Positions 1 through 64,000 of a stretch of 64,000 bases of DNA are shown one piece after another. The notes beneath the pieces were generated by a model. That model searched no databases, was not told where the DNA came from, and worked only from the letters and a program-made list of their open reading frames with translations. The translations under genes were made by a program, and so were the position numbers. The stretch lies in sequence record MK250028.1; one strand, 5' to 3'. How positions within the stretch are numbered: position 1 is the stretch's first letter; every line of letters starts with the position of its first letter.

Positions 1-339
1 TTCATAAATAATTTCATTATTGTTTATGTGAGGAAACAAACATAACTATATGAATTTATAATAATGATGCTGCCAAAGAAAAATATGATTGAAAAATATC
101 AGGCTCTATATAAGATTTCTTATATTAGACTGCTTGTCCAAAGTGCATCAGGAGATATATATAGAATATTAAAGTCCTTTTAATATTGCTATTGCTTTCA
201 AAAAGATATATCTCCACGAGCTGAATAGAACAAATGAACGACTCAAGCTAATGTTTGGTTATATACATAAATCTTATAAGAATAAGAAGTGTCACTGTAA
301 CGGTCGGATGTGTAGTTAACTGACTTTAAAGTTATATTT

Positions 340-410
340 GGGTATTTAGCTGGAAGGTCAAGCATCTGACTGTTAATCAGAAGACGTGGGTTCGATTCCC
401 TCAGTACCCG
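340..410 (+). tRNA. trnN: tRNA-Asn(GTT)
   Basis: GGGTATT/AGTACCC acceptor, TCTGA-CTGTTAA-TCAGA anticodon arm, GTTCGATTC T-loop; short D-arm. Confidence 0.9.
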
Positions 411-520
411 CAAGTTAAAAACATAACATTTTATATATGAAGGCTCGTACCTTTCAAATTCAGATGATACCGTCAAGGCGGAGATATATAATGTTTCTGA
501 ATATGTTTTTTGATGATTGA

Positions 521-693
521 TTAAATAATAACGTAGTTTAACGGTAAATGAAGTCTTACGTTAAAGTAAGGGTTAAATAATTTAAGAAATAAAAACAGCG
601 CTATTTCTTTTATTTCTTAAAAAGAAGGGTTCATCACTGCGTATTGCAACTATGAAGTAAGGGAAGTGCAACTCCACCCTGTTAGTTATTTAA
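521..693 (+). ncRNA. Over-sized tRNA-like RNA (D-arm-like 5' part, extra long hairpins, degenerate T-arm)
   Basis: Ends pair 12 bp with one bulge (521-532/681-693); TAGTTTAACGGTAAAT D-arm-like segment; perfect 13-bp inverted repeat 582-594/608-620. Confidence 0.45.
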
Positions 694-760
694 TCTTATT
701 TTTAATTTAAATTAAATTTTTATTATAGTATACCACTTGTGAAAGCAGTATACTAGATTT

Positions 761-833
761 AGATGGTTAACTCAGTGGTTAGAGTTCTCGGCTTACATCC
801 GAGCTGTCAGGAGTTCGAATCTCTTACCATCTA
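761..833 (+). tRNA. trnV: tRNA-Val(TAC)
   Basis: AGATGGT/ACCATCT acceptor, CTCGG-CTTACAT-CCGAG anticodon arm, canonical T-arm. Confidence 0.95.
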
Positions 834-843
834 CCTTTTGGGT

Positions 844-1048
844 TTGTCTTTCGTATAGACATGGTATTACTATGGTCCTAAAGAAAAGAGAAGTAACGAG
901 GTATGAAAATGAAATATAGATAAGGGGAAAGGAGCATTAACTGCGAGTGCAGTGTGCAAAATGGAACTGGAGTGAAAGATGATTAGTGAAGCGAAAATTG
1001 AAGTATGTATTGTAAGGATAAAGGTGTGTTCGAATCCATCAAGACAAC
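844..1048 (+). ncRNA. tRNA-like termini enclosing a purine-rich insert of about 150 nt
   Basis: TTGTCTT/AAGACAA acceptor, Gln/Glu-like D-arm GTAT..ATTAC, T-arm GGTG(T)G-TTCGAAT-CCATC; no anticodon stem. Confidence 0.5.
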
Positions 1049-1387
1049 TAATAAAAATATTTATAATTTAAATAGACTTTTATATGTTTATTCAATATAA
1101 ATATTGAATCATAAAATATGAAGATATTTATGTTTTATATATTGAGTATTTATGAATTGAGTCGTTAGAAGAATTTAATTTATAAATTATGTATGTAAAA
1201 ATTAAATAAATTCATATTTTTAAAAAGATAAGATTTAGATAATTATTTTTCTATATAGTTAATATATAGTTTTTAAGGTTAACTTCATATATATTATAAA
1301 ATTTATATATGTTATTAAGTTAAATATCTAAATATTGTTTTTAACTCAAAAGAATTTTATAGGGTATTATCTAAATCTCTATAAATT

Positions 1388-1461
1388 GGGGGTATAGCTC
1401 AGTTGGCTAGAGCATCTGCTTTGCACGCAGAGGGTCATGGTTTCGAGTACCATTATCTCCA
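1388..1461 (+). tRNA. trnA: tRNA-Ala(TGC)
   Basis: Canonical cloverleaf with G3:U70. Confidence 0.97.
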
Positions 1462-1680
1462 CGCTAGGTGTGAAACATTACAGTAATAAGGATTAAACTA
1501 TATTATTAGACAATATACTTAATTACTTATTAAATAAATGAATTAAAGTAAACATGTAGAATATATTATTAAGTCTAAATATAAAATATATTTGAAGGCG
1601 TATGTTAATTTCATTCTGGTTAGAACCTATTTTAAATCCTATAGGTGAACGGGCAGCGGTGAATGTTTCAGGTAAAATTT

Positions 1681-1785
1681 AATGAAATATATTATCCCAC
1701 AGGGCAAGGGCGTGCTATTAAAATACCGTAAAGCCGGTAAGCTATAAGAGTATTAAAAGGTTCAATTCCTTTTGTATATTTCATT
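1681..1785 (+). ncRNA. Degenerate tRNA-like RNA
   Basis: 12-bp terminal stem AATGAAATATAT/GTATATTTCATT, D-like CCC..GGG stem, T-arm AAAAGG-TTCAATT-CCTTTT; anticodon arm poorly paired. Confidence 0.45.
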
Positions 1786-1791
1786 AATTTT

Positions 1792-1874
1792 GGGTGAGTG
1801 TCCCGAGTGGCAAAGGGGGCTGACTGTAAATCAGCTGTCATTTGACTTCGTAGGTTCGAGTCCTACCTCACCCA
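1792..1874 (+). tRNA. trnY: tRNA-Tyr(GTA)
   Basis: Class II cloverleaf, GCTGA-CTGTAAA-TCAGC. Confidence 0.97.
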
Positions 1875-1879
1875 CAAAT

Positions 1880-2296
1880 ATGTCAGAATTAAAAGAATAT
1901 ATATGTGAATCTTGTAATAAAAAGTTTTATTCTACTAAGACTTTTAGAAAAGATAGACATATAAAATGTGATGAATGCAAACAAAAACGTAAACATTCTA
2001 AAGAAAATGAATTAAATAGTATATTAGATTGTTCTAAAAGAACAATATCTAAAATATTGAAACGTTCAAAAATAGGATGTGCAATATGTGGGTGGAATGA
2101 ATCTACTTGTGATATTCATCATATAATAGAAAAATCTAATGGTGGAACTGATGATATTTCTAATTTAATTATTGTATGTCCAAATCATCATAGAATGATA
2201 CATACGAATAAATGCTATTCAATAGATTATTTACAAAGTTTATCTATTAAAAATACATTTAATAATTGGAAAGATTATTATCATCCAGAAAGATAA
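1880..2296 (+). CDS. Free-standing HNH endonuclease with N-terminal Zn finger
   Basis: CAICGW..CDIHHI..GG..NLIIVCPNHH motif. True start is ATG 1880; the ORF-track extension runs through tRNA-Tyr. Confidence 0.9.
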   Translation: MSELKEYICESCNKKFYSTKTFRKDRHIKCDECKQKRKHSKENELNSILDCSKRTISKILKRSKIGCAICGWNESTCDIHHIIEKSNGGTDDISNLIIVCPNHHRMIHTNKCYSIDYLQSLSIKNTFNNWKDYYHPER

Positions 2297-2318
2297 TTAG
2301 TTATGTAAGTTAAGATAT

Positions 2319-2393
2319 GGTGCGTTAGTTCAGTTTGGTCAGAATGCTACACTGTCACTGTAGAGGTCACGGATTCGAGTTCCGTACGCACCG
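2319..2393 (+). tRNA. trnD: tRNA-Asp(GTC)
   Basis: Canonical cloverleaf, CTACA-CTGTCAC-TGTAG. Confidence 0.96.
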
Positions 2394-2402
2394 CAAAAAT
2401 TT

Positions 2403-2638
2403 GGTTATATAGTTCAAAATAGGTGGAGTAGTTAATAACTGGTAATTGACATGAATATCTATTGGAAGTAATATAAAAACTAATATGAGATGTTTGCGGA
2501 TCAAATGGTATTATTCTTAAGCTCTTTTACCGTTATTAGTTTTTATATTATGAGTAAGTAGAGAATACAATAATTATCGTTTACTCATAGAATACCCTGG
2601 GTCGAGGGAGATTAATGGTTCGAATCCATTTATAACCG
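2403..2638 (+). ncRNA. tRNA-like RNA with a three-hairpin insertion of about 170 nt in the D-loop and a shortened anticodon arm
   Basis: GGTTATA/TATAACC acceptor, GTTC/GAAT D-stem separated by the insert, AATGG-TTCGAAT-CCATT T-arm; perfect 16-bp inverted repeat 2469-2484/2535-2550 inside. Confidence 0.7.
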
Positions 2639-2672
2639 CTATGAATATTATTAGATATGTTTATTGAAACAT

Positions 2673-2743
2673 TGGACTATAGTATAATGGTAGTACAGAA
2701 GATTTTGGTTCTTCTAGACTGGGTCCGAATCCCGGTAGTCCAA
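2673..2743 (+). tRNA. trnQ: tRNA-Gln(TTG)
   Basis: TGGACTA/TAGTCCA acceptor, GAAGA-TTTTGGT-TCTTC; T-loop TCCGAAT is atypical. Confidence 0.9.
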
Positions 2744-2783
2744 CGATTTTAGTGAATATTTAAAAATAATAAAAATATTATAT

Positions 2784-2856
2784 TGCGGGATGGAGCAGTT
2801 GGTAGCTTGTCGGGCTCATAACCCGAAGGTCGTGTGTTCGAGTCACACTCCCGCTA
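2784..2856 (+). tRNA. trnM: Initiator tRNA-fMet(CAT), copy 1
   Basis: 1:72 mismatch (T:T), three G-C pairs at the base of the anticodon stem. Confidence 0.95.
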
Positions 2857-2865
2857 CTATTAAAT

Positions 2866-3026
2866 GGACCTTGCGTATGGCTGGTGCCTGTACATTGGAC
2901 TGAATTAACAGAATAAACTGTATAAAATTAATCTCTATATATTATATTTTATGGATATAAAATTATTAGTTCGATTCTAATTATAGAGACAATCCAGGGG
3001 TTGTGGTTCGATTCCACAAGGGTCCA
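2866..3026 (+). tRNA. trnF: tRNA-Phe(GAA) interrupted by an 86-nt insert (exons 2866-2904 and 2991-3026)
   Basis: Joining the exons gives a 75-nt cloverleaf with TTGGA-CTGAAAA-TCCAG, GGACCTT/AGGGTCC acceptor and TGTGG-TTCGATT-CCACA T-arm. Confidence 0.85.
2905..2990 (+). other. Putative tRNA intron with nested tRNA-like acceptor/T-arm domain
   Basis: ACAG-AATAAA-CTGT hairpin; TCTCTATA(2932-39)/TATAGAGA(2982-89) stem; ATTAG-TTCGATT-CTAAT T-arm; ends in C. Confidence 0.8.
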
Positions 3027-3078
3027 CTTTAACTGAAAAATCATATATACAGTTCGAATAAATAAAATTAATTTTATT

Positions 3079-3945
3079 ATGAATTGCGAAAATTGTGGGA
3101 AATATTATATTAAACCTATTTATGGTTCTGGACGATTTTGTTGTGGAAGTTGTAGATGTGCATATACAAATAAACATAGGAAAATATCTAACGAAACAAA
3201 AGAAAAAATATCAGAGTCATTAAAAAGGTATTATAATATAAAAAATGATATAAAAATTAAAAAATATTTTTGCGGTACATTATAGTTAAATAATGAAAAC
3301 CCTGAAATATCAAAACATTAGTCATCAAAATGGTTTAATAAATTAATACCATTTGGATTAAATATTAATACATTATATACAAAAAAATTTGTTGATGAAT
3401 ATAATAAAGTTAAAGATTTATTATATACTGAATATGTAATTAATCAATTATCACCAAAAGATATTTATATTAAATATAATTGTAAAAAATATATAAATAA
3501 TTCTGAAACTTTATTACATCTATTTAAATCATATAATTTTCCTATACGACATTTTAGTGAATCAACAACAGTATCATATTTACATGGTAAATTAAAAGGA
3601 CCCACACATACATTAGGTAAAGATTGCTATCATATTACATGGAATAATAAAAAAGTATATTTACGAAGTACATATGAATTAGATTATGCATTATATTTAG
3701 ATTCAAAACAAATTGATTATGATGTTGAATGTAAGAGAATAAAATATTATGATTCTATTAAATAGAAATATAGATGCGCAATACCAGATTTTTATATTTC
3801 AAATAAAAATTTATTAGTTGAAGTAAAATCTAATTATACATTAGATATTTAGAATATGAAAGATAAATTTAATGAATATATAAAATTAGGATATAATGTT
3901 AAATTAATACTAGAACATAAAGAAACAGATTTATATAAATTATAA
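3079..3945 (+). CDS. Free-standing PD-(D/E)xK endonuclease with N-terminal Zn finger (code 15, 4 TAG)
   Basis: Open 288 aa with TAG=Q; CENCG..YGSGRFC and PDF..LLVEVKS motifs. Confidence 0.85.
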
Positions 3946-4021
3946 AATAATTATTAGAAATATACTTTACAGTTTTAATGTCGTATATTATCTAATAATG
4001 ATATAAACAAGTATAGACTTC

Positions 4022-4269
4022 CAAGTAGAATAATGAGTAAGTTTATAATTATATGCTAGCTAATTTATAGACAGAAGAACTGATAAGGGTTACAGGTCAA
4101 TTATTGAAAGGAATTGGTTTGAACATTAGTTCATAGATGTGAAGAGCAGCAGATTTCGTAAGAAGCCATAAGTTGACACACAACAATTTCGTAAAACAGC
4201 GCAAGTGCCTAATAGCGAGTATTCCTTTATATAAAGGGTGAAAAAGTCTGTGTCTCGTAAATCTACTTG
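4022..4269 (+). ncRNA. Candidate structured ncRNA
   Basis: Terminal 8-bp stem CAAGTAGA/TCTACTTG, nested AGACAGA/TCTGTGTCT pairing, GC-enriched, no ORF evident. Confidence 0.4.
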
Positions 4270-4277
4270 TTTAATTT

Positions 4278-4351
4278 TGGGTGGTAGTTCAGATGGTTAG
4301 AGCGCATCCCTGATAAGGATGAAGTCGTGAGTTCAAGTCTCACCCACCCAA
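4278..4351 (+). tRNA. trnI: tRNA-Ile(GAT)
   Basis: CATCC-CTGATAA-GGATG, canonical T-arm. Confidence 0.93.
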
Positions 4352-4539
4352 CAAATATTTAATAAAAAAGTTGTTAATAATATAAACTTTTAAATATTAT
4401 ATTCATATAAGATTATGAATTTAGTTCTTTGAAATATGAAAGAAAATAATTTATAAAATATTTTTTAATTACAAATAAAAATAAAAGATGTATCTTTTTA
4501 ATGTAATTAAAATAGTTATGTAAATTAAAATATAGAGTT

Positions 4540-4612
4540 GTTCCGTTAGCTCATCTGGCAGAGCACGATACTTTTAATATCGGGGTAACGAGTTCGAGTC
4601 TCGTACGGAACA
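4540..4612 (+). tRNA. trnK: tRNA-Lys(TTT)
   Basis: CGATA-CTTTTAA-TATCG, canonical cloverleaf. Confidence 0.95.
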
Positions 4613-4704
4613 CTATAACTTGATTAGTATATCTAAAATTAATTTATTAAAAAATATAAACATTTACTTATAAATTGAATATAATATAAGAGTTTAAAAA
4701 TTAC

Positions 4705-4778
4705 ACTACAGTAACTCAGTCGGTTAGAGTTCCAAGCTTATACCTTGGCGGTCGGGGGTTCAAGTCCCTCCTGTAGTA
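4705..4778 (+). tRNA. trnI: tRNA with TAT anticodon (nominal Ile, reads AUA)
   Basis: ACTACAG/CTGTAGT acceptor, CCAAG-CTTATAC-CTTGG; body resembles tRNA-Val at 761. Confidence 0.88.
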
Positions 4779-4974
4779 CAAATTGTAAATGAATTAAAGT
4801 ATTTGACTTATGATGAGACTTTAATTAGTAAGAAATATAAGTGTTTATGAAAGTTTATTTATGATGATGGAAGTCAATACAGCAAACATATATAATTATG
4901 ATAATGTTTACTAGAAAAAGAAAACTCAAATACTTAAAAATAAATGACTTCTGATTTTTATAATTTTGGTGAAT

Positions 4975-5048
4975 GGTTCTGTAGCTCAGTTGAACAGAGC
5001 AGTGCTCTTCTAAAGCACGGGTCGTGAGTTTGATCCTCACCAGAATCA
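4975..5048 (+). tRNA. trnR: tRNA-Arg(TCT)
   Basis: GTGCT-CTTCTAA-AGCAC; T-loop TTTGATC. Confidence 0.92.
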
Positions 5049-5093
5049 CATAATGGATTAAAGATAAATATATGAAACAATTAATTTTTATAT

Positions 5094-5390
5094 ATGATTA
5101 ATCCTGAAGTAATTATCAGTTAGGAAGACGTGAAAATAATTGATAGTTATAAAATAAAATCTATTAAAAACATGAAATGTGTTATTAATAGTATACGTGA
5201 AAAATGTGATAAAACTTATGTTATTCATAAAAGGAGTATGTATAGTTTAATAAATGAATGGAGATCACATAATCTTCTTTATGATTTGCATATAAAAAGG
5301 GAATAGACAAAAGATGTGGATTTAGATAATGAAACATTATTCAGAAAAATATGTTATTCAATATTATCTATATTTTATCTACATTTTTAA
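5094..5390 (+). CDS. Hypothetical protein (code 15, 2 TAG)
   Basis: Open 98 aa with TAG=Q; TAAATA upstream. Confidence 0.7.
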
Positions 5391-5725
5391 TATATAACGA
5401 GAGTTAGTAGTATAGCATTGTCCGGACCATTATTAAAAGTTTTAATTATTTCTTTTAGTAATGATATGCTGATTTAAATTATAAATAAATAGATTTAAAA
5501 AATAATTATGAATATAAGTAATTTAACCTTATATTTAAGAGAGACTGAAAGATTATTTTAATCTATTGATAATTAGTTTCAGGAGTTGAATATGGTTTTA
5601 ATCATGATATGTAGTTCCATTAAAATAAACTTCATGATATAGGAAGTATATGTTTTCTCGGTAAAGTATACGCCTGAATATTAGAATAAAAAGAATAGTG
5701 TCCGTAGATAAACTATTCAAATTTT

Positions 5726-5940
5726 GCTTCGATAGTTCAGTTGGTTAGAACGTCTGACTGTATACAGGAAACAACCTGATTAAATTAAACTACATAATGC
5801 TGTTAGGTATCAGACTTGCGGACGCAATATTGATTTATAACTATTATAGTAATAAATCTAAATCGCTGAAAGTTTAGTTGGTTCGAATCCAATTTATGTA
5901 GCTAATCAGAAAGTCGTAGGTTCGAGTCCTACTCGAAGCG
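5726..5940 (+). tRNA. trnN: tRNA-Asn(GTT) interrupted by a 141-nt insert (exons 5726-5761 and 5903-5940)
   Basis: Joining the exons gives a 74-nt cloverleaf with TCTGA-CTGTTAA-TCAGA (identical to tRNA-Asn at 340), a short variable loop and G73. Confidence 0.87.
5762..5902 (+). other. Putative tRNA intron with nested tRNA-like domain
   Basis: CAGG-AAACAA-CCTG hairpin; CTACATAA(5790-97)/TTATGTAG(5894-5901) stem; GTTGG-TTCGAAT-CCAAT T-arm; ends in C. Confidence 0.82.
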
Positions 5941-5945
5941 CAAAT

Positions 5946-6602
5946 ATGAGAGAAAAAGAATGTCGTATATGCCATATTCATGGTAATACATTATTTTCTT
6001 TATATACATATAATAATAAAATACATTGGGTATGTAATAAATGTTAGACAGAATATGTATAGCGACGTCGAGAACATTTAAAATTATTATCAGTTGCATA
6101 TAAAGGAAATAAATGTCAATGTTGTGGATATAATAAATGTATATCTGCATTAGAATTTCACCATATAGATCCTAATAAAAAAGAGTTTGGAATAGGATAT
6201 GCAGGTTATACACATGGATGGAATGATGTTAAATTAGAATTAGATAAATGTATTTTAGTATGCGCAAATTGTCATAGAGAAATACATGCTAATATAATAA
6301 AATGCCCAACTGAAATTATAAAAGATGAAGAAAATGTTAATATTTTATTAAATAAATTTAAATTTGATTCTATAAATAGGAATAATGATTATAAAAAATT
6401 AGTTGAAAAAATAGAACCAATTAAAAATTATACAATTCCTACAAAAGAAGAATTAATACAATTATTTAAGAAATATATTACATTTGAAAATATTGGTAGA
6501 TTATATGGTATTACAGGAAATGCCATTAAAAAATGGTGTAAAAAATATGATTTACCATATAAATCAAAAGAATTAAAAGAATATATAAATAAATTACCAT
6601 AA
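5946..6602 (+). CDS. Free-standing HNH endonuclease with C-terminal HTH-like region (code 15, 2 TAG)
   Basis: 218 aa; CQCCGY..LEFHHIDP..KCILVCANCHREIH. Confidence 0.88.
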
Positions 6603-6746
6603 ACGTCATGAGCCTTCTTAGAAAAAGGCGGTTTTAGTAACTGTACGAAGTATGTTAATACACGTGGTTAATATATATTTCAATAAGGGAAATTATAATG
6701 GATGTTGGCTAAGCAACTTCTTATATACGGTAATTTTTTAATATTT

Positions 6747-6850
6747 GGGAATATCTTCTCGTTGGTATGAGAACTCTACGGTAAGTAGAGTGCATTTGCA
6801 AACCGGTTGAAATGATCTTGCTTCACAGTGTTCGAATCCTGTTGTTCCCA
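6747..6850 (+). ncRNA. Non-canonical tRNA-like RNA (GTA triplet, G33, long variable region, bulged T-stem)
   Basis: GGGAATA/TGTTCCC acceptor, TTCTC/GAGAA D-stem, CTCTA-CGGTAAG-TAGAG, ACAG(T)G-TTCGAAT-CCTGT. Confidence 0.7.
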
Positions 6851-6950
6851 CAAATATTTTGAAAATATTTTTGATAAATATATAGACTTTACTATAAAGA
6901 TTACATATAATAATTATGAATTGAAAATAATTAAGATACGCAAATTAACT

Positions 6951-7022
6951 GGTGGGTTCGTATAGCGGTTAGTACTAGAGATTTTCATTCTCTAAACAGG
7001 AGTTCGACTCTCCTACCCACTA
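6951..7022 (+). tRNA. trnE: tRNA-Glu(TTC)
   Basis: AGAGA-TTTTCAT-TCTCT, canonical T-arm. Confidence 0.95.
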
Positions 7023-7034
7023 CTAATCAATAAT

Positions 7035-8030
7035 ATGAAATAGAATTTAGAATTTTTATCAGATGACGAATTAATATAGGAATATAGAAATTGTAATTAT
7101 TCTTTAAAAGCAGTTGATAAGAAATATAATAAATCTGGAAATACTTTATTACGATTATTTAGAAAACGTAATATAGATTATAATAAGATAAAGAATGATT
7201 ATTTATTACAATAGAAACAATTTGAAGAAAGTAAAGTTTTATATTGTGAGAATTGTGGTAAAGTAATAGATGGTTATTATGGTTCTGGAAGATTTTGTAA
7301 TAGATATTGTGCAACTGCATATGGCAATTCACATAGAGCAAAAAGAACAGAAGAATCAAAAAAGAAAACATCTATTAGTGTAAAAAATTCTATTAAATGT
7401 TAGATAGCTGCTGAACGTTCAAGAAAAATATATTAGTGCAAATATTGTAATAAAGATTTTTCTGTGTTTGATATACGCAATATTAGAGGAAGAACATATT
7501 GTTCAAAAGAATGTAAACACAAATATTTATCTGCACATACTGGTGGTTATCGAGAAGGTTCTGGAAGAGGCAAACAAGGATGGTATAAAGGAATTCATTG
7601 TGATAGTTCATGGGAATTAGCATTTCTTGTTTATTATAAAGATCATAATTTAAATATAGAACGTTGTAAAGAAAAAAGGTCTTATATTTGGAATAATGAA
7701 GTTCATTCATATTATCCTGATTTTATAACAGATGACGGGATAATAGAAATAAAAGGATATTCTACAGATTAGTGGAAATTAAAAGAAAACTAGAATCCGG
7801 ATGTAAAAGTTTTATATAAAGATGATATAAAACCATATTTAGATTATGTAATAAATACATATGGTACTGATTTTATTAAATTATATGATGGTTATAATCC
7901 AAAATTAGATTTGAAAAATTATACTTATGTATGGGTTCATAATGAAAAAGAGAATCATATGATTAGAACAGAATTATATGATGAATATATAAATAATGGT
8001 TATATAAGAGGAAGAAAAACTTTTAAATAA
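7035..8030 (+). CDS. Free-standing PD-(D/E)xK endonuclease with Zn fingers (code 15), same family as 3079
   Basis: 331 aa open with TAG=Q; CENCG..YGSGRFC, DSSWELAF, YYPDF..IIEIKG. Confidence 0.85.
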
Positions 8031-8107
8031 AAAATAGTTAAAAATAAACAAGATTTTAAATTTACGTTATTAAATTAAAAAGTTTCTTTATGAAATTAAT
8101 TTTAAAT

Positions 8108-8188
8108 ACTCCTATAGGCGAATTGGTCTAGCCACTAGATTAAGGATCTAGGTTTAATTACGTCTCGGTTCGAGTCCGAGTAGGAGTA
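8108..8188 (+). tRNA. trnL: tRNA-Leu(AAG)
   Basis: ACTCCTA/TAGGAGT acceptor, CTAGA-TTAAGGA-TCTAG, class II variable region. Confidence 0.9.
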
Positions 8189-8269
8189 CAATAATAATAT
8201 AAAATATTTTCTTATTTTATTATCAATTTCAAAAATAAATTAGATAAATAATAAGTTGAAATAATTTAT

Positions 8270-8342
8270 GCTGGATTAGCACAGTTGGTAGTGCGACGCA
8301 CTTGTAATGCGTAGGTCGTTGGTTCGAATCCGACATTCAGCT
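8270..8342 (+). tRNA. trnT: tRNA-Thr(TGT)
   Basis: ACGCA-CTTGTAA-TGCGT. Confidence 0.96.
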
Positions 8343-8369
8343 CAACATAACTTAATAATGTTTTTATAT

Positions 8370-8665
8370 TGCTGAATAATCTGTTAGCAGTGGATAAGGC
8401 ATTTAGGTTATATCTGAAAAGATATGATTTAGAGTAATCAATATTAAGAAACATAAGGTTAAAATAGCCATGGTTGGCCAACCATGAGTGACGTAAGAAA
8501 GGTCAAATCGTAGAATGGTATATGATGCTTGTAGCCTTTGAAGGTAATCAATCCTTCCGACATTTAGGAGTTAGCGTCATGAACTAACTTGTCGTGACTG
8601 AATAATGTGCTTAATATGTAATAGGGTTTGATGGTAGTCAGGAATCCATCTATGAATTCATTATT
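8370..8665 (+). ncRNA. Candidate structured ncRNA between trnT and trnM
   Basis: 18-bp perfect palindrome 8469-8486 plus several GC-rich hairpins; no ORF evident. Confidence 0.4.
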
Positions 8666-8683
8666 ATTTTTATGTTTTTATAT

Positions 8684-8756
8684 TGCGGGATGGAGCAGTT
8701 GGTAGCTTGCAGGGCTCATAACCCTGAGGTCGTGTGTTCGAGTCACACTCCCGCTA
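8684..8756 (+). tRNA. trnM: Initiator tRNA-fMet(CAT), copy 2
   Basis: Identical to the 2784 copy except for two compensated pairs in the anticodon stem. Confidence 0.95.
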
Positions 8757-8878
8757 CTAGTATGATGCATTTATTTTATGAATATGGATAACTGTTCGCG
8801 ATTGTGTATCTATAAAGTAATATTATAAATGAGGAAATATGAATGACAGTGATAATAATTGTACAATAAAACACTGCA

Positions 8879-8948
8879 TCCTGTTTGTTGTAACGAAAGC
8901 ATTTTCTCTTGAAAAGTGAAGGTTACGGTTTAATTCCGTAGACAGGAA
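8879..8948 (+). pseudogene. Degenerate tRNA (possible CTT/Lys anticodon)
   Basis: TCCTGTT/GACAGGA acceptor and TACGG-TTTAATT-CCGTA T-arm; weak D and anticodon arms. Confidence 0.55.
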
Positions 8949-9089
8949 CAAATTTTAATAGTCTATATTTAATTATATAGAATCGTAACTACAAGAACAT
9001 TAAATATTTTTAGTGGAAAGTCTTGGAGACCATCGTATTGGTACTGAGTTATAAGGTTCTCACAGAGTATAAACCTTAATTTTTTATTT

Positions 9090-9175
9090 GGAAAGGAAAT
9101 TGCGACGGCTCGCAAGCTTGTCTTGAAAACAAGTCGTACAGTGAAATGTATGGGGATCGACACCTCTCCTTTCCG
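9090..9175 (+). tRNA. trnS: tRNA-Ser(TGA)
   Basis: CTTGT-CTTGAAA-ACAAG, long variable arm, G73; T-loop ATCGACA. Confidence 0.88.
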
Positions 9176-9237
9176 CATTTTGTTTTACATATTTAAAGAC
9201 ATTATATATTTATAATATATAATGTCTTTAATTTTTA

Positions 9238-9245
9238 TATAAATA
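9238..9245 (+). promoter_or_regulatory. T4-type late promoter-like TATAAATA
   Basis: Exact match to the T4 late consensus just upstream of a TAG-containing gene; TAAATA recurs before several other TAG genes. Confidence 0.4.
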
Positions 9246-9267
9246 TTGAAATTTATTTTATTCACTT

Positions 9268-10260
9268 ATGAACAAATATATAAAGCAATTAGTTGAATAT
9301 TATTTTCATAACGAAAAAGAATTATATGAAAACAATTATAGAAAATTTAGAGAGAATTTTAATTGGTCTTATGAAAGACGATTATTATATCAATATAATA
9401 ATGATGTAGATTTTGATAATATAGTAAATGAAGAATATCATATAAGTGATGTTTTTGATGATGTTATAGATGTTATAGGAAATATTTATAAGGATAATAT
9501 AGATATAAGTAATGATATAAAAGTATATACAGGATATAATTTTAATATAAAAGATTCTTTATGTAAAAAACTAGATAATGAAAATATAAAATATCCTATA
9601 TATGTTTATATATTAAACGATACAGAATCAACTTCATATTCATATATAAAAAGTGAAGATAAGAATAATAATGAAATTGTTATATATTTAAATTCATATA
9701 TGATATAGGATAATATATAGTTATTACGTGATTCATGTAAACATGAGTTTTTACATATTAGAGAAATGTATGCATTAGAAGATAAAGATGTTTTATAGTC
9801 TAATAAAAATAAATTACCTGATGATGAAAAAAATCCTTTTAACTGGGATAATCCAAATTATTTTGATAAAAGTTTAAGATTATGTTATATATTTAATAAG
9901 TCTGAAGAACGAGCAAGATTAAATGCAGTATATGAACATATTAAATCAGAAGATGAAGATATTGATTCATTAAATAATATAACGTTATTAAACGAAATGA
10001 AATAGTGTATAAACACATTAAGAACTATTTTTATTTCTAATAATTATGGACCTATGGAAATATATAATTACTCATGCTATAAATATCATTTGATAAAATA
10101 TAAGTTAAACAAATATCATTTTGATTATAGACCAAGATTATCTGAATATTCATAGGATGACAAAGATAAATTTTAGGCAATGATATTTGAGTTACAAATA
10201 AATTATAGAAAATTCAAATAGGATATAAAGAAAATAATTTATAATAAATTTCATAAATAA
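9268..10260 (+). CDS. HExxH putative Zn metalloprotease (code 15)
   Basis: 330 aa open with TAG=Q; CKHEFLH motif. Confidence 0.7.
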
Positions 10261-10291
10261 TTATGGATAGTTTTGATAAAGAAATAAAGAT

Positions 10292-11065
10292 ATGAATATA
10301 ATAGGAAATTATATATATGGTTCAGAAGATTCAACTGATGTAGATATTGCATATATAGTTGATGAATTACCATCATTACAAGAATGTAAAAAGTTTTGTT
10401 CGGCTGATAAGAATGAAAACAGAAACTTAATAACGATAAATAACGGTATTATAACTAATTGTTATAAAGGAACAGTTGATGAATTAAATAATGCGATATT
10501 AGATACATATAAGTTACATGAACAAAATACAGAATTACTTATTAATAGAAAGGTTGGTAGAGATATACCATTGAAACTTATTAGAGCAATACGTGCAATG
10601 TTATCACATCTTTCTAGATCGCAATATAGAAAAGAAATAAAATTAGCATTAAGAAGTAATTGGTATAAGAGGTTAGACGTATTATTAAGTATTAATTTAG
10701 AATATATTGATTTTGATAAATTAAACAATAATATGTCAAGAGAAGATATATTGAAATTATTTGCATTTCAAATAGGTCAATGCATGGGACTTATATATGC
10801 AAGAAAAGAATTATATACAAAAAATGATGTTATTACATGGATAGGCAGTAATCTCGGTTATTGTCTTGATGATTATTTAAAACGAAAATATACAAGTTTA
10901 AATATATTAAATTATTTAAAAGATAAATTAATCTACCAGATTCGTTATAATTTTCCAGCAATAGAGTGTGATAATAATATAGTAAAATTTTTAAAGGACG
11001 GACATAATAAATATTATGATTTAATGCAGGAATGCCAAATAAATATTGAAAATAAAGATATTTAA
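10292..11065 (+). CDS. Pol-beta superfamily nucleotidyltransferase-like protein
   Basis: N-terminal YIYGS..STDVDI (GS..DxD) motif. Confidence 0.6.
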   Translation: MNIIGNYIYGSEDSTDVDIAYIVDELPSLQECKKFCSADKNENRNLITINNGIITNCYKGTVDELNNAILDTYKLHEQNTELLINRKVGRDIPLKLIRAIRAMLSHLSRSQYRKEIKLALRSNWYKRLDVLLSINLEYIDFDKLNNNMSREDILKLFAFQIGQCMGLIYARKELYTKNDVITWIGSNLGYCLDDYLKRKYTSLNILNYLKDKLIYQIRYNFPAIECDNNIVKFLKDGHNKYYDLMQECQINIENKDI

Positions 11066-11068
11066 TAT

Positions 11069-11455
11069 ATGAAGTTGATTTATAACAATATTATTCCTCC
11101 ACATGGATTTATAGCTATTAATATTTTTGGAAATCTTTTTGTAAGGAAAGAATATGAATATAAATTAAAGAATGATAATTATAAGAAAAGAGTATTAAAT
11201 CATGAATCTATCCATACAGAATAGATGAAAGATTTTGCAAGTTTTTTACCAGAATGTGTATAGCAATATATAGGTGGCATAATATTCTATATAATATATT
11301 TCTTTGAATGGTTATGGAGAGTCTTGTTTACAAAACATAGATTTTCACATTAGGCATATAGGAATATAACATTTGAATAGGAAGCCTTTACAAATGAATC
11401 AGATTTAGAATATTTAAGTAAACGAAATCATTTTGATTAGTGGAAAATATATTAA
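11069..11455 (+). CDS. Small HExxH protein (code 15)
   Basis: 128 aa with TAG=Q; LNHESIHTEQ and AYRNITFEQEA. Confidence 0.7.
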
Positions 11456-11460
11456 TATAA

Positions 11461-11497
11461 AAAGGATGTTAATTAAGTTTAACATCCTTTCTTTTTT
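11461..11497 (+). terminator. Intrinsic terminator
   Basis: AAAGGATGTTAA/TTAACATCCTTT stem plus T-tract. Confidence 0.8.
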
Positions 11498-11510
11498 CAT
11501 ATAAACAATG

Positions 11511-11518
11511 TATCTTTG
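11511..11518 (+). promoter_or_regulatory. Bacteroidota primary-sigma -7 element (TAnnTTTG)
   Basis: TATCTTTG upstream of 11564; the same octamer occurs at 23886 and (minus strand) 55016. Confidence 0.6.
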
Positions 11519-11563
11519 TAACTGTATAAATGAAGTAATAATTAATTAAAAATTATAATAATT

Positions 11564-11920
11564 ATGGTAGATCGTTTAAATCAAGAGTTAGAGCTGGATG
11601 ACTTGGTACTTATTGCGCATCCAAAAGTTTCAACATTGCTACGTTGCATTGTTACCAAGATCAATGCAAAGACAGTCACAGTAGCAGCACTCCCAGAGAA
11701 TGACAAAGAGAATGAGGCTGCACAATATTGCCAACATAATATGGCTGCTATAGGCGATCACAAGTTTCATGGAAACTATTTCAGAATAACAAAAGGATTC
11801 AATCGTCGTCCTGAGGAAGTTGTGAAGATTGGTCATTATCAAACAGTGCAAGACAATGGCAAAGATGTTCATTACTCTATTGTTGAAGTTGGTGATGAAG
11901 AACTTTGGCCAACTGATTAA
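11564..11920 (+). CDS. Hypothetical protein
   Basis: 118-aa ORF, TAG-free. Confidence 0.75.
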   Translation: MVDRLNQELELDDLVLIAHPKVSTLLRCIVTKINAKTVTVAALPENDKENEAAQYCQHNMAAIGDHKFHGNYFRITKGFNRRPEEVVKIGHYQTVQDNGKDVHYSIVEVGDEELWPTD

Positions 11921-11936
11921 TAATTAAATATAAATA

Positions 11937-12188
11937 ATGATTATGCAAAATATAGCAAATGAAATAAAAAATAGTAGTATAAAATTTCATAGTAATAAAT
12001 TAAATGGATTAGTAGATATGGTTATGTCTAATGATTCTAGTAATAAAATAGAATTACTACCAATTAATGATAGGGCATTAATTTATACTATGTATTGGTG
12101 TACATCTGAACATAGTAATCTATCAAGATATGAATTTGATAGGCTATTAGAAATGTCAAGGAAATTACGTAACTATTTAAATGAGTAA
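11937..12188 (+). CDS. Hypothetical protein
   Basis: ORF track; overlaps the start of the next gene. Confidence 0.65.
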   Translation: MIMQNIANEIKNSSIKFHSNKLNGLVDMVMSNDSSNKIELLPINDRALIYTMYWCTSEHSNLSRYEFDRLLEMSRKLRNYLNE

Positions 12189-12501
12189 AATAATGGTAAT
12201 AAATAATTCAAATATAAATACTTATATTAAGTTCGCAAGTGAGAAAGTATTGAATTACATTAAAGATTTTAATTCATACTTTGATGCTGATGAAGTATAT
12301 GACATTTTAAAAGAGTTATCTGAATATGATGTGAATATTATGAAATTCAATAAATATATCGGATTTCTTGTATGTCAAGTGTATAAGGATTTTATTAATA
12401 ATGAGATGATTATTGAAAAAAATACAGATTTTCAAAATTTCATTATTCCTATCATTATTAATATAAGTGATAATATTTTAAAAGATAAGATTGAACTATG
12501 A
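12181..12501 (+). CDS. Hypothetical protein
   Basis: ORF track; ATGA coupling to the next gene. Confidence 0.65.
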   Translation: MSKIMVINNSNINTYIKFASEKVLNYIKDFNSYFDADEVYDILKELSEYDVNIMKFNKYIGFLVCQVYKDFINNEMIIEKNTDFQNFIIPIIINISDNILKDKIEL

Positions 12502-12644
12502 CAGACGAACAATTAAAGAAGATATATGATAAGATTAATGAGTTGGTAGACACTGTTAATAAATTAAAAAGTATTATTGCAACTCAAGATAATAAGATAA
12601 GAATATTAGAGATTAAGTTAAATAATGTAGAAAATATATTGTAA
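12498..12644 (+). CDS. Small coiled-coil hypothetical protein (48 aa)
   Basis: Read from sequence; ATGA and TAATG overlaps with neighbours. Confidence 0.6.
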   Translation: MTDEQLKKIYDKINELVDTVNKLKSIIATQDNKIRILEIKLNNVENIL

Positions 12645-13006
12645 TGATAAGTAGTATAATTTTAATGTTATGTTTTTATATGTTTATTATTTCATTAACA
12701 TATCATAGAGATATTCAGGTAATAAACATATTTAATTTTTTTGGACCCATAGAATATACTATAAGATATATTGAAGAATTTGACAATGATTCAAAAATAT
12801 CAAGAAAATACTATAAAATTTATTGGAATTACTTCAGTATTTTGCCATTTTTTCACAATTTTTTGAGTAAAACTGATAATCAGATAGTATATACTGTAAA
12901 TGATGAAACTGAGTTAATTTCCAACTATTTTGTAACATATGAGTCCGCTAGAAATTTCTTATATAAGACAAGAGATTTCACTAAATTTATATTAAATGAA
13001 GAATGA
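12644..13006 (+). CDS. Hypothetical protein with N-terminal TM segment
   Basis: ORF track; hydrophobic N-terminus. Confidence 0.65.
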   Translation: MISSIILMLCFYMFIISLTYHRDIQVINIFNFFGPIEYTIRYIEEFDNDSKISRKYYKIYWNYFSILPFFHNFLSKTDNQIVYTVNDETELISNYFVTYESARNFLYKTRDFTKFILNEE

Positions 13007-13389
13007 AAAATATATTTAAAATAATTAAATTACTTTTCTCTTCAAAATAGTATGTAATATATGCTGTTGATAAAAAGGGAGAACAAGTAAAAGAATAGTC
13101 TAGTAATATTAATGAAACGTTTTGTCACCATATATATGATGATGCAAGATAGACTTTAATTAATACTGTTGGTGAACAAACATATGGTGAAAAATTAGAA
13201 TCATATGAACCAGATTTATTTAACGCATATAAAGAATCAGATTATCAAATAGCAAAATCTGAATATTTGCAAGCAGAATTAGATTACTATAAATTAGTGA
13301 ATAATCCTATGAGTGGAGACGCTAATATCTTATTCACAAGTTATTAGAGATTACAATAGCTAAAGAAACAATATGAAAATTTTTAGTAA
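13003..13389 (+). CDS. Hypothetical protein (code 15, 6 TAG)
   Basis: 128 aa open with TAG=Q; ATGA/TAATG coupling on both sides. Confidence 0.7.
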
Positions 13390-13754
13390 TGATAAAGTTT
13401 AAACATAAAAAGTATAATAAAACTAATTTTGATACTATTAATGTAAAAACAGCTAAAGAAGTTTGTGATATAATAATTAATAAGAAAACACAAGAACTTA
13501 TTAAGAAATGTCCAAGAACATTTAATTATATTAATAATGCAATAAATGAATCTATACGTTTATATTTTACTTCATGTATTATTTACAATAATATATTAGA
13601 TTATAATATAACATTAGATTTAAGCTGTATAAATTTTGATTTTATGAAAAAATCAAGATTTGATGTTATTAGCGATATATTAGAAGTGTATAGAAATAAA
13701 GGATATAAAATAATTCATAATGATAAAGATAAAATAACTATGTATTTTAATTAA
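13389..13754 (+). CDS. Hypothetical protein
   Basis: ORF track. Confidence 0.65.
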   Translation: MIKFKHKKYNKTNFDTINVKTAKEVCDIIINKKTQELIKKCPRTFNYINNAINESIRLYFTSCIIYNNILDYNITLDLSCINFDFMKKSRFDVISDILEVYRNKGYKIIHNDKDKITMYFN

Positions 13755-13803
13755 TATATATATAGACTTTATTAAAATTATATTATATAAATATATAGTT
13801 AAT

Positions 13804-13888
13804 GGAGAGTTAACCTAACGGGGTTAGGGACAATCTGCTAAATTGTTCGTCCATGTATGTGGATGTGGGTCGGGACCACAGCTCTCCG
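13804..13888 (+). tRNA. trnS: tRNA-Ser(GCT)
   Basis: ACAAT-CTGCTAA-ATTGT, long variable arm, G73; T-loop GTCGGGA is atypical. Confidence 0.88.
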
Positions 13889-13920
13889 CAAAAAATCCAC
13901 AACAGATTTAAAGATGTAGT

Positions 13921-14309
13921 GGTCTATAAGTTCGTTCCTTAATGAGAGATTATCACATTATATATGTGCACAAAAGAAATAATGTGATGGACCATAATGA
14001 ATAGATTATCTTAATTTTGGTATCTTCTGCAAGATTCTGATTATTGATAGAAGGTAGTTAAGCTAATTTCATATTCATTTCTATTACAGACGAAGAAAGA
14101 GGAACATTGTTTACAAGTAATAAAGAGTAACCAAATGTTATTGTTATATAGAACTGATATAATAATAGGTGAATGAAACGCTTGGCGCCAATATTAATAA
14201 AAGTGGTTGTTTATGAAAGTAATGTGTTTGATATAAAGATCTGATTAACTCATAAAGTCAAACCGGTATATATTAAATTTTTATATATAAGATAGTAAGC
14301 TTATAGATT
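13921..14309 (+). ncRNA. Candidate large structured ncRNA (about 390 nt) between trnS and trnQ
   Basis: 12-bp closing stem 13921-32/14298-309 and several internal 8-10-bp helices; no long ORF seen. Confidence 0.5.
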
Positions 14310-14313
14310 TTAT

Positions 14314-14384
14314 TGGGATATATTGTAATGGTAGCAACAGGGTTTCTGAGTCCCTTAGTACTGGTTCGAATCCGGTTATCCCAA
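14314..14384 (+). tRNA. trnQ: tRNA-Gln(CTG)
   Basis: TGGGATA/TATCCCA acceptor, AGGGT-TTCTGAG-TCCCT. Confidence 0.88.
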
Positions 14385-14443
14385 CATATTCGTAATTTTT
14401 ATTTTTTATTTTTTTATTTTTAAAGGATTTATACATAAAGAGA

Positions 14444-14477
14444 AAAGGTTAATAAGATTTATTTCTTATTAACCTTT
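14444..14477. terminator. Bidirectional terminator
   Basis: Perfect 14-bp inverted repeat between convergent units. Confidence 0.75.
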
Positions 14478-14502
14478 ATTATTTTATTTCTTAAAATAAA
14501 TA

Positions 14503-15126
14503 TTAATCTTCATCATCCCAATAATCATAATATTCATTTGGATCATAATTTAATTCTTTATCTTCCTTAAAATTATCAATCACCTTAGAATTTTCAACAA
14601 ATTCTTTTACTTTTTCTATAATATCTGCATCGTTAATCATTATTTCTTGAGTGCCATCTGTTAACATTAAACCATCAATATTTATTTTATCGATTTTACA
14701 TTCAGTTTCATCTGGATCATCAGGTTGATCATAATCATGTGAACGCATACCTGGTGTATAATCAACCCAACAATCAATGTCTGCATTAAATGCTAAACTT
14801 ACGCCATAATCTTCCATTGAACGTGTTAATATTGTTGCTGTTTCATTCTTTGGATCAACATCTGGTATAATATTACACATTAAACAATCGTCATCTTGAT
14901 CATATTGCTCTATATATCCATTATCATTAAGAAGATCCATAATTAATGAATTAATTAATTCTTGTGGCAGTGATTCCATATCAGAAAGATCAATATCTCC
15001 ATTTTCATCATAATACTTTGGATCAATATTAGATGATGTTATTATACCTTCATTAAGTGATTTCTTAAGTGCTGAAGCAATACCATTTACTAATGATTCA
15101 TATAATGCTTTATTTTGTTTCTTCAT
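14503..15126 (-). CDS. Acidic hypothetical protein
   Basis: 207-aa ORF; TAAATA upstream. Confidence 0.75.
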   Translation of the reverse strand: MKKQNKALYESLVNGIASALKKSLNEGIITSSNIDPKYYDENGDIDLSDMESLPQELINSLIMDLLNDNGYIEQYDQDDDCLMCNIIPDVDPKNETATILTRSMEDYGVSLAFNADIDCWVDYTPGMRSHDYDQPDDPDETECKIDKINIDGLMLTDGTQEIMINDADIIEKVKEFVENSKVIDNFKEDKELNYDPNEYYDYWDDED

Positions 15127-15222
15127 AATTTCTATTAAATGCTAAATTATTTTTTATATTTATCATTTTTAAAACTATTTAAAATAATTAATCTATAATA
15201 ATTAAAATAAAAGGTTTGTTTT

Positions 15223-15798
15223 ATGAGTACACGTTGTAATTTACAAATACAAGATAATATAGAAGGAGAACATATATTATATCGACACTGTGATGGTATG
15301 CCAGATTCTGCAGGTAATGAAATAAAGAATTTCCTTAATGACTATGTAAAGAATACTAATACAACATATAATTATGAAGAAATTTCTAAAGGTATTATAG
15401 AACAGTTAGGATTTGAAGACGAAGGTAAAGTAGCAAAAGATATAAACTATTTTTATGAAATTGTTGTGCATCCAAATACAATATTCTATACATGTTGGCA
15501 TGTACCTGTATTTGGCAATTATGATATTGATAGTTTGGAGGATTATCCTGATTGTGAAGAACTAGAATGTGAGGAATTCAATAAGTGTAATATACGAAAA
15601 GAAACTATTAATAAATCAACAGATGATATTGTTGATTCTAAAGAATTATTAAAATATGTAGATAGAAGAAATAAATTTCTTGATGAACTTTTAGATGAAG
15701 TTGAATTAAACGGTGGTATATCAAGAGACAAAATTATGAATATGTTAAAAGTAACATATGATCAGGGGTATAATTATAATAGAGTAGATAATATTTAA
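15223..15798 (+). CDS. Hypothetical phage protein (MSTR..LYRHCDG motif)
   Basis: 191-aa ORF. Confidence 0.75.
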   Translation: MSTRCNLQIQDNIEGEHILYRHCDGMPDSAGNEIKNFLNDYVKNTNTTYNYEEISKGIIEQLGFEDEGKVAKDINYFYEIVVHPNTIFYTCWHVPVFGNYDIDSLEDYPDCEELECEEFNKCNIRKETINKSTDDIVDSKELLKYVDRRNKFLDELLDEVELNGGISRDKIMNMLKVTYDQGYNYNRVDNI

Positions 15799-15810
15799 TT
15801 TATAATTGTT

Positions 15811-15990
15811 ATGAAAAAATATTTAGAGATTCATTTGAAATATGAATTACCAGAAGATTATGATATTGATATTATAAATGATGGTATTGATAATAAAGAA
15901 GCATGGTCTTATATATTAGATTTAATGACAGATAATGAAAATAGAGAAAGTAAGGATACATGTAAATATACAACAGTTAAGATATACTAA
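15811..15990 (+). CDS. Small hypothetical protein (59 aa)
   Basis: Read from sequence; fills the operon gap. Confidence 0.55.
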   Translation: MKKYLEIHLKYELPEDYDIDIINDGIDNKEAWSYILDLMTDNENRESKDTCKYTTVKIY

Positions 15991-15992
15991 AT

Positions 15993-16676
15993 ATGAAACA
16001 TTATGATTCAATAGATAATATAAAATATAATACAGAATTAGTAGGTGAACAGGTATGGGCATTTAATAAATTGGATGGACAAAATTTTTGTGCTAAATAT
16101 TCTGTAAAGAAAAAAGAATTTACAAATTTTGGTTCAAGAAAATGTATGGTAGATGAGACATCAGAACAATTTGGTGATGCTGTACGTTATTTTAAATCAC
16201 ATAATTATTCATCTATATTAAGTAATATAGTTGAAAAACATAGGAGAAAGAAAGATATATTTTATGGCGTTGATGAAATTACGTTTTTCTTCGAATGGTA
16301 TGGTGATCATAGTTTTGCAGGATTTCATTCTGAAGAAGATAAAGATAATATGCATCTTGCATTAATTGATGTGTTCATCAAAAAGAAGGGATATATTGAA
16401 CCAAAGATATATATGGATCTATTTAGAGATTGTGGAATAGAATTGCCGCAATTAGTTTATACGGGACCATTATCAAATGATTTTATTAAAGATATTCAAG
16501 AAAATGACTGGACTGAACCAAATTGTAAATTTCCTTATGTAAAGGAAGGTGTTGTAATAAGGAGATCTACTATTTTAAAAGGACAACGAATGCCTAAAGT
16601 AAAAGTTAAAACAAAATGGTGGTTAACAGAATTGCATAAGAGATATACAGAAGAAGAATGTAAATTATTAGAGTAA
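15993..16676 (+). CDS. ATP-dependent RNA ligase-like nucleotidyltransferase (Rnl2-type core)
   Basis: Motifs KLDGQN (I), FFFEWYG (III), EGVVIR (IV), KVKVK (V). Confidence 0.75.
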   Translation: MKHYDSIDNIKYNTELVGEQVWAFNKLDGQNFCAKYSVKKKEFTNFGSRKCMVDETSEQFGDAVRYFKSHNYSSILSNIVEKHRRKKDIFYGVDEITFFFEWYGDHSFAGFHSEEDKDNMHLALIDVFIKKKGYIEPKIYMDLFRDCGIELPQLVYTGPLSNDFIKDIQENDWTEPNCKFPYVKEGVVIRRSTILKGQRMPKVKVKTKWWLTELHKRYTEEECKLLE

Positions 16677-16678
16677 TT

Positions 16679-17131
16679 ATGACAACAGGTGAATTAGACG
16701 AAATTGTAAAAGATATTATTAATATTTTTGGTAAACATATAAAGCTTGCAAGTTTATCAGGAAAATCATATGCAACAGGACATGAAAATTATTATGATAT
16801 AGTGTTTGAGAATACTACATCATTTACTTCACGAATGTTCGGTTATCAATATAGAAAGTTCCTTAATAATCTTGCAAGTTTAACTAATGGTGAAACAAGA
16901 AAAACAAATTCATATAAAGGATTTGTATATTATTGGTTTCCTGGATTTATTTACAAGAAAAATAATTTAAGAATTGAATTTGGAAGGAAAGGTTGGAATA
17001 GACATAGTGGTGATGATTCAACTACATGTTTTTATATGACGACTAATAACAAATATATTATTGAAGAAATTGTTAATAATATATTAAGAGATAGAGATAT
17101 ACGTATTTTAAAGAAGAATGATTATGAATAA
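16679..17131 (+). CDS. Hypothetical protein
   Basis: ORF track; operonic. Confidence 0.7.
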   Translation: MTTGELDEIVKDIINIFGKHIKLASLSGKSYATGHENYYDIVFENTTSFTSRMFGYQYRKFLNNLASLTNGETRKTNSYKGFVYYWFPGFIYKKNNLRIEFGRKGWNRHSGDDSTTCFYMTTNNKYIIEEIVNNILRDRDIRILKKNDYE

Positions 17132-17771
17132 TAAACCAACATTAGTGATTCCAAAAGGTAGGTTATATACAGGAATTAAACATATGTTTAATGTATGTAA
17201 TATTGATATGCCTGATGAGAATACTAGACAATATTATTTTCCTAATTGGAGTGATGATTGTTCATTATTCATTGCAAAACCTAAAGCAATACCAGAATTA
17301 ATTGCAAGTAAATTCTGTGAATTCGGTATGTGCGGATATGATATTATAAAGAATAGTGAATATGAAAATGATATAGAGCTCATTAAACACATAGGACTAA
17401 ATAGAGTAAAAGTATGTTTAGCTTCACGATATAATATTGATGAATTGTGTCATATGAATAAACCAGTTATTTGTGCCACTGAATTTGATGTGTTAGCAAA
17501 TCATTATTTTACAAAATTAGGAATTCCACATTATATATTAAATACAGCAGGTTCAACAGAAGGATATATTGATATTGGTGCAGATTGTATTATTGATGTT
17601 GTAGAAACAGGGAAAACGCTTAAAGAAAATAATATTAATATATTAGATACACTGATTGATACTGATACATGTATATTTGAACATGCATCATTAATGGATA
17701 CAATGTTACCATCAAATATACAAATAATTTATGATCAATGGATTAATAAGACATGGGAAACGAGAATGTAA
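17118..17771 (+). CDS. hisG: ATP phosphoribosyltransferase, short-form HisG-like
   Basis: IPKGRL, KPKAIP, FGMCGYD, GSTEG..GADCIIDVVETGKTLKEN. Confidence 0.88.
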   Translation: MIMNNKPTLVIPKGRLYTGIKHMFNVCNIDMPDENTRQYYFPNWSDDCSLFIAKPKAIPELIASKFCEFGMCGYDIIKNSEYENDIELIKHIGLNRVKVCLASRYNIDELCHMNKPVICATEFDVLANHYFTKLGIPHYILNTAGSTEGYIDIGADCIIDVVETGKTLKENNINILDTLIDTDTCIFEHASLMDTMLPSNIQIIYDQWINKTWETRM

Positions 17772-18214
17772 AATATATAGTAGAATTTGATGGTAATGAT
17801 GGCACAGGAAAAACTTATACGATAAAAGTATTATCAAAAGTTTTTCCTAACTGCATTTTTATAGATAGAGGATTATTCAGTAAAGCAACATTGCTATCAG
17901 ACGAAAATGATGAAATGTATAAGTATATTGATGATAATATTGATATGAATAGAATTTATATTATATTGGATGATTATCCAGAACATTGTCAAATGCTTAT
18001 AAAAAGAAGAGGAGATTCTATTGAAGAGAAATATCATACAATAGAAGATTTAGAGTATTATCGTAAACAATTTACAAACTTATATGGTTATTGTTGTAAA
18101 AAGAATTATGATAATGTTTATTTAGTTACACGATTATTACCAGATCATGTTCAGGTAATGATTGATATTATTAAGAAATTTACTAATTTTAATAAGGAAA
18201 ATAATAATGAGTAA
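17753..18214 (+). CDS. NMP kinase-like P-loop protein (thymidylate kinase-like)
   Basis: IVEFDGNDGTGKT Walker A, IDRG motif. Confidence 0.7.
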   Translation: MGNENVKYIVEFDGNDGTGKTYTIKVLSKVFPNCIFIDRGLFSKATLLSDENDEMYKYIDDNIDMNRIYIILDDYPEHCQMLIKRRGDSIEEKYHTIEDLEYYRKQFTNLYGYCCKKNYDNVYLVTRLLPDHVQVMIDIIKKFTNFNKENNNE

Positions 18215-18857
18215 AATAATTATTGGTACCAGTAATCCAGGTAAGATTAGAGAAATTGCATCTATTCTTTCACCATTAGGATATGAGATTGAACCGCATG
18301 CATTGGATGTTGATGAAACAGGAAAGACTATTAAAGATAATGCTATTATAAAAGCAAAAGCATATAGTAATGTATTTCCAGATACTTATGTTATTGCAGA
18401 AGATAGTGGATTAGTCGTTCCTAAATTGAATAATCTTCCTGGTCCGTATTCAGCAAGATTTCATGAAATTACAATAGATGATAATTTGAATGTTATAAAT
18501 GTTCCACATGAAGAATTTACTACGGATAAATCTGAACATGATAAACTTAATAATGAGAAGTTGTTGAAGTATATTAAAGATATTCCGTTTGATGAGCGTG
18601 CAGCATATTTTGAAGTATGTTTTGTCATTGCAAAGAATGGAATTATTCAAGAAACATTTAGTGGTTATTCATATGGTTATATAGCAGATGAATTACGTGG
18701 AACAAATGGATTTGGTTATGATCCATTGTTTATTGGTGAGAATACATTTGGTAAGACATATGCAGAACTAGATTCTGCAAGAAAGAATTTAAAGAGTCAC
18801 AGAAAGCAAGCATTGAAACAATTGGGCCTTTGGGTTTCACAGAATATAGAGAATTAA
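18207..18857 (+). CDS. rdgB: Non-canonical purine NTP pyrophosphatase (RdgB/HAM1 family)
   Basis: TSNPGKIRE, EDSGL..PGPYSAR, GFGYDPLF, KNLKSHR; start ATG 18207. Confidence 0.9.
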   Translation: MSKIIIGTSNPGKIREIASILSPLGYEIEPHALDVDETGKTIKDNAIIKAKAYSNVFPDTYVIAEDSGLVVPKLNNLPGPYSARFHEITIDDNLNVINVPHEEFTTDKSEHDKLNNEKLLKYIKDIPFDERAAYFEVCFVIAKNGIIQETFSGYSYGYIADELRGTNGFGYDPLFIGENTFGKTYAELDSARKNLKSHRKQALKQLGLWVSQNIEN

Positions 18858-18863
18858 TAATAT

Positions 18864-19355
18864 ATGAAGAAATTTATTTTTCCAGGTTCATTTGATCCTT
18901 TTACAAATGGGCATAAAGCAATAGTAGATCAGACATATAAATTGTGTGATGAATTTATTATAGCATTAGCGACAAACTTAAAGAAAGGAGAAGGACTTAT
19001 TAAACGTCCTGAGCGTATTAAGTTAATTAAAGAGATTTTTAAAGATTATCCGAATGTAAAGGTAATTGATATGACAGATACCTTGATTTCTGATTATTGT
19101 AAAAAGAATGGAGTTTCTTATATTGTTAGAGGTATCAGAAATTCGGAAGACTTTACATATGAAAAATCATTGGCAGCTACTAACCATTATTTGGCAGGAG
19201 TAGAAACTATGTTGGTAATGGGTTTTTGCGAACCATATAATATTGATATTTCATCTACATTCGTTAGAGAATTGGTACATTATAAATTACCTATTGGTGA
19301 GTTTGTTCCACCAGTTGTTGAACAATATATTAAAGATAATAATTTAACATGGTAA
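18864..19355 (+). CDS. coaD: Phosphopantetheine adenylyltransferase-like (CoaD family)
   Basis: FPGSFDPFTNGH, RGIRNSEDFTYE, ISSTFVRE. Confidence 0.85.
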   Translation: MKKFIFPGSFDPFTNGHKAIVDQTYKLCDEFIIALATNLKKGEGLIKRPERIKLIKEIFKDYPNVKVIDMTDTLISDYCKKNGVSYIVRGIRNSEDFTYEKSLAATNHYLAGVETMLVMGFCEPYNIDISSTFVRELVHYKLPIGEFVPPVVEQYIKDNNLTW

Positions 19356-20218
19356 ATAAGATTCAAGAGGAAGATTTAAAAGCAGTTGAATATTGTAAAA
19401 CTGTATTATATCCTAAATGGAATATCAAAGATTTATATTCTATAGATTTTGATACATTTAGAAAAATGCCATTGGTTGTAGAAGGTGAAAGTAAAGAGAT
19501 ACGTGCATTGGATGATGATTATTGTATCATTTATTTTAAACCTACAATTTATTCATTTACATATAATAGAACTGGTATTGTAGAAGGAAGTAATATTCCA
19601 CGTGTTCATGTAAGTAAAGTATTGTGTGAGTTACTTAAAGAAAATGGTATTAAACATGCATATCTAGATTATGGTGATGAATTTGTATTAGCACGCATAA
19701 TTAAAGATACACCTAATATTGAAGTTGTTGTAAAAGCAAATCATACAGGTACAAGTAAACATAGATATTTTGGTATGGGTAAGTCACATGTAAGAATGTC
19801 ACATCCATATTATTCGGGAATGGAAATTAAAGACATGGAACCATATCCAGCACCTATTGTAAGATTTGATTGGCGAAATCCATTTTGGGAACCAAATACA
19901 CATAAGATGTTAGCTGATGAAGTTATGTGCGATGATCAAGCAGATTATTATATTGATGTTAAGAAAGCAAAGAAAACTGCAGCACTAACATTCAGTGTAT
20001 TAAGTGATTTTCTTGCAAGTAAAGATATTGTTATTTATGATTTGTGTTTGTTTATATCAGAAGATGGTGAAACAGTATATGGAGAAATTTCACCAGATTG
20101 TGGAAGATATAGACATTATGATTTAGGAAGTCTTGATAAGGATGTATGGCGTGCAGGAGGTTCATCAGATCAGGTATTGAAGAAGTGGAATTTACTGTAT
20201 AAAATGATTACACAATAA
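19349..20218 (+). CDS. purC: SAICAR synthetase-like (PurC family)
   Basis: EGESKEI, IEVVVK, GEISPDCGRY, LDKDVWR. Confidence 0.78.
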   Translation: MVNKIQEEDLKAVEYCKTVLYPKWNIKDLYSIDFDTFRKMPLVVEGESKEIRALDDDYCIIYFKPTIYSFTYNRTGIVEGSNIPRVHVSKVLCELLKENGIKHAYLDYGDEFVLARIIKDTPNIEVVVKANHTGTSKHRYFGMGKSHVRMSHPYYSGMEIKDMEPYPAPIVRFDWRNPFWEPNTHKMLADEVMCDDQADYYIDVKKAKKTAALTFSVLSDFLASKDIVIYDLCLFISEDGETVYGEISPDCGRYRHYDLGSLDKDVWRAGGSSDQVLKKWNLLYKMITQ

Positions 20219-20220
20219 TT

Positions 20221-20457
20221 ATGAGAAAATACGAATGTGAGATTGAAGATTATCATGGACATTTCTTTCACCATCGGTTTGAAGCAAACGATGATAATGA
20301 AGCGTTGGATAAAGCAAATGACCATGGTTATAGATATTATGCTAATGATGATACTTTATATTATGTAGAAGGAGATTATGTTGATTATAGTAATATAAGT
20401 ACAGATCATTATAAAGAGAATATAAAGAAGTACCATCAAATATGGACTTCAATTTAA
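20221..20457 (+). CDS. Hypothetical protein
   Basis: ORF track; last gene before the terminator. Confidence 0.6.
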   Translation: MRKYECEIEDYHGHFFHHRFEANDDNEALDKANDHGYRYYANDDTLYYVEGDYVDYSNISTDHYKENIKKYHQIWTSI

Positions 20458-20469
20458 ATAGTATATTTA

Positions 20470-20504
20470 AAAGTCACTAAAATAAAAACTTTAGTGACTT
20501 TTTC
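20470..20504 (+). terminator. Intrinsic terminator
   Basis: AAAGTCACTAAA/TTTAGTGACTTT plus T-tract. Confidence 0.8.
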
Positions 20505-20543
20505 TATTATTATATATGAATTATAATTTAAACTATAAGATAA

Positions 20544-20927
20544 ATGAATTTAATTACAAATATAAAGAAATCATACAAACATATACCATATACATTTAAA
20601 CATTGGAAGATGGTATTGAAATTAGAGAAGAAATATATAGGCTATTATAAATATCCTTTTCATGATTTAGATAAATTGTTCATGTATATATTCTTCCCTT
20701 ATTTAGGAACAAAGATAATTCAGAAAATTCATACAAAGTTTGCTAATCATCATTTACGTAAATATAAGAAACATATGAATTTTGATGAAGCTATTCTTGA
20801 TTGGGAATCTGCAAGGTTTACAAAACCTGATAAACCATTGGATGCGTGGGATACATATCAAAAATATTTTACGGAATTTTCAAATGAGCTTTTACCTATA
20901 TTTGAAAAATTTAACTTGAAACATTAA
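20544..20927 (+). CDS. Hypothetical protein, possible HD-like metal-binding family
   Basis: HDLDK..H..NHH..EAILDW pattern. Confidence 0.6.
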   Translation: MNLITNIKKSYKHIPYTFKHWKMVLKLEKKYIGYYKYPFHDLDKLFMYIFFPYLGTKIIQKIHTKFANHHLRKYKKHMNFDEAILDWESARFTKPDKPLDAWDTYQKYFTEFSNELLPIFEKFNLKH

Positions 20928-20978
20928 AGACTTTATTTATATACGTTTATATAAAATATATAATGATTTTGTTTTAGA

Positions 20979-21350
20979 AGAACATTTATAAAAACTGTTT
21001 TAATAATTAGTGTAAAAGTGAGCACACAGAAAAAGAGAATTATGATAATTTCTGTAGAGCATGGATCAATACCAGCATTATATAATATACAGTTTATAGC
21101 AACGAATGTTCTAAATTTAAATTAACTATATGTCTAACATTCTTAATTTTTATTATTGGTAATAAGTGGCAAAACATGCTAGGAATAGTAAGTTATCGGT
21201 TCGAACCCGATATAATAAAGATAGAAAATGGATGATAGTTAATGATGCTAGATATAACGCTTATTATAGAAGTATTATAGGATTTGATTGAAGTGCGGAT
21301 GTTTATTATACCTGTTCTATTTTTTAATAAAACAAATGTCCCTATAGATT
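20979..21350 (+). ncRNA. Candidate structured ncRNA containing a tRNA-like module (21149-21220)
   Basis: Nested helices 20979-21112; TTTATTAT/ATAATAAA stem with ATCGG-TTCGAAC-CCGAT T-arm; ORF-free gap. Confidence 0.45.
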
Positions 21351-21435
21351 GAAACATGGATTGAGATGAATATAATATGATGTAATTTTAAGTTTGTTAT
21401 ATTTAGCATTAATTTTTTTAATAAGAATTATTAAT

Positions 21436-21879
21436 ATGTATATGTTACGATTACAAGATTTACCAGATGGTGCAATAGTTCAATTATACTATAGGTCTTA
21501 CGAAGAAGGATATGGACGTAGTAAACCAAGGTTTAGAACATATATTATATCATTTAATGATAATACTATAATTTTTTCAAATGTAGAATCTAAATATGAA
21601 GGTAATTTTAGTTTTTATTTAAATCAAACAGCACAATATATACATTTTGATCCAACAGATATAAATAATATTAATAATTTTGGATTTGATAAAAATTATA
21701 TTATTGTATATGGAATTTATACATTTGATGATTCTAATAATAAAGTAAAAATGCCATATTCAATGAACGGCAAGTATAAAATGAACATATACCATACAAA
21801 ATGTATATATCAAGAAGATATATCAAAAATTGCAGAGGATGAAATACAAGCTTACAATAGACGATACAAATATTATTAA
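21436..21879 (+). CDS. Hypothetical protein
   Basis: ORF track, first in-frame ATG used. Confidence 0.65.
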   Translation: MYMLRLQDLPDGAIVQLYYRSYEEGYGRSKPRFRTYIISFNDNTIIFSNVESKYEGNFSFYLNQTAQYIHFDPTDINNINNFGFDKNYIIVYGIYTFDDSNNKVKMPYSMNGKYKMNIYHTKCIYQEDISKIAEDEIQAYNRRYKYY

Positions 21880-22390
21880 TATAAACATATTACCCGGTGC
21901 AAAATTTGAATGTACAATATATAAAGGCAACGGACATTATGAAAGTTCATATGGAACTATTATGAAATGCAATGATAGATTAGTATTAATGTTGTGTGGA
22001 CTTTTGTTTTTTGGATATGACTATCATTCTTGGAATAGTATTCATACTTATAATAAAAAACATTATCTGTATTATAATTATTATAAGAATGATAACGATA
22101 GTATGAAAATAAAAGGTATTGTATGGTATTTAGATTTTGAAAAATATCCAGATAATTTTGGATTGTCTCCAAAATTATTTGTTGTTACTGATATATGGTT
22201 TAATAATATACATATATATAAAAGTAATTATATGTTAAAGAAATACCAACCAAGTTTAAAACCAAATTATATACATGAAGCAAATGAAAATTGTAAATGT
22301 TTTAAATATTGCGGTGGTAGTGTATATTCATCGGAAAAGTTAGAGGAATATGCAGAAGTAATACCTAATAAAAATTATAATTATGAATAA
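21830..22390 (+). CDS. Hypothetical protein
   Basis: ORF track; start uncertain. Confidence 0.6.
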   Translation: MQRMKYKLTIDDTNIININILPGAKFECTIYKGNGHYESSYGTIMKCNDRLVLMLCGLLFFGYDYHSWNSIHTYNKKHYLYYNYYKNDNDSMKIKGIVWYLDFEKYPDNFGLSPKLFVVTDIWFNNIHIYKSNYMLKKYQPSLKPNYIHEANENCKCFKYCGGSVYSSEKLEEYAEVIPNKNYNYE

Positions 22391-23861
22391 TATTAAAGAA
22401 AATAATTTTTTTATTCCTAGAAAAATTGCTGTAGGATTTGTAAAAAGAGCAAATACATATTCAGGAAAGTTATCTTATATTACTTATTATGATAATACTA
22501 ATAAATTACGTAAGGACGTATCTTGGAATGGATGGAGAGATAAAAATATAGAACCTGTATATACGGATAATATTCCAACATCAGGTTTTATTATTAATAA
22601 ACGTGCAGGAGGCGAAAAATGGGGATGGAACCAAAGAGCAACATATGCGCGTATATATGATCCAAGAGGATTTGAATTTGAGATAACTATAGATAATCTT
22701 CTTTGGATTCTTGAATATACTAATTCAGAAAACAAGGAATTAAAAGGACAATTTGTATATAGTTGGTATGGAACTGAACTTGTACTTATGCCTATTGTTT
22801 CATCTGATTATGAAGAATCTAAACGTTTATCTGAACAACAATATAATAAAACATCGTTTAAAGAACGTGATTTAATTCCGGGAACACTTTATAAAATGAA
22901 AGGTAAGGAATTAAATGAATTGGTATATATTGGTAAAGTAAAAGTATCCACAGAATTCAATATGTCTTATGTTAATAAATTAGCATTTGTACCTATACAG
23001 GATTCTTGGAAGTTATATTCACATTATGATAAAAATATCAACAGATCTGATTTCTTTATATTTAAAAGTGTTTCGTCTGTTATAGCAGAAATGCAACAAA
23101 ATTATTTTAGTGAAGATATTGTAAAAGAATATCTACATAGATTTGATATGTGTGCGTATTCATATAATTTCTGGAATAATTTTGGTAATTTCATTGATAA
23201 ATTTGTTTCTGACCATCCATGTATAATGAATGATTATAAAAAACCATATAAGATAGAATATAATAGATATAGCACAGAGAAAAATAATTATAATAATATT
23301 ATTGATAAATTCGAATATAATGGTATAAAGTTAGATTCATTAAGAATTATTCCTGAATGGTTAATTCAAACAGACAGAGAACACATATTTTATGAAAATA
23401 CAAGTGTATTAAAATCTGTTATATCTGATGATGGTAAATCTGTATTGATAAAAGAACAATATCCTACTATAGAAAATATTAATACATTTAATAGGATTGT
23501 ATATAAACGAATGTATGATTTCATGAATATTGATTTAAATACAAATACATTTAATAAAATATGTGATCCTGGATTGTGGGATGAATATAGAGGACATTAT
23601 TCTTTCGAAGTATCAAATATTATATATAAGCATCCATCAGAAACTACAGATGTTCAGAAAGCAAGAGAAATTAATACTCAGGTTTCATTAAATGATAACA
23701 GAACATTCCTATATTATATAACGAAGGATAATTATATATCTATATCATTGCAGGAAATGATACGGAATCATCGATATATGAAATTCGGTTTCTCAAATGG
23801 TATAGAAGAGAATAAATGGATAACATTAGATGCAATATTGTTACCGAAAAAGATTAAGTAA
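22383..23861 (+). CDS. Large hypothetical phage protein
   Basis: 492-aa ORF, TAG-free. Confidence 0.8.
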   Translation: MNNIKENNFFIPRKIAVGFVKRANTYSGKLSYITYYDNTNKLRKDVSWNGWRDKNIEPVYTDNIPTSGFIINKRAGGEKWGWNQRATYARIYDPRGFEFEITIDNLLWILEYTNSENKELKGQFVYSWYGTELVLMPIVSSDYEESKRLSEQQYNKTSFKERDLIPGTLYKMKGKELNELVYIGKVKVSTEFNMSYVNKLAFVPIQDSWKLYSHYDKNINRSDFFIFKSVSSVIAEMQQNYFSEDIVKEYLHRFDMCAYSYNFWNNFGNFIDKFVSDHPCIMNDYKKPYKIEYNRYSTEKNNYNNIIDKFEYNGIKLDSLRIIPEWLIQTDREHIFYENTSVLKSVISDDGKSVLIKEQYPTIENINTFNRIVYKRMYDFMNIDLNTNTFNKICDPGLWDEYRGHYSFEVSNIIYKHPSETTDVQKAREINTQVSLNDNRTFLYYITKDNYISISLQEMIRNHRYMKFGFSNGIEENKWITLDAILLPKKIK

Positions 23862-23885
23862 TTTTTTTATTTCAAAATAATTATG

Positions 23886-23893
23886 TATCTTTG
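23886..23893 (+). promoter_or_regulatory. Bacteroidota -7 element TATCTTTG
   Basis: Upstream of 23939. Confidence 0.55.
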
Positions 23894-23938
23894 TATTGTT
23901 AATAAACAAAAAGTATAAACAATTAAAAATATATAATT

Positions 23939-24430
23939 ATGACAACAAATAAAAAGAATACAGTTAAGAAGTATATACTCTCACAAAATTTACCTTTTGG
24001 TAATTTAAAGTCTGGTATGATTTTTTCTTATGATCCTATTACAAAAACTGCAGTATTTCCAAATGGACAAGAGATTTCACCATTTGATGTAAGTGATAAG
24101 AATTTCGTAAAACCTACGGCAGATGTAAAGTTTAATGTAGGTGATTGTGTCATTTATCATACGCGATTGTATAAGATTACTGATATTAACTATGTAACAG
24201 GTCGTTGTAAGCTTTTAGAGTTTTACGCAAATAAAGAGGTTGATTTTGTAAGTCATTCTGTATTGACAGCAGCACAAGTTTATTGGTTTGTTAATTCGTC
24301 TGGAACTGTTTCATCATCATATATTGGCAAACAACCAGATGCAGACTTATGGAGAGCAAAAACAAAGAACATGTTTAATACCAAGGAGGAGTGTCAGAAG
24401 TATAAGAATATTGTTCTTAAAAGTAAATAA
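23939..24430 (+). CDS. Hypothetical protein
   Basis: 163-aa ORF. Confidence 0.75.
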   Translation: MTTNKKNTVKKYILSQNLPFGNLKSGMIFSYDPITKTAVFPNGQEISPFDVSDKNFVKPTADVKFNVGDCVIYHTRLYKITDINYVTGRCKLLEFYANKEVDFVSHSVLTAAQVYWFVNSSGTVSSSYIGKQPDADLWRAKTKNMFNTKEECQKYKNIVLKSK

Positions 24431-24480
24431 AGAATATTTTTCAAATTTAAAATTTTAAATTAATATTTTATTTAACTCTT

Positions 24481-24514
24481 AAAGAGATTTGTAGTGATTA
24501 CAAGTCTCTTTTTT
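24481..24514 (+). terminator. Intrinsic terminator
   Basis: AAAGAGATTTGTA/TACAAGTCTCTTT plus T-tract. Confidence 0.75.
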
Positions 24515-24550
24515 CTTTTTAATAAATATATAAAATATAAAAGAAGTATT

Positions 24551-25144
24551 ATGCCAACAATGATGCCATTAATGGATAAAGATACCGTAAGATATATAAC
24601 ATAGAATATTACACCAGAAGAAACTAAATATGTAGCTGATATAAAATCTACTATTGATGATACAAAGTGTGAACCAGAGAAATGTGATGATGTTATATAT
24701 CTTACTAAGATTATCGCTTTTTATACTAAATTTACAAATCTTGCAAATACAACACCTAATAATCAATATAAGATGCATATTCAAGATTTTATGTGGAGAT
24801 TACAACAATATAAAGAAGATATATTCGAAGTAGTTCAGTCTATCATAGGAGTTTTAAATGGTTCAGATATTACAAAGATTGAATTACCTATAAGTGATAA
24901 TCCATTAGAGATTATAAATGAATTAAAACAATGTGTACAAAATTGGTTTACACTTCATACAGATGATATTGAATATGAAGGCGCTAGATCATTAACTAGT
25001 TCATTCCTTTCTGTAATTCATAAGTTTGTTTACCTTTTTAGATTAGATAAATGCTCGACTGCTGATTATGGTCAGGATTAGAAATTACCAAATCCTGATG
25101 CAGGATTATGTGGAGTAAACGGAGCATATGCAGTAAATTTTTAA
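24551..25144 (+). CDS. Hypothetical protein, possibly ferritin-like helical bundle (code 15)
   Basis: 197 aa open with TAG=Q; fold guess is weak. Confidence 0.65.
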
Positions 25145-25155
25145 TATGATATAAT

Positions 25156-26109
25156 ATGAATCCTATAAATCAACCATCATCTAGAAATTACAATATCAAT
25201 GGTAGTACAAGAAATAATGGGTTCTTATATAAAATTATGCCTTTATCATTTAATTTACAATAGAGAGGAAATGATTTTAAAGTTAAAAAATACAATAAGT
25301 GTAAATTTAATATCGGCGATAATGTAAGAGGATTGTGTTTGGAAGATAAGAAAGAACATTCAGGACGAATTACTAATATCTTATACAGTACAAATACAGA
25401 AGTTCCTTATTTAGTTTATATCATTGATAATAAGACAAGATAGAAATTATCATTAAACTTTAGTTCGCTAGAATTTAATAATTCTAAAATTGATGAGTCA
25501 TATGGGTTTGATGTTGCCATTAAACTATATGAAACATTAAATAAAGATAAATATAATAAATTAAAACTTTAGAATAGAATGGTAAATTCAATAAAAGTTT
25601 TACTTGAAGAATATTTTAATAATACAGAACAAATGGATATGTTGTTAAATGATTATTAGAAACAACAGAAAAAAGCAAGTAAAGCATATGATTCACGTCA
25701 AGAGTTTTTAAAATCAATATTAGGTAAAGTAACATATAACAAATATCAAAATAAAGGTATGTTTGCTCCTATTCCTTTATCTGCATTGCATTTAACATTC
25801 GAAGATTTTTATTATTTGTTTCCAGAGAATAATATTAAGATGAGACCAATGGATAATGAAGCAGGTGTAGAGAAAGTAAAGAAACTTATTGCACGTATTA
25901 ATAAGGAATATCCTAATAACGGTATTAGATTGTTAGATAATGGTGTTTCTTATACATTAAGTTCAAATCTTGTATTTAAGAGATTAGATAATATAATTGA
26001 TTTTTTATAGATAATTCAGAAAAATGTTTTGAGGATTTCATCTGATAAAACAAATCCAACAGTTAATTGGAAGGCGATGATAAAGAAATTCAGAAATTAT
26101 CTACGATAA
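25156..26109 (+). CDS. Hypothetical protein (code 15); possible internal start at 25579
   Basis: 317 aa open with TAG=Q; TAAATA at 25548 precedes the internal ATG. Confidence 0.65.
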
Positions 26110-26142
26110 TCAAATAAGTAAAATAAATTAATTAAAATAATA

Positions 26143-26646
26143 ATGATGATAACTACAAACATAAGTAACATTCCAGACGCATGGGATGGTTATTTTGAAC
26201 AATAGGTTAATAAGTTCACGCCTTCTGTTGAAGTTCCTAAGCCTTGGAGACATCCGGTTGGACCTGAACCTATGATGAAACCTTGCAAGCATCATAAGAC
26301 ATAGTTTATTATAAAACATAAATCTGCTACATTACCAAATGGACCAGAACATGGATGTAACGTATGTGATCCATATCATCCAAATTTGTATGATCATATG
26401 AATATGCCTTGTTTTAATCAACATAAACCATATGGTATCGCTACTAATAGATTAATGAGTCCATTTGAAGATGATGATAGACCTGATTGGCATGAATTCC
26501 ATGCTAAGAATCGTAAACCTATGATGTTTGAAGAAGTTATAGATGAAAATGGTTGTTCACATGGTCCTCATGGAACAATTAATGTTAGACCAGTTGAACC
26601 TGCTGATGATGAAGCAGATGAGATTGAAGATGAAGTAACAGTTTAA
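26143..26646 (+). CDS. Pro/His/Cys-rich hypothetical protein (code 15)
   Basis: 167 aa open with TAG=Q. Confidence 0.7.
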
Positions 26647-26679
26647 AATGAAAATTAATTAATGATAGAAATATAAATT

Positions 26680-27447
26680 ATGCAAACATCAAGTAAAGTT
26701 TCATACGATAATTGGAGTGATTGGAATTTAGGAAATTAGATAATGAATATAAGACCTGTTGGTACATATTGCTTCTGTGAACATCATCATTGTCACCATC
26801 ATCATCCTTGTGATTGTGTAGATTGTGAATTCTCAGAATCATATATTAAACCAGAATCTTGTTGTCATCATCATCCGCATCCACCAGTACCATGTCCACC
26901 ACATCATTGTGATTGTCATGATCCACATTTATTTCCAATTGATCAAGATAATGATGGATTTGTAGAAAGTGATATGATTCATAAACATCCAGAACCATAT
27001 ATTCCAGAACCATTACCAGAAGAAATTGGAGATAAAGAAGATGATACAACAAATAGAATGGAAGTAGGTGACGAAGTTGATGATATTGATGATTCAACAA
27101 ATTATTATGGTTCAAATTTAGTTGTAAGTATTCCTAAAGAAATTCAACCAGTAGAAACATCAGATGAAATTGATTCTATTTTAGATGAAGATACACAAGA
27201 TGATATGGTAACTACTGATGAAGATGGTTATCATACATTAAGTGATGAAGTTCCAGCAGAAGAAGATAATTGGGAAACATCAAAAATGATTGATACTAAT
27301 ACATCTAAAATTATTGAAGAAACACCAGTTCCTGAATAGAAATTAAAGGAAGTTGAAACTATTCCATCTGTAGAATCAGTAGAAGAGAAACCCACACGTG
27401 GACGTAGAAGAGTTAATCGTGGAGGAAGACGTAAAAAAGAAGAATAA
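26680..27447 (+). CDS. His/Cys/Pro-rich, acidic low-complexity protein with basic tail (code 15)
   Basis: 255 aa open with TAG=Q; CFCEHHHCHHHHPCDC.., ends RGRRRVNRGGRRKKEE. Confidence 0.75.
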
Positions 27448-27469
27448 TTTTTATTCTATATATAATAGA

Positions 27470-27506
27470 AAAGAGACTTAGAACAAAAATACTAAGTCTC
27501 TTTTTA
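27470..27506. terminator. Bidirectional terminator
   Basis: AAAGAGACTTAG/CTAAGTCTCTTT between convergent genes. Confidence 0.8.
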
Positions 27507-27551
27507 TTTTTTATAAACATTCACATTTAATTTTAATATAAAATTATAAAA

Positions 27552-28178
27552 TTAAAGCATACATTCATCCCACCAGTCAGCGCGGAAAGTCATATCACAA
27601 GACATCAAATCTGTACTGTCATAATTAAGTGTAGGACCAGGTACACCTGTTGTAGGGAAAATGTAATAGAATACCCATTGCCAATATGGATTACCAGCAC
27701 GATCTTGCATAGTAATAGTCATTGATGGCGCCACGTAATCTTTCTTAAGGCCTTCACGACCTGTAAGAGGATCATAAATAAGGTCAACCCATTCACGAAG
27801 GAACTTATATGTGTAGTTCTCAGGTGAACCGTTATCATATGAAAGGTTAAGGTTAAAGTGTAATGTCAAGTCGACATTAGTTCTATCCGGTTTTGCACCA
27901 GCGAATGAACGTTGTGCAAATTTATACTTTTGCTCTGTTGCGTTAGCACCAAATGAAGTAGAAATCTGACCAACACTTTGTACACCTTCAAGAATAATAT
28001 TCAAACGTTCATCATCTGTTGTATCAACCATACCTTGAGGACAACTTAATTGAACAGTAAACAAGTTCAAATATATAGGTTCCCATAATGAGGTAGATAC
28101 ACGGCTATTTCTAAAATGTGATAATCCTAACAAACCTGGAGATTTCTTAGGTAAAGTAGGTCCATTTGTTACTGCCAT
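27552..28178 (-). CDS. Tail tube protein (T4 gp19-like)
   Basis: EPIYLNLF, RSFAG, YKFLREW.DLIYDPLTG..GLKKDY pattern of myovirus tube proteins. Confidence 0.7.
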   Translation of the reverse strand: MAVTNGPTLPKKSPGLLGLSHFRNSRVSTSLWEPIYLNLFTVQLSCPQGMVDTTDDERLNIILEGVQSVGQISTSFGANATEQKYKFAQRSFAGAKPDRTNVDLTLHFNLNLSYDNGSPENYTYKFLREWVDLIYDPLTGREGLKKDYVAPSMTITMQDRAGNPYWQWVFYYIFPTTGVPGPTLNYDSTDLMSCDMTFRADWWDECML

Positions 28179-28331
28179 ATTATTATTAAAGTATATTTTA
28201 TTTTATTTATCTGTGAAAAATAGGTAGATTAAATGTAGACAAAAATATTTTTTTATAGTATAAATTAAGAATTTAAAAAAAATAGAGATAAATAATTAAG
28301 TTCAAAAAATAAATTTTAAATAAAGAAGAAA

Positions 28332-28505
28332 ATGAAGAAGATTTTATTTGTACTTGCTGCTGTTGTAACAATGAGTTTCGCTTCTTGTGGTAACAAGACT
28401 ACTACATGTGGAACAGCAAATGATTCAACTGCAACAGATACTACAGTTGTTGATTCTACAGCTACAGATTCAACTGCAGCTGATTCTACAGTTTGTCCTA
28501 TGTAA
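28332..28505 (+). CDS. Small lipoprotein with D-(S/T)-T repeats (57 aa)
   Basis: MKKILFVLAAVVTMSFAS-C lipobox; mature part has DST, DTT, DST, DST, DST. Confidence 0.75.
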   Translation: MKKILFVLAAVVTMSFASCGNKTTTCGTANDSTATDTTVVDSTATDSTAADSTVCPM

Positions 28506-28678
28506 TTCATAAGACAAACTTTATTTTAGAGAAGATTATTGTGTAATTAAAATATAACCTAATATAAGGTTTATATTAAACTAATTTTAGAGATATACTA
28601 AATATATTCATTTATATTTGGTATATCTTTTTTTATTTAATAAATATTTAAAATTTATTTAACTGAATTATATAATAT

Positions 28679-29575
28679 ATGGCAACATGGAATCAAGCAG
28701 TTCAATAGATGGGTAAGTTTTATCAATAGAATATACATACATATCAAGGTGGTAAATCAGGACATGCGACAGGTGCTAGACGTTCTTATTCATGCCCTTT
28801 AGTTGGACACAGTGTAGGAGATGATTGTTCAGGATTTACTTCTGCGTGTTTATAGTTATTTGGAGCATTTCCAGGCTCATATATTGTTTCATCTAGTGGT
28901 TTTGCATCAACATCTGGTGCAACAGCCGCATATTTAAGAAAAGCTGGATTTTCACCGTTAAGATATATTAGTTATTCATCTTTATAGCCATATGATATTG
29001 TTGCAAGAAATGGACATGTTGAAGTATTTTGTGGTATGAAGGGAAGTTCACCAATGTCATACGCATGGGGAAATATTCATGATGGCATAAATGGACATGT
29101 TGGTATGCCATGTTGGTTTTCTAAACAGTCTTATTCTATTGTATGGAGAAATTCTGGTGTAAGTATAGATACACCATTAGATTTTTCTTCAGTGTCTGGC
29201 GGTTCATTACAACAATAGATGAATTCTGGATATGGTACAGGTGGAACATTAAATGGGTAGACAGGTTCATAGTTTAATTATACATCAAATACATATCCTG
29301 TTCATGATGAATATGAAACTATTTCATCTGGTAATGGTTCAAAATCTGTATTTGAAATTGTAGGTGAAAATACATTACGTATGGCATATACAAATTCATC
29401 ATATATACAACAATTAGATTCATCTAATTATTAGTTAAAAAATACTCGTATATATTCAACTAATGATGCATCTATAATATTAGATGAATTATCAATACCA
29501 TTAGATCCATTTGATACGAGTGTTAATACATTAGATTCAAGTGTTATTGATAATTCAGTTAAAACAAATAATTAA
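28679..29575 (+). CDS. NlpC/P60-type peptidoglycan peptidase, virion-associated (code 15, at least 8 TAG)
   Basis: 298 aa with TAG=Q; DDCSGF and GHVE catalytic motifs; C-terminal domain shared with the next gene. Confidence 0.75.
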
Positions 29576-30285
29576 TAATATATGGCTGGCAAGAAATTAC
29601 TTAATGGTGTTTATATAACAAAGAAAATAATGGAAGCTTTTAATCTTAAAGATTATCAGGCTGCTGGATTTGCTGGTTGTTTTATGGAAGAATCTGGTTG
29701 TGATCCCGGTGCATATAATGCCGCTGAAAAATCTGGAAGATTTAAAGGTTCATCAGCGAACGGTGCAGGTTATGGTGCAGGTCTTGCATAGTGGTCTAAT
29801 GCATGGAAACGGTAGATATAGAGATAGTTTAATAATTCAAGGCCTATAGAAAATTGGACATTAGATTAGCAAATAGCTATTGTTACTAAAGGCTGTTCAT
29901 AGTCTTTTGTAAATTTATTAAGAAAATGTACATCAGTAGGTTAGTCTACAGATATTGTTTTAAGAGGATATGAAAATGGTTCTGCAGGTAAAGGTACTAA
30001 ATTACGTTCATAGCAATCAATGAAAGCATATACGTGGTGTAAGACATCATATATGGCAGATGGTAGTAGACGTACGTTTAGTGATGGATATATTGGTGCA
30101 TTAACATGTAGAACATCATGGGCTAATGCAGTTTTAAGTAAAATGGGATCAGTTAATCTTGCAGATTTATCCGGATTAGGAACAGAAGTAGGTGGAGGAT
30201 TAGGTGATGATGGCTCTTTTGGTTCTACTGGTGGAGGAGGAACTGGAGATTCAAACGCATATCCTGTTCATGATGAATATGAAAC
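29292..30285 (+). repeat. 28-bp identical segment (29292-29319 and 30258-30285) in paralogous C-terminal domains
   Basis: CATATCCTGTTCATGATGAATATGAAAC present twice. Confidence 0.85.
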
Positions 30286-30622
30286 ATTTACTGGACAAGG
30301 TGGAAATATATTTGCAAATGCAAAAGATAATGCATTTCAATTAGCTGCTGATGCATCAAAATCTAAATTTTCATCTAAAGATTCTGAAGCATCTAAGCAT
30401 ACACGTATATATTCTACAAATGATTCTTGTATTGTTTTAGATGAATTAAGTATACCATATGATCCAAATGATCCAACTATTGAATATGCAAATCAAAATG
30501 TAAAAGCGGAAGATGTTAAGAAAGATACATCTACTAATGCAAAAGATAATACTAAAGACACATCTACAAATAAAAGTACAAATAAATCTAATACTACAAA
30601 AAAGACAACTAAATCTAAATAA
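29582..30622 (+). CDS. Phage tail lysozyme-like protein (code 15)
   Basis: 346 aa with TAG=Q; QAAGFAGCFMEESG..GAGLAQW; shared C-terminal YPVHDEYET..RIYSTND domain. Confidence 0.75.
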
Positions 30623-30624
30623 TT

Positions 30625-33600
30625 ATGATTACAATAAATGGTATTAAATATTTAAAAAAAGGAGAGACATCAAATGATAAAACAATAACGCATTATTATT
30701 ATACAGATTCATTAAAGAAAACTTATAATATAATATATAATGGCAAAAATGCTAAATTATATACAGATACTAAAGTATACAAGGATTCTGATACAAATTA
30801 GATTATAAAGAAAGATTTCTTTAATTATACTATTGATTACGGCACAGGAAAATATGGAGGCGTTTGTTATTCAAAATCAGATGAAGATAAGATATTAGGT
30901 ATGGTCGATTCTGATAGTAATATAGATGGAAGTTCTAATGGAGATTCTACAACTGATGGTGATAATAGTTCAAACTCTGGAAATAATTCTGATGATTCTG
31001 ATAATAATGACGGTAATAGTTCAAATAATGGTAATGGAACAGGTGATGATACAAATGATTCTGATAGTAATGGATCTGGTAATAAAGATACTAATAATAA
31101 AGGTATATTTGAGGATTCAATGGGTAATAAAGATAAAGATAATCCTCGAAGTTCATTACCATTAGGAGCAGATATTAAAGATCCTGATGTTACAGGTTTT
31201 AGCATTGATGAAGTAACAGCGCCACATCCACGAGAAAACAATTGGTATAATAAAGGTTCTGTTTGTCCAATAATACGTATAAATGATCATTATTTTTCTG
31301 ATACTGAAATATAGCATTTTTCTATGGAAACTGGATATTATAAGAATTTTTATGATTATCAAGTATACCAAGCACCGTTAACAGGTGTTTTACCAACTAT
31401 GAGGCTTATTGTTACAACAACAGATCCAGGTTTATTAAAGAAAGATTTTATAAAGCAAGGTGATAGATGTAATGTATTTTTCTAGAGTAATCATTCTATG
31501 ATTAAATCTATGAGATGTGATTTCAGAATTACTAATGTTGTAACAGATTAGTTAGATTAGACGTAGTATTAGAAATATCAAACATAGATTATAACAGGTG
31601 AACTTTATGTCCCGGATTTAAGAAATGAAGAAACTCGTTATAATTTTAATGGTTCATCAAGAGATGCTATGATGGATTTGGCAAAGAGATTAAGATTAAG
31701 TTTTTTCTTTTGTGATCCTGATGATACTAATGATAAAATGGTTTGGTGTAATTGTAAAACACCTGAAATGTTCATTCATGATTTAACAACACATGCATGG
31801 AAAAATTCTATATCATTCTTTGAATCTTGGATTGATCCACGTTATGGATTATCTTTTATGAATATTAATAGATTATTAGGTGAAGATGGATTTGATGAAT
31901 CAATAGATATGACATTCTGGACTAATACATTTATTAATAATAGAGCAGTTGATGGAAAATCTGCAAATGAAACAGATACAGAATAGAAAAATAGTACACA
32001 TATTCAAACAAAATGTTTTACTAATATTATTAATGATAATGAATCTGCTACAGTATATCATGTTAATAGTTGGAGATTGGTTAATAATGCATAGGAAATA
32101 CAAGATTTTGTTGGATTGAATTGTAAAATGCAATATTCATCTGTTAATCCTGGATTATTATCAGATGAGAATAATAATCCAAATTATAGTGTAGAATTTT
32201 CATTATGTTTAAATAGAACTAAATTTGATCCAACTAAAAAGGATAATGATTTTTATGTATTATTAGGACCTGGTAGAAATATGACATATGCGAGTGGCGA
32301 TGCCGCCATGGGAACATCTGAAACACAATCTTCAAATAAAAATGAACCTGAACAAGTTACAAATCAAATGTCTGATGGTGATGCAGATGCAATGGATAGT
32401 ACAGGAAATAATATGATGTCTTCTGGTAATACACATCAATTTTATGAAGTTGCTTATGAACATAATATGAGAAATTTACTATAGTTATAGAAATAGTATT
32501 TACTTGTAGAATTAAATGGTGCAAACTTAAGTATTGTTCGCGGTGAAAAAATGCCTATTGTATTAATGGATTTAAATAAAGCAGAACAAGCTATTAGAAC
32601 TAGTCAAGCACGTACAAAGATAGAAGAATGTATGTATGAAGCTGAATCCGGTTGGTATATAATTGATGGTATTGAATGGGTTTTTGATCCTGATAATGAT
32701 TAGGGACAAGGTACAAACTGGCGAACTAATGTGAAATTAGTTAGAAGAGAATGGCCAATACCATCAAAAATAAAAGATGCAAATGGTAATACTGTTTCAA
32801 AAAATGTCGCAAATAGTATTGTTTTGGTAGATATTGGAAACGGACAATAGATAAGAATGGCTTATTATGATGCAGTAAAGAAATATAGTTAGGAAATAAA
32901 AAATGGTGATGTCAAAATATTAGGTGGAACAACATCTGAAGACGCAGTTGTAATTGGTCAGAAAAAACAAAACATATCTTCAACTAATGATGAATAGAAT
33001 TCAGATGATCTAGAAGAAAGTGGTAAATTATATACTGCAAATGGTGTAGAGACTGTAAGTGCAGTTAATTTTAATCTTGATTTAATGGATCAATATGTAA
33101 AAGATTCTGATTATGTTGGTTAGTCTACAATACCTTTAACTGGTTTGAAAGATTTTATGAAAAATATTTATAAAACAATATTATCTGAATCCGATAATAA
33201 ATGTAAATTGGTATCTGGAAGACGGTGGGCAGTAGATGAATATGGTAATAAGGTAAATGGAAATGCGTTTGTAAAGAAATATGATTATTATAAATGTATG
33301 AATGCTATAGGTGAAGTAATGTATTTTAAAAAAAATAATTCAAGTCATTTATATGGTGAAGCTATTGATATTATTAATAATGGTATAGATTTTACTGAAC
33401 TTATGACTAATGTAATAATGAAATCACCTGCGATATTAAAATTATTTTATGATAATGGTGTTTCTGCTTATATAGAGCAAGCAAAGGATGATACAGGTGC
33501 AACTACTAAACATTACCATATTGGAACTGATACAATAAAACAACGAGAATTTTGGGAATCTGTTAAAGCTATATTAGGTTCTGATATGATTCCAGGAACT

Positions 33601-33714
33601 ATGATAACATTTATGAACTATATGACAAAAAATACATAGAGAACAACAGAATTCTCTGGAAGTAGTGAAATAGACGAAAACACATTACAAAAAAATAGTA
33701 ATAATGATAAATGA
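30625..33714 (+). CDS. Baseplate hub-like protein fused to a C-terminal M15/LAS Zn peptidase (code 15, 1029 aa)
   Basis: One frame joins four ORF-track fragments via TAG=Q; GWY.IDGI..VKLVRREWP hub-like end; SHLYGEAID and HYH peptidase motifs. Confidence 0.7.
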
Positions 33715-33718
33715 AAAT

Positions 33719-33750
33719 AAGGGAATAGATTACAAATATCTATTCCCTTT
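33719..33750. terminator. Bidirectional terminator at the + / - block junction
   Basis: AAGGGAATAGAT/ATCTATTCCCTT. Confidence 0.8.
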
Positions 33751-33756
33751 ATTATA

Positions 33757-34722
33757 TTAAATATGTTTTCTTTTTAATATTTGAATAAATTCATCTTCAG
33801 TTATTTGAGCACCTGCTGCACCTTCATGTCCTCCACCATGATAATATTCTTGAAGATATTTACCACAATGGAATTCATGTGTATCTGTAGGATTATACAA
33901 TGAAATTGCCCACATACCATCAGGTAATCTCTTAAATACAATACCGTTTTTGATTTTATCTTTACATGTTTTAAATATCTGTGAATTTGTTGGTTTCTGA
34001 ATAAACAAAGCACATGCAGATCGATTATCAAATCCTACAGTCCATGTAAAATCACCATATGAATTAATGAGGTTCTTATTGTTTCTATCAATAATCTCTG
34101 ATTCTAACTTACCTAATTCTTTAAGTTTCCCTAGTTCACATGCTAATTCTTCTGGTTTTGCTTGATATATTATATAATATACATGATTAATAATTTCACT
34201 TACATTTAAATCATATTTATTATTAACACCAATGTTTACATATCTACAAAAATCAAAATTAATATTCTCCGCATCATAACTCCAGCTATCCCATGCAGAC
34301 AATACTTTAAACAAATCCGGTATTCTTCCAATAAAATTATACAAATAGCTAAAAGCATTATATAATGCAGAATGATCGATTGTCCTTAAACCCTGAATAT
34401 CGTCAAAATGTAATTCTTTTGAACTATTAATCATAGGCGCATGATGGTCAAACCAATATAGTTTATCACCAAAATGTTTTTTCAGTTTAAGCATTGTTTC
34501 TGCTGTATCAAACGAAATATCTGATATATAAACATAATCATATACACCTATAATATCATTTTGAATATTTAAGTTCTCCATCCCATTATAATCTTCACCT
34601 AATAGTGTGATCATATTTGGATGTATTCCTTTTTCAATTACAAGAAAATTATATATGATAGCCATCGAAAATAAACCATCATTATCTTCCTTGTGATATA
34701 TAATTAAATATTTGTCATCCAT
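33757..34722 (-). CDS. DHH/DHHA1 family phosphoesterase
   Basis: YH.EDNDG, FDHH, GGGHEGAAG. Confidence 0.85.
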   Translation of the reverse strand: MDDKYLIIYHKEDNDGLFSMAIIYNFLVIEKGIHPNMITLLGEDYNGMENLNIQNDIIGVYDYVYISDISFDTAETMLKLKKHFGDKLYWFDHHAPMINSSKELHFDDIQGLRTIDHSALYNAFSYLYNFIGRIPDLFKVLSAWDSWSYDAENINFDFCRYVNIGVNNKYDLNVSEIINHVYYIIYQAKPEELACELGKLKELGKLESEIIDRNNKNLINSYGDFTWTVGFDNRSACALFIQKPTNSQIFKTCKDKIKNGIVFKRLPDGMWAISLYNPTDTHEFHCGKYLQEYYHGGGHEGAAGAQITEDEFIQILKRKHI

Positions 34723-34734
34723 TATATTATTAAT

Positions 34735-34920
34735 TTAATAATTAGTTTTCTGTTTCTCTAACATTTCTATTGCTTTTGCTTGTCTATCTACTGTCTCTTG
34801 AAGTTGTTCACACTTATATTTGTAATAATGAGCTTCACCAGCTGCAATCAATATACAAACACATGTAAGTCCCAATATATAAATATCAAGCTTATTAAAA
34901 ATCTTTTTTATTGTTTCCAT
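34735..34920 (-). CDS. Small membrane-anchored coiled-coil protein
   Basis: TM segment followed by a coiled coil. Confidence 0.6.
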   Translation of the reverse strand: METIKKIFNKLDIYILGLTCVCILIAAGEAHYYKYKCEQLQETVDRQAKAIEMLEKQKTNY

Positions 34921-34931
34921 TTAATATATAA

Positions 34932-35633
34932 TTATTTTGATAAAGTACAATTATTAAAGAAAGTACAATATGATATATTAACTATATCATTATATATAAT
35001 TGTATCAACAAGTTCATCATATCTCAAAAGAGATGCTATGAAATTTTTATTATTCTGAAATTTAACACCTGGTTGCAATATCTTCGTTTCATAATGCATC
35101 CATATATTAACATTATTAAACTTATTTTTTAATATATCTATATACTTATGATAATCATCAAATGTATTAAATACACCTTTAAATAATGTATCTATTATGT
35201 TAATATCATTGAAATCAACACTATTTAATAAATTTAATTCATCTGTATTACATGTTTCATATATTACATTATTATCTTTATCATATGATTTTGTATTATA
35301 TAAAATAAGTTGTATATCCTTTTCAGTTGTATTAATTATTTTTATATTTCTAACTATCAACGGACATGATATAATATATGATATAGGACATAGTATGCAG
35401 TTCTTTTTAATATTACTATCAAATATTAATGTAACACCACCATCTGAATATTCTATATCATCTATATTATGAACAATATTAATGTTTATATTATAATCAT
35501 TCTTTTGTTTCTTTAATTTCAGTATATCATCTTTCCATCTTTTGAATTCTAATTCTCTTTGTTCATTTAGAACCTTTGAACCAACAGATTCATTATTTAC
35601 TATGTTATCAAATTCTTCGTCAAATAAATTCAT
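34932..35633 (-). CDS. Hypothetical protein
   Basis: 233-aa ORF. Confidence 0.7.
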   Translation of the reverse strand: MNLFDEEFDNIVNNESVGSKVLNEQRELEFKRWKDDILKLKKQKNDYNININIVHNIDDIEYSDGGVTLIFDSNIKKNCILCPISYIISCPLIVRNIKIINTTEKDIQLILYNTKSYDKDNNVIYETCNTDELNLLNSVDFNDINIIDTLFKGVFNTFDDYHKYIDILKNKFNNVNIWMHYETKILQPGVKFQNNKNFIASLLRYDELVDTIIYNDIVNISYCTFFNNCTLSK

Positions 35634-35778
35634 ACCTTTTTAAAATTAATCAATAATTATATAGAAAAATGATGAAAAAGTTATATATTTTCTTAAAAAT
35701 ATTGATATTTTAACAATAAAAAATGATTCCAGTAGAAGTATACTGGAATCATTAAAATATTAAAATAAAATAGTTAAA

Positions 35779-35861
35779 TTAAATATTTTCTTTTGGTAAA
35801 TAAACACGTGTCTTTTGTTCTTTCTGACGTCCATCAGACCAATTCGAAATTTTAGTTAAAT
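35779..35861 (-). CDS. nrdD: NrdD exon 6
   Basis: (Y)LTKISNWSDGRQKEQKTRVY..stop; phase matches exon 5. Confidence 0.9.
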
Positions 35862-36106
35862 CACAATATACCCGAACTTTCATTCTATTTTAAAGGGGTT
35901 AGACTATACCACTAACTTCTTGAGTTACATCTTGGTAGTCGTTGAGGGCTTTTATTTGTTTCGTATCAAATAACTATCCCTGCTGATTATCCATTGTTAT
36001 ATCATTAGAATTTTTACACTTTGGTATCTAATGCTTTAGGAACTTCCAGCATATTCGATGTTTGCTATATATGTCACCATATATAGGGGCATTTAATTAA
36101 AAATTT
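35862..36106 (-). mobile_element. Group I intron 5 of nrdD (245 nt, no ORF)
   Basis: 5' U.G P1 (GGGT/GCCC), 3' omega-G, P/Q/R/S-like ATGCTGGAAG, ATAATCAGCAG, CTCAACGACTA, GTATAGTCT. Confidence 0.9.
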
Positions 36107-36445
36107 ACCCGATTATTCTGTCATATAAACTTACATGAACTGATCCACACTTTGGACATACACTAAATGGTGTCTTTGAAATATATCCACAATCTTCACA
36201 TTTACAATTAGGAACATTAAATGTCCAATATTGACAACCATTCTCTGCCGCAAATTTCATAATGTGAACAATCTGTTTCTTAGACAAGTGCTCTGACAAA
36301 TTGAGATGCGCTGCTGAACCACCATCCAAAAAATCTCCAATATAGTTCTTACCATGTAAGGTAATCTTATCAAAGATTGACAATGTTTTATCATTTGGTT
36401 TGAATATGTAAGACGCATACAGGTTAGTGTCTGTTGGTACCCAAT
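36107..36445 (-). CDS. nrdD: NrdD exon 5
   Basis: (Y)WVPTDTNLYASY..GGSAAHLNL..CPKCG..RIIG. Confidence 0.92.
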
Positions 36446-37194
36446 CAACTCTGTTACATGATTACATAATAATTTTAATATTATTGTTGAATGTAATCTG
36501 ATTTATTAATATATTCATTTAGATTTATTAAACCTGCATGAATTTTCCTATGACAATTTGAACATACACATACACATTTTTTTATTTCTTCATATAGTTT
36601 TTCTTTACCTCTCCCTCGATGTTTACCTATTGTAAAATCTTTTTCATTTGGATCTATATGATGAAAATCTATACAACATGGTTCATATTCACTACATATT
36701 ATACATGGATTCTTTAATGAATATAACCATTCTGTTTTTCTTTTTTGTGAACGCTTATTTTTGTTCATTATGTATTTCAGGATGTGCTTTTCTCATCTAT
36801 TTCCTATATAATTTTCTACATTCTTTACATACTGCACGTCCTTTTTCAAACATTTCTATAGACAATTCTTTACCACATTTATTACATATTTTTGTTGTCA
36901 TATATATTAAATTATGTTTTATTATTTATCACCGGAACATGACAAAAATAACATAACCCAATTATATTAATAAACGCTTAATTATTTCTAATCAAGTCTC
37001 TATGTTACCATAGAGTTCGGACTATTGCATAGTTTTGTTTCACAACAAAACTCCTTTTTATTTAGTCTCTCAGGCTGCCCATAACATTGTTGTTATTGCT
37101 TGCCCCTCGTTATCCTTACTACCGGTACCTAAGGTAATAAAATGTAAGGAACTTCGAGTCAATTAAAAAAGGTTTTACATGGACATTGTTGTCT
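36446..37194 (-). mobile_element. Group I intron 4 of nrdD (749 nt)
   Basis: P1 TGGAT/GTCCA, omega-G, CTGAGAGACTA and AATAGTCC core motifs; carries an HNH gene. Confidence 0.9.
36481..36901 (-). pseudogene. Intron-encoded HNH endonuclease split by a +1 frameshift (36901-36755 and 36768-36481)
   Basis: N-terminal CNKCG..CKEC piece stops at TAA after an A5 run; the HNH part (FHHIDP..CSNCHRKIH) continues in the +1 frame with its own ATG. Confidence 0.7.
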
Positions 37195-37679
37195 ATCCAT
37201 CTTCAGAATCCCAATTATAATTCTTTATTGCCAAACTTTCAGCTGGTATACATTCAGTATTGAACGTTAACTTATGACCGTTAAATGTACCTGCAGCTTC
37301 TTGATTCTTTTGCTTTATATATCCAAATATTGTTTGACAAAGTTTTTCATAATGAGGATTTACATTACAAGTAATTCCTAAGAATTCTGCCATTTGATTA
37401 AGACCATTCAAACCAATTGTTAAATATTGCTTATTCAAATTAATAAATCCTGCTTTATATACAGGTAATAATCCTGCGTCATACATATCCCAAAGAAGTT
37501 CATTATATGCTGTATGATATTTATATACTCTATCAAGAATATTACCAAAATATTCGCACATATCATCATAATGCTCTTCTACATTTTCTTTTGTTACTCC
37601 AGATTTCTTAACACTGTTAAACCAGTCTTGAGTTATGCGACTAAGATTCAGGGTTATCACACTTTTACTTCCTGTTTGA
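37195..37679 (-). CDS. nrdD: NrdD exon 4
   Basis: (I)QTGSKSVITLNL..QYLTIGLNG..ECIPAESL..WDSEDG. Confidence 0.93.
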
Positions 37680-38905
37680 CGTTTTCTCCATATATTTCTA
37701 TATGGTCCGGGTCATATCTTATGTTTATTTAAATAATAAACATTGCACTATTTCGGCATTTAAAACGATTCGTTTCCTAAAACGTTACTACGTATCAATA
37801 GTAGTCCTACTCCACCTGCTCATCACTTAGGGGATGACCTCCACACACATTAATAATTTTTATATGTTCTACCTATTAACATATTCCTAAAATTATTCAT
37901 TAAATAATTTTTATATTTACCGATTTTTAATTCTTCAATAGATTTGCCATTATTATATTGTTCTCTTAAATAAACAACTTCATCTTTAGATAACAATGGT
38001 AACTTCTATTTACATTTATCAGTTCTAATAGGCATTTTTACATGCATATATGATTTTCCAAATAATATTTTATTAAATCCACTCCATGAATATAAATTAC
38101 TATATTCTTTAAAAATATCATCTTCTTTTTCACCATTTACAAAATATCTTATTCTTATGTTTAATACTTCTTCATCAGATAAATTCTTAGAATTTGCATG
38201 CATATTTCCTCTACGTGTTCTTCGATCTGATTTATAAAAATCATTTACTTTATCTGTATTATATTCTATACCAATTTCAGGTCTTGTATAATAATGCCAA
38301 TATTTTGAAAATCCACTTTTTGACATTCTATCTTTATACATTTCATATACTTCTCCAAAAGTATATTTCATAGAATAACGTATTTTTCTTAATTCTAATA
38401 ATTCATTATCATTTAATATTGCTTTGGGATGCTCCTCCCCAACTTTTATTATAGTTGCAGAATGTCCACCCAATGTAGAATTATATCCATTATTATAACT
38501 ATCATATAATTTAATGTAATATATTTCTTTATTATCAGCTTCATCCTAATTAGGAACATTATCTTCTAATATTGAAAAATTTGATTCATTAATATTATAT
38601 TTTCTCATTGCTCTATATAATTTATAATCACTATGTTTCATATCATTTAAATGTTCTCTTACTCTTATATGATAATGATGTGTCTACCCAATATATACTT
38701 TTCCATTAGGAAATGATATTTTATAAATTGTAAATATTTTATTCATATATTATAAATGTAAAATTATAACATATTTATATTAACTTGGCTCGGTATTACC
38801 ATGCATATAGTTTCACAACTTATGTTTAGGCTTCACCGATGCATTAATATCGCTATATTAATACATTGCTTGATTAGCAATTAAGCACATAAAGGACCCA
38901 AGTTG
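37680..38905 (-). mobile_element. Group I intron 3 of nrdD (1226 nt)
   Basis: P1 GGAT/GTCC, omega-G, GTAATACCGAG and AAGATATGACC motifs; carries GIY-YIG gene. Confidence 0.87.
37850..38746 (-). CDS. Intron-encoded GIY-YIG endonuclease (code 15)
   Basis: 298 aa with TAG=Q; TIYKI..VYIGQT..E.YYI..GYN. Confidence 0.88.
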
Positions 38906-39667
38906 ATCCCTAAATTTCCATTTGTGAAGTTGAATTCCTTTGTTTGTATCTTATTCTTAAGTCTGCAGTTATGTGTTATATTTCCATTAGGCATTAAGAA
39001 ATATGGTTCAAGATTCTTATCGCAGAGTTCTACACAATAATAATCTTTTGGTTCATCAAGATTTACAACTTCAACCTTTGTAATTTTTCTTATAACAATG
39101 TCTTGATCTACATCTTTAAAATCATTTCTAAACATACCCATATATTGTCCATACTCAAAGATAAGTTGATCTCCTGTTTGAAGCAAATATGCTTGCTTAT
39201 CTTTAATCATCTTATCATCATCAATAATAGGGAATATATGATCCGGTGTAACTCTCATTACATTTCGTGATTCATCCGGATTAAAATCGTCTGGAGCGAA
39301 ATAAATTCTTACTTCTTGAACTGCTTCTGCTTTTACAAACTTAGCATTTACCCATTCACCTGTACATTTACCTGTTGTACCATTAAAATTCATATGATAT
39401 ACATTAATAATTTCATCCTTATGCTTTTCATATGCATTTTTAAATGACTCAACCATATATGCGTTTGAACCTGCGTTTTCTTCCATATTACAAGGTTCTA
39501 CATACATGAATGGAGTATCACCATCGAAACAACAACTTGATAATGAATCAACTGTATCTGACATATATGTAAAGAATGAATGACCTCTTGCATATTCATC
39601 CGCCACAAAATCTGCAGATTCCTTATCAAGGAATTCACCATCCTTATATACTAATGCGAAACTTTCC
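38906..39667 (-). CDS. nrdD: NrdD exon 3 (contains mini-intein)
   Basis: (V)ESFAL..GHSFFTYMSD..SLSSC[intein]CRLKN..GNLG. Confidence 0.93.
38968..39531 (-). mobile_element. Mini-intein (188 aa) between the two Cys of the NrdD SCCR active-site motif
   Basis: Starts CFDGDT, has VTPDH block B, ends THN followed by Cys; too short for an endonuclease domain. Confidence 0.9.
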
Positions 39668-40487
39668 CATTTATATTCTATATAGTTCGTTACACTATAT
39701 ACGTTCATAATAATGAACTGCTTTATGTTACCATAAAGATTAGACTATATCACAATCCTATAAATATAGGATTCTCCCCATTTCCACTCACTTGAGTGTA
39801 CTTCCTTTCGGAATAGTCGTTGAACCTTATTATATAAATGAATATTTATGACCATAATATAATCTATTTGCATTTATCGATTTTACTAATCCTGATATAC
39901 ATGCAGTTCCTCCAATATTTTTAATAACTTCGGACATTGATGAATATATTATATTATTATCTAAACATTTTATTTTCTTTGGAAACGTTTTTCCCTTCAT
40001 CGTATTACCAAATGTTTTAATAGAATATAATTCATTCTCTGATTGTGTGCACCATTCTAAATTATCTACTCTATTATCTGATCTATTACCATTTAAATGA
40101 TTTACAAATGGTTTATTTTCAGGATTTGGTATAAATTCTTGAGCAACAAGTCTATGACATAAATATCTAGTTTTAATAGAATTTTGCATTAATGATATTC
40201 TTAAATAACCATCTAATGTATATTCTACTTTTAATGGTTTACCTTTATACGGACGTAATCCACTCCATCTACAAGGCACCATTCTATCTTTACTTCTGAA
40301 ATTACCTAAATTACTAACTTCAAATGCTCCATCATATCCTGTTATACTTTTCCAAATTTCTTCCATAATATTCTCTTATATAATCTTGGTTGCTGATTAT
40401 CTAATAACTTCGCATATTTATTAGAGTTCCCAGCAGTTAAAGGAGTTTTTCAATAATAAATTACTTTATTATGCCGCAGATTGATTT
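39668..40487 (-). mobile_element. Group I intron 2 of nrdD (820 nt)
   Basis: P1 CCGT/GCGG, omega-G, CTGCTGGGAA, AATCAGCAACC, GTTCAACGACTA, GATATAGTCT. Confidence 0.9.
39830..40366 (-). CDS. Intron-encoded NUMOD4-HNH endonuclease
   Basis: EIWKSI.GY..EVSNLG; HRLVAQEF..VNHLNGNRSDNRVDNLEW. Confidence 0.9.
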   Translation of the reverse strand: MEEIWKSITGYDGAFEVSNLGNFRSKDRMVPCRWSGLRPYKGKPLKVEYTLDGYLRISLMQNSIKTRYLCHRLVAQEFIPNPENKPFVNHLNGNRSDNRVDNLEWCTQSENELYSIKTFGNTMKGKTFPKKIKCLDNNIIYSSMSEVIKNIGGTACISGLVKSINANRLYYGHKYSFI

Positions 40488-40659
40488 ACGGGGAAGGTGA
40501 TTATCGTACGAAGACGTTCCTTATTAAACCATATCATGAAGTCTTTCTGTAACCATGAAACACTTTCCCAACATGGTCTTGTTCCTTCTTCATCAGGAAA
40601 TACAAATTCACCAAACATACCTTCAAAGAACGGTTTATCAAAATAAGAGAAATTTACAA
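40488..40659 (-). CDS. nrdD: NrdD exon 2
   Basis: (F)VNFSYFDKPFFEGMFG..WFNKERL..ITFP(V). Confidence 0.92.
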
Positions 40660-42067
40660 CATTTTTTCTTCTACATAAATCGTTACTTTATGTACGTTAC
40701 TATTTGTAACTGCTCTATGATTTCCATAGACGATTAACGAATTTCACGTTAAAAGGGTTTGTTTAAACCGTTTAGACTATATCACCAAATTTAATTTTCT
40801 TAAATTTGCACCTACACTTCCATAACACTTGTTATGTACTCTACTAACTCATTTAAAGTTTTCGATAGTCGTTGAACTTTTATCCTTGTAGGATAATTAG
40901 CTGCGTATGATTACCCAATCTTTATCGTTTTTACAATCTGATAGCCGTTATACTATCTGCTACTATCTATGTTACCATGATATGCTGTAGATAAAGCTCT
41001 AAGGGACTTCCCGCAATTCAAGGTGTTTATTAACGTCAGCACATGTAATTTCTCTTATAATTTAATTATTACCAAAATTATGTATTTTATACATGTGACA
41101 ATTTTTACAATATGTTATAAGATTATCTATGTTATTAAGTTCTTTATTTTTTATCGCTAAATTAAATAATTCATCAAAATTATCAGTAGGATTTAATTCT
41201 GGATGTTCTGATAATAAATTATGAAATAATATTTTAAATGGAACTATATGATGAACTTGAAGATTTTCATGACAACCGCATAGCTAACAAGTATTATGAT
41301 CTCTCTCTATAACTTCTGGAACTAATCGATTAAAATATGTTCTTATTTTATTACCTAATCTTGTAGTATCTGTTGTATATGGAATATTAGTAATATTTAA
41401 ACTATTTAATACTCTATTAATTACAGCTATTGTACAATTATATCTCCGTGCCAATTCTGTTTTTGATATTGACTATTCAATATATAAATTATATAATTTT
41501 TTATAATCATTAAAATCTTCTGGTATTTCTTTTTTATGATAATTCCACATAGATTCTGCAAAAGTACGTCTTTTAATCCCATTATGTTTTAAATGACTTC
41601 TTATAGTAGTTGCTGAACAGTTAAATATTTTACCTATTTCTACTGTAGATTTACCATCATTATATAATTTTATTATTTCCTAATCATTTGTATCATCATA
41701 TTGTTCATAAACTTCATAATTAGTATTTTTTATATTATATTTTTTAAAATATCTATTAATAGTACCTTTATGACATTTATATATTTCTGAAATTTCTTTC
41801 ATTGTTAAACCATTATTAACATAATTTATTAAATCTTCTTTTTTAATTATTAATTTAGATTTTTCAATATTCCATTTTCTTAAATATTCTTTAATATTTG
41901 CTAATGTTGTATTTCCTTCTTTAGCACACTATTTTCGTGTTAAACCTTTAATAACATAATTTTCATATAACCAATCTCTATCTTTTGTAAAATATCTATA
42001 ATTAGACATAATTTCAGATATGTAAAATTACATACAGGATTATGTAATTTTTAATTTATTTTAGTTT
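40660..42067 (-). mobile_element. Group I intron 1 of nrdD (1408 nt), endonuclease gene in the P1 loop
   Basis: 8-bp P1 GTCAGCAT/GTGCTGAC spanning the ORF, omega-G, AATTGCGGGAA, GTTCAACGACTA, GATATAGTCT. Confidence 0.9.
41062..42009 (-). CDS. Intron-encoded HNH endonuclease with repeated HTH-like N-terminal region (code 15)
   Basis: 315 aa with TAG=Q; CQLCG..LQVHHIVP..NLITYCKNCH. Confidence 0.85.
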
Positions 42068-43184
42068 ATGCTGACTATAATCCTCTGGAGGCCGCAGGTT
42101 GGTTAATTGAATACACGACCTATTGAAAGAATTGTTGAATACATGAACCAATAGTTCTTGTACCATCACCAATCTTAATAGGGTTTGTAAAATCTTTTAT
42201 TGAACCTTCTACATCATACTTAGAAAGTTCTGTTTCATATTCTTTAAGTTCCTCATCTGATAATGGTCGTTCTGAATTATAAACAAGTTCATCACGAAGT
42301 TTGTTTAATTCGTCTGAACCAAAATCATGATTTCTCAATGTATCTACATCTTTACACCAATAATTAGATTCATTAAGAAGTTTCCTATATTTAGGTCCAA
42401 TCTTATAAAATTCTTTACTATGCAAATGATAATCTTCACCAAACTCTTTTCTTGCAAAATAATCAAAATAAACAAGAAATTCCGATGTTGCAACTGCACC
42501 TGCAAATTGAGCAGCAACTGCAAATACAAGATTTACATACATACCACAATAAGAATCAAGATTTTGTGGATGACATGAAAGACCTCCTATTTTTTCTAAA
42601 CCATTATGAAGGAATGGATACATAGTTATACTTGTGCAATACGGACTTATGGCACCAGCGAAGCTAGACTCATCGTTCTTATATATAATATGGTTTTTTA
42701 AATCTTTTTGATATTGTTTTGCTTTAAAATTTGGATATAGTTCTTTAAGTTTCCTTGTAATCATACCTCTGCTTACAAGAATATTATCAGCTTTATGAAT
42801 TTCAGCATTTAATACGCCGATATTCTTAGAAGAAACGTTAGAATTATCATCTACAGTACTATTTGCAGTATTAGATGCATTCTTATATCTTTCAATAAAT
42901 GCTTCTTTGTTAGCAACCCATTCTCTGATTTCCTTCTTCTTATTACGATAAAGAATAAATTCTTTCGCAACTTTAGGACAATCATGAGAATACAAACTTG
43001 TTTCAATTTGATCCTGTATTTCCTCTACAGGAATACCATCATATGGTGTTATTGAGTTTGCAATATTAGCTATAGTATCTTTAGTATACTTAGTTTTCGT
43101 AGACTTAAACGCCTCACGAATCGCTCGTTTAACTGTCTAAACACTATAGTTCTCAAAACTACCATCACGTTTCGTTACCTTCAT
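42068..43184 (-). CDS. nrdD: NrdD exon 1 (anaerobic ribonucleoside-triphosphate reductase, ATP cone), 3 TAG
   Basis: MKVTKRDG ATP cone; SPYC.SITMYP; Q[TAG]VVYSINQPAASRGL[TAG]SA. The six exons sum to 2958 nt in phase. Confidence 0.95.
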
Positions 43185-43320
43185 ACTTAGTTTTCTTTCT
43201 ATTTTATTTTGGTAAAATATTTATTCTCGACTATGAGAATTTTTCAAAATATTATTTTATATATTATATAAAAAAATGCAAATGAAGTCTTATAACAAAC
43301 ATCATTTGCATTAAAATATT

Positions 43321-44040
43321 TTAATTATTTTTAAAAATTTTTTCTTTCCAATAATTAAAATCAATATCTTTGATTTGATATTGAATTAAATTTCCAGTTA
43401 ATACATCAGAAAGTTTTACAGGTTTATAATCATTTCCATCAACACCAACATCATATGTCATTGTTTTTTCTTTTAGTTTCTTAGCAATATTTGCATCTGT
43501 ACCTGTATATGTTTCAACATTCTTTGGTGTATGCAGATGTCCATGTATATTGAACTTTCCTAAAAATTGACCATCACAATGTGGATAATGTGAAACTGTA
43601 AATTGAAGAATTATTTTATCTTTATAATCGTCATATATTTGTACAATAAGTTCTGTACTCCAATATACTTTACTATTCTCATTATATGGCATCATATTCC
43701 TTCTTTGCAATACATTCTTTACATCATGATTTCCAATAATATTATAAATCTTTTCAGCATTAATATTATTAACCATTTCATCATATGTACTTACATTACT
43801 AAATATAAAATCACCACAATTTATAAGTATTGGATTAACACATTCAGATAAAGTTTCATTAAGATTATCAAATAAAACTTTATTCATTTCTTGTACATTT
43901 TTAAATGGTCGATTACAATATTTTATTATATTTGCATGATTTGCATGTATATCGCTAGTAAAAAATATTCTATTTATATCAGATACTTTAAACTTTAATA
44001 TATGCGGCCCCATTACTACTGTTTTCTTTTCTTGCTTCAT
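43321..44040 (-). CDS. Calcineurin-like metallophosphoesterase
   Basis: TSDIH, GDF, GNHD, HYP, HGHLH. Confidence 0.88.
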   Translation of the reverse strand: MKQEKKTVVMGPHILKFKVSDINRIFFTSDIHANHANIIKYCNRPFKNVQEMNKVLFDNLNETLSECVNPILINCGDFIFSNVSTYDEMVNNINAEKIYNIIGNHDVKNVLQRRNMMPYNENSKVYWSTELIVQIYDDYKDKIILQFTVSHYPHCDGQFLGKFNIHGHLHTPKNVETYTGTDANIAKKLKEKTMTYDVGVDGNDYKPVKLSDVLTGNLIQYQIKDIDFNYWKEKIFKNN

Positions 44041-44043
44041 TAT

Positions 44044-44298
44044 TTACCAAAATCCCCTTTTATAATCTTCATATTCTACATAACATCTTTCTACATTCCT
44101 AAATAGAATTTTAAAATAACGTGGAAGTTCATCATACATTAATGCTAAACATTGATCTACACTTAATGGATCAACTATATATTCATGTCCAGATAATTCC
44201 CAACATTTAGTTATAAGTTTTGCTTCACTTTCAACATAATCACACATAAATGGAGCAATCCATATATTACCAGAGTTCTTAATTGTTACAATTCTCAT
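44044..44298 (-). CDS. Hypothetical protein
   Basis: ORF track. Confidence 0.65.
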   Translation of the reverse strand: MRIVTIKNSGNIWIAPFMCDYVESEAKLITKCWELSGHEYIVDPLSVDQCLALMYDELPRYFKILFRNVERCYVEYEDYKRGFW

Positions 44299-44300
44299 TA

Positions 44301-45104
44301 TTACATATTTCTAAATGAAGTTTTTGGATCAAAACCTGCATTTATAATTTTTGTTTTATTATCAGGTAAGCATTCAGGTTCTTTCTTTGTTTCCCAAAGA
44401 AAATTCTCTATATCTATATAAACATTCTGCTCATTTGTTATTCTACTTCTATTTGAACCTAATACATCAAACTTTTGTTTTACAAATATAGGATTAATTG
44501 TTAATCCTGCATTACCATCAAGATAGTGAGAAATATCATCTGATTCATTAGCATACATAAAAGTAGGTGATTCAAGCTTTCTGAATATATCTGGATTCTC
44601 TATTTTCCAACTTTGTTTTTCAAATTCAAATTTAGGAATATACCACCTACTATTTCTATCATACAATTTATCAATATGAAGCTTTTCTCTTAATCCATTT
44701 TTCTTACAATATTCATCAAATTTACATTGGACCTTATTATAAATTTTATCCCACAAATTCTTATCATGTACATATTCTTCAGCAACTGGTATAGGATTTA
44801 ATTCAATAGGGACATATGTATTTCTTGTAATTTTATGCATAATTACATAAAATGGACATATATAGATATAAGGATAAAATCCACATACAATAGATTCCAT
44901 CCATGCTACATAATCTTCTTTAAATCCATTTGTATGAAAATAAAGATGTCCATAATCATGAATTTCCTTTATAATAGATTTATATTTTTTATCATCTTTA
45001 TCTATTTGTATAGGATTACGTACATAGGTAATACTTTCATCTGGTTTACCAAGAATAAATCCAAATGAATCATAAAAATCCTTATATTTTGATACTATTT
45101 TCAT
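44301..45104 (-). CDS. Hypothetical phage protein
   Basis: 267-aa ORF. Confidence 0.75.
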   Translation of the reverse strand: MKIVSKYKDFYDSFGFILGKPDESITYVRNPIQIDKDDKKYKSIIKEIHDYGHLYFHTNGFKEDYVAWMESIVCGFYPYIYICPFYVIMHKITRNTYVPIELNPIPVAEEYVHDKNLWDKIYNKVQCKFDEYCKKNGLREKLHIDKLYDRNSRWYIPKFEFEKQSWKIENPDIFRKLESPTFMYANESDDISHYLDGNAGLTINPIFVKQKFDVLGSNRSRITNEQNVYIDIENFLWETKKEPECLPDNKTKIINAGFDPKTSFRNM

Positions 45105-45109
45105 AATGA

Positions 45110-45562
45110 TTAAACTTTCATTTCTTTGCTAGATTCTGCAATATAAAGTTTCATATGTGTAAATATCATATATCCCCTATATACAGTATCTAAATTTTCA
45201 TTTTCGTAAAAATGCTTTACTGCATTCTTCCTTTGTTCTTCACGTATTTCATCTATTCCTCTCCATTGAGATTCAGACCTATATGTATATTCATTAAATT
45301 TAAATCCATATGAATATTGTTCATATAAATCATTATTTAGTTTTCGAACGTGATTATATATATTTTCCCAAAGTTTCTTATCTATCCGTTTATTTGCATT
45401 CATAAAAAGATAAATCATGTCATAATTATCTTCTATATATGTAGCAAATGTTTCTTTAATATATGGCTGAAATTCTTCATATGGATGATGTTTCTTTGGA
45501 CGACCTCGTTTTCTTTTAACCGGTTGTTCAATAATTTCTTCAGTATCTTTAATTTCTTCCAT
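45110..45562 (-). CDS. Hypothetical protein with AT-hook-like motif
   Basis: KRKRGRPKK. Confidence 0.7.
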   Translation of the reverse strand: MEEIKDTEEIIEQPVKRKRGRPKKHHPYEEFQPYIKETFATYIEDNYDMIYLFMNANKRIDKKLWENIYNHVRKLNNDLYEQYSYGFKFNEYTYRSESQWRGIDEIREEQRKNAVKHFYENENLDTVYRGYMIFTHMKLYIAESSKEMKV

Positions 45563-45564
45563 TT

Positions 45565-45759
45565 TTACTTTGCAAACTTTAATTTCATAATAAGTTCATC
45601 CACTAATTCACCTGGAACATCATTCACTTTAATATATTGATTATCAAACTCAGACCATACACATGTGCATTCAGTCCACTTCAATACATCAATTAACTTT
45701 TGAACCGTATCCTTTGAAAGTGATACTTGATTATTATTTCCTTTAAGTGTAAAATCCAT
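45565..45759 (-). CDS. Hypothetical protein
   Basis: ORF track. Confidence 0.6.
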   Translation of the reverse strand: MDFTLKGNNNQVSLSKDTVQKLIDVLKWTECTCVWSEFDNQYIKVNDVPGELVDELIMKLKFAK

Positions 45760-45880
45760 TATCGTTTTAATTTAAGTTATTAATATACATATATTACTTT
45801 AAAAATATTGATTTGTTTACTCATATAAAATAAAAAATCTCTAATAATCTTTCAAAATTATTAGAGATAAAAATATAAAA

Positions 45881-46675
45881 TTACTTTCCAAGAATTAAAT
45901 TAGGAATTCCGTGACTACCAACATATGTTTTTGGTAGTTCTCCTGTCCATTTTTCAATTGCCATTTTTTGAATAAGCAAAGGTGTAAGAGACTGTTCTTT
46001 CAACTTATTTGCTTTAGCTTCTGCTTCTGCAAGAACAATCTTTTTCTTTGCTTCTGCTTCTGCCACGCGTATCTCATTGCTGACTCGCATTTCATCTTGT
46101 ATAGCTTTGTTTTTAGCATTAATAGCTTCTTCATAAGATTTCGGATAACCAATACCTGGTGTTAGTTGCTGAAGAATAAAATGTTCTTTTGCAAATGATT
46201 TTCTAACTCTATCCTCAAATGATTTATCAACTGATTCTCGATTTGATACAATCTGATCTGCTGTATACTTATTAAATTCAATACGAGCAGCGTCTCTAAT
46301 ATATACATATAATGTATTCTTTACAATATCATCAAGTTGCTTACGATATTTCTTAAATATAATAGGTGATTTCCCATCTTCTATTTTTACAAGAACTGCT
46401 GGATCAACTGTAAATTTTGTTCCATCTTTACTGTTTACTTCAAATGAAGGATAATCAACTGTCTGGATAAATGTGGGATACTCAAATACGTCATTCGTAA
46501 ATGGACAATACCATTTAACGCCTGTACATAGACTTACTTCACCCACACCCTTATCATCACCATAAAGATTTACATAAATACCTTCACACCCTGCGTCTAT
46601 CCTCTCATACCAGCAAGATGTCAAACTCATACATGCTATAATAGCAACAATAAAATTCAATAGAATTTTCTTCAT
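45881..46675 (-). CDS. SPFH/band-7 (prohibitin) domain lipoprotein
   Basis: LTS-C lipobox; RIDAG..G; coiled coil EAINAK..AEAEA; IEKWTG.LP. Confidence 0.88.
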   Translation of the reverse strand: MKKILLNFIVAIIACMSLTSCWYERIDAGCEGIYVNLYGDDKGVGEVSLCTGVKWYCPFTNDVFEYPTFIQTVDYPSFEVNSKDGTKFTVDPAVLVKIEDGKSPIIFKKYRKQLDDIVKNTLYVYIRDAARIEFNKYTADQIVSNRESVDKSFEDRVRKSFAKEHFILQQLTPGIGYPKSYEEAINAKNKAIQDEMRVSNEIRVAEAEAKKKIVLAEAEAKANKLKEQSLTPLLIQKMAIEKWTGELPKTYVGSHGIPNLILGK

Positions 46676-46700
46676 ATAAAATTATATTTTAAATAGTTAA

Positions 46701-46952
46701 TTAATGTTGTATATTCTTATTCATTTCTTTTTGCCTCTTCATATATCTAATATAAAAATCATTATAATATCGCAATACAATAATACAGCAATATATAGTA
46801 AATAATATAACAAATAACGCTACAATATTTAAAATCGTAGATGTTACAGAAAGTAATGTAGGTATTGCATATCCAAACATTACAACCAGCAGAATAATAA
46901 ATCCTGATGTTACTGTATAAATTCCTAATTTTCTAAGTGGATTATGATACAT
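46701..46952 (-). CDS. Two-TM membrane protein
   Basis: Two hydrophobic helices. Confidence 0.65.
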   Translation of the reverse strand: MYHNPLRKLGIYTVTSGFIILLVVMFGYAIPTLLSVTSTILNIVALFVILFTIYCCIIVLRYYNDFYIRYMKRQKEMNKNIQH

Positions 46953-47062
46953 AGTTTTAATTTTTATAATTACAAATTTTATATAATTATTTATTACATT
47001 TGTCTACTTTTAATATAAAGAAAAGAGAATAACAAGTTAATGTTATTCTCTTCAATATAAAA

Positions 47063-49099
47063 TTACTTTTCAATCATCTTAATAGATCTCTTAACGAATT
47101 TCGCTAAATCTTCACCTTGAAGCAAACCATACTGCAACAATGCAATATCAATCAACTCGTGAATATGATTATCTGTATGTGCATGATTATTGATGATTTC
47201 TTTCTTCTTCTCAAGGACTTTATCAAGTTCTTCCTTAATAGGTTTCTTTGCATCATCATTTTCTGCGTTTTCAAGGCGTGAATTAATGTCTTTAACTTGT
47301 TCATTAATTTCATTAATTGCAGGTCCAATTTCTTTTTCTGCAATCTTAATAATTTTCTTAACAACCTTTGAATCTGCATTAATTACAAATTTAATATTTG
47401 CATTATCCTCAAGATACATACCAGCATTATTAAGCATAGACATTTCTTTCATACGACGGAAGAACTCATCTGCGATAATAGTAATAGGCAAAGCATCCTT
47501 GCCATCTTGCTTAACCTGGAATTGATGTGTAATCTTAGGAAGATTCAAATCAATACAATCAAACAAAGAAATAAGCATACTAATAATATTATCAGAAATT
47601 GGTTTAACTTTCTTTGTATCATCTTCTTTCTGAATAAGTTCCTCTGGTACTGCAGAGTCAATTCTCTTAAATGTTACATTCTTATCCTGAAGTTTCATCT
47701 CGAATGTATGAACTTCAAATGCACCATATTGACTATTAAACAACAAGATGTTATATCCATATTCCTTCAATGCTTCAATATATGTATATTGTGTAGCAGT
47801 ATCATATGTATAAAGATATACAATCTTTCCATTCTTATCTTTCTGTGTCTCTGATACCTTATCATAATATTCATCAAAAGTATACATCTTATTATCTGTA
47901 TCAACAAGAAGAATAATATCCTTTGCCTTGTCAAAAATATTAGGCTCCGTTACAACACCAAGGTTAATAAATGTTTTAATCGTCTCCCATTTCTTTTCAT
48001 ATGTTTCACGATCTTTCTTCATAAGAGTTCTCAATGAACTCATTACCTTATTTGTAATATGTGAACTAATCTTCTTAACATTCGCATCATTCTGAAGAAC
48101 TGATCTTGAAACATTCAAAGGAATATCAGGGGAATCAATCACACCATGAAGAAGACTCAAATAATCTGGCAATACACCATCAACATCATCTGTAACGAAT
48201 ACGCGGTTACAATACAAATTCAAATGTCTACGTTCAAAAATAGGATGTTTTTGATCGAATGCTGGGAAATAAAGAATACCCTTAAATGTAAATGGTGTAT
48301 CAATATTAATATGAATCCAGAAAAGAGGGTCAGGTCTACCAGGAAATGTATCCTTATAAAACTTAATATAATCTTCATCTTTAAGTTCTGATGCAGACTT
48401 CAACCACAATGGTTCATCTCTTGTAATCAAATTTTCTGTAGGCTCTGGATATGTAACTTCACCTGTAGACGCATCTGTTGTAGGTGCAGGAATATCTTTA
48501 AGATAAATCTTTACAGGAAGATATTCAGCATATTTCTTAAGAAGTTCAGAAAGTTTTGAATTATTTACATATTCATTATACTCATCAGAAATATGCATAA
48601 TTACATCTGTACCAACAGTTTCTTTATCATCATCTACAAGAGTAAATTCTGTTGTTCCTTCACAAGTCCAACGACATGCTGTTGAACCTTCCTTATAACT
48701 CTTTGTGACAATCTCAACCTTTGAACTCACCATGAAACTTGAATAGAATCCAAGTCCAAAATGTCCAATAATCTGAGTATCTTTATATTTCTCAAGAAAA
48801 TCATTAGCACCCGAAAATGCAATCTGATTAATATACTTCTCTACTTCATCAGCAGTCATACCGATACCCATATCAGATACAGTAATAGTATTATCTTCAT
48901 GATTAATAGATACCGTAACTTTCAAATCATCGGGATTTGCATTATACTCATTTGCACTAATAACCTTAACAAGTTTCTCTGTTGCATCAACTGCATTACT
49001 AACAATCTCACGGATAAAAATATCCTGATCGTTGTACATGAACTTTTTTATCAATGGAAAAATATCCTAACTAGTAACTCCAATATTACCTTTTTGCAT
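47063..49099 (-). CDS. htpG: Hsp90/HtpG chaperone (code 15, single TAG at codon 11)
   Basis: MQKGNIGVTS[TAG]DIFPLIKKFMY..REIVSNAVDA, GHFGLGFYS, DSPDIPLNVSR. Confidence 0.95.
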
Positions 49100-49340
49100 A
49101 TTTAATTATTAATAAAATTTTTATTTAATTATTATACTCTAATATATGTTAATTGTTTGAATTATTTTAAAATAAAAAAGGATATAACCTTTAGAGTTAT
49201 ACCCTTTAAAAATTAATAGTATGTTTTTAATAATTATTCAAAATCTAAAAGTCCAATAAAATCTCCGCTTTAAATTAACCTCCAATAACACAGGGACATT
49301 CATTACTCATTAATCATCCAATTAATCTATAATACTATTT

Positions 49341-49424
49341 TCATCTCATTTTCAACTCCTAAACTTATATCAAACTTTTATTTTAAAATAAAAATCTTTA
49401 TAAAAATTATCATCTCATTTTCAA
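49341..49424. repeat. 15-bp direct repeat upstream of htpG (49341-49355, 49410-49424)
   Basis: TCATCTCATTTTCAA twice in a non-coding gap. Confidence 0.6.
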
Positions 49425-49778
49425 TTCCAATATATTACTTCATAATCTTCAAATTAACTTTCTTGGGTATAATACTACTGTACTATTAAAATAAAGTTTC
49501 AATAATACCTTCCTAATAAACTGAAATAACTAATAAATAGTATCTAATTTATGTTTTTACTTGATTTATGGGATTATCAGAAATATGTATATTGTTTATT
49601 CTTAAATATATTTAATCGTTCATATTCTATTATATATTACTACAACTATACATATATTCATATCATATTTCTAATTATAAATATCTATTGATACTTATCT
49701 GATAAAGGAAATGGTCATAAAATCATAATGGTTTAGCCTATAGATTCAGTTATACTATTATTTTTTATATTATATCTT

Positions 49779-50204
49779 TTACTTATTAGTACTATCCTCT
49801 TTATTATTTTGAGCAATATCTTCATTCATCATTCGATAAATACGCTCAGGTGATTCATTGAATGTTGCAGACTCAATTGCCTCATTATTAAAGTAAATAG
49901 TTGATACATACTTTCCAGATTCCTCTGTTTGAGAAATAACAGAAATAATATCTGTATTTACAATCATTACAGAATTATCGTCATTCGAATGAAGCTTCAA
50001 AAAATCTGTATTACCAAAATCAATAATATTTTGATAAATTTTCTCGGGTGTTTCATTCACTGTAATACTATCAATATTATCATCATCAAAATATACAGTT
50101 GTTACTTTATCTTCTGTACATACAATACTAATCTTATTAATACGTATAATAATAACACTGTTATCTTCCTTTGAATGAAGTTTCAAAAACTTATTTGTTG
50201 ACAT
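49779..50204 (-). CDS. Tandem-duplicated small-domain protein (FlbD-like)
   Basis: Two repeats FLKLHS..DNSV.I....I..V/I..T.YF......NE.PE.IY. Confidence 0.7.
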   Translation of the reverse strand: MSTNKFLKLHSKEDNSVIIIRINKISIVCTEDKVTTVYFDDDNIDSITVNETPEKIYQNIIDFGNTDFLKLHSNDDNSVMIVNTDIISVISQTEESGKYVSTIYFNNEAIESATFNESPERIYRMMNEDIAQNNKEDSTNK

Positions 50205-50299
50205 ATTTGTTATTTAGTTTATATTACTTTATTAAATTCAAATTACAATAATCATATAATGTAAATTAGATAAAGTCTATAATTTATTTAAAATATTTT

Positions 50300-50704
50300 T
50301 TACTTACAAGGAATCCAATTAAACTCCATAGAAAATACTTGCAATCCTGGTTCATACTTAATATGATACATTTTGCAATCATTTCTATTTAATGTAAATA
50401 TAGTTCCTTGTGGTCCTTCTACTTGCTTAAGAATTAATACATTAAGAAGTTGACTTTTTGATGTATAAATAAACTTCTTACATATATATTTCTTAACTAT
50501 TTCTCTTGATCCACAAACTGACTTTTGCCTAAGCATATACTTTTGTCCAATAACAAACTTTTTGTTAACAAGAGCTTTTGCATTATTCTTTGCCTCTTGT
50601 TTTGATAATTCAACAATAGGTTCAATTAATGCGTCTTGCTCTTGTTCTTGCTTAGTCTTTAGTTCAGATTTTTTTGGACTCGCTTCCATCAAAAAAAATC
50701 CCAT
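50300..50704 (-). CDS. Hypothetical protein
   Basis: ORF track. Confidence 0.65.
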   Translation of the reverse strand: MGFFLMEASPKKSELKTKQEQEQDALIEPIVELSKQEAKNNAKALVNKKFVIGQKYMLRQKSVCGSREIVKKYICKKFIYTSKSQLLNVLILKQVEGPQGTIFTLNRNDCKMYHIKYEPGLQVFSMEFNWIPCK

Positions 50705-50721
50705 AACTATATATACTAAAA

Positions 50722-51843
50722 TTACTTTTTATCTGTATCTGTCAATGATACTTCAAGTTGACGTGCAAATTCACGCAAATGATGCTCATATTCTTTTCGT
50801 TCCTCTGCACCACGTTCATGAATATTCTTAACTTCCTGAATAGTCTGAATAAGTTCCTGAGTTGTGTCCTTAAGTGTATCAAGTTTAATAACCGATTCCT
50901 CACTTGCCTTTGCAACATTAACAGAATTCATATGCAATGCCTTTGCATTTTCACGAAGGATCTTATTCGTTGTATCAGTAATTCTTTGTTGTGCCTCAAT
51001 AGAATTTTTCTGATTATTCATAATGATACTAATAGAAATCTGATTCTTCCACAACGGTAAAACATTATTTACAATATTATCAGACTTATCTGCAATTGCA
51101 ATATTATTTTGCTGAGTTGCTCTAATCTGAAGAAGATTCTGCGTCAATACATATTCAGTTGTCTCCATATCAACAACCTTCTTCTGGATCTGATTCAAGA
51201 AATTCTGAGTATCATTAATCTCATACATTTCATAATCATTTGCATGTGCCTTCATATTTTCAAGTTCATCCTTTACTGCTTGCTCACGAATTTTAGCAGC
51301 CAAAATCAACTCTCGTATTTGCTCAATATATGATACATTAGCATCAAAAATAACATTAAGTGTTGAGTTATCTCTCAATGCAACAGTACGTGCTTGATCA
51401 ATCTTTTCACCAATCTTAGATACGCTATCCTTAATAGTATCATATTTTGTCATAATAGACTCAACAGAAGTCATCATCTTTCCAATAATAGGGAAATTAC
51501 GCCAAAACTTTTTCCACCGTGTATTAGTATTAATCTCATCAATATCAATAAGATTAAGTTGTCCAAGAAGTTCATTTGTCAACTGAACAACAACAGATGA
51601 ATTATCGCCACGAACAGAATTCAAAAGGTTATCACCATTTCGAGAAATAACAGAGCTAAGTTCCTTACCATATGATGTAACAGTTGTCATATCATGTCGA
51701 TCAAGTTTCTCTGTCTTTTGTAGATACTTTTGCTTTTCATCAGCAGACATAACAGCAATACGCTGATCATAGTTATACTGATTTTGAGTAAGGGTTTCTA
51801 CTTGTCCCTTCTCATTAAACATTGCTACTTTTGTATTATCCAT
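50722..51843 (-). CDS. telA: Toxic anion resistance protein (TelA family)
   Basis: 373-aa coiled coil; YG..LS, QIRATQQNN..DK..IV.NVLPLWKNQI. Confidence 0.85.
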   Translation of the reverse strand: MDNTKVAMFNEKGQVETLTQNQYNYDQRIAVMSADEKQKYLQKTEKLDRHDMTTVTSYGKELSSVISRNGDNLLNSVRGDNSSVVVQLTNELLGQLNLIDIDEINTNTRWKKFWRNFPIIGKMMTSVESIMTKYDTIKDSVSKIGEKIDQARTVALRDNSTLNVIFDANVSYIEQIRELILAAKIREQAVKDELENMKAHANDYEMYEINDTQNFLNQIQKKVVDMETTEYVLTQNLLQIRATQQNNIAIADKSDNIVNNVLPLWKNQISISIIMNNQKNSIEAQQRITDTTNKILRENAKALHMNSVNVAKASEESVIKLDTLKDTTQELIQTIQEVKNIHERGAEERKEYEHHLREFARQLEVSLTDTDKK

Positions 51844-51916
51844 TAACTTTAGTAATTTAAAATTATTAATTAAAATTTACATTAATATATATAATAACTT
51901 ATTGAAAATGTTTAAT

Positions 51917-52480
51917 TTACCAATCACATTTTTCAGTTATTAACTTTAATTTGTCTTTCTCTTCTTTTTTCAATGCATCAACTTCTTCTTTTACCATATG
52001 TGGATCATCATATATTTGAATTTTAGGTAAAACTTTTTTATTCTTATTACGACCCCACATTTCATTTAGATATTTGCTATATTTAGACATCGCTTCAAAT
52101 CTATAATCAGGTGCATATCTATTATTATTTGTTGCAATATAATATAATTCTTCCTTTTTCTTATCAACGAAATCTTCTAATGTTTTGTTATTACCTATAT
52201 ATCTTTCCAATAATCTATAATTAAATCCTGTATTTTGATTATTATCTGGAGTAATAGTATTTGCAAGAATTTTTTTACGTTCTCTATCAATAACAATATA
52301 TTTAAGTTCACATACGTTAAGTTCTTCGATAAAATTATCACAAACAGACTTATCATCAAATTCTTCTGCTTGTTCATTATCTGAATTTTGTGGAATACCG
52401 TAATTATTGATAGATCTAATCTTATCTATATAAATAACTACATATCTCTTATGCCATAAATATCTTCTATAATTATTCAT
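51917..52480 (-). CDS. Hypothetical protein
   Basis: ORF track. Confidence 0.65.
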   Translation of the reverse strand: MNNYRRYLWHKRYVVIYIDKIRSINNYGIPQNSDNEQAEEFDDKSVCDNFIEELNVCELKYIVIDRERKKILANTITPDNNQNTGFNYRLLERYIGNNKTLEDFVDKKKEELYYIATNNNRYAPDYRFEAMSKYSKYLNEMWGRNKNKKVLPKIQIYDDPHMVKEEVDALKKEEKDKLKLITEKCDW

Positions 52481-52485
52481 AATAA

Positions 52486-53265
52486 TTAAACTTTATCTTG
52501 ACTAAATATATTATATGAAATATTAAATTCTTTCTCGTTATTTGTTATATTTTTAATAGTACCGAATTCATCTATCATAAATCCAGCTCTACAATCCAAA
52601 CATGCATATGTTTCTCTAAATATAGGTGTTTCTTGTTGTTGTGTATGTCCAAATATCTGATAATAAATATCATCTAATTTATTATCTTCATATTGTAATT
52701 CGCATTCATCAGCCCAAAGTATTGAACCGTATTTAGAATACCCTCCACGTGCATATCCTACATAATCAAAAACTTTTGCTAACTTTTGATTATCATGTTT
52801 CTGTATAAGTTCATTTAAATATGTAATAGAATCATAAATATTCTTATGTTTTATTTCACCTACATATTCGTTTTTCCATTGATTACCAATACATGAATGA
52901 CTAAATGTTACCATACAATCATTTATCATTCTGTATGTAACTACTTTAAAATATTTTATATTATCAATAAACAATTTACGATATTCATCAGCATGCTCAT
53001 AATCATATCGCGATCTAGATAAAAATTTCTTGCTGATATATTGTATATCATGATTTCCTAATAATAGTGTTACTTTATCAATATTTTTAGATTTAAAATC
53101 AAGAATTTCTTTGAAATTACTTATAGCATCATCTATAGTTATTCCTTCATATCTATATGGATCCAAATAATCACCTAAGAATATAATTTCATCACATTCT
53201 TGATTCACACATTCTTTCCAAAATGTACGTCCATGAATATCCGGTATAATTATAATTTTACTCAT
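52486..53265 (-). CDS. Calcineurin-like metallophosphoesterase
   Basis: PDIHG, FLGDYLD, LGNHD, FSHS, FGHT. Confidence 0.9.
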   Translation of the reverse strand: MSKIIIIPDIHGRTFWKECVNQECDEIIFLGDYLDPYRYEGITIDDAISNFKEILDFKSKNIDKVTLLLGNHDIQYISKKFLSRSRYDYEHADEYRKLFIDNIKYFKVVTYRMINDCMVTFSHSCIGNQWKNEYVGEIKHKNIYDSITYLNELIQKHDNQKLAKVFDYVGYARGGYSKYGSILWADECELQYEDNKLDDIYYQIFGHTQQQETPIFRETYACLDCRAGFMIDEFGTIKNITNNEKEFNISYNIFSQDKV

Positions 53266-53318
53266 TAAATAAAATACTTTTATAAATTATATTCATTAGA
53301 TGATTATTTGTTTGATAA

Positions 53319-54365
53319 TTATTCAGATACATTATCTTTCATAACTTCATGATATTGTTCCTTTGCATATTCTTGCATATCAGGAACGTCATCTGTTTCA
53401 TCAATAATTTCAATATTGAGTATTGTTTCGATAACATCCTCCAATGTTACAATACCTCTAAACGTTCCATATTCATCAGTAATTGCAGAAATATGTTCAT
53501 GATTCTTTACCATATCATTAAATATATCTGATACATCTGTAGTATCAATATAGTTATGAATATCATGGACATAATCAGAAATCTTAATATTCTCCTTTGT
53601 TAAATCCAATTCATTCTTAAGAATATAACCACTACAATAGTTATTCATATTCATACAAGGAATACGAGAGAATGTATCACCATTAGAAAGATATTTATAT
53701 AAATCTGTATCTTTATGAACTGTTATATAATCCGCAATAGTTTCAACAACAGTTGCAGGCGTCATAATATCTTCAGCTTTATATTGATTAAGTTTCAATA
53801 TACGTTGAATAATCATATTCTCTTTCTTATCAATTACTCCCTCTTTTGCACCTTCATCTGTCATTGCAATAATCTCTTCACGTGAAATAGCAACAGCATT
53901 ATCATTACTAATAAGACGTGTTACAAAATTAAGAATCTTAACCAGTGGATATGTAATATAAATCATTATATTAATTACACGAGTAACATACAATGTAATA
54001 TTTTTCCAATAATTTGCACCTATAGTTTTTGGTAAAATCTCAGCAAACATAAGAATCAATACTGTAAATATTGCTGATATGATACCTATAAATGAAGCGC
54101 CATCAATACCTTGTTCAACTGCATATGCTGATGCAGCTGAACCAACAATAGATGCACCTACTGTATTTGCAATAGTATTAATAATAAGGATAGCAGACAA
54201 TGGCTTATCCATATTTTCCTTAAAATTTCTTAATATATCTGCCCCGGATTTTCCTTTAAGTGTAGATACAAAAGACATAGGTGTAGAAGACAAACAAGCT
54301 TCACATAACGAGCAAATTGCTGATACCACAATGGCAATCAACATATAAATTATAATTGTTTCCAT
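53319..54365 (-). CDS. CNNM/DUF21 plus CBS domain membrane protein (HlyC/CorC family)
   Basis: SLCEACL, ILIINTIANTVGA, AEILPKTIG, IMTP, SRIP, DEYG..GIVTLED. Confidence 0.92.
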   Translation of the reverse strand: METIIIYMLIAIVVSAICSLCEACLSSTPMSFVSTLKGKSGADILRNFKENMDKPLSAILIINTIANTVGASIVGSAASAYAVEQGIDGASFIGIISAIFTVLILMFAEILPKTIGANYWKNITLYVTRVINIMIYITYPLVKILNFVTRLISNDNAVAISREEIIAMTDEGAKEGVIDKKENMIIQRILKLNQYKAEDIMTPATVVETIADYITVHKDTDLYKYLSNGDTFSRIPCMNMNNYCSGYILKNELDLTKENIKISDYVHDIHNYIDTTDVSDIFNDMVKNHEHISAITDEYGTFRGIVTLEDVIETILNIEIIDETDDVPDMQEYAKEQYHEVMKDNVSE

Positions 54366-54370
54366 TTAGC

Positions 54371-54679
54371 TTAATCTTTTTTATAATAATCCTTCAGCCA
54401 ATCACATTCTTCAAGATAATGAATATATTCACCATTACGGAATGATCCCTCTAAATATTGTGTATCATCCCATGTTTCCTCATGATTATAACCTGTTCTA
54501 AGACTATGACACAATACTCTTACATCATTACATTCATCTTCATTGAAATCAGTTAATAATGTAAATACCATATCACCTTCACCACCACCATTACGGAATG
54601 TATAACCGGTTTTCAGATACTGAGGACGAGACCAGAAATCTGAATGATTCATAGGATAGAATTGTACTTTATTACTCAT
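54371..54679 (-). CDS. Hypothetical protein
   Basis: ORF track. Confidence 0.7.
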   Translation of the reverse strand: MSNKVQFYPMNHSDFWSRPQYLKTGYTFRNGGGEGDMVFTLLTDFNEDECNDVRVLCHSLRTGYNHEETWDDTQYLEGSFRNGEYIHYLEECDWLKDYYKKD

Positions 54680-54717
54680 AATTATTTTATTTTTAATTGT
54701 TTAATATACCATATTAA

Positions 54718-54981
54718 TTAGAATGGCAGTTCAGATTCAATAACACCGGGTTCTCCTAATGGGAGAAAATCCATACATGTATTTGTATTAAATACACGAT
54801 CAAATGCATACATTACAGAAAACTTTACAAACTCATCCTTATCAACAATAAGATCTGATGTTTCCTGCTGAATATATGATGCTTCTGCAACTAATGTATT
54901 TAATGTATCATTATCAGTTAATTCTTTATTAAAACGATTCTTATATTCGTTTTTAATCATTTCTATTAATGTTGTATTCAT
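54718..54981 (-). CDS. Hypothetical protein
   Basis: ORF track; TATCTTTG promoter upstream. Confidence 0.7.
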   Translation of the reverse strand: MNTTLIEMIKNEYKNRFNKELTDNDTLNTLVAEASYIQQETSDLIVDKDEFVKFSVMYAFDRVFNTNTCMDFLPLGEPGVIESELPF

Positions 54982-55015
54982 ATTTCTTATTTTTTATAAT
55001 TGAATTATTACATCA

Positions 55016-55023
55016 CAAAGATA
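55016..55023 (-). promoter_or_regulatory. Bacteroidota -7 element TATCTTTG
   Basis: Reverse complement CAAAGATA upstream of 54981. Confidence 0.55.
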
Positions 55024-55093
55024 CACATATTTTTTAAAACAAAAAAATGATGATACTATATTTTTCAATATAATACCATCATTTAATATTTAA

Positions 55094-56257
55094 TTATTGT
55101 TCGTCAATATAACTATTTGAATCATCATTATCAATATTTTCAGATTGTTCATCTTCAATATTAGTTATACTCTTTAATATATTATCTTTATATTTTTTAT
55201 TTATACATTTATTTAATATATATGGTTCCATAGTTTCCGATCTACTAAACATAAATCCATTTGATTCATATAAATTTGAATTCTTTTTACATAAAGCAGA
55301 TATTCTAGAAAATGCAACACCTGTTATCTTTTCCGCATCTTTTAATTTATTACATTTATATAACAATTTTCCGTTTAAATTAAATACATTTACTCCTTTT
55401 TGTGTTAATAATATATCTTTATTTTTATAATTTACACAATAATTATATATTTCATTAGTCCATTTTCTAGTTAATGTAGGTAACTAATATTTTATTATAT
55501 AATTTTCATAATAATATTTAAAAATAGTTCTTGCTTTCTTAGATGATATAATATAATAACCAAAATTTTTTGTTTTATCTTCTATAAAAATATTTGATGT
55601 TTTATCCTATAATATTTCTTCAAATCTTTGTTTTATATATAATAGTGTTTCATATGTTCCTACACAACTTATATATAAACGTTTACTTTTATGTCTATTT
55701 TCATTATATACTCCTATAGAACCATCTCCATCTATTACACCTATAATAAAGCAATCCTTATATATAGTTTCTAATATTGGTGGTATATATACATTCGTTT
55801 TCTATTTAGTAATATTAAAATTTTTATATAAATCATTCACTATCTACTCAGATAAAATATGAAAACTTACATTTTTAAATTTTTTATTATTTAAAATATT
55901 ATAACCATAATATAATTTATATGTTGATGATATATTATATTTCAACTATTTTAAAAAATTCTCATCTTTTATTGATAATTTTATATTCAAATTTTTATTT
56001 GTTTTATCTATAGAACCATCGGCAGCTATAAACCCTGCATAGTAAGAATTTATCGGATTTATTAATGAAAAATAATTATCATTAACATTATAAATACGTT
56101 CTCCTTTAATATTTTTCTTTAGTTGTAAATTATATACCTTTTTCCAATATGTTAAATTCTTACAAATTTTACCGGTAATTTCTTTTGATGCAACCTATTC
56201 TGAAATATTTTTATTATTTGCATAATCTATAATTTCCTATAATATATTTTTATCCAT
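55094..56257 (-). CDS. Free-standing double-motif LAGLIDADG endonuclease (code 15)
   Basis: 387 aa with TAG=Q; YYAGFIAADGSI and FIIGVIDGDGSI. Confidence 0.85.
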
Positions 56258-56376
56258 TTATTAAAAAATATTTTATATATTTATATAAAATATGGAAGCA
56301 TTTAAACTTAAATGCTTCCATAAATATTAATTAGTTTCATTTTCTGATGATTGTTCATCTTCAATATTAGTTATAC
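55143..56376. repeat. 28-bp direct repeat (55143-55170, 56349-56376) flanking most of the LAGLIDADG gene
   Basis: GATTGTTCATCTTCAATATTAGTTATAC; encodes ITNIEDEQS at the end of both the ligase and the endonuclease. Confidence 0.9.
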
Positions 56377-57838
56377 CTGCATCTAATTCTTTTTCTTCCT
56401 TATTAACAAAACGATAGCACTTCAATTTGAATGCACGAGGTATCATATCATCTATTTTAATTACAATGCCTTCATGTGGAACTTTATTATTACATTCAGG
56501 TGATAACATTTCCATATAAAAATTCTTATCACTTGACATCTTATTCCAAAAATTTTCGTGCCAATGATTAGTTATATCAAGTTCAGGATACAAATCTTTA
56601 GCTTTACCATAATAATATTCAATTACAGGTGTTAATTCATGTTGAATACACCATACTTGTACTTCTCGTGGTGAAAATTCATGTACATCTCCATCAACAT
56701 TTGTTAAAGTAATACGATATATCATTATCTTAAAATGCTTTCCATATGTATACTCTTCACCAGACTTTAAAGGTACACATCCATAATCATATCCCTTTTG
56801 TATATAATTATTATTTGGAAGATAACCTACAATTTCTGCATAAATCATCATTCCCTTTATCATGTGTGGCTTTAATACATTAAATGCTTCACCCCATATA
56901 TCAAAATTATAGAATCCCTTATGATATACATTACCATTTTTTTCAGATGCCTTCATTATATACTGGTTTTTTATAACAGTTCTTGATGAATATAAATAAT
57001 CATAATCATTAAATTCATAACCTGTTAAAAATTTCGCAATTTTCTGCTTTATAGTTAATTGTTTCTTACATAAAACATAACCAACACAAAGAGAAGTACC
57101 GTGCCATTTAGAACTTATATGTATATAATCATTAGGTTGAACAACAAATGGAACCTTCTTAACAAGTGCAGTGTCGTAATGGAACCTAAATTGTTCTGGT
57201 ATAACTCTGTTAAATCTCTTTAACTTTCGTTGTCTTCTCTTATATCTAGATTGATCACCTCCAGTTTTATTTCTCTTTATAAATATCTTTGGTATAAATT
57301 TCTTTGATAACCAAAATGATTTACCATTATGTTCAATAGTATCAAACCATGTTCCATCCTTTATATCATTCTCATTAACTTCTATATTAAAATTATCTAA
57401 TATAAAATTAAGAACTACTTGTAATTCTATCAAGAAACCATCTGATACACCATTAGGTAAAAATACTTTTTCAACTTCTCCAGTAGATGGATCAATTTTA
57501 TCCATTGTTGCTCGTAGTCTAATGGACTTCACTCTACCATTATCATCAAATAACCCAGTTTTATTAGGATTACTATTCATTTCATTTTTACGATATAAAT
57601 TAGCATATCTTAAAAATTCAGGATTTATTTGTGTACTTGATGGAAAGAATACATATTTTCCTGGTTGTGAATCCTTACTTACTATAACATTATAAATTGT
57701 ATCTCCACCTATTCTACAACACTTTAACTTGTTAACTTCAGGATTAGGATGTGGAGAGAAATCCTCTTCCTTGATATAAATTACACGTGAAACATAATTA
57801 GGGTGTAATTCACTTTCCTTCGACTTAATAAACTTCAT
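56327..57838 (-). CDS. RNA ligase-like protein with long N-terminal domain (possible upstream start 57868 with TAG at codon 3)
   Basis: KWHGTS (I), YAEIVG (III), EGIVIK (IV), FKLK (V). Confidence 0.8.
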   Translation of the reverse strand: MKFIKSKESELHPNYVSRVIYIKEEDFSPHPNPEVNKLKCCRIGGDTIYNVIVSKDSQPGKYVFFPSSTQINPEFLRYANLYRKNEMNSNPNKTGLFDDNGRVKSIRLRATMDKIDPSTGEVEKVFLPNGVSDGFLIELQVVLNFILDNFNIEVNENDIKDGTWFDTIEHNGKSFWLSKKFIPKIFIKRNKTGGDQSRYKRRQRKLKRFNRVIPEQFRFHYDTALVKKVPFVVQPNDYIHISSKWHGTSLCVGYVLCKKQLTIKQKIAKFLTGYEFNDYDYLYSSRTVIKNQYIMKASEKNGNVYHKGFYNFDIWGEAFNVLKPHMIKGMMIYAEIVGYLPNNNYIQKGYDYGCVPLKSGEEYTYGKHFKIMIYRITLTNVDGDVHEFSPREVQVWCIQHELTPVIEYYYGKAKDLYPELDITNHWHENFWNKMSSDKNFYMEMLSPECNNKVPHEGIVIKIDDMIPRAFKLKCYRFVNKEEKELDAGITNIEDEQSSENETN

Positions 57839-57940
57839 ACTAGATTTAATTTTATTTTCCTATGTCATTCTTTAGTTCGAGTCTCCACTACTCACGTATC
57901 ACCAGATTATTTTTTAATAGGAAAATAATCAAACCTATTA

Positions 57941-58213
57941 TTAATATTTAGAAAACTGTTCATTCAGAACAGATAATTCTTTTTCTTTCTTAAAAATTAG
58001 CTTATCTAGGAAATCATCCATCATTCTCATTTCATCTTGATTTAGAATAATGTCAATATATGGTTTTCCATAATGATATGTTTGATAATCACTTTTCATT
58101 ATCCATTCAATATCATGCAACTTTTTTAATTCTTTACATGCGGATATAATACCTTTAGTCTTTAATATTCTTTCATGTAAAGAATTAATTTTTTTTAAAG
58201 TATCTTCATTCAT
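57941..58213 (-). CDS. Hypothetical protein
   Basis: ORF track. Confidence 0.65.
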   Translation of the reverse strand: MNEDTLKKINSLHERILKTKGIISACKELKKLHDIEWIMKSDYQTYHYGKPYIDIILNQDEMRMMDDFLDKLIFKKEKELSVLNEQFSKY

Positions 58214-58216
58214 AAT

Positions 58217-58708
58217 TTAAAATAGTTTAACGGACGCATTAGTATCCATTCTTTCCTTCATACCATTATTATAATAATCAGCCAAAATTTCAGCTTTAAT
58301 TTTAGGTGACAATACTTTCCGTACTACATAATCATAATTAAAATTAAAGAATTCATTTATAGCTATTACCATTTCATATGCAGATAATGTCTTCACCTCT
58401 GCTAATTTATTTTTCATGTAATAGAAGATTTTTCCTGTTTCTTCCTTAGGTATTTTTGGAACGACGAATGTAGATGTATCAACTTTATATTGTTCTGCAA
58501 ATGGAGATTCTATCCATATGCTATATAATTTTTCTGCTGTATCTTTCCTTTCATGCAACAAGACTATATCATCTGTCATCGCATAATCATACTAATCTGC
58601 GACTAAAGGAGATACAGTCATTGTTTGACTTGAAAGATCTGCATTATAGTCTGAACTCGCAAAATACCCATCATTACTAAGCATCTTCTATGTATTAATT
58701 CTTGCCAT
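58217..58708 (-). CDS. Hypothetical protein (code 15, 2 TAG)
   Basis: 163 aa after extension through two TAGs. Confidence 0.65.
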
Positions 58709-58774
58709 ATAATGTTTGATATTTTTTCTTTTACTATAATTATATGATAAAAATAGCAAATTGTTTATAATATT

Positions 58775-60283
58775 TTACATAGAAAATAAATCTTGTGCTT
58801 GTATTTGTGTTTCAGTTAATCCTAATTGCGGAGTACTCATAGAATCAGATGCACCGGGACGAATACCAACAGATGAAGAATAATTATTTGAATTATTATG
58901 TTGGTAATTATTATCTCCTTTATGCTTATCTTTTACTAATCCATCCAATGAAACATTCTCAGGAATAATATTTTCCTCAAGATTCTCTTCAATTCTTAAA
59001 TATGTAGGATTAAAATCAAATTTCTTCTTATCTCCCATGTGTCCAGAATTACGTATTGCTACTGCTTTCAAATAATATGTATTATCTACACGCATTAAAG
59101 ATGACTGAATAATACCGAACAAACTATCAACAGTTGCGATAAGACCTCCAGATTCTGAAACGTTACTCATACCAATATCAGTAGAATCATATGCAGTTCT
59201 ATTTGTCTGTGTTAATGATACAACACACCAATTATTTCTCTGAGCCATCGCACGAACATCCTCGCAGATAGATTTAATCTTTAAATATGTACTTTCAGAA
59301 TTTGGATTCTTTGCGTCTTTCATAATATTAACATAATCAATGAAAATGTTCTTAAACTTAAATGGTTTATCTTCTGTAGATAACTCTTCTTCTTGCTTAA
59401 GTAAGAATGACTCAATATCATAAACAGTTGCAGATGATGTAGGGAACTCTTCTATAATAAACTTACCTGGATTAATAAGTGAATTCATATAAAATTCCTT
59501 CATTTTCTGCATCATAAGATTTGTGTCTGATGCATACTTATCATATTCTTCAATTGGAATATTAAAAAGATTTGAACCTATACGTTGTGCTACAAGCTGA
59601 TAAGCCATCTCCAATGTAATATATGCAGAATTCTCACCATTTCTTACAGAATTCGCACATAGATTACAAAGCCACATAGATTTACCAACTTTAGGTGACC
59701 CCATAAATACATTAAGAGTCTTATTTGCCCAACCGCCTTTCAAACATTGATCAACAAAATTATAACCTGTTTTCCTTGTTTCAAGTTCAGTTTGTTTATG
59801 ATTAATTGGGTCAAAGAAATCATGTCCTTTAGAATTATTTAATGTAAAATTAGTTTCACTCTGAAATAATGATTTTATATGTTGTACAATTTCTGCACAA
59901 TTTTCAAATGTAACTTCAGATTCTGTTGTCTTTACATATTCAATAACTCTTCGGAGACCTGTCATTAAATTCTACCATTCGCCAAATGCTACTGTATTCT
60001 GTTCTAACCATTCATCTGTATATTGACTAACCATATCACGAGTTTGCCATAATGTATGAATTTGATCTTCTGTTACTTTATCATCTTTAGCTGCTAATCT
60101 AATAAGATCTATTGTTTGTTGCTCAGTTGGTTCTGCTCTAAAATCTAATATATGCGGTTTAACCACATCAAATATAATTTTTAATGCAGGATTAGTAAAA
60201 TATCTTCCTTTAAAAGACTATACAAGATTTAAATTCTTAATTATATAAAAGAATATGACGTTTTCAAGATACGTATTATTCAT
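58775..60283 (-). CDS. DnaB/T4 gp41-like replicative helicase (code 15, 2 TAG)
   Basis: 502 aa joining two ORF-track pieces; GSPKVGKS, ITLEM, IDYVNI, TQTNR, SESGG..D. Confidence 0.9.
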
Positions 60284-60408
60284 AAATAAATTATTCTACC
60301 TTTGTTTTAATTTATAGTGAGTAAAAGTATTAAAGTTTATTAGCAATTCAAAAATTAAGAAAATTATATATAGTTTTGTAAAACTATAAAAAATTCTCAA
60401 TTTTTATA

Positions 60409-61221
60409 TCATTTTATTGGAATTTTTGATGTTTTTTCAAAGATTTTTCTATTGTTTTCATCATTAAGTATATACCCACTGTGAATAACAAATTTATCTC
60501 TATCAAACTCCCCATATTCATCTGATTTCATATGAACAGTTTCCTTATATACAAATCTTCCATATTTCTTTCCATCATCAAATGTATTCCAATCAATATC
60601 AGTTGATTCTTTCAAAATATCTATAAGTTCATCTGCTTTCTTTGATGTACATTCCTTATGTGACAAATAAGTTCTTACTGTTTGTTGCTTGCTGTTTCTT
60701 ATACAATCAAGTTGTCTATATAAGAACCATGTATAAACATCATTATATGATGGAACATTCCATGCTTTACAATCGAACTCATGTAATTTTATATTATTAA
60801 TAATATCAATAAGTTCAAATTTACTGAATTGCTCTTTACATGTTCTATTAATTGCTTCAATAATCATTAATTGATTAAACTTAGATGTTGCCATTGATGC
60901 ACATAGTGGTAATATCTTCTCCAATCTATAACCAAAAAATGAATCTGTTTCTGGTGTATCAAAATCTGTAATAGCAAGAGATATTTCATCTGATTGAACA
61001 TATGCAAATTTACATCCTTGTATACATTCACATAAATATCTTGCGGTTTCATTCATAATATTAATGAATGTATCATCAAATGGTTTCTTGAAATATTTTT
61101 TAATAGTTGATGAAAATGATCTACCGTCTAACATAACCATTACATAACTATTTGGCATTAACTTATAATCTGTTAAACCACGAAGATATAACATTCTATC
61201 TTCAATATTCTTAAATTTCAT
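60409..61221 (-). CDS. Thg1-like 3'-5' nucleotidyltransferase (tRNA-His guanylyltransferase family)
   Basis: MLDGRSFS, KPFD, YVQSDEISL, FDCKAW, RQLDCIRNS; start ATG 61221. Confidence 0.9.
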   Translation of the reverse strand: MKFKNIEDRMLYLRGLTDYKLMPNSYVMVMLDGRSFSSTIKKYFKKPFDDTFINIMNETARYLCECIQGCKFAYVQSDEISLAITDFDTPETDSFFGYRLEKILPLCASMATSKFNQLMIIEAINRTCKEQFSKFELIDIINNIKLHEFDCKAWNVPSYNDVYTWFLYRQLDCIRNSKQQTVRTYLSHKECTSKKADELIDILKESTDIDWNTFDDGKKYGRFVYKETVHMKSDEYGEFDRDKFVIHSGYILNDENNRKIFEKTSKIPIK

Positions 61222-61308
61222 AATTATACAAATATAATAAAAGGATATTATCAAATAAATCAAATATTTGGTAATATCCTCATGTTATTAAAAATTAAAT
61301 ATTCATTA

Positions 61309-61545
61309 TTAATATACAAATTGAATCTTTGATTCCGCCATATTTGTGATACGCCATGAGAACATAGTACCACTCATCTGCTCTGTTACCTTATGTTCAC
61401 AATTTGTAACATTTGTAGCCTCAACAAGATGCACTTCCTTAATTTTCTTAGGCTTACCATTATCTGGATTTTCTCCATCAATAACAACAGTACACATATA
61501 GAACTTATTGCCTTCTGATGGTTGCATTACTTTCATGTCTTCCAT
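61309..61545 (-). CDS. Hypothetical protein (DUF4494-like)
   Basis: GKPKKIKE.HLVEA pattern; family call from memory. Confidence 0.6.
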   Translation of the reverse strand: MEDMKVMQPSEGNKFYMCTVVIDGENPDNGKPKKIKEVHLVEATNVTNCEHKVTEQMSGTMFSWRITNMAESKIQFVY

Positions 61546-61740
61546 AAATTAAACAATTAAATTTGATTTTTTACTTCTTGCTTATCCTTCTTAGTTTTAG
61601 TTTTTAAATTAATTATTTTTAAAAACCTATGTTTCTTGTTTCATAGACACACTACTTTTTAGTATAGTTATTATTTATAACTTCTGTCATCCATAGTTAG
61701 TATCTCCACAAGCGTAAATTCGGTAAAACTCAACCCTATT

Positions 61741-62055
61741 TTAAACTATTAAATTTAATTTTTTCTCTTCTTGCTTATCATTTTTATCCTTCATATTCTT
61801 TCTACTTTCAAAAAGTTTCTTATCATATGGACTTAATTCCCTACAATTAGCACATATAAAAACTTTCAATGGAACTTGTGTAGTTTCTGAACCTTGACCA
61901 ATAAGCATACCAGGAACTTTCTTAAAAATAATACCAGGTATAAAAACCTCACATCCACAATTTGGACATACTTCTGAAGGATAATCTAACGGATTTACCG
62001 CTGGCATATTTGCATTAGTACCAGCGGCATTTCCAAATAGTTTGCTATTTTCCAT
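61741..62055 (-). CDS. Zn-ribbon hypothetical protein
   Basis: CPNCG..CANC. Confidence 0.7.
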   Translation of the reverse strand: MENSKLFGNAAGTNANMPAVNPLDYPSEVCPNCGCEVFIPGIIFKKVPGMLIGQGSETTQVPLKVFICANCRELSPYDKKLFESRKNMKDKNDKQEEKKLNLIV

Positions 62056-63164
62056 TAGTCAACTTTATTCTCTTCTTTTTCTGCATCAGCTGCAGCTTCT
62101 TCAGCCTCACGACGTGCAATAACAGCATCACGTTCATCAGATGGCACATCTGACAAAATTACACGATTCTTCTCAATCTTATGTACATATACCTGTACAT
62201 TTGCACCTGCAGGAATTTCATTATTTCTCATTGCCTCGCGAGTCTCATCCTTTACAAGTGTCTTATGCAACATACCTGTAATAAACTCGTCAAGCTCGAC
62301 GAACACACCAAATGAGGTTGTACCTGTTACTTTACCCTCAAATACATGGTCCTTATCATTCTCCAACAAATCCTCAAGTTCACGAAGCTTGACTGGAAGC
62401 ATTGTTCTCAAGAACTTCTTACGTGATACAACAAAACCATAATTTGGATCATAAGATTCAATCATAACCTCAAACTTAGTACCAACCATGCTCTCAAAAT
62501 CAGTTACACGGTTAGCTGCTGCCATTGAACCAGGCATAAATGCCTTAACCGTATTCATAATATCAACAACAAATCCACCCTTATTAGTAGACAAAATTGT
62601 TGCGTAATATGCCTTAGACTTCTTGGTAATCTGTTCCTTCATCTCTCTCTCAAGAGTTTCAACATAACCATTCCAGATAGATGCCTTCTCAACATCACCC
62701 TCTGTAATCTTAGCATTCAAATCCATACCAAGAAGTTGTTCCTTAAACTTAGGATCCTTCAATGCGGTTACAAACATATCCTTATCCATTGTCTTATCAT
62801 CACCGACATTGAACTGATTAAAGAACTGATGTTCCTTATTAAGATCAACGATAACATTGTTAGAACCACCATTAATTGTCAACATCAATGTATCATCATC
62901 AATAGGATCAATATCAGAAATATGCACAAGTGCATTCTTAACAAGTTCCTTACTACCAATTACATGAACATTTGCATATGCATCATACAAATCCTGTGCA
63001 TAAGATTCATGACTATAAACTTTCTCGTTATTCTTTGTCTTAATATTCTTATTTACCTTAAGTGAAGTACCATTCCATCCATCATCATATGGACTCCAAT
63101 CAAATGAACCCGGTGTTGGTTCGCCCCATTCATAACGTTGGGTCAACTCATTAAATTTCGCCAT
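62055..63164 (-). CDS. Ribosomal protein S1-like protein
   Basis: S1 repeats NKGGFVVDI..AFMPGS and GKVTGTTSFGVFVEL..GMLH. Confidence 0.85.
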   Translation of the reverse strand: MAKFNELTQRYEWGEPTPGSFDWSPYDDGWNGTSLKVNKNIKTKNNEKVYSHESYAQDLYDAYANVHVIGSKELVKNALVHISDIDPIDDDTLMLTINGGSNNVIVDLNKEHQFFNQFNVGDDKTMDKDMFVTALKDPKFKEQLLGMDLNAKITEGDVEKASIWNGYVETLEREMKEQITKKSKAYYATILSTNKGGFVVDIMNTVKAFMPGSMAAANRVTDFESMVGTKFEVMIESYDPNYGFVVSRKKFLRTMLPVKLRELEDLLENDKDHVFEGKVTGTTSFGVFVELDEFITGMLHKTLVKDETREAMRNNEIPAGANVQVYVHKIEKNRVILSDVPSDERDAVIARREAEEAAADAEKEENKVD

Positions 63165-63233
63165 TAAATATTCGTTTTTAAAAAATTAAACTTAAAATTA
63201 TCAAAAATTAAAAATTATTAAATATTAAATTAA

Positions 63234-64000
63234 TTACTGTTGTACTGTTGAAAGAACAGTAAATGATGTTTGATCAGTTGATTCAATTCTTACCTTTTGC
63301 TTTGAATCATTAGGTAATGTAATAATAATACTCTCTGCATCACCTTTAAGATTTACTGCTGTAAAGAAATTACTTCTGTAAATAGGTATTGCATTTTCTG
63401 CACCTGTACCATCTTTCAAGAAACCAAGCAAATAATCATAAGATTCATTTGTATCATCATACGCATAAAGTGCCCATTTGCCTGTACCTTCATCAATCTT
63501 TGTATAGAACTTAATAATATCTTTCTTTGCATCTGTAACAAAAATAGAAGAAATATTAGTAAGATTCTTCAATACATTCATTGAAATCTCAAATGACATA
63601 GGATTTGCAATAACATTAATTCTATCAAAGAAAAGTTCATCTGATACTTGTTCAAACTCAGATATATTGCAATCCTTTACCTTCATTGTATTTGTACGAG
63701 ATTTAAGTCTAATAGACTGTGCATGGAACTCATCTCCTACATGTCCCTTATAAACATCAAAATCTACATTCAATTGAAAATCTGTATCCTTGAAAATATC
63801 GATAACGGAAATAAATCGTGGAAGAATCATAAAGATACCAATCTTAATTCTTACATTATATTTCTCATTCCATTCATCAAGAGAATATGCAACATTATCA
63901 TTATCTCTGATATTCAAAATTTCCAATCCAGCATTTTCAAAAGAAATCTTTGCATATTTAACTACAGTATGATCTGCAGTAAAACCCTTTGAAACAAAGC
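63234..64000 (-). CDS. Hypothetical protein, 5' end outside the window (possibly sliding-clamp-like)
   Basis: Frame open to the window edge; function guessed only from context. Confidence 0.6.
   Translation of the reverse strand, partial: FVSKGFTADHTVVKYAKISFENAGLEILNIRDNDNVAYSLDEWNEKYNVRIKIGIFMILPRFISVIDIFKDTDFQLNVDFDVYKGHVGDEFHAQSIRLKSRTNTMKVKDCNISEFEQVSDELFFDRINVIANPMSFEISMNVLKNLTNISSIFVTDAKKDIIKFYTKIDEGTGKWALYAYDDTNESYDYLLGFLKDGTGAENAIPIYRSNFFTAVNLKGDAESIIITLPNDSKQKVRIESTDQTSFTVLSTVQQ

What the first reader, a model, noticed from the sequence alone, without database searches (positions are those of the whole stretch)
5726..5940. tRNA-Asn carries a 141-nt insert that folds as a tRNA inside a tRNA
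Seen: removing 5762-5902 restores CTGTTAA (junction 35/36). The insert reads ATA, CAGG-AAACAA-CCTG, an 11-nt A/T linker, then CTACATAA, a D-like CTG/CAG arm, a TTGC/GCAA hairpin, a long GATTTAT/ATAAATC hairpin, GTTGG-TTCGAAT-CCAAT, TTATGTAG-C. An insert-free Asn gene exists at 340, so this copy is not the only source.
Basis: partly seen in the sequence, partly recalled or inferred. Interest (0 to 1): 0.88.

Follow-up and report, generated by a model that had tools for sequence, protein, structure and literature searches.

The report
Known Lak-phage tRNA intron, tRNA-like core
A tRNA-Asn gene of the gut megaphage Lak-B is split by a 141-base intron with a tRNA-like core; such "enigmatic" introns were reported in 2019 (this one as a tRNA-Tyr intron), and how they are removed is still unknown.

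Summary
The window is Prevotella megaphage Lak-B. Positions 5726-5940 are a class-I tRNA-Asn(GUU) gene interrupted between nucleotides 35 and 36 by 141 nt (5762-5902). The orthologous gene in Lak-A/C is uninterrupted, which fixes the boundaries.

It is not new. Devoto et al. 2019 list this locus as a "tRNA-Tyr(GTA)" intron, a call forced by tRNAscan's 37/38 rule.

It belongs to a mobile intron family that I found in five tRNA types: Asn, Phe, Thr, Gly and Lys. Every member has the same layout:
- WUA at the 5' end
- a 4-5 bp hairpin with an ARUAAA loop
- a conserved A/U linker
- a tRNA-like module: acceptor stem, D-like hairpin with GG in its loop, T arm
- N73 and C74, followed directly by exon 2.

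Covariation supports the hairpin, the acceptor stem and the T stem. The middle of the module varies from 18 to 79 nt and has no anticodon loop, so it is tRNA-like but not a tRNA.

All 19 tRNA genes in the window end N73-C74. The 3' splice site therefore falls where Lak tRNA 3' ends are encoded.

My best guess, at moderate confidence, is protein-dependent splicing that uses tRNA end-processing enzymes plus the phage RNA ligase (15993-16676). No RNA data exist to test this.

The parts
5726..5761 (+). Exon 1 of tRNA-Asn(GUU): acceptor 5' strand, D arm, anticodon stem 5' strand and loop nucleotides C32 U33 G34 U35.
   Evidence: Uninterrupted orthologues in Lak-A/C/L135. The cloverleaf is 100% paired, with 7 pairs changed on both sides, across lineages.
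5762..5902 (+). 141-nt intron of the Lak tRNA-intron family.
   Evidence: Empty-site alignment. 96.7% identity in the shared parts to the 93-nt intron in the other Asn paralogue of Lak-A/C. Published as the B-Lak 'Tyr(GTA)' intron.
5762..5778 (+). 5' element: AUA, then the hairpin CAGG-AAACAA-CCUG.
   Evidence: Predicted in all 7 family members folded. 100% paired, 4/4 pairs changed on both sides, 0/500 shuffles reach the score.
5779..5789 (+). A/U linker AUUAAAUUAAA. The core AAAUUAAA is conserved in the Asn, Lys, Gly and Thr introns; the Phe introns have AAAUUAA or AAAUCAA.
5790..5797 (+). Acceptor-like 5' strand. Read either as an 8-bp stem, or as N-1 plus a 7-bp stem.
   Evidence: Pairs with 5894-5901. 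Compensatory changes in relatives.
5798..5876 (+). Variable middle: a D-like hairpin (CUG/CAG, with GG in the loop) and a long arm closed by ACUU (5814-5817) / AAGU (5870-5873). No anticodon loop. About 48 nt of it is a lineage-specific expansion.
5877..5893 (+). T arm: GUUGG-UUCGAAU-CCAAU.
5894..5902 (+). Acceptor-like 3' strand UUAUGUAG plus the terminal C. Read as N73 = G followed by C74, so the 3' splice site lies directly after C74.
5903..5941 (+). Exon 2 of tRNA-Asn: U36 A37 A38, anticodon stem 3' strand, T arm, acceptor 3' strand, G73 (5940) and C74 (5941).
340..411 (+). Insert-free tRNA-Asn(GUU) paralogue. Its orthologue in Lak-A/C carries the 93-nt intron at the same 35/36 site.
2866..3027 (+). 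Second family member in the window: tRNA-Phe(GAA) with an 86-nt intron (2905-2990) at 36/37.
   Evidence: Empty sites reading CTGAAAA in L010 and L013.
15993..16676 (+). Phage RNA ligase (Rnl2-type nucleotidyltransferase domain, KxDG motif). Candidate enzyme for sealing the exons.
   Evidence: Pfam PF09414 at E=4e-8, above its curated cut-off. phrog_548 'RNA ligase' at E=1.9e-12. A copy 92% identical over 146 aligned residues in L135, where the locus ends.
5946..6602 (+). HNH endonuclease gene directly downstream, read with TAG as Gln. Probably a free-standing homing endonuclease. Its link to the intron is doubtful.
   Evidence: Present at 70% identity next to the intron-free orthologue in Lak-A/C/L135.

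Best explanation
Layer 1 (about 0.85, shown). Positions 5762-5902 are a true intervening sequence in a functional tRNA-Asn(GUU) gene of Prevotella megaphage Lak-B. It belongs to a family of short (79-141 nt), ORF-less, mobile introns that sit in the anticodon loops of Lak tRNA genes: at 35/36 in Asn, and at 36/37 in Phe, Thr, Gly and Lys.

The family has a fixed RNA layout under selection. It starts with WUA, followed by a 4-5 bp hairpin with an ARUAAA loop and a conserved A/U linker. Then comes a tRNA-like 'top half': acceptor stem, D-like hairpin with GG in its loop, and a T arm with a UUCGAWU loop. It ends N73-C74, immediately before exon 2.

Layer 2 (about 0.35-0.4, inferred). Excision is protein-dependent and borrows the tRNA end-maturation machinery.
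- The tRNA-like module presents the 3' splice site to the same endonuclease that makes the 3' ends of all Lak tRNAs (RNase Z type, leaving 3'-OH and 5'-phosphate).
- RNase P may cut at the module's 5' end.
- A second cut at N|WUA, 3 nt before the hairpin, frees exon 1 with a 3'-OH. The nuclease is unknown; the conserved U at +2 in a single-stranded A/U context fits an RNase E/G-type enzyme.
- The two exons stay together through the outer tRNA body and are sealed in the anticodon loop by the phage's ATP-dependent RNA ligase.
- The released module could persist as a CCA-tailed tRNA-like RNA.
For: Boundaries are fixed by empty sites for Asn and Phe. The same layout occurs in eight distinct introns from five isotypes.

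Covariation:
- Hairpin: 100% paired, 4/4 pairs changed on both sides, 0/500 shuffles reach the score.
- Acceptor plus T stem: 8 of 13 pairs changed on both sides, 0/500 shuffles. By hand every cell pairs except one U-U.

Single-stranded parts (loop, linker, T loop) stay constant while the stems change. That is the signature of a functional RNA. All eight modules have GG in the loop of the first hairpin.

All 19 tRNA genes in the window end N73 + C, against a background C frequency of 0.136. The inner modules end the same way: purine N73, then C, then the junction.

The splice position follows the intron (35/36 versus 36/37), not a fixed tRNA position.

The outer tRNA stayed under structural selection while interrupted. 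Lak-B (141-nt intron) and the L192/L212 lineage (129-nt intron sharing the same expansion) differ by three compensatory pairs in their exons, and all 84 cells pair.

Mobility:
- The 93-nt intron is identical in Asn genes whose acceptor stems differ completely.
- It sits in one Asn paralogue in Lak-A/C and in the other in Lak-B.

A phage RNA ligase lies at the end of the tRNA array. Lak-A1 is also annotated with T4 Rnl2, a CCA-adding enzyme and Thg1.
Against: No RNA evidence of any kind exists. The 2019 paper reports no splicing data, and I found no later work on these introns.

No enzyme can be assigned to the 5' cut. The RNase E/G fit rests on a 3-nt consensus and on memory of the RN|WUU rule.

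Canonical RNase Z cuts after N73, not after C74. C74 might instead be an RNase P determinant.

Rnl2-type ligases prefer nicks in duplex RNA over anticodon loops.

The identical 93-nt intron in diverged genes could mean very recent invasions. That weakens the 'exons stayed functional' argument for that copy.

The acceptor plus T stack is 13 bp if the N-1:N73 pair forms, which is not the canonical 12 bp.
Confidence: 0.4

Rival explanations
1. The insert is a small self-cleaving or self-splicing RNA of a new kind. The conserved hairpin loop, the A-rich linker and the tRNA-like core would fold into a catalytic structure that cuts at both junctions. Ligation would then be done by the RNA itself or by a host or phage ligase.
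For: Conserved single-stranded sequences flanked by covarying helices are typical of ribozymes. The splice sites are set by the intron rather than by the tRNA. No splicing endonuclease is annotated in Lak.
Against: The conserved core can be as small as about 60 nt plus an 18-nt variable hairpin (Phe, 79 nt). No known ribozyme family matches, including at relaxed thresholds. The conserved parts are exactly the tRNA features recognised by proteins: T loop, GG loop, N73-C74. The intron's 3' end is C, so group-I chemistry is excluded.
Confidence: 0.15
2. The insert is not spliced. It is a selfish or payload element that has disrupted a redundant tRNA gene. The useful product would be the inner tRNA-like RNA, cut out of the transcript by RNase P and RNase Z, and the outer tRNA halves would be discarded.
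For: Each genome keeps one intact Asn paralogue: 340-411 here, the other copy in Lak-A/C. The intron is more conserved than its exons and is clearly mobile. The module ends exactly like a Lak tRNA. A broken copy exists in L163: a 5' tRNA half plus the intron 5' element, with no exon 2.
Against: Exons of intron-bearing genes keep a perfect cloverleaf through compensatory changes. The Phe exons also changed compensatorily between Lak-A and Lak-B while both carry diverged, orthologous introns. Insertions are confined to 35/36 and 36/37 of the anticodon loop in five isotypes and restore a 7-nt loop exactly when removed. ARAGORN found no second Phe gene in the window.
Confidence: 0.2
3. It is a member of a known intron class: a group I intron, as in other bacterial tRNA genes, or an archaeal-type bulge-helix-bulge intron cut by a splicing endonuclease.
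For: It lies in the anticodon loop. For Asn, exon 1 ends in U and can pair with ACAG at the intron's 5' end. The family has moved between tRNA isotypes, as described for archaeal introns (knowledge).
Against: The intron ends in C, not G. It is 79-141 nt long. Rfam finds no group I or group II hit. Exon 1 ends in A (Phe) or C (Gly), so there is no conserved U-G pair. The 5' site lies 3 nt upstream of the 4-bp helix, the wrong side for bulge-helix-bulge geometry, and A37/A38 cannot extend the outer helix (sequence reading). The guide-sequence idea fails in the Lys intron.
Confidence: 0.03
4. The inner module is a genuine decoding tRNA, literally a tRNA gene nested in a tRNA gene.
For: The Thr intron's module has a full D arm. 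ARAGORN calls it a tRNA (His, anticodon atg), and the 2019 authors report an Rfam tRNA hit for it. In the L163 remnant the intron's 5' element precedes a real tRNA-Asn.
Against: The modules examined show no 7-nt anticodon loop: the arm is capped by GAGA/GAAA (Thr), a tiny loop (Asn 93), or is missing (Phe, with an 18-nt middle). This module is not scored as a tRNA.
Confidence: 0.03

Closest known systems
Lak megaphage 'enigmatic' tRNA introns (Devoto et al. 2019, Nat Microbiol, PMC6784885, Table S6)
   Same: It is the same object. [quoted passage not shown] It also lists introns in Phe, Thr and Gly, and remarks that the Thr intron may itself encode a tRNA.
   Different: The paper calls the gene Tyr(GTA) with the intron at 37/38, a tRNAscan eukaryote-mode artefact. 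Empty sites, the class-I body and G73 make it Asn(GUU) with the intron at 35/36. The paper reports 'no hit in rfam' for this intron, no shared layout and no link to N73-C74. It counts one intron in B-Lak, whereas the window has two. The Lys member and the 129-nt variant are not in that paper's intron list (Table S6).
Group I introns in bacterial tRNA anticodon loops (e.g. Azoarcus tRNA-Ile, cyanobacterial tRNA-Leu)
   Same: They sit in the anticodon loop of bacterial-type tRNA genes, lack an ORF, and vary in presence between related genomes.
   Different: No terminal G, no P3-P9 core, one third to one half the minimum size, and no Rfam match.
Archaeal protein-spliced tRNA introns, including intron transposition in Thermoproteales and the tRNA-Trp intron that encodes a box C/D RNA (knowledge)
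   Same: Short introns at non-canonical positions, spread between tRNA isotypes. An intron can carry a structured RNA of its own. Cutting and sealing are done by proteins.
   Different: No bulge-helix-bulge motif, a bacterial-virus setting with no known EndA, and probably different end chemistry (3'-OH/5'-P, if RNase Z type).
tRNA-like processing signals: plant mitochondrial t-elements (PMC1920247), MALAT1 mascRNA (knowledge)
   Same: A tRNA-like fold with no decoding role placed inside a longer transcript, so that RNase P and RNase Z cut at its ends.
   Different: Those elements define transcript ends. Here the flanks would have to be rejoined, and an extra 5' hairpin and linker element is present.
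Phage T4 anticodon-loop repair (PrrC break healed by Pnkp and sealed by Rnl1; see Iyer et al. 2021, PMC7824862)
   Same: A phage-encoded RNA ligase seals a break in a tRNA anticodon loop. Lak carries a ligase, a CCA-adding enzyme and Thg1.
   Different: That system repairs host-inflicted damage rather than removing an encoded insert. The Lak ligase is Rnl2-type, not Rnl1.

Membership tests
Lak phage tRNA introns (Devoto 2019) | Located in the anticodon loop of a Lak megaphage tRNA gene | tested here: met
   The window is 100% identical to Lak-B1 over the region. The insert lies between nt 35 and 36.
Lak phage tRNA introns (Devoto 2019) | Sequence homology to the published A1 'Tyr(GTA)' intron | tested here: met
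   96.7% identity over the shared 64% of the query. The sequence in L004 equals the Table S6 entry.
Lak phage tRNA introns (Devoto 2019) | Shared layout: WUA, hairpin, A/U linker, tRNA-like module, N73-C74 (defined here) | tested here: met
Group I intron | Terminal guanosine at the intron's 3' end | tested here: not met
   The intron ends in C in all members. The empty sites leave no room to shift the boundary.
Group I intron | Conserved catalytic core (P3-P9), detectable with the Rfam group I intron model | tested here: not met
   No hit at E<=1 over 16 kb, nor at E<=10 on the isolated region. Length is 79-141 nt.
Group I intron | Exon 1 ends in U, paired with G of an internal guide sequence | tested here: not met
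   Exon 1 ends in U (Asn, Thr, Lys), A (Phe) or C (Gly). The candidate guide pairing does not covary in Lys.
Group II intron | 5' GUGYG, 3' AY, domain V | tested here: not met
   The intron starts WUA and ends in C. No Rfam hit.
Archaeal/eukaryal bulge-helix-bulge tRNA intron | Two 3-nt bulges separated by a 4-bp helix at the exon-intron junctions | tested here: not met
   By reading the sequence, the 5' site lies 3 nt upstream of the 4-bp hairpin (the wrong side), and there is no helix between the intron's end and nucleotides 32-35.
Archaeal/eukaryal bulge-helix-bulge tRNA intron | A splicing endonuclease (EndA/Sen) is available | not tested
   None appears in the part of the published Lak-A1 annotation that I could search; the file was truncated. 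I did not scan the whole genome.
Canonical tRNA (inner module) | Cloverleaf with a 7-nt anticodon loop, detectable by tRNA finders | tested here: not met
   Not called by ARAGORN or by the Rfam tRNA model at E<=10. The arm is a long helix without an anticodon loop.
Canonical tRNA (inner module) | Acceptor stem stacked on a T arm with a UUCRANU loop, and GG in the D loop | tested here: met
tRNA-like processing element (t-element / mascRNA type) | Cleaved by RNase P at its 5' end and by RNase Z at its 3' end | not testable with these tools
   Only indirect support: the module ends N73-C74 like all 19 tRNA genes in the window.

The most novel reading that the evidence does not exclude
These introns may define a third mechanistic class of tRNA intron. 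In this class an embedded tRNA-like module recruits the ordinary tRNA end-maturation nucleases (RNase Z type at the 3' junction, another hydrolytic nuclease at N|WUA). A virus-encoded 3'-OH/5'-phosphate RNA ligase then reseals the anticodon loop. That would be protein-only tRNA splicing in a bacterial system without a bulge-helix-bulge endonuclease, and it would release a stable tRNA-like RNA as a by-product or payload.
Probability: 0.3. Interest if true: 0.85.

Novelty: already known. Interest (0 to 1): 0.58.

Why it matters
Bacterial and phage tRNA introns described so far are self-splicing group I introns. Protein-spliced tRNA introns are regarded as an archaeal and eukaryotic trait. The Lak introns fit neither class and have stayed 'enigmatic' since 2019.

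- The gene is Asn, not Tyr.
- The family has a common, covariation-supported layout.
- The 3' junction coincides with the encoded tRNA 3' end (N73-C74).
- There is evidence for mobility, and for continued selection on the interrupted tRNA.

Together these turn the puzzle into a short list of bench tests. If the tRNA-guided splicing model holds, it would show a new route by which introns can live in tRNA genes. It would also show a new use of phage RNA-repair enzymes.

If the insert is simply never removed, the locus is an ordinary disrupted duplicate and the interest is low.

Tried and rejected
1. Group I, group II or a known ribozyme: no Rfam match on 16 kb or on the isolated region, and the intron ends in C.

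2. Bulge-helix-bulge motif: the geometry does not fit when the junctions are read directly.

3. A guide-sequence (P1-like) pairing between the hairpin's 5' strand and exon-1 nucleotides 32-34. It looked promising: N34 covaried in Asn, Phe, Thr and Gly. The Lys(UUU) intron, however, has the same CAGG hairpin as Asn, so I dropped the idea.

4. Extending the hairpin to the 5' junction by pairing WUA with the linker: not conserved.

5. Linker pairing with the segment before the T stem: present in the Asn 93 and 141 versions only, so probably chance.

6. Link between the intron and the downstream HNH gene ('collaborative homing'): the HNH gene also sits next to the intron-free orthologue.

7. Searches for wider distribution:
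- A tighter motif found 17 true loci among 77 in the metagenome collection, all with Lak-type tRNA exons.
- It found none among 24 hits in 185,579 species genomes.
- Members that lack the AAATTAAACT linker would have been missed.

8. Sequence searches of the Protein Data Bank with the ligase, the putative nucleotidyltransferase and the PD-(D/E)XK-like protein: nothing informative.

9. MAFFT shifted the Phe rows by one column, so I checked the acceptor pair counts by hand.

10. I did not build a covariance model. The descriptor scan already recovered all known members.

Full report
WHAT THE WINDOW IS. The region is 100% identical to Prevotella megaphage Lak-B1 and its relatives (about 550 kb, 26% G+C). 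The first 15 kb hold a tRNA array: ARAGORN finds 17 tRNAs. Small endonuclease genes are interspersed among them. Open reading frames only make sense when TAG is read as Gln, as published for Lak phages.

THE OBSERVATION. The outer gene reads GCTTCGA...CTGT | 141 nt | TAATCAGA...TCGAAGC-G. The boundaries do not rest on the fold alone. The syntenic orthologue in Lak-A1, Lak-C1 and an IMG/VR Lak contig is uninterrupted and reads CTGTTAA. Because the insert starts with A and ends with C between two T's, no other placement is possible. The insert occurs in nine Lak-B genomes, four IMG/VR contigs and an independent ENA assembly, with one polymorphic base. It is therefore not an artefact.

IT IS ASN, NOT TYR, AND IT IS PUBLISHED. 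Devoto et al. 2019 (PMC6784885) devote a section to Lak tRNAs with highly conserved, 'enigmatic' introns. Their Table S6 lists introns in A1 'Tyr(GTA)', Phe(GAA) and Thr(TGT), and in A2 Gly(TCC). The text says that 'related but longer introns' occur in 'Tyr(GTA)' of the B-Lak genomes. The A1 'Tyr' sequence is the gene I recovered independently as L004.
- The Tyr call comes from tRNAscan's eukaryote mode, which places introns at 37/38 and so reads CTGTATA.
- The empty sites give GUU.
- The body is class I with G73.
- The real tRNA-Tyr in the window (1792-1875) is class II with A73.

The authors noted 'no hit in rfam' for this intron. They remarked only for the Thr intron that it may itself encode a tRNA. 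I found no later paper on how these introns are removed, and no RNA evidence in the original paper.

A FAMILY WITH ONE LAYOUT. Within the window, tRNA-Phe(GAA) (2866-3027) carries an 86-nt insert at 36/37. Uninterrupted Phe genes reading CTGAAAA in two other Lak contigs fix its boundaries. A motif scan of the metagenome collection gave 17 true loci among 77 hits. These include:
- a 129-nt Asn variant;
- a new isotype, tRNA-Lys(UUU), with an 87-nt insert;
- variants of the Gly and Thr introns.

All eight distinct introns share the same order of parts:
- WUA;
- a 4-5 bp hairpin with a six-base loop (AAACAA, AAAAAA, AAUAAA or AGUAAA);
- a 10-12 nt A/U linker ending AAAUUAAA, AAAUUAA or AAAUCAA;
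- an 8-bp acceptor-like stem;
- a variable middle of 18-79 nt;
- a 5-bp T stem with a UUCGNNU loop;
- the acceptor 3' strand;
- one C, followed directly by exon 2.

The hairpin is 100% paired, with all four pairs changed on both sides. Eight of the 13 acceptor plus T pairs change on both sides, and 0 of 500 shuffles reach the score. By hand every cell pairs except one U-U. The loop, linker and T loop stay constant while the stems change. Every module has GG in the loop of the first hairpin after the acceptor strand, as needed for a tRNA elbow.

The rest of the 'cloverleaf' is not conserved. The Phe module has only one small hairpin between the acceptor strand and the T arm. The Thr arm ends in a GAGA or GAAA tetraloop. 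Neither ARAGORN nor the Rfam tRNA model scores the module in this window. It is a tRNA-like top half, not a tRNA.

THE 3' JUNCTION IS A tRNA 3' END. All 19 tRNA genes in the window, the two interrupted ones included, end with the discriminator followed by one C. Only tRNA-Val has a second C. The background frequency of C is 0.136. The same pattern holds in another Lak lineage.

Read the same way, each inner module is a 7-bp acceptor stem, then a purine N73 (paired with N-1), then C74. Exon 2 starts at the next base. The 3' splice site is therefore the position where Lak tRNA genes stop encoding the 3' end. In addition, the junction position within the outer tRNA follows the intron (35/36 in Asn, 36/37 in the other four). 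The cut sites are thus set by the intron's structure rather than measured from the mature tRNA body.

IS IT SPLICED? There is no direct evidence. Four lines of indirect evidence support splicing:
- Removal restores a 7-nt loop exactly in five isotypes.
- Lak-B (141-nt intron) and the L192/L212 lineage both carry the intron in the same Asn paralogue. The L192/L212 intron is 129 nt and shares the ACTTGC...ATTGATTTAT...GAAAGT expansion, so the two are orthologous. Their exons differ by three compensatory pairs. Across four lineages all 84 stem cells pair, and seven pairs change on both sides.
- The Phe exons of Lak-A and Lak-B differ by a compensatory T-stem pair while both carry diverged introns.
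- ARAGORN finds no second Phe gene in the window.

Two observations point the other way. Each genome keeps one intact Asn copy. A broken copy also exists in L163: a 5' tRNA half plus the intron's 5' element, with no exon 2.

MOBILITY. Lak-A/C carry the intron in the paralogue that is intact in Lak-B, and the reverse is also true. The 93-nt intron is identical, or differs by one base, in Asn genes whose acceptor stems differ entirely (GGGAATA versus GCTCAGA). Closely related 5' elements occur in Asn and Lys introns. No open reading frame lies inside the intron. The HNH gene directly downstream (5946-6602) is also present beside the intron-free orthologue, so its role in spreading the intron is doubtful.

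HOW IT MOST LIKELY WORKS (inference).
- The conserved parts of the module (stacked acceptor and T helices, T loop, GG loop, N73-C74) are the features read by RNase P, RNase Z and the CCA-adding enzyme. This rests on established knowledge of those enzymes.
- An RNase Z-type cut at the module's 3' end would leave exon 2 with a 5'-phosphate.
- A hydrolytic cut at N|WUA would leave exon 1 with a 3'-OH.
- Those are the ends required by ATP-dependent Rnl-type ligases. One such ligase is encoded at 15993-16676, at the end of the array. Lak-A1 is annotated with T4 Rnl2, a CCA-adding enzyme and Thg1.
- Sealing an anticodon-loop break by a phage ligase has precedent in T4.

The weak point is the 5' cut. 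Neither RNase P nor RNase Z geometry explains it. The conserved U at +2, in a single-stranded A/U context next to a hairpin, fits the RNase E/G preference only loosely and from memory. I put about 0.85 on 'real, structured, mobile intron of the published Lak family in tRNA-Asn' and about 0.35-0.4 on the enzymatic model. The rivals are a new small ribozyme (0.15), an unspliced insertion whose product is the module (0.2), and known intron classes or a true nested tRNA (about 0.03 each).

COMPARISON AND NOVELTY. The locus itself is already in the literature, so the finding is 'already known'. Its kind is distant from group I introns, from group II introns and from bulge-helix-bulge introns, all of which fail tested defining features here.

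- the corrected identity and junction;
- the shared layout with covariation support;
- the N73-C74 coincidence;
- a second B-Lak intron (Phe), a fifth isotype (Lys) and a 129-nt variant;
- evidence that interrupted genes stay under selection;
- a negative search in 185,579 bacterial and archaeal species genomes for the AAATTAAACT-type members.

Interest is moderate. It is a rediscovery, but of an unsolved and unusual RNA-processing problem that can now be tested cheaply.

Noticed in passing
window 2866-3027 (intron 2905-2990): tRNA-Phe(GAA) carries an 86-nt intron of the same family at 36/37. The 2019 paper counts only one tRNA intron in B-Lak genomes and lists the Phe intron only for A1, A2 and the cholera and pig cohorts.
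   Followed up: yes
window, 3' ends of all tRNA genes (e.g. 411, 1462, 5941): All 19 tRNA genes end with the discriminator plus a single C. Only tRNA-Val has CC, and none encodes a full CCA. This suggests an unusual 3'-end maturation rule or an RNase P determinant in Lak phages.
   Followed up: partly
window 2403-2640: A 237-nt gene with a tRNA-type acceptor stem, a T arm (GGTTCGAATCC) and an N73-C end, but a huge interior. It is 90% identical in another Lak lineage (L135), with compensatory changes in the acceptor and T stems. No Rfam or ARAGORN call. It is not the same intron type.
   Followed up: partly
window ~845-1050 and ~6747-6850: Two more tRNA-like genes missed by ARAGORN and Rfam. 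One is about 205 nt and purine-rich inside. The other is 104 nt, with a 6-bp stem and 5-nt loop where the anticodon arm should be, plus a long extra arm. Both end with a T arm and an acceptor strand.
   Followed up: no
window 1880-2296, 3079-3945, 5946-6602, 7035-8030: Four endonuclease-like genes are interspersed among the tRNAs. Two are HNH. Two are paralogues with an N-terminal zinc ribbon and a C-terminal PD-(D/E)XK-like motif (PDF...E[VI]K). One of these four genes lies just downstream of each intron-bearing tRNA gene.
   Followed up: partly
window 10292-11065: A 257-aa protein starting ...YGSEDSTDVDIAY, a GS...DxD motif typical of Pol-beta-type nucleotidyltransferases. No Pfam, PHROG or PDB sequence hit. 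It could be a ligase-associated nucleotidyltransferase of the kind discussed by Iyer et al. 2021.
   Followed up: partly
L163 minus strand 1398-1551: The 5' half of a Glu-like tRNA ending ...TTTTC is followed by ATA-GCAG-AATAAA-CTGC, an A/T linker, and then a genuine tRNA-Asn(GTT). No matching exon 2 lies in the 8.6-kb contig. It looks like a broken or rearranged family member.
   Followed up: partly
window 340-411 versus 5726-5940: The two Asn paralogues of Lak-B share an identical 17-nt anticodon arm (TCTGACTGTTAATCAGA). The Lak-A orthologue of the first copy has AGAGA/TCTCT instead. This suggests gene conversion between the paralogues, possibly tied to intron loss.
   Followed up: no
window 8371-8557 and 8569-8660: Two weak, sub-threshold matches to the manA RNA motif (E=0.13 and 0.31) lie between tRNA-Thr and tRNA-Met. 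They may be chance.
   Followed up: no
window ~33700-34900: GC skew flips from about +0.24 to -0.25, and the coding strand switches from + to - at the same place.
   Followed up: no
L153 416-450: A stretch nearly identical to the 5' part of the Gly intron (ATACAAGAATAAA.TGTATAAAATTAAACTATATGC) lies outside any tRNA gene, in a 31% G+C metagenome contig. It is possibly an intron fragment.
   Followed up: no

Follow-up and report, generated by a model that had tools for sequence, protein, structure and literature searches.

A conserved gene set linking HisG to a PurC-like protein in a Prevotella megaphage: a possible branch from histidine biosynthesis to an unusual purine nucleotide

Why would a phage pack enzymes related to histidine synthesis, purine synthesis, nucleotide house-cleaning and CoA synthesis into a single operon? 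This question was raised by a locus of Prevotella phage Lak-B1/B9, for which we analysed a stretch of 64,000 nucleotides (the window; sequence record MK250028.1). The original prediction, made from sequence alone, was that eight abutting or overlapping TAG-free genes ending at one terminator (an RNA ligase, HisG, an NMP kinase, RdgB, and CoaD-like and PurC-like enzymes among them) form a dedicated route to an unusual adenine nucleotide. We assessed this prediction by a combination of profile searches, structure prediction, comparative analysis of gene neighborhoods and literature search.

Gene content of the locus

The observation of an eight-gene, TAG-free operon was confirmed. Eight ORFs are present on the + strand at 15993-20457, with gaps between them of at most 6 nt and overlaps of at most 19 nt, and all eight end in TAA. 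The domain assignments of the original prediction are also correct. The features are as follows.

15223-15990 (+): two abutting upstream ORFs, 15223-15798 (191 aa) and 15811-15990 (59 aa), with no assigned function; the 191-aa ORF had no Pfam or PHROG hit.
15993-16676 (+): g1, ATP-dependent RNA ligase, nucleotidyltransferase domain only (227 aa), with the KxDG motif NKLDG; RNA_ligase PF09414 at 34 bits (cut-off 27), phrog_548 RNA ligase at E 1.9e-12, no PDB sequence match.
16679-17131 (+): g2, 150-aa protein with no Pfam, NCBIfam or PHROG hit and a weak Cas6-like hit (E 1.8e-4, 19.7 bits); its AlphaFold model is poor (pLDDT 59.9) and gave no fold match.
17118-17771 (+): g3, short-form ATP phosphoribosyltransferase (HisG, 217 aa), TIGR00070 at 112.6 bits (cut-off 75.75); only the catalytic domain PF01634 was found, with no C-terminal regulatory domain, and the protein matches HisG structures.
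17753-18214 (+): g4, minimal P-loop kinase (153 aa) related to thymidylate kinase, with motifs DGNDGTGKT, DRG and YHT..DL..YR.
18207-18857 (+): g5, Ham1/RdgB-type non-canonical purine NTP pyrophosphatase (216 aa from the ATG at 18207), TIGR00042 at 157.5 bits (cut-off 145.35); alignment to E. coli RdgB/YggV (1k7k) shows all motifs, including the catalytic Asp (AEDSGL).
18864-19355 (+): g6, CoaD-type nucleotidyltransferase (phosphopantetheine adenylyltransferase-like, 163 aa; motifs TNGH and ISSTFVRE), TIGR01510 at 132.5 bits (cut-off 103.3).
19349-20218 (+): g7, protein of predicted PurC fold (289 aa), here termed PurCl, SAICAR_synt PF01259 at 39.7 bits (cut-off 20).
20221-20457 (+): g8, 78-aa His/Asp/Tyr-rich protein with no hit in any library searched, conserved at 72% in a divergent Lak relative.
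20469-20502 (+): terminator-like hairpin with a 13-bp stem and a T-rich tail, 12 nt after the last stop.

The g4 kinase had no significant Pfam hit on its own, its only hit being an enoyl-reductase domain below cut-off (E 0.0085), but a profile built from its family alignment matched thymidylate kinase structures in the PDB (2pbr, E 2e-9). The terminator scan found 6 sites in 8.5 kb, against 1.2 expected. The absence of TAG is meaningful in this genome. When only TAA and TGA were counted as stops, other ORFs in the window carried up to 19 in-frame TAGs (30619-33714), whereas every ORF from 15211 to 24430 above the size limit of the scan (which excluded the 59-aa ORF) had none. Lak phages are reported to read TAG as Gln and to have TAG-free regions longer than 5 kb (PMC6784885). 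One correction to the original prediction is that the two upstream ORFs may be the first genes of the same unit, so that transcription may start near 15.2 kb, after a hairpin at 14444-14477. The whole block is conserved in all 15 GenBank Lak genomes, at 100% to 82.7% nucleotide identity.

A four-gene module shared across distant lineages

To test whether the cluster is conserved outside Lak phages, a condition on which the original prediction had been made to depend, we surveyed the neighborhoods of PurCl homologs. Only g3, g4, g5 and g7 form a conserved unit. PurCl homologs at 46-76% identity sit next to HisG, Ham1 and the small kinase, with or without a HisA-HisI-HisE fusion, in Myxococcota, Bdellovibrionota, Planctomycetia, Acidobacteriota, many CPR phyla, a Woesearchaeote, other huge phages and giant-virus-like contigs. 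Of 58 non-redundant PurCl loci, 44 have one or more partners within 6 kb (kinase 40, HisG 30, Ham1 27, HisA-HisI-HisE 15); these loci come from phages, giant-virus-like contigs, CPR bacteria, a DPANN archaeon, Myxococcota and Bdellovibrionota. Gene fusions occur in every pairing. The kinase is fused to PurCl (locus L013 of the survey), to Ham1 (L066), to HisG (L011), or to all of them (L076), PurCl-Ham1 (proteins P0125, P0127 and P0130) and PurCl-Ham1-HisG fusions are found, and a single 1228-aa protein has the order kinase-PurCl-HisA-HisI-HisE-HisG. A 1264-aa fusion lies on a 1.39-Mb viral record. We found no published description of this module.

In contrast, the RNA ligase, g2, the CoaD-like gene and g8 were found next to the module only in Lak phages. 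The nearest non-Lak relatives of g6 are ordinary Bacteroidales CoaD at 42-46% identity, and in a 229-kb phage its slot, between a kinase::Ham1 fusion and PurCl, is held by an endonuclease V. The possibility that all of these are unrelated auxiliary metabolic genes, each keeping its textbook job (more histidine, house-cleaning of ITP, CoA synthesis, de novo purine synthesis), has some support, since HisG, Ham1 and CoaD score above curated equivalog cut-offs, tight packing is normal in phages, and CoaD looks like a plain host-lineage capture. However, synteny of HisG, kinase, Ham1 and PurCl across phyla and domains, and their repeated fusion, cannot be explained by packing. In addition, PurCl fails the PurC cut-off and lacks its catalytic residues (see below), and no other his, pur or coa genes were seen among the immediate neighbors of the cluster. 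We consider this explanation very unlikely.

The histidine-pathway part of the module appears to stop at PRFAR. The TIM-barrel domain of the fusion scores as HisA (153 bits) rather than HisF (44 bits), no HisH/F, B, C or D was found in the module, and no HisZ was seen in the Lak cluster. No Lak record matched HisA/I/E, leaving HisG as the only phage-encoded step in Lak. The statement in the original prediction that the usual partners are absent is true only for Lak; in bacteria and giant-virus-like contigs HisA, HisI and HisE are part of the module.

PurCl as a divergent relative of SAICAR synthetase

The premise that the PurC-like enzyme forms an ATP-dependent amide with Asp was not supported. 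PurCl scores only 26 bits against purC (TIGR00081), for which the cut-off is 189.9 bits, and only 370 of 1.84 billion representative proteins match the family profile. The AlphaFold model (pLDDT 86.9) nevertheless has PurC as its only significant PDB fold matches (TM-score 0.6-0.78). The family motifs are VEGESK, FKPTIYSFT.NR, HTGTSKHRY, VRFDWRNP, DLCLF, GEIS.DCGR.RH and GSLDKDVWRAGGSS, among which HTGTSKHRY and DCGR.RH contribute extra conserved His/Lys/Arg residues. In five PurC structures, D-F-K-[LI]-E aligns with the invariant D-L-C-L-F of the family, (A)DEISPD aligns with (x)GEIS.D, and K-N-D aligns with R-N-P. The corresponding residues of human PAICS (D133, D137, K191, E193 and D207), which are listed in the ATP/Mg/Asp site (PMC9376930), are replaced in PurCl by P, H/E, C, F and G, whereas equivalents of PAICS E97, K228 and R232 and the GEISPD / LDKD..R framework are kept. 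PurCl is the signature of the module and its most conserved gene, with 92.7% amino-acid identity between Lak-A/C and Lak-B. It was never found next to pur genes other than PurA.

The closest known system is the biosynthesis of pentostatin and coformycin in actinomycetes (PenA-PenC-PenB; CofB-CofA), which was not among the options of the original prediction. Pentostatin biosynthesis uses a HisG homolog (PenA), the housekeeping HisI/E/A, a SAICAR-synthase homolog (PenC) and a reductase (PMC11611020; PMC12648386; PMC13055916). CofB reportedly converts the HisA product to 8-ketocoformycin-5'-phosphate without consuming ATP (Ren et al., 2020), which fits the loss of the Mg-ATP residues in PurCl. 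The similarity is one of pathway composition, and several components differ. No SDR reductase (PenB/CofA), the defining last enzyme of these pathways, is conserved in or near the module by unbiased clustering of neighbors, and the Lak-type clade has no phosphatase either. A thymidylate-kinase-like kinase and a Ham1 pyrophosphatase are added as partners, suggesting that the product probably stays a nucleotide rather than becoming a secreted nucleoside. HisA/I/E are often encoded within the module, and its carriers are viruses, CPR/DPANN organisms and predators, not actinomycetes. A more distant PurCl branch in Bradyrhizobium and Nostocales, followed by a HAD phosphatase, may be closer to the antibiotic type.

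Proposed pathway and its possible roles

The interpretation of the original prediction was partly supported: several of these enzymes appear to belong to one dedicated route starting from ATP and PRPP rather than to their textbook pathways, but four of the eight genes are Lak-only passengers, and none of the three suggested products (a modified base precursor, a ZMP-type alarmone or an ADP-ribose-like decoy) was shown. What the sequences themselves establish is the gene content, the conserved linkage and fusion of the four genes, and the divergence of PurCl from PurC; the activity of g3 is inferred from family membership, and the reactions, substrates, product, time of expression and biological role given below are proposals.

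We propose, with no more than moderate confidence, that g3, g4, g5 and g7 are the Lak copy of a previously undescribed nucleotide pathway branching from histidine biosynthesis, with the RNA ligase, g2, CoaD and g8 as co-transcribed passengers. Short-form HisG would condense ATP (or dATP) with PRPP and, lacking a regulatory domain, should escape histidine feedback. HisE, HisI and HisA, which in Lak would have to be supplied by the Prevotella host, would convert the product to PRFAR. PurCl, with the ribotide-binding framework but without the Mg-ATP machinery, would transform the AICAR-like part of PRFAR without consuming ATP, and by analogy with CofB/PenC the product would be a non-canonical, probably ring-expanded (1,3-diazepine, 8-keto-coformycin-type) nucleoside 5'-monophosphate. 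The g4 kinase would raise this NMP to the diphosphate, from which cellular NDP kinase would make the triphosphate. Ham1 would either hydrolyse the triphosphate back to the monophosphate, setting its phosphorylation state, or clear ITP/dITP. Several points weigh against this scheme. As noted above, no reductase is conserved in or near the module, the 8-keto compound is a far weaker adenosine deaminase inhibitor than coformycin, and a kinase and an NTP pyrophosphatase acting on the same nucleotide would form a futile cycle.

The variable neighbors of the module share an inosine and adenine theme. In addition to the endonuclease V described above, a GMP-reductase-like gene lies upstream in L013, and a bona fide PurA, scoring above the PurA cut-off, lies beside the module in 6 loci (5 CPR and one labelled uncultured Planctomycetia). 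The PurA and GMP-reductase neighbors fit equally well with an alternative role in deaminase-independent purine interconversion or salvage. In this view, PurCl would close or cleave PRFAR to give IMP (the carboxamide N attacking the formimino carbon and expelling the aminoketose phosphate) or AICAR, moving abundant adenine nucleotides into the IMP pool, while Ham1 would return ITP to IMP and PurA or GMP reductase would balance A and G nucleotides. This would suit organisms that scavenge nucleotides from hosts or prey, and the module is enriched in CPR bacteria, a DPANN archaeon, predators and viruses. No reductase would be needed, the loss of the ATP/Mg residues is compatible with a ring closure or lyase reaction, and Ham1 and endonuclease V are inosine-specific families. 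However, this alternative gives no role to a dedicated NMP kinase, the partner most often linked or fused to PurCl, a phage with about 26% G+C has little need to drain adenine nucleotides, and no such reaction is known for any PurC homolog, whereas the CofB/PenC precedent exists. We regard it as unlikely, though possible.

A further possibility, which includes options raised by the original prediction, is that the product triphosphate is the end point, serving as a building block for a modified base in phage DNA/RNA or as a signalling nucleotide. A dedicated NMP kinase is what a non-canonical NMP needs to reach the NTP level, and kinase::Ham1 fusions look like a make-and-break pair, comparable to alarmone synthetase-hydrolase pairs; alternatively, Ham1 would remove a competing NTP, as pyrophosphatases do in other phage base-modification pathways. 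In the phage 2-aminoadenine (Z-base) pathway PurZ/MazZ/DatZ, a virus likewise co-opts a paralog of a de novo purine enzyme and teams it with nucleotide pyrophosphatases to make a non-canonical purine nucleotide, although there the paralog is of PurA rather than PurC and the product is known. In the present case there is no evidence of incorporation into DNA, and nothing indicates whether the product is in the ribo or the deoxy series. No linked polymerase, transferase, receptor or effector is conserved with the module, and its presence in CPR bacteria, Myxococcota and giant-virus-like contigs argues against a phage-DNA-specific modification. This possibility remains doubtful.

A role of the module against ATP/dAMP-deaminase defences is plausible but unproven. 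ATP-to-ITP deaminase immunity exists in Bacteroidales (Cad1, PMC11645235). The g5 protein would, like the Kongming sensor KomB, be a HAM1 protein placed in a virus-host conflict that involves inosine nucleotides, but it keeps the catalytic Asp, unlike KomB, and has no SIR2 partner; unlike housekeeping RdgB, it is locked in synteny or fused with PurCl. The module is also common in free-living or episymbiotic cells, where anti-defence cannot be its role. For Lak, the location of the genes in a TAG-free block is taken to suggest early expression, an inference resting only on the absence of TAG codons. In this proposal, the product would inhibit adenine-nucleotide deaminases and Ham1 would remove their (d)ITP product, and together they would blunt deaminase-based immunity of the Cad1, RADAR or Kongming type in Bacteroidales hosts.

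Gene block and its surroundings in the window

To validate the predicted operon, we first examined the conservation, reading frames and termination of the 4.5-kb region. The region is 100% identical to Prevotella phage Lak-B1 and Lak-B9 and is present in all 15 GenBank Lak genomes, with 82.7% nucleotide identity in Lak-A and Lak-C. The window has about 26% G+C. The eight plus-strand ORFs abut or overlap, with gaps of at most 6 nt and overlaps of at most 19 nt, and all end in TAA. The terminator scan detected 6 hairpin sites in 8.5 kb, against 1.2 expected. These results confirm the observation made in the original prediction, whose assignment of domains from the raw sequence was also accurate (see below), although the two additional abutting ORFs that precede the eight genes suggest that the transcription unit may be slightly longer than was first thought. 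The features of the region and of its surroundings in the window are as follows.

340-14385 (+): an array of 17 tRNA genes, ending with tRNA-Gln(CTG) at 14314-14385, about 1.6 kb upstream of the cluster; no CTA (TAG-suppressor) anticodon is among them in this window
1757-2296: an ORF with an HNH endonuclease domain (E 9e-9) inside the tRNA array; its 5' part overlaps tRNA-Tyr (1792-1875), so the real start is probably further downstream
14444-14477: a perfect 14-bp hairpin scored as a terminator on both strands, between the tRNA-Gln gene and the minus-strand ORF 14503-15126
15223-15990 (+): two abutting ORFs preceding the eight genes
15993-20457 (+): the eight genes, g1 to g8
20469-20502: a 13-bp hairpin with a T-rich tail, following the eight genes
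33757-34734 (-): an ORF with a weak DHHA1-domain hit (E 1.6e-4, below cut-off), which may be a DHH-family phosphoesterase
About 34000: a change in the sign of GC skew (about +0.2 before, about -0.25 after), at the same point where ORF orientation switches from mostly plus to mostly minus; this could be a strand-switch or replication-related boundary

When only TAA and TGA were treated as stops, many ORFs elsewhere in the window were found to carry in-frame TAGs, up to 19 of them, whereas every ORF between 15211 and 24430 has none. Long reading frames continue through 8, 8 and 19 in-frame TAGs in three consecutive genes at 28676-33714 (19 of them in 30619-33714), with further examples at 6996-8030, 9250-10260 and 55094-56257, which is direct evidence of TAG recoding. 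This is in agreement with the published finding that Lak phages read TAG as glutamine and contain TAG-free regions (PMC6784885).

Assignment of the eight proteins by comparison with curated domain and equivalog profiles, structures and predicted models.
g1: RNA ligase domain with the KxDG adenylylation motif ('NKLDG'), subfamily unresolved; PF09414, 34 bits against a cut-off of 27
g2: no credible match; poor single-sequence AlphaFold model with meaningless Foldseek hits, and a weak Cas6-like hit (E 1.8e-4)
g3: short-form HisG, 217 aa; TIGR00070, 112.6 bits against 75.75; catalytic domain PF01634 only, without the C-terminal regulatory domain; residues 7-191 align with short- and long-form HisG structures
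g4: small P-loop kinase-like protein; P-loop and DR(Y/F/G) motifs present, and the family profile matches thymidylate kinase 2pbr at E 2e-9, with Pfam scores below cut-off and about 50 residues of the NMP-binding region missing
g5: Ham1/RdgB; TIGR00042, 157.5 bits against 145.35; all RdgB motifs including the catalytic Asp
g6: CoaD; TIGR01510, 132.5 bits against 103.3; T/HxGH and ISST motifs visible as 'TNGH' and 'ISSTFVRE'
g7: SAICAR_synt domain, but not a PurC; PF01259, 39.7 bits against 20; purC equivalog TIGR00081, 26.1 bits against 189.9
g8: no hit in any library searched

In g5 the sequence 'IAEDSGL' aligns with RdgB 'IADDSGL', whose second Asp is the one changed to Ala in PDB 2pyu. We considered the alternative that g5 is a sensor resembling the HAM1 protein KomB of the Kongming system, in which the catalytic Asp is replaced by His and a SIR2 partner is present (bioRxiv 10.1101/2024.12.20.629578). 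This reading was rejected, since the Asp is retained and no SIR2 domain is in the cluster. A counter-defence of the NAD-reconstitution type was likewise not supported, as no NAMPT, PRPP-synthetase-like or Nudix domain was found in the cluster. A search against a defence-system library gave nothing significant for the module proteins.

A conserved gene module around a PurC-like family

To assess whether the eight genes are functionally coupled, we searched for homologs of g7 and analyzed their genomic context. The protein search revealed a tightly conserved family at 55-76% identity in bacteria and other huge phages, which we termed PurCl. Its near-invariant motifs include VEGESK, FKPTIYSFT.NR, HTGTSKHRY, VRFDWRNP, DLCLF, GEIS.DCGR.RH and GSLDKDVWRAGGSS. 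The family profile finds only 370 proteins among 1.84 billion representatives, and PurCl is therefore a small, sharply separated family and not ordinary PurC. In a Myxococcales chromosome and another bacterial genome, PurCl lies in a block with a HisA-HisI-HisE fusion, Ham1 and HisG. We then scanned one genome per species (45 loci) and IMG/VR (17 loci), and examined the flanks with tblastn and with HMMs built from the neighbors. Over 58 non-redundant loci, a small kinase was present within 6 kb of PurCl in 40, HisG in 30, Ham1 in 27 and HisA-HisI-HisE in 15, and any of these partners or PurA was present in 44. The carriers are Myxococcota, Bdellovibrionota/Oligoflexia, Planctomycetia, Acidobacteriota, many CPR lineages (Saccharibacteria, Falkow-, Uhr-, Parcu- and Vogelbacteria), a Woesearchaeote, other huge phages and giant-virus-type MAGs.

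The loci with no partner are truncated contigs, a few other distant or short homologs, and a distant branch (37-38% identity) in Bradyrhizobium and Nostocales that lacks the HisG, kinase and Ham1 neighbors. In the two loci of this branch that we examined (L047 and L051, 8.9-10.6 kb), PurCl is followed by a HAD phosphatase instead, and in Nostocales also by a glutamine amidotransferase, and this may be a version that makes a nucleoside rather than a nucleotide. A rough tree (FastTree, midpoint-rooted, with no support values examined) places the phage sequences, namely Lak, L013 (from another phage-like contig), L015 and L066 (from a 229-kb IMG/VR phage contig), as one clade nested among the bacterial module-type sequences.

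The four proteins were found to be fused in every pairing. The kinase is fused to PurCl in L013 (403 aa), to Ham1 in the 229-kb phage L066 (363 aa) and to HisG in bacteria (328 aa). The proteins P0125, P0127 and P0130 represent PurCl-Ham1, PurCl-Ham1-HisG and HisG-...-PurCl-Ham1 fusions, P0161 is a HisA-HisI-HisE-HisG-PurCl fusion, and single proteins of about 1230-1260 aa carry kinase-PurCl-HisA-HisI-HisE-HisG (locus L076 and protein P0253). A 1264-aa giant-virus protein of this kind (P0236; ATZ80961.1 / YP_010778737.1), deposited from a 1,385,869-bp record and named only for its HisIE part, contains PurCl, HisA, HisI and HisE, with an N-terminal region assigned as HisG or kinase and a C-terminal region of about 214 aa without assignment. 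The proposed pathway is therefore probably also carried by viruses of eukaryotes. The synteny and the fusions, together with the residue losses in PurCl described below, contradict the alternative that these are unrelated auxiliary genes.

In contrast to these four genes, the RNA ligase g1, g2, the CoaD gene g6 and g8 accompany the module only in Lak and its close relatives. The original proposal that the operon as a whole forms a dedicated route to an unusual adenine nucleotide was thus supported only in part. The nearest non-Lak relatives of g6 are ordinary Bacteroidales CoaD at 42-46% identity, which suggests capture from the host lineage, and in L066 the position of g6, between the kinase::Ham1 fusion and PurCl, is taken by an endonuclease V homolog (L066 8444-8944; PF04493, E 1e-11). 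We initially considered that the CoaD-like enzyme adenylylates or cyclizes phosphoribosyl-AMP to give a cyclic-ADPR-like or NAD-like product, but this was rejected because CoaD is absent from every non-Lak module and looks like an ordinary Bacteroidales CoaD. The genes g1 and g2 (15993-17131) abut each other just downstream of the tRNA array. Considering the weak Cas6-like hit of g2 and the published intron-containing Lak tRNAs, they could form an RNA cut-and-join pair, separate from the nucleotide module.

Predicted properties of PurCl and comparison with pentostatin and coformycin biosynthesis

The AlphaFold model of PurCl is confident (pLDDT 86.9), and its only significant structural neighbors are PurC and PAICS, which account for all of the top 38 Foldseek hits. 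The predicted fold is thus that of PurC. However, alignments to five PurC structures show consistent replacements: PurC D-F-K-[LI]-E aligns with invariant D-L-C-L-F, PurC (A)DEISPD aligns with (x)GEIS.D, and PurC K-N-D...D-P aligns with R-N-P...(H/E)-P. The corresponding residues of human PAICS, D133, D137, K191, E193 and D207, are listed in the ATP/Mg/SAICAR site, with K191 also contacting the Asp substrate (PMC9376930), although the correspondence between these numbers and the motifs is our own reading of the alignments. In PurCl they are replaced by P178, E/H, C233, F235 and G245, which are invariant or nearly so across 19 family members. PurCl keeps equivalents of E97, K228 and R232 and adds several conserved His, Lys, Arg and Cys residues. 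We infer a non-ligase reaction on a larger, doubly phosphorylated AICAR-type substrate. The TIM-barrel domain of the feeder fusion scores as HisA (153 bits) rather than HisF (44 bits), and the last feeder product should therefore be PRFAR.

The closest known chemistry is that of pentostatin biosynthesis, which uses PenA (a HisG homolog), the housekeeping HisI, HisE and HisA, PenC (a SAICAR-synthase homolog) and the reductase PenB, and the coformycin, adechlorin and related clusters are built on the same core (PMC11611020; PMC12648386; PMC13055916). CofB is reported to convert the HisA product to 8-ketocoformycin-5'-phosphate, ammonia and erythronate-4-phosphate without consuming ATP, after which CofA reduces the product (Ren et al., PNAS 2020). 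The Lak module shares the coupling of HisG to a PurC homolog and the dependence on HisE, HisI and HisA. No Lak record matched these three enzymes at E 1e-3, and the records labeled as phage that did match look like host his operons, so Lak must use those of the host. The module differs in two ways: no reductase is conserved, and a dedicated, putatively NMP-type kinase and a Ham1 pyrophosphatase are integral parts. Among neighbors within about 6 kb in 35 loci, no short-chain dehydrogenase of the PenB/CofA type or other reductase recurs, and beyond the module genes only PurA and a second kinase family recur. The module is therefore not a coformycin pathway as defined, and at most it is a variant that retains a nucleotide-level product. 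The comparison rests on pathway logic: PDB searches by sequence and by fold, a search of a plasmid collection, and protein searches with g7 and with the distant Nostocales homolog returned no CofB, PenC or other actinomycete sequence.

Proposed pathway and possible roles

In the best-supported chain, ATP (or dATP) and PRPP would be condensed by g3 to phosphoribosyl-ATP, which host HisE, HisI and HisA would convert to PRFAR. The g7 protein would convert PRFAR to a non-canonical, probably ring-expanded, NMP, which g4 would raise to the NDP, with NDP kinase then making the NTP. Finally, g5 would either return the product NTP to the NMP or remove ITP and dITP. Our analysis establishes the family memberships, with that of g4 less firm, the genetic coupling, the loss of PurC's catalytic residues and the absence of a reductase, whereas every substrate and every product in this chain, as well as the activity of g3 and its preference for ATP or dATP, is inferred. 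An alternative is that the triphosphate itself is the end product and serves as a modified base or as a signal. This would fit the kinase and Ham1 pair, but no user protein is linked to the module.

The variable neighbors of the module share an inosine/adenine theme. They include the endonuclease V homolog in L066, a genuine PurA in 6 loci, 5 of them CPR, and a GMP-reductase-like gene in L013 (4893-5918), two genes upstream of its HisG-Ham1-kinase::PurCl block, where a tRNA 2'-phosphotransferase (PTS_2-RNA) gene is also found downstream (11291-11809). The PurA and GMP-reductase context and the scavenging lifestyles of the carriers would also fit a deaminase-independent conversion of adenine nucleotides to IMP or AICAR, although this leaves the kinase unexplained.

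Deaminase-based immunity that converts adenine nucleotides to ITP or dITP is documented for Cad1 from a Bacteroidales type III CRISPR locus (PMC11645235), for RADAR (PMC9994260) and for Kongming, where dITP is the alarm signal (bioRxiv 10.1101/2024.12.20.629578). A deaminase inhibitor together with an ITP/dITP pyrophosphatase, expressed from a TAG-free and presumably early block of an AT-rich phage, would be a coherent counter-measure. This remains a hypothesis, and the abundance of the module in cellular organisms shows that its primary function must be more general. A more far-reaching possibility, which we regard as doubtful on present evidence, is that a widespread, unrecognized branch of nucleotide metabolism leaves the histidine pathway at PRFAR and makes a coformycin-like, ring-expanded purine nucleotide that is kept inside the cell as a nucleotide. 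In this view, megaphages, giant viruses, CPR/DPANN symbionts and predatory bacteria would use it to inhibit adenine-nucleotide deaminases of their hosts or prey, and in phages it would be a small-molecule counter-defense against ATP/dATP/dAMP-deaminase immunity (Cad1, RADAR, Kongming), working together with a co-evolving ITP/dITP pyrophosphatase.

No description of this module was found in the Lak papers or in literature searches on HisG, coformycin or pentostatin, and deaminases in connection with phages and anti-phage activity. Where database entries for family members carry a name at all, it is 'hypothetical' or 'SAICAR synthase'. Histidine-branch pathways to purine analogs are already known, whereas the enzyme set, the distribution and probably the product form described here are new. 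If the model is right, viruses and other cell-dependent microbes synthesize their own transition-state-type enzyme inhibitor, or some other non-canonical purine nucleotide, from ATP and PRPP. It would be a viral counter-defense based on a biosynthesized inhibitor of an immune enzyme, of which we know no example, the known strategies using sponges or nucleases, and it would link antibiotic chemistry previously seen only in actinomycetes and fungi to virus-host conflict. If instead the product is IMP or AICAR, the module would be a new deaminase-independent route from adenine nucleotides to the IMP pool in organisms that lack de novo purine synthesis. The model would also give a function to a family now annotated only as 'SAICAR synthase' or 'hypothetical' in phages, in a 1.39-Mb giant-virus record and in many CPR genomes.

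What the first reader, a model, noticed from the sequence alone, without database searches (positions are those of the whole stretch)
35779..43184. nrdD split by five group I introns and an intein, fully reconstructable
Seen: six exons (1117, 172, 762, 485, 339, 83 nt) sum in phase to 985 aa, or 797 aa after intein removal. Each intron has a U.G P1 pair and omega-G. Four carry endonuclease genes (HNH, NUMOD4-HNH, GIY-YIG, HNH). Intron 5 separates the glycyl-radical Gly from the next Tyr. The enzyme needs five splicings, three TAG readthroughs and protein splicing. Inference: unusually dense parasite load that may also act as a timing or redox control.
Basis: partly seen in the sequence, partly recalled or inferred. 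Interest (0 to 1): 0.68.

Follow-up and report, generated by a model that had tools for sequence, protein, structure and literature searches.

The report
Five-intron, one-intein phage nrdD gene

Summary
The window is Prevotella phage Lak-B1/B9, a ~548 kb phage that reads TAG as Gln. On the minus strand, six exons of 1117, 172, 762, 485, 339 and 83 nt join in frame to 985 codons, or 797 after removing a 188-aa mini-intein.

Each of the five insertions is precisely absent from at least one sister Lak genome. Each follows an exon-terminal U and ends in G. Each has a P1 helix with a U.G pair, and a full P3-P9 core with textbook R and S elements; a P10 helix next to P1 is clear in four and weak in intron 2. 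Four carry endonuclease genes; the one in intron 4 is frameshifted.

Rfam scores for the window's own introns stay below threshold because ORFs split the ribozymes. ORF-less relatives in the same gene score above it. A pig RNA run holds an intron-less nrdD contig with the predicted junctions, plus a 312-nt circle that joins the last G of intron 3 to its first base.

TAG here is a genome-wide sense codon, not readthrough. Nothing supports timing or redox control, and occupancy varies from one to five introns among close strains. This is a new member of a known kind.

The parts
42068..43184 (-). nrdD exon 1 (1117 nt): ATP-cone plus the N-terminal part of NrdD; in-frame TAG (Gln) at codons 16, 355 and 370
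   Evidence: Pfam ATP-cone 1.8e-17 and NRDD 6.4e-23. TIGR02827 5e-60. Colinear with T. maritima NrdD 4COI up to residue 221. The exon end is fixed by intron-less Lak-A1.
40660..42067 (-). Intron 1 (1408 nt), group I. The ORF sits in the P1 loop. The internal guide sequence at 41048-41037 pairs with both exons. Core lies at 41036-40660.
   Evidence: Absent in Lak-A1. P1 is 6 bp with a U.G pair; P10 is 5 bp; P3, P4, P6, P7, P8 and P9 are present. RF00028 gives 33 bits, E 2.5e-7, on the identical Lak-B4 copy. 97-98% identical to the Lak-C1 copy while the exons are 88-91%.
41062..42009 (-). Intron 1 ORF, 315 aa, HTH-repeat + HNH homing endonuclease; contains 4 TAG codons
   Evidence: Pfam HNH_2 4.5e-6 and several HTH families. 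phrog_8446 HNH endonuclease 3.3e-31. TAG count.
40488..40659 (-). nrdD exon 2 (172 nt)
   Evidence: Aligns to 4COI residues 229-283. Both ends fixed by Lak-A1.
39668..40487 (-). Intron 2 (820 nt), group I of the IA type with P7.1 and P7.2; ORF in the P6 loop
   Evidence: Absent in Lak-A1, A2 and C1. Its 3' half is 81-85% identical to Rfam-verified group I introns of Staphylococcus and Bacillus phages. nhmmer E 7e-24 for the 3' half and 2e-4 for the 5' half. RF00028 gives 29.3 and 14.7 bits. Helices.
39830..40366 (-). Intron 2 ORF, 178 aa, NUMOD4 + HNH_3 endonuclease
   Evidence: Pfam NUMOD4 3.4e-14 and HNH_3 9.5e-12. phrog_59 6.9e-39.
38906..39667 (-). nrdD exon 3 (762 nt): 45 extein residues, the intein, then 20 extein residues
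   Evidence: The N-extein aligns to 4COI 288-330, ending in SCC. Ends fixed by A1/C1.
38968..39531 (-). Mini-intein, 188 aa, with no endonuclease domain. It has Cys1, a TPDH block B and a terminal HN. The +1 Cys is the conserved active-site Cys of the SCCR(L) motif.
   Evidence: Translation. Pfam Intein_splicing 6.2e-6, below the cut-off. Weak NCBIfam hit to the intein region of archaeal PolII. The nearest ESM Atlas clusters are Intein_splicing/PT-HINT. The insert is absent from 40 more distant nrdD homologues and present in all 15 Lak genomes.
37680..38905 (-). Intron 3 (1226 nt), group I of a different subtype (P7 is GGUCAU/AUGACC); ORF in the P6 region
   Evidence: Absent in Lak-C1. Helices. 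RF00028 gives a weak hit on the 5' half. The ORF-less paralogue I4' scores 31 bits, E 5.9e-7. An RNA-run circular contig joins 37680 to 38905.
37850..38746 (-). Intron 3 ORF, 298 aa, GIY-YIG homing endonuclease; contains 3 TAG codons
   Evidence: Pfam GIY-YIG 1.7e-4. phrog_7168 3.5e-20 and phrog_5123 (GIY-YIG) 4e-13.
37195..37679 (-). nrdD exon 4 (485 nt)
   Evidence: Pfam NRDD 5.8e-16. TIGR02827 1.5e-34. Aligns to 4COI 401-504.
36446..37194 (-). Intron 4 (749 nt), group I. Contiguous core at 37194-36998, with the ORF after P9.
   Evidence: Absent in Lak-B3, B5, B6, A1, A2 and C1. An unconstrained MFE fold reproduces P1, P3-P6, P8 and P9, z -3.9. Helices.
36481..36925 (-). Intron 4 HNH endonuclease gene, split over two overlapping frames: a zinc-ribbon piece at 36925-36755 and an HNH piece at 36768-36481. 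Probably frameshifted.
   Evidence: The two pieces match consecutive parts of phrog_2255: profile positions 51-98 (E 6e-4) and 96-175 (E 1e-22). The copy in Lak-B4 is identical.
36107..36445 (-). nrdD exon 5 (339 nt): Cys4 zinc ribbon and the glycyl-radical motif RIIG, plus the first base of the next Tyr codon
   Evidence: Pfam NRDD 1.1e-17. Aligns to 4COI 549-621 and ends at Gly621.
35862..36106 (-). Intron 5 (245 nt), ORF-less group I intron. The guide sequence UUAAAU-GCCC at 36096-36087 pairs with exon 6 (P10, 6 bp) and exon 5 (P1, 4 bp with a U.G pair).
   Evidence: Absent in Lak-A1, A2 and C1. Helices P1-P10 in canonical order. R element UCAACGACUA and S element AUAGUCU. nhmmer gives only E 0.09 and the fold z-score is only -1.7.
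35779..35861 (-). nrdD exon 6 (83 nt): the last 27 codons plus TAA
   Evidence: Matches the uninterrupted C-terminus of Lak-A1. No hit of its own in PDB.

Best explanation
This is the class III (anaerobic) ribonucleotide reductase gene nrdD of Prevotella phage Lak-B1/B9. It has been colonised by five independent mobile group I introns and one mini-intein.

Inferred pathway:
1. A transcript of about 7.4 kb is made.
2. Each ribozyme folds. Its guide sequence pairs with the last bases of the upstream exon (P1, U.G at the cut) and the first bases of the downstream exon (P10).
3. Guanosine-initiated self-splicing joins the six exons into a 2958-nt mRNA.
4. An in-frame stop within 0-8 codons of each 5' splice site keeps ribosomes out of unspliced ribozyme cores.
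5. The mRNA is translated with TAG read as Gln by the phage's own suppressor tRNA, giving a 985-aa precursor.
6. The 188-aa intein excises itself, using Cys1, its terminal Asn and the +1 Cys. That +1 Cys aligns with the catalytic Cys330 of T. maritima NrdD.
7. The 797-aa NrdD is then activated by a phage-encoded NrdG3-type radical-SAM activase.

The intron-borne HNH and GIY-YIG endonucleases spread the introns into intron-less nrdD alleles during co-infection. This explains why occupancy differs between strains.

Shown here: gene structure, exact boundaries, empty sites, ribozyme elements, endonuclease and intein homology, and lateral spread of I1.
Inferred: that all five introns and the intein splice efficiently in vivo.
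For: Identity of the window: 100% match to Lak-B1/B9.

Frame and boundaries.

Empty sites: I4 is missing in B3/B5/B6. I1, I2, I4 and I5 are missing in A1. I2, I3, I4 and I5 are missing in C1. IMG/VR Lak contigs carry one to five introns.

Exon colinearity with T. maritima NrdD leaves no residues missing at the junctions.

Ribozyme evidence:
- P1, P10 and P3-P9 are found in canonical order in all five introns.
- The MFE fold of the I4 core gives the group I architecture, z -3.9.
- The I2 3' half is homologous to Rfam-verified introns.
- RF00028 gives sub-threshold but significant hits to I1 and I2 and a weak hit (E 0.56) to the 5' half of I3.
- RF00028 scores above the gathering threshold (61 and 56 bits) for the ORF-less I1' intron in nrdD of A-type Lak phages, and 31 bits for I4', a paralogue of I3.

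RNA evidence: pig RNA run X8 has a 2973-nt contig (depth 351) joining all exons at the predicted junctions. It also has a 342-nt circular unitig (312-nt cycle, depth 374) joining 37680 to 38905.

Mobility: I1 is 97-98% identical between B1 and C1, against 88-91% for the flanking exons.

Endonucleases. Intein. Code: TAG corresponds to CAA in sister alleles, plus PMC6784885. Activase: TIGR02826 2e-43 elsewhere in the genome. In-frame stops just inside each intron.
Against: - No RNA data from a B-type Lak phage, so splicing of I1, I2, I4 and I5 is not observed directly.
- The pig contig is about 13% divergent. It could be the transcript, or contaminating DNA, of an allele that simply lacks introns.
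- The circle's gene of origin is not proven. Run X12 shows a related ORF-less intron in a different exon context.
- Rfam finds none of the window's introns at its gathering score. I4 and I5 get no RF00028 hit at all. For those two, classification rests on hand-assigned helices and R/S motifs.
- The I5 fold z-score is weak (-1.7).
- There is no covariation. Helix positions are invariant among alleles.
- P10 of I2 is only 3 bp, and its junction could shift by one base with no change in the protein.
- The intein scores below Pfam's cut-off, and its single-sequence AlphaFold model is uninformative.
Confidence: 0.88

Rival explanations
1. The stack of introns, TAG codons and the intein is used by the phage as a regulatory gate for NrdD. 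The gate could be timing through the suppressor tRNA, coupling to the guanosine pool through splicing, or redox-gated protein splicing through the Cys(-1)/Cys1/Cys(+1) cluster. It would be more than a parasite load.
For: The intein sits between two Cys residues and starts with Cys, next to the catalytic Cys of an oxygen-sensitive enzyme. TAG at codon 16 is conserved in all Lak alleles examined. Every intron places a stop just after its 5' splice site. From my own knowledge, not tested here: disulfide-trapped inteins and translation-dependent T4 intron splicing are documented.
Against: Introns are present or absent among strains that are more than 99% identical (B1 versus B3), and A and C lineages manage with one to three. 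Forty more distant homologues have no intein and mostly no introns. I1 shows lateral spread. The I4 endonuclease gene is decaying. No experiment or expression data bear on regulation.
Confidence: 0.08
2. The gene is a decaying pseudogene in B-type Lak phages. One or more introns, or the intein, no longer splice, and the phage relies on the host's RNR.
For: The I4 endonuclease gene is frameshifted. I5 and I4 get no RF00028 hit. There is no direct RNA evidence for the B lineage.
Against: All six exons keep an intact frame with no stop other than recoded TAG. All catalytic motifs are kept: SCC|CRL, the Cys4 zinc ribbon and RIIGY. Ribozyme helices are invariant across alleles while the rest diverges 8-13%. 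The same structure is kept in nine independently assembled baboon genomes. An NrdG3 activase is retained.
Confidence: 0.04
3. This is a 'gene in pieces' without RNA splicing. The fragments would be translated separately and assemble, as in Aeromonas phage Aeh1 nrdA, which is split by a free-standing endonuclease gene.
For: Four of the five insertions carry endonuclease ORFs. Such split RNRs exist (PMC3653736).
Against: All five junctions fall inside codons (phases 1, 2, 2, 1, 1). Exons of 172 and 83 nt have no start codon of their own. The split codons rebuild the residues seen in uninterrupted alleles. Ribozyme cores flank the ORFs. I5 has no ORF at all.
Confidence: 0.02
4. The insertions are assembly artefacts or chimeras of a metagenome-assembled genome.
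For: The genome is a MAG.
Against: The same 8-kb structure is found at 99.5-100% identity in six curated Lak-B genomes, and with one intron fewer in three more. It also occurs in independent IMG/VR contigs. The boundaries obey group I rules.
Confidence: 0.01

Closest known systems
Phage T4 nrdD (sunY) group IA intron with I-TevII
   Same: [quoted passage not shown] The T4 site, after base 1 of the Tyr codon in FQAYE|YEVN, is the same homologous position as the extra Lak intron I1' in Lak-A2, L013 and L015 (QQVV|YSIN).
   Different: T4 has one intron. None of the five sites in this window coincides with the T4 site; I1 lies 37 nt downstream of it. T4 has no intein and uses the standard code.
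Bacillus phage SPbeta bnrdE/bnrdF and Brochothrix phage A9 nrdE (introns plus an intein in RNR genes)
   Same: Group I introns and an intein co-occur in one phage ribonucleotide reductase gene, inserted at conserved motifs. A9 nrdE has three introns plus an intein (PMC3653736).
   Different: Those are class Ib RNR genes of Bacillota phages. Here it is a class III RNR with five introns, a mini-intein without an endonuclease domain, and TAG-recoded endonuclease ORFs.
Jug (jumbo gut) phage and crAss-like phage split genes
   Same: Gut phages of Bacteroidota whose nrdD, terL and polymerase genes are fragmented by group I introns and inteins. Jug nrdD is fragmented in 95 of 104 genomes, with an example in four fragments, and splicing is supported by metatranscriptome reads (PMC12880540).
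   Different: A different phage lineage. Jug phages use the standard code. The Lak papers I read report only tRNA introns, and no introns or inteins in protein genes (PMC6784885, PMC8346664). Six exons plus an intein exceeds the Jug example.
Herelleviridae (Twort-like, SPO1-like) group I introns
   Same: The 3' half of I2 is 81-85% identical at the nucleotide level to introns in Staphylococcus phage CF5 and Bacillus phage LBC2. Those score 89-97 bits with RF00028 and share the same P7.1/P7.2, P8 and P9. CF5 has four such introns in tandem within 1.1 kb.
   Different: Different host phylum and different host genes (a UvsX-like recombinase gene in LBC2; a stretch between structural-protein genes in CF5). 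Those copies are ORF-less and compact, whereas I2 carries an ORF in P6.

Membership tests
Group I self-splicing intron | The 5' exon ends in U, which forms a U.G wobble at the end of P1 with an internal guide sequence | tested here: met
   All five introns. P1 is 4-6 bp with a terminal U.G: I1 CAGCAU/GUGCUG, I2 CCGU/GCGG, I3 AGGGAU/GUCCUU, I4 AUGGAU/GUCCAU, I5 GGGU/GCCC.
Group I self-splicing intron | The last intron nucleotide is G (omega-G) | tested here: met
   All five end in G, with boundaries fixed independently by intron-less alleles.
Group I self-splicing intron | P10: the 3' exon pairs with the guide sequence immediately 5' of the P1 strand | tested here: met
   I1 5 bp, I3 4 bp, I4 4 bp, I5 6 bp, each directly adjacent to the P1 strand. 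I2 has only 3 bp, which is weak.
Group I self-splicing intron | Conserved catalytic core P3-P4-P5-P6 / P7-P3'-P8-P7' / P9 with R and S sequence elements | tested here: met
   Helices were found in canonical order in all five introns. The R element UCAACGACUA is in I1, I2 and I5, and AGAGACUAA in I4. The S element (G)AUAUAGUCU/AUAGUCC is in I1, I2, I4 and I5. I3 uses a different P7, GGUCAU/AUGACC. The free MFE fold of I4 reproduces the architecture. The assignment was made by hand. There is no covariation because the helices are invariant.
Group I self-splicing intron | Score at or above the gathering threshold of Rfam RF00028 (50 bits) | tested here: inconclusive
   Window introns score below threshold: I1 33 bits (E 2.5e-7), I2 29.3 and 14.7 bits, I3 11.8 bits, I4 and I5 none. 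ORFs split three of the ribozymes. ORF-less relatives in the same gene do pass: I1' scores 61 and 56 bits, and I4' scores 31 bits. The cmscan tool missed even I1', so its blanks reflect low sensitivity. This threshold is an operational cut-off of one model, not a defining property of group I introns.
Group I self-splicing intron | Precise excision and exon ligation at the RNA level | tested here: inconclusive
   RNA run X8 has an intron-less nrdD contig with the predicted junctions and a full-length circle of an ORF-less I3 homologue. These come from a ~13% divergent pig phage and from contigs, not reads. There are no data for the B lineage.
Group I self-splicing intron | Guanosine-dependent self-splicing in vitro | not testable with these tools
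   Needs a bench experiment.
Intein (HINT domain, protein splicing) | In-frame insertion in a conserved host protein that is absent from homologues | tested here: met
   A 188-aa insert lies between the two Cys of the SCC|R motif. It is absent from 40 homologues at 36-50% identity and present in all 15 Lak genomes.
Intein (HINT domain, protein splicing) | Splicing residues: Cys/Ser1, block B TxxH, C-terminal His-Asn, and Cys/Ser/Thr at +1 | tested here: met
   Cys1 (CFDGDTPF), TPDH...ITHN, then +1 Cys (CRLKNK).
Intein (HINT domain, protein splicing) | Sequence or fold membership in the HINT superfamily | tested here: inconclusive
   Pfam Intein_splicing E 6.2e-6 at 26.5 bits, against a cut-off of 35.8. 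NCBIfam hit to the intein segment of PolII DP2, E 3.4e-5. The ESM Atlas nearest clusters are Intein_splicing/PT-HINT, score 0.91. The AlphaFold single-sequence model has pLDDT 41 and is unusable.
Class III ribonucleotide reductase NrdD (TIGR02827 type) | Glycyl-radical motif, Cys4 zinc ribbon, active-site Cys loop and N-terminal ATP-cone, colinear with solved NrdD | tested here: met
   Tested exon by exon: Pfam, NCBIfam TIGR02827, and PDB 4COI alignments covering residues 51-621. The RIIG|Y motif is shown. The joined protein was not searched.
Homing endonucleases (HNH, GIY-YIG) | Catalytic domain recognisable and ORF intact | tested here: met
   The I1, I2 and I3 ORFs are intact with HNH or GIY-YIG domains. 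The I4 HNH gene is split over two frames, so this feature is not met for I4. Cleavage activity was not tested.
Genetic code 15 (TAG = Gln) phage | In-frame TAG at positions where relatives have Gln codons | tested here: met
   Codon 355 is TAG in B-type alleles and CAA in A1, A2 and C1. Codon 370 is TAG in B1, B3, B4 and C1 and CAA in A1. Published for Lak phages, with a CTA-anticodon tRNA and RF2 (PMC6784885). No CTA-anticodon tRNA lies inside this window.

The most novel reading that the evidence does not exclude
The maturation chain may be conditionally gated. The most concrete version concerns the mini-intein. It is flanked by Cys(-1), begins with Cys1, and is followed by the catalytic +1 Cys. 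A disulfide among these could trap it under oxidising conditions. The oxygen-sensitive NrdD would then be completed only in a reduced, anoxic cell. Guanosine-dependent splicing of five introns could in addition tie RNR output to the purine nucleotide pool.
Probability: 0.07. Interest if true: 0.7.

Novelty: new member of a known kind. Interest (0 to 1): 0.4.

Why it matters
- It corrects the annotation of a core replication gene of the Lak megaphages. The deposited genomes carry no annotation, and the papers describing them mention only tRNA introns. Some of the 'sequence blocks inserted in genes' they report may therefore be mobile group I introns.
- It gives a natural series for studying homing in an uncultured megaphage: seven insertion sites in one gene, with one to five occupied in any one genome. 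The evidence includes recent lateral spread of I1 and an endonuclease gene in decay (I4).
- It shows that TAG-recoded endonuclease ORFs are resident in this lineage.
- It warns that standard Rfam scans miss these introns.
- It does not reveal a new mechanism.

Tried and rejected
- Rfam cmscan of the window, at gathering score and at E<=10, found no group I intron. It also missed the ORF-less I1' that RF00028 scores at 61 bits by another route. I therefore treated its blanks as a sensitivity failure.
- No whole genome is held for the window. I used Lak-B4, which is 99.5% identical across the 8-kb nrdD region (its intron 4 copy is identical), as a proxy.
- A PDB sequence search with exon 6 (26 aa) found nothing. 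Its identity rests on the uninterrupted Lak-A1 allele.
- The AlphaFold2 single-sequence model of the intein had pLDDT 41, so I ran no fold search on it.
- R/S-like motif hits at 58570 and a weak nhmmer hit at 48703 lie inside long ORFs. I rejected them as further introns.
- I looked for covariation in I1 and I3 among alleles. The helices are invariant, so this is no test either way.
- I did not build my own covariance model. The models that could be calibrated would cover only half-cores of the I2 type, which is already established.
- I did not use the big protein searches. Family scans and PDB left nothing open.
- The joined coding sequence was used solely inside scripts to count frame and stops. 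It was never printed, saved, searched or folded.
- No complex prediction was attempted.

Full report
**What the window is.** The 8-kb region matches Prevotella phage Lak-B1 and Lak-B9 at 100%, and seven other baboon Lak-B genomes at 99.5-99.7%. The human-derived Lak-A1, A2 and C1 genomes cover only about half of it. These are ~540-550 kb megaphages published as using genetic code 15 (TAG = Gln), with a CTA-anticodon suppressor tRNA and RF2 (PMC6784885). The deposited records carry no annotation. The gene lies on the minus strand. GC is about 27%.

**Check of the observation.** Reading TAG as Gln gives NrdD-like open frames separated by endonuclease-like frames. I compared the region with five sister genomes by blastn and inspected every junction. 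This gave exact boundaries.
- Exons: 43184-42068, 40659-40488, 39667-38906, 37679-37195, 36445-36107, 35861-35779.
- Joined inside a script only, they give 985 codons plus TAA. The only internal stops are three TAGs, at codons 16, 355 and 370.
- Every upstream exon ends in T and every insertion ends in G.
- Intron phases are 1, 2, 2, 1, 1, so the pieces cannot be independent genes.
- Intron 5 falls after the first base of the Tyr codon that follows RIIG. The uninterrupted Lak-A1 allele reads ...RIIGYLTKISNW....

**Empty sites.** Each insertion is precisely absent somewhere.

| Intron | Absent in |
|---|---|
| I1 | A1 |
| I2 | A1, A2, C1 |
| I3 | C1 |
| I4 | B3, B5, B6 and the A and C lineages |
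| I5 | A1, A2, C1 |

. In IMG/VR I found more Lak contigs.
- One has all five introns. Two have four.
- L013 has only a 366-nt ORF-less intron at a sixth site, I1'. This site lies 37 nt upstream of I1 and is also occupied, with an HNH ORF, in Lak-A2.
- L015 has I1' plus a 285-nt intron at a seventh site, I4' (FLDG|GSAAH).
- L014 has I1, I3 and a 1082-nt I4'.

Forty more distant nrdD homologues (36-50% identity) have no intein and are mostly uninterrupted. Six of them have an 840-994-nt insertion at the I2 junction, and four have insertions in the exon 4-5 region. Five introns is the maximum among about 60 loci compared.

**The exons are one NrdD.** I tested this exon by exon and by reference.
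- Pfam finds an ATP-cone and NRDD in exon 1, and NRDD in exons 4 and 5.
- NCBIfam TIGR02827 covers exons 1, 3, 4 and 5.
- Alignments to T. maritima NrdD (4COI) are colinear. Exon 1 runs to residue 221, exon 2 covers 229-283, exon 3 covers 288-330, exon 4 covers 401-504 and exon 5 covers 549-621.
- Exon 5 ends exactly at Gly621. From my own knowledge this is the glycyl-radical residue.
- A TIGR02826 (NrdG3) activase is encoded elsewhere in the Lak-B4 genome.

**Are the insertions group I introns?** The Rfam cmscan tool found nothing in the window, even at E<=10. That blank is a sensitivity problem, for two reasons. RF00028 run through the genome search on the near-identical Lak-B4 record hits:
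- the I1 core (33 bits, E 2.5e-7);
- both halves of I2 (29.3 and 14.7 bits);
- the 5' half of I3 (11.8 bits).

It also scores the ORF-less I1' above the gathering threshold (61 and 56 bits), and scores I4' at 31 bits, E 5.9e-7. The cmscan tool misses I1' too.

The 3' half of I2 is 81-85% identical to introns of Staphylococcus phage CF5 and Bacillus phage LBC2, which score 89-97 bits with RF00028. A profile built from those five introns hits I2 at E 7e-24, I1 at 6e-3, I5 at 0.09 and I4 at 1.8. All hits are on the correct strand.

By direct inspection, checked by script, every intron has these elements in canonical order:
- P1 with the U.G pair;
- P10 on the guide sequence immediately next to the P1 strand (3 bp and weak in I2);
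- P3, P4 and P6 (P6 was not assigned in I3), with P5 assigned in I2, I4 and I5;
- P7 formed by R and S elements;
- P8 and P9.

An unconstrained fold of the I4 core reproduces this architecture, z = -3.9. I5 folds less distinctively, z = -1.7. The ORFs sit in the P1 loop (I1), the P6 loop (I2, I3), and after P9 (I4). Each intron carries an in-frame stop 0-8 codons past its 5' splice site. From my own knowledge, this is typical of phage group I introns.

**RNA evidence.** Only contigs of RNA-labelled runs from other animals were available. In pig run X8, a 2973-nt contig (depth 351) joins all six exons at the predicted junctions. Its loose end upstream of 40659 is the end of exon 1. A separate 342-nt unitig (depth 374) reads 38897-38778, then 37863-37680, then 38905-38868. 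That is a 312-nt cycle joining the terminal G of I3 to its first base, and it lacks the endonuclease ORF.

This is what a fully spliced mRNA plus a full-length intron circle would look like. There are caveats:
- The phage is about 13% divergent from the window.
- DNA carry-over cannot be excluded.
- The contig could come from an intron-free allele.
- Run X12 shows a related intron in a different exon context, so the circle's gene of origin is not proven.
- Nothing bears directly on I1, I2, I4 and I5.

**Mobility.** I1 is 97-98% identical between B1 and C1 over its whole length, while the flanking exons are 88-91% identical. This indicates recent lateral transfer. The 5' ribozyme part of I3 is 98% identical between B1 and A1, against 84-87% for the exons. 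Helix strands of I1 and I3 are invariant across alleles.

The endonuclease ORFs are:
- I1: HTH-repeat + HNH (phrog_8446, 3e-31);
- I2: NUMOD4 + HNH_3;
- I3: GIY-YIG;
- I4: an HNH gene whose zinc-ribbon and HNH pieces match consecutive parts of phrog_2255 but lie in two frames. It is probably frameshifted, and the Lak-B4 copy is identical.

The I1 and I3 ORFs themselves contain TAG codons, so they are adapted to this code.

**The intein.** The intein spans 39531-38968 and is 188 aa. It has Cys1, TPDH, a terminal HN and a +1 Cys, and sits inside the SCC|R(L) motif. The +1 Cys aligns with Cys330 of T. maritima NrdD. From my own knowledge this is the thiyl-radical Cys.
- It has no endonuclease domain.
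- It is present in all 15 Lak genomes at 82-100% identity, and nowhere else in the phage collection.
- It is absent from the distant homologues.
- Family evidence is consistent but sub-threshold.
- The single-sequence structure model was unusable.

**The TAG codons.** Codon 355 is CAA in A1, A2 and C1. Codon 370 is CAA in A1. Codon 16 is TAG in every allele. These are sense codons of a recoded genome, not readthrough.

**Comparison with what is known.** RNR genes are the phage genes most often split by group I introns, and nrdD is the most frequent among them. Brochothrix phage A9 nrdE has three introns plus an intein, and SPbeta has an intron plus an intein (PMC3653736). In Jug gut phages, nrdD is fragmented in 95 of 104 genomes, with splicing supported by RNA reads (PMC12880540). 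T4 nrdD has one intron with I-TevII. I located it after base 1 of the Tyr codon in FQAYE|YEVN. That is the same homologous position as Lak I1', but not as any of the five sites in this window. In full-text term searches of the two Lak papers (PMC6784885, PMC8346664) the only introns mentioned are tRNA introns; there is no mention of inteins or of introns in protein genes.

**Verdict.** The mechanistic reading is well supported, and direct RNA proof is still missing for four of the five introns. The reading is five group I splicings, translation in code 15, then protein splicing. The regulatory speculation is unsupported and is disfavoured by the variable occupancy. This is a new, unusually loaded member of a well-known kind.

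Noticed in passing
L002 4385-5802 (Lak-A2); L013 11073-11438; L015 11073-11437: A sixth intron site, I1', lies in Lak nrdD 37 nt upstream of the I1 site. It is occupied by a 1.4-kb HNH-bearing intron in Lak-A2 and by 365-366-nt ORF-less versions that score 56-61 bits with RF00028. The site is the same homologous position as the classical T4 nrdD (sunY) intron.
   Followed up: yes
L015 13027-13311; L014 5124-6205: A seventh site, I4', lies between the two Gly residues of FLDG|GSAAH in exon 5. It holds a 285-nt or 1082-nt intron whose 5' part is 88% identical over 73 nt to intron 3. One intron family therefore occupies two sites in the same gene.
   Followed up: partly
window 36481-36925 (-): The HNH endonuclease gene of intron 4 is split over two overlapping reading frames, which looks like a frameshift. 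The Lak-B4 copy is identical. This fits an endonuclease gene decaying after the intron became fixed.
   Followed up: partly
L006 1777-2909 (Staphylococcus phage CF5, PP034390.1 57597-58729): Four Rfam-verified group I introns (50-97 bits) stand in tandem within 1.1 kb, separated by mini-exons of about 35-60 nt. An 'intron encoded nuclease' gene follows. Five introns in one phage gene may therefore not be a record.
   Followed up: no
Lak-B4 MK250023.1 about 401845-402182 (+); L013's record at 168834-169007 and 300650-300898: Further weak to moderate RF00028 hits (17-42 bits) lie outside nrdD. Lak genomes probably hold more unannotated group I introns in protein genes.
   Followed up: no
window 340-14385 (+): An array of 17 tRNA genes, none with a CTA anticodon. 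The suppressor tRNA needed for TAG=Gln must lie outside the window. tRNA-Tyr(GTA) at 1792-1875 is called as an ordinary 84-nt tRNA with no intron, both by ARAGORN and by a full-length Rfam match. The original paper reports an intron in this tRNA for baboon Lak phages. The long variable arm of tRNA-Tyr might explain that call.
   Followed up: no
window about 34000: GC skew changes sign here, from +0.2 before to -0.25 after, and the coding strand switches from + to -. The cumulative skew peaks at this point. It is a transcription or replication polarity switch, about 1.8 kb below the 3' end of nrdD (35779).
   Followed up: no
window 27448-28678: A 1.2-kb stretch with no ORF of 90 aa or more on the + (coding) strand when TAG is read as Gln. 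It lies in the GC-richest part of the window (0.32) and has no Rfam hit. It may be one of the 'large intergenic regions' reported for Lak phages.
   Followed up: no
Read-laying run X12, contig at window 38778-38909: An ORF-less relative of intron 3 sits in a different upstream exon. That exon ends ...ANYYLG, followed by the partial codon AT (probably Ile), in another gut sample. It may be a divergent nrdD invaded at the same NLG|I site.
   Followed up: no
window 39668-40487 and L020, L034-L037, L048: Six distant nrdD homologues (36-49% protein identity, no intein) carry an 840-994-nt insertion at the same exon 2/exon 3 junction as Lak intron 2. I did not test whether those insertions are homologous to I2.
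   Followed up: no
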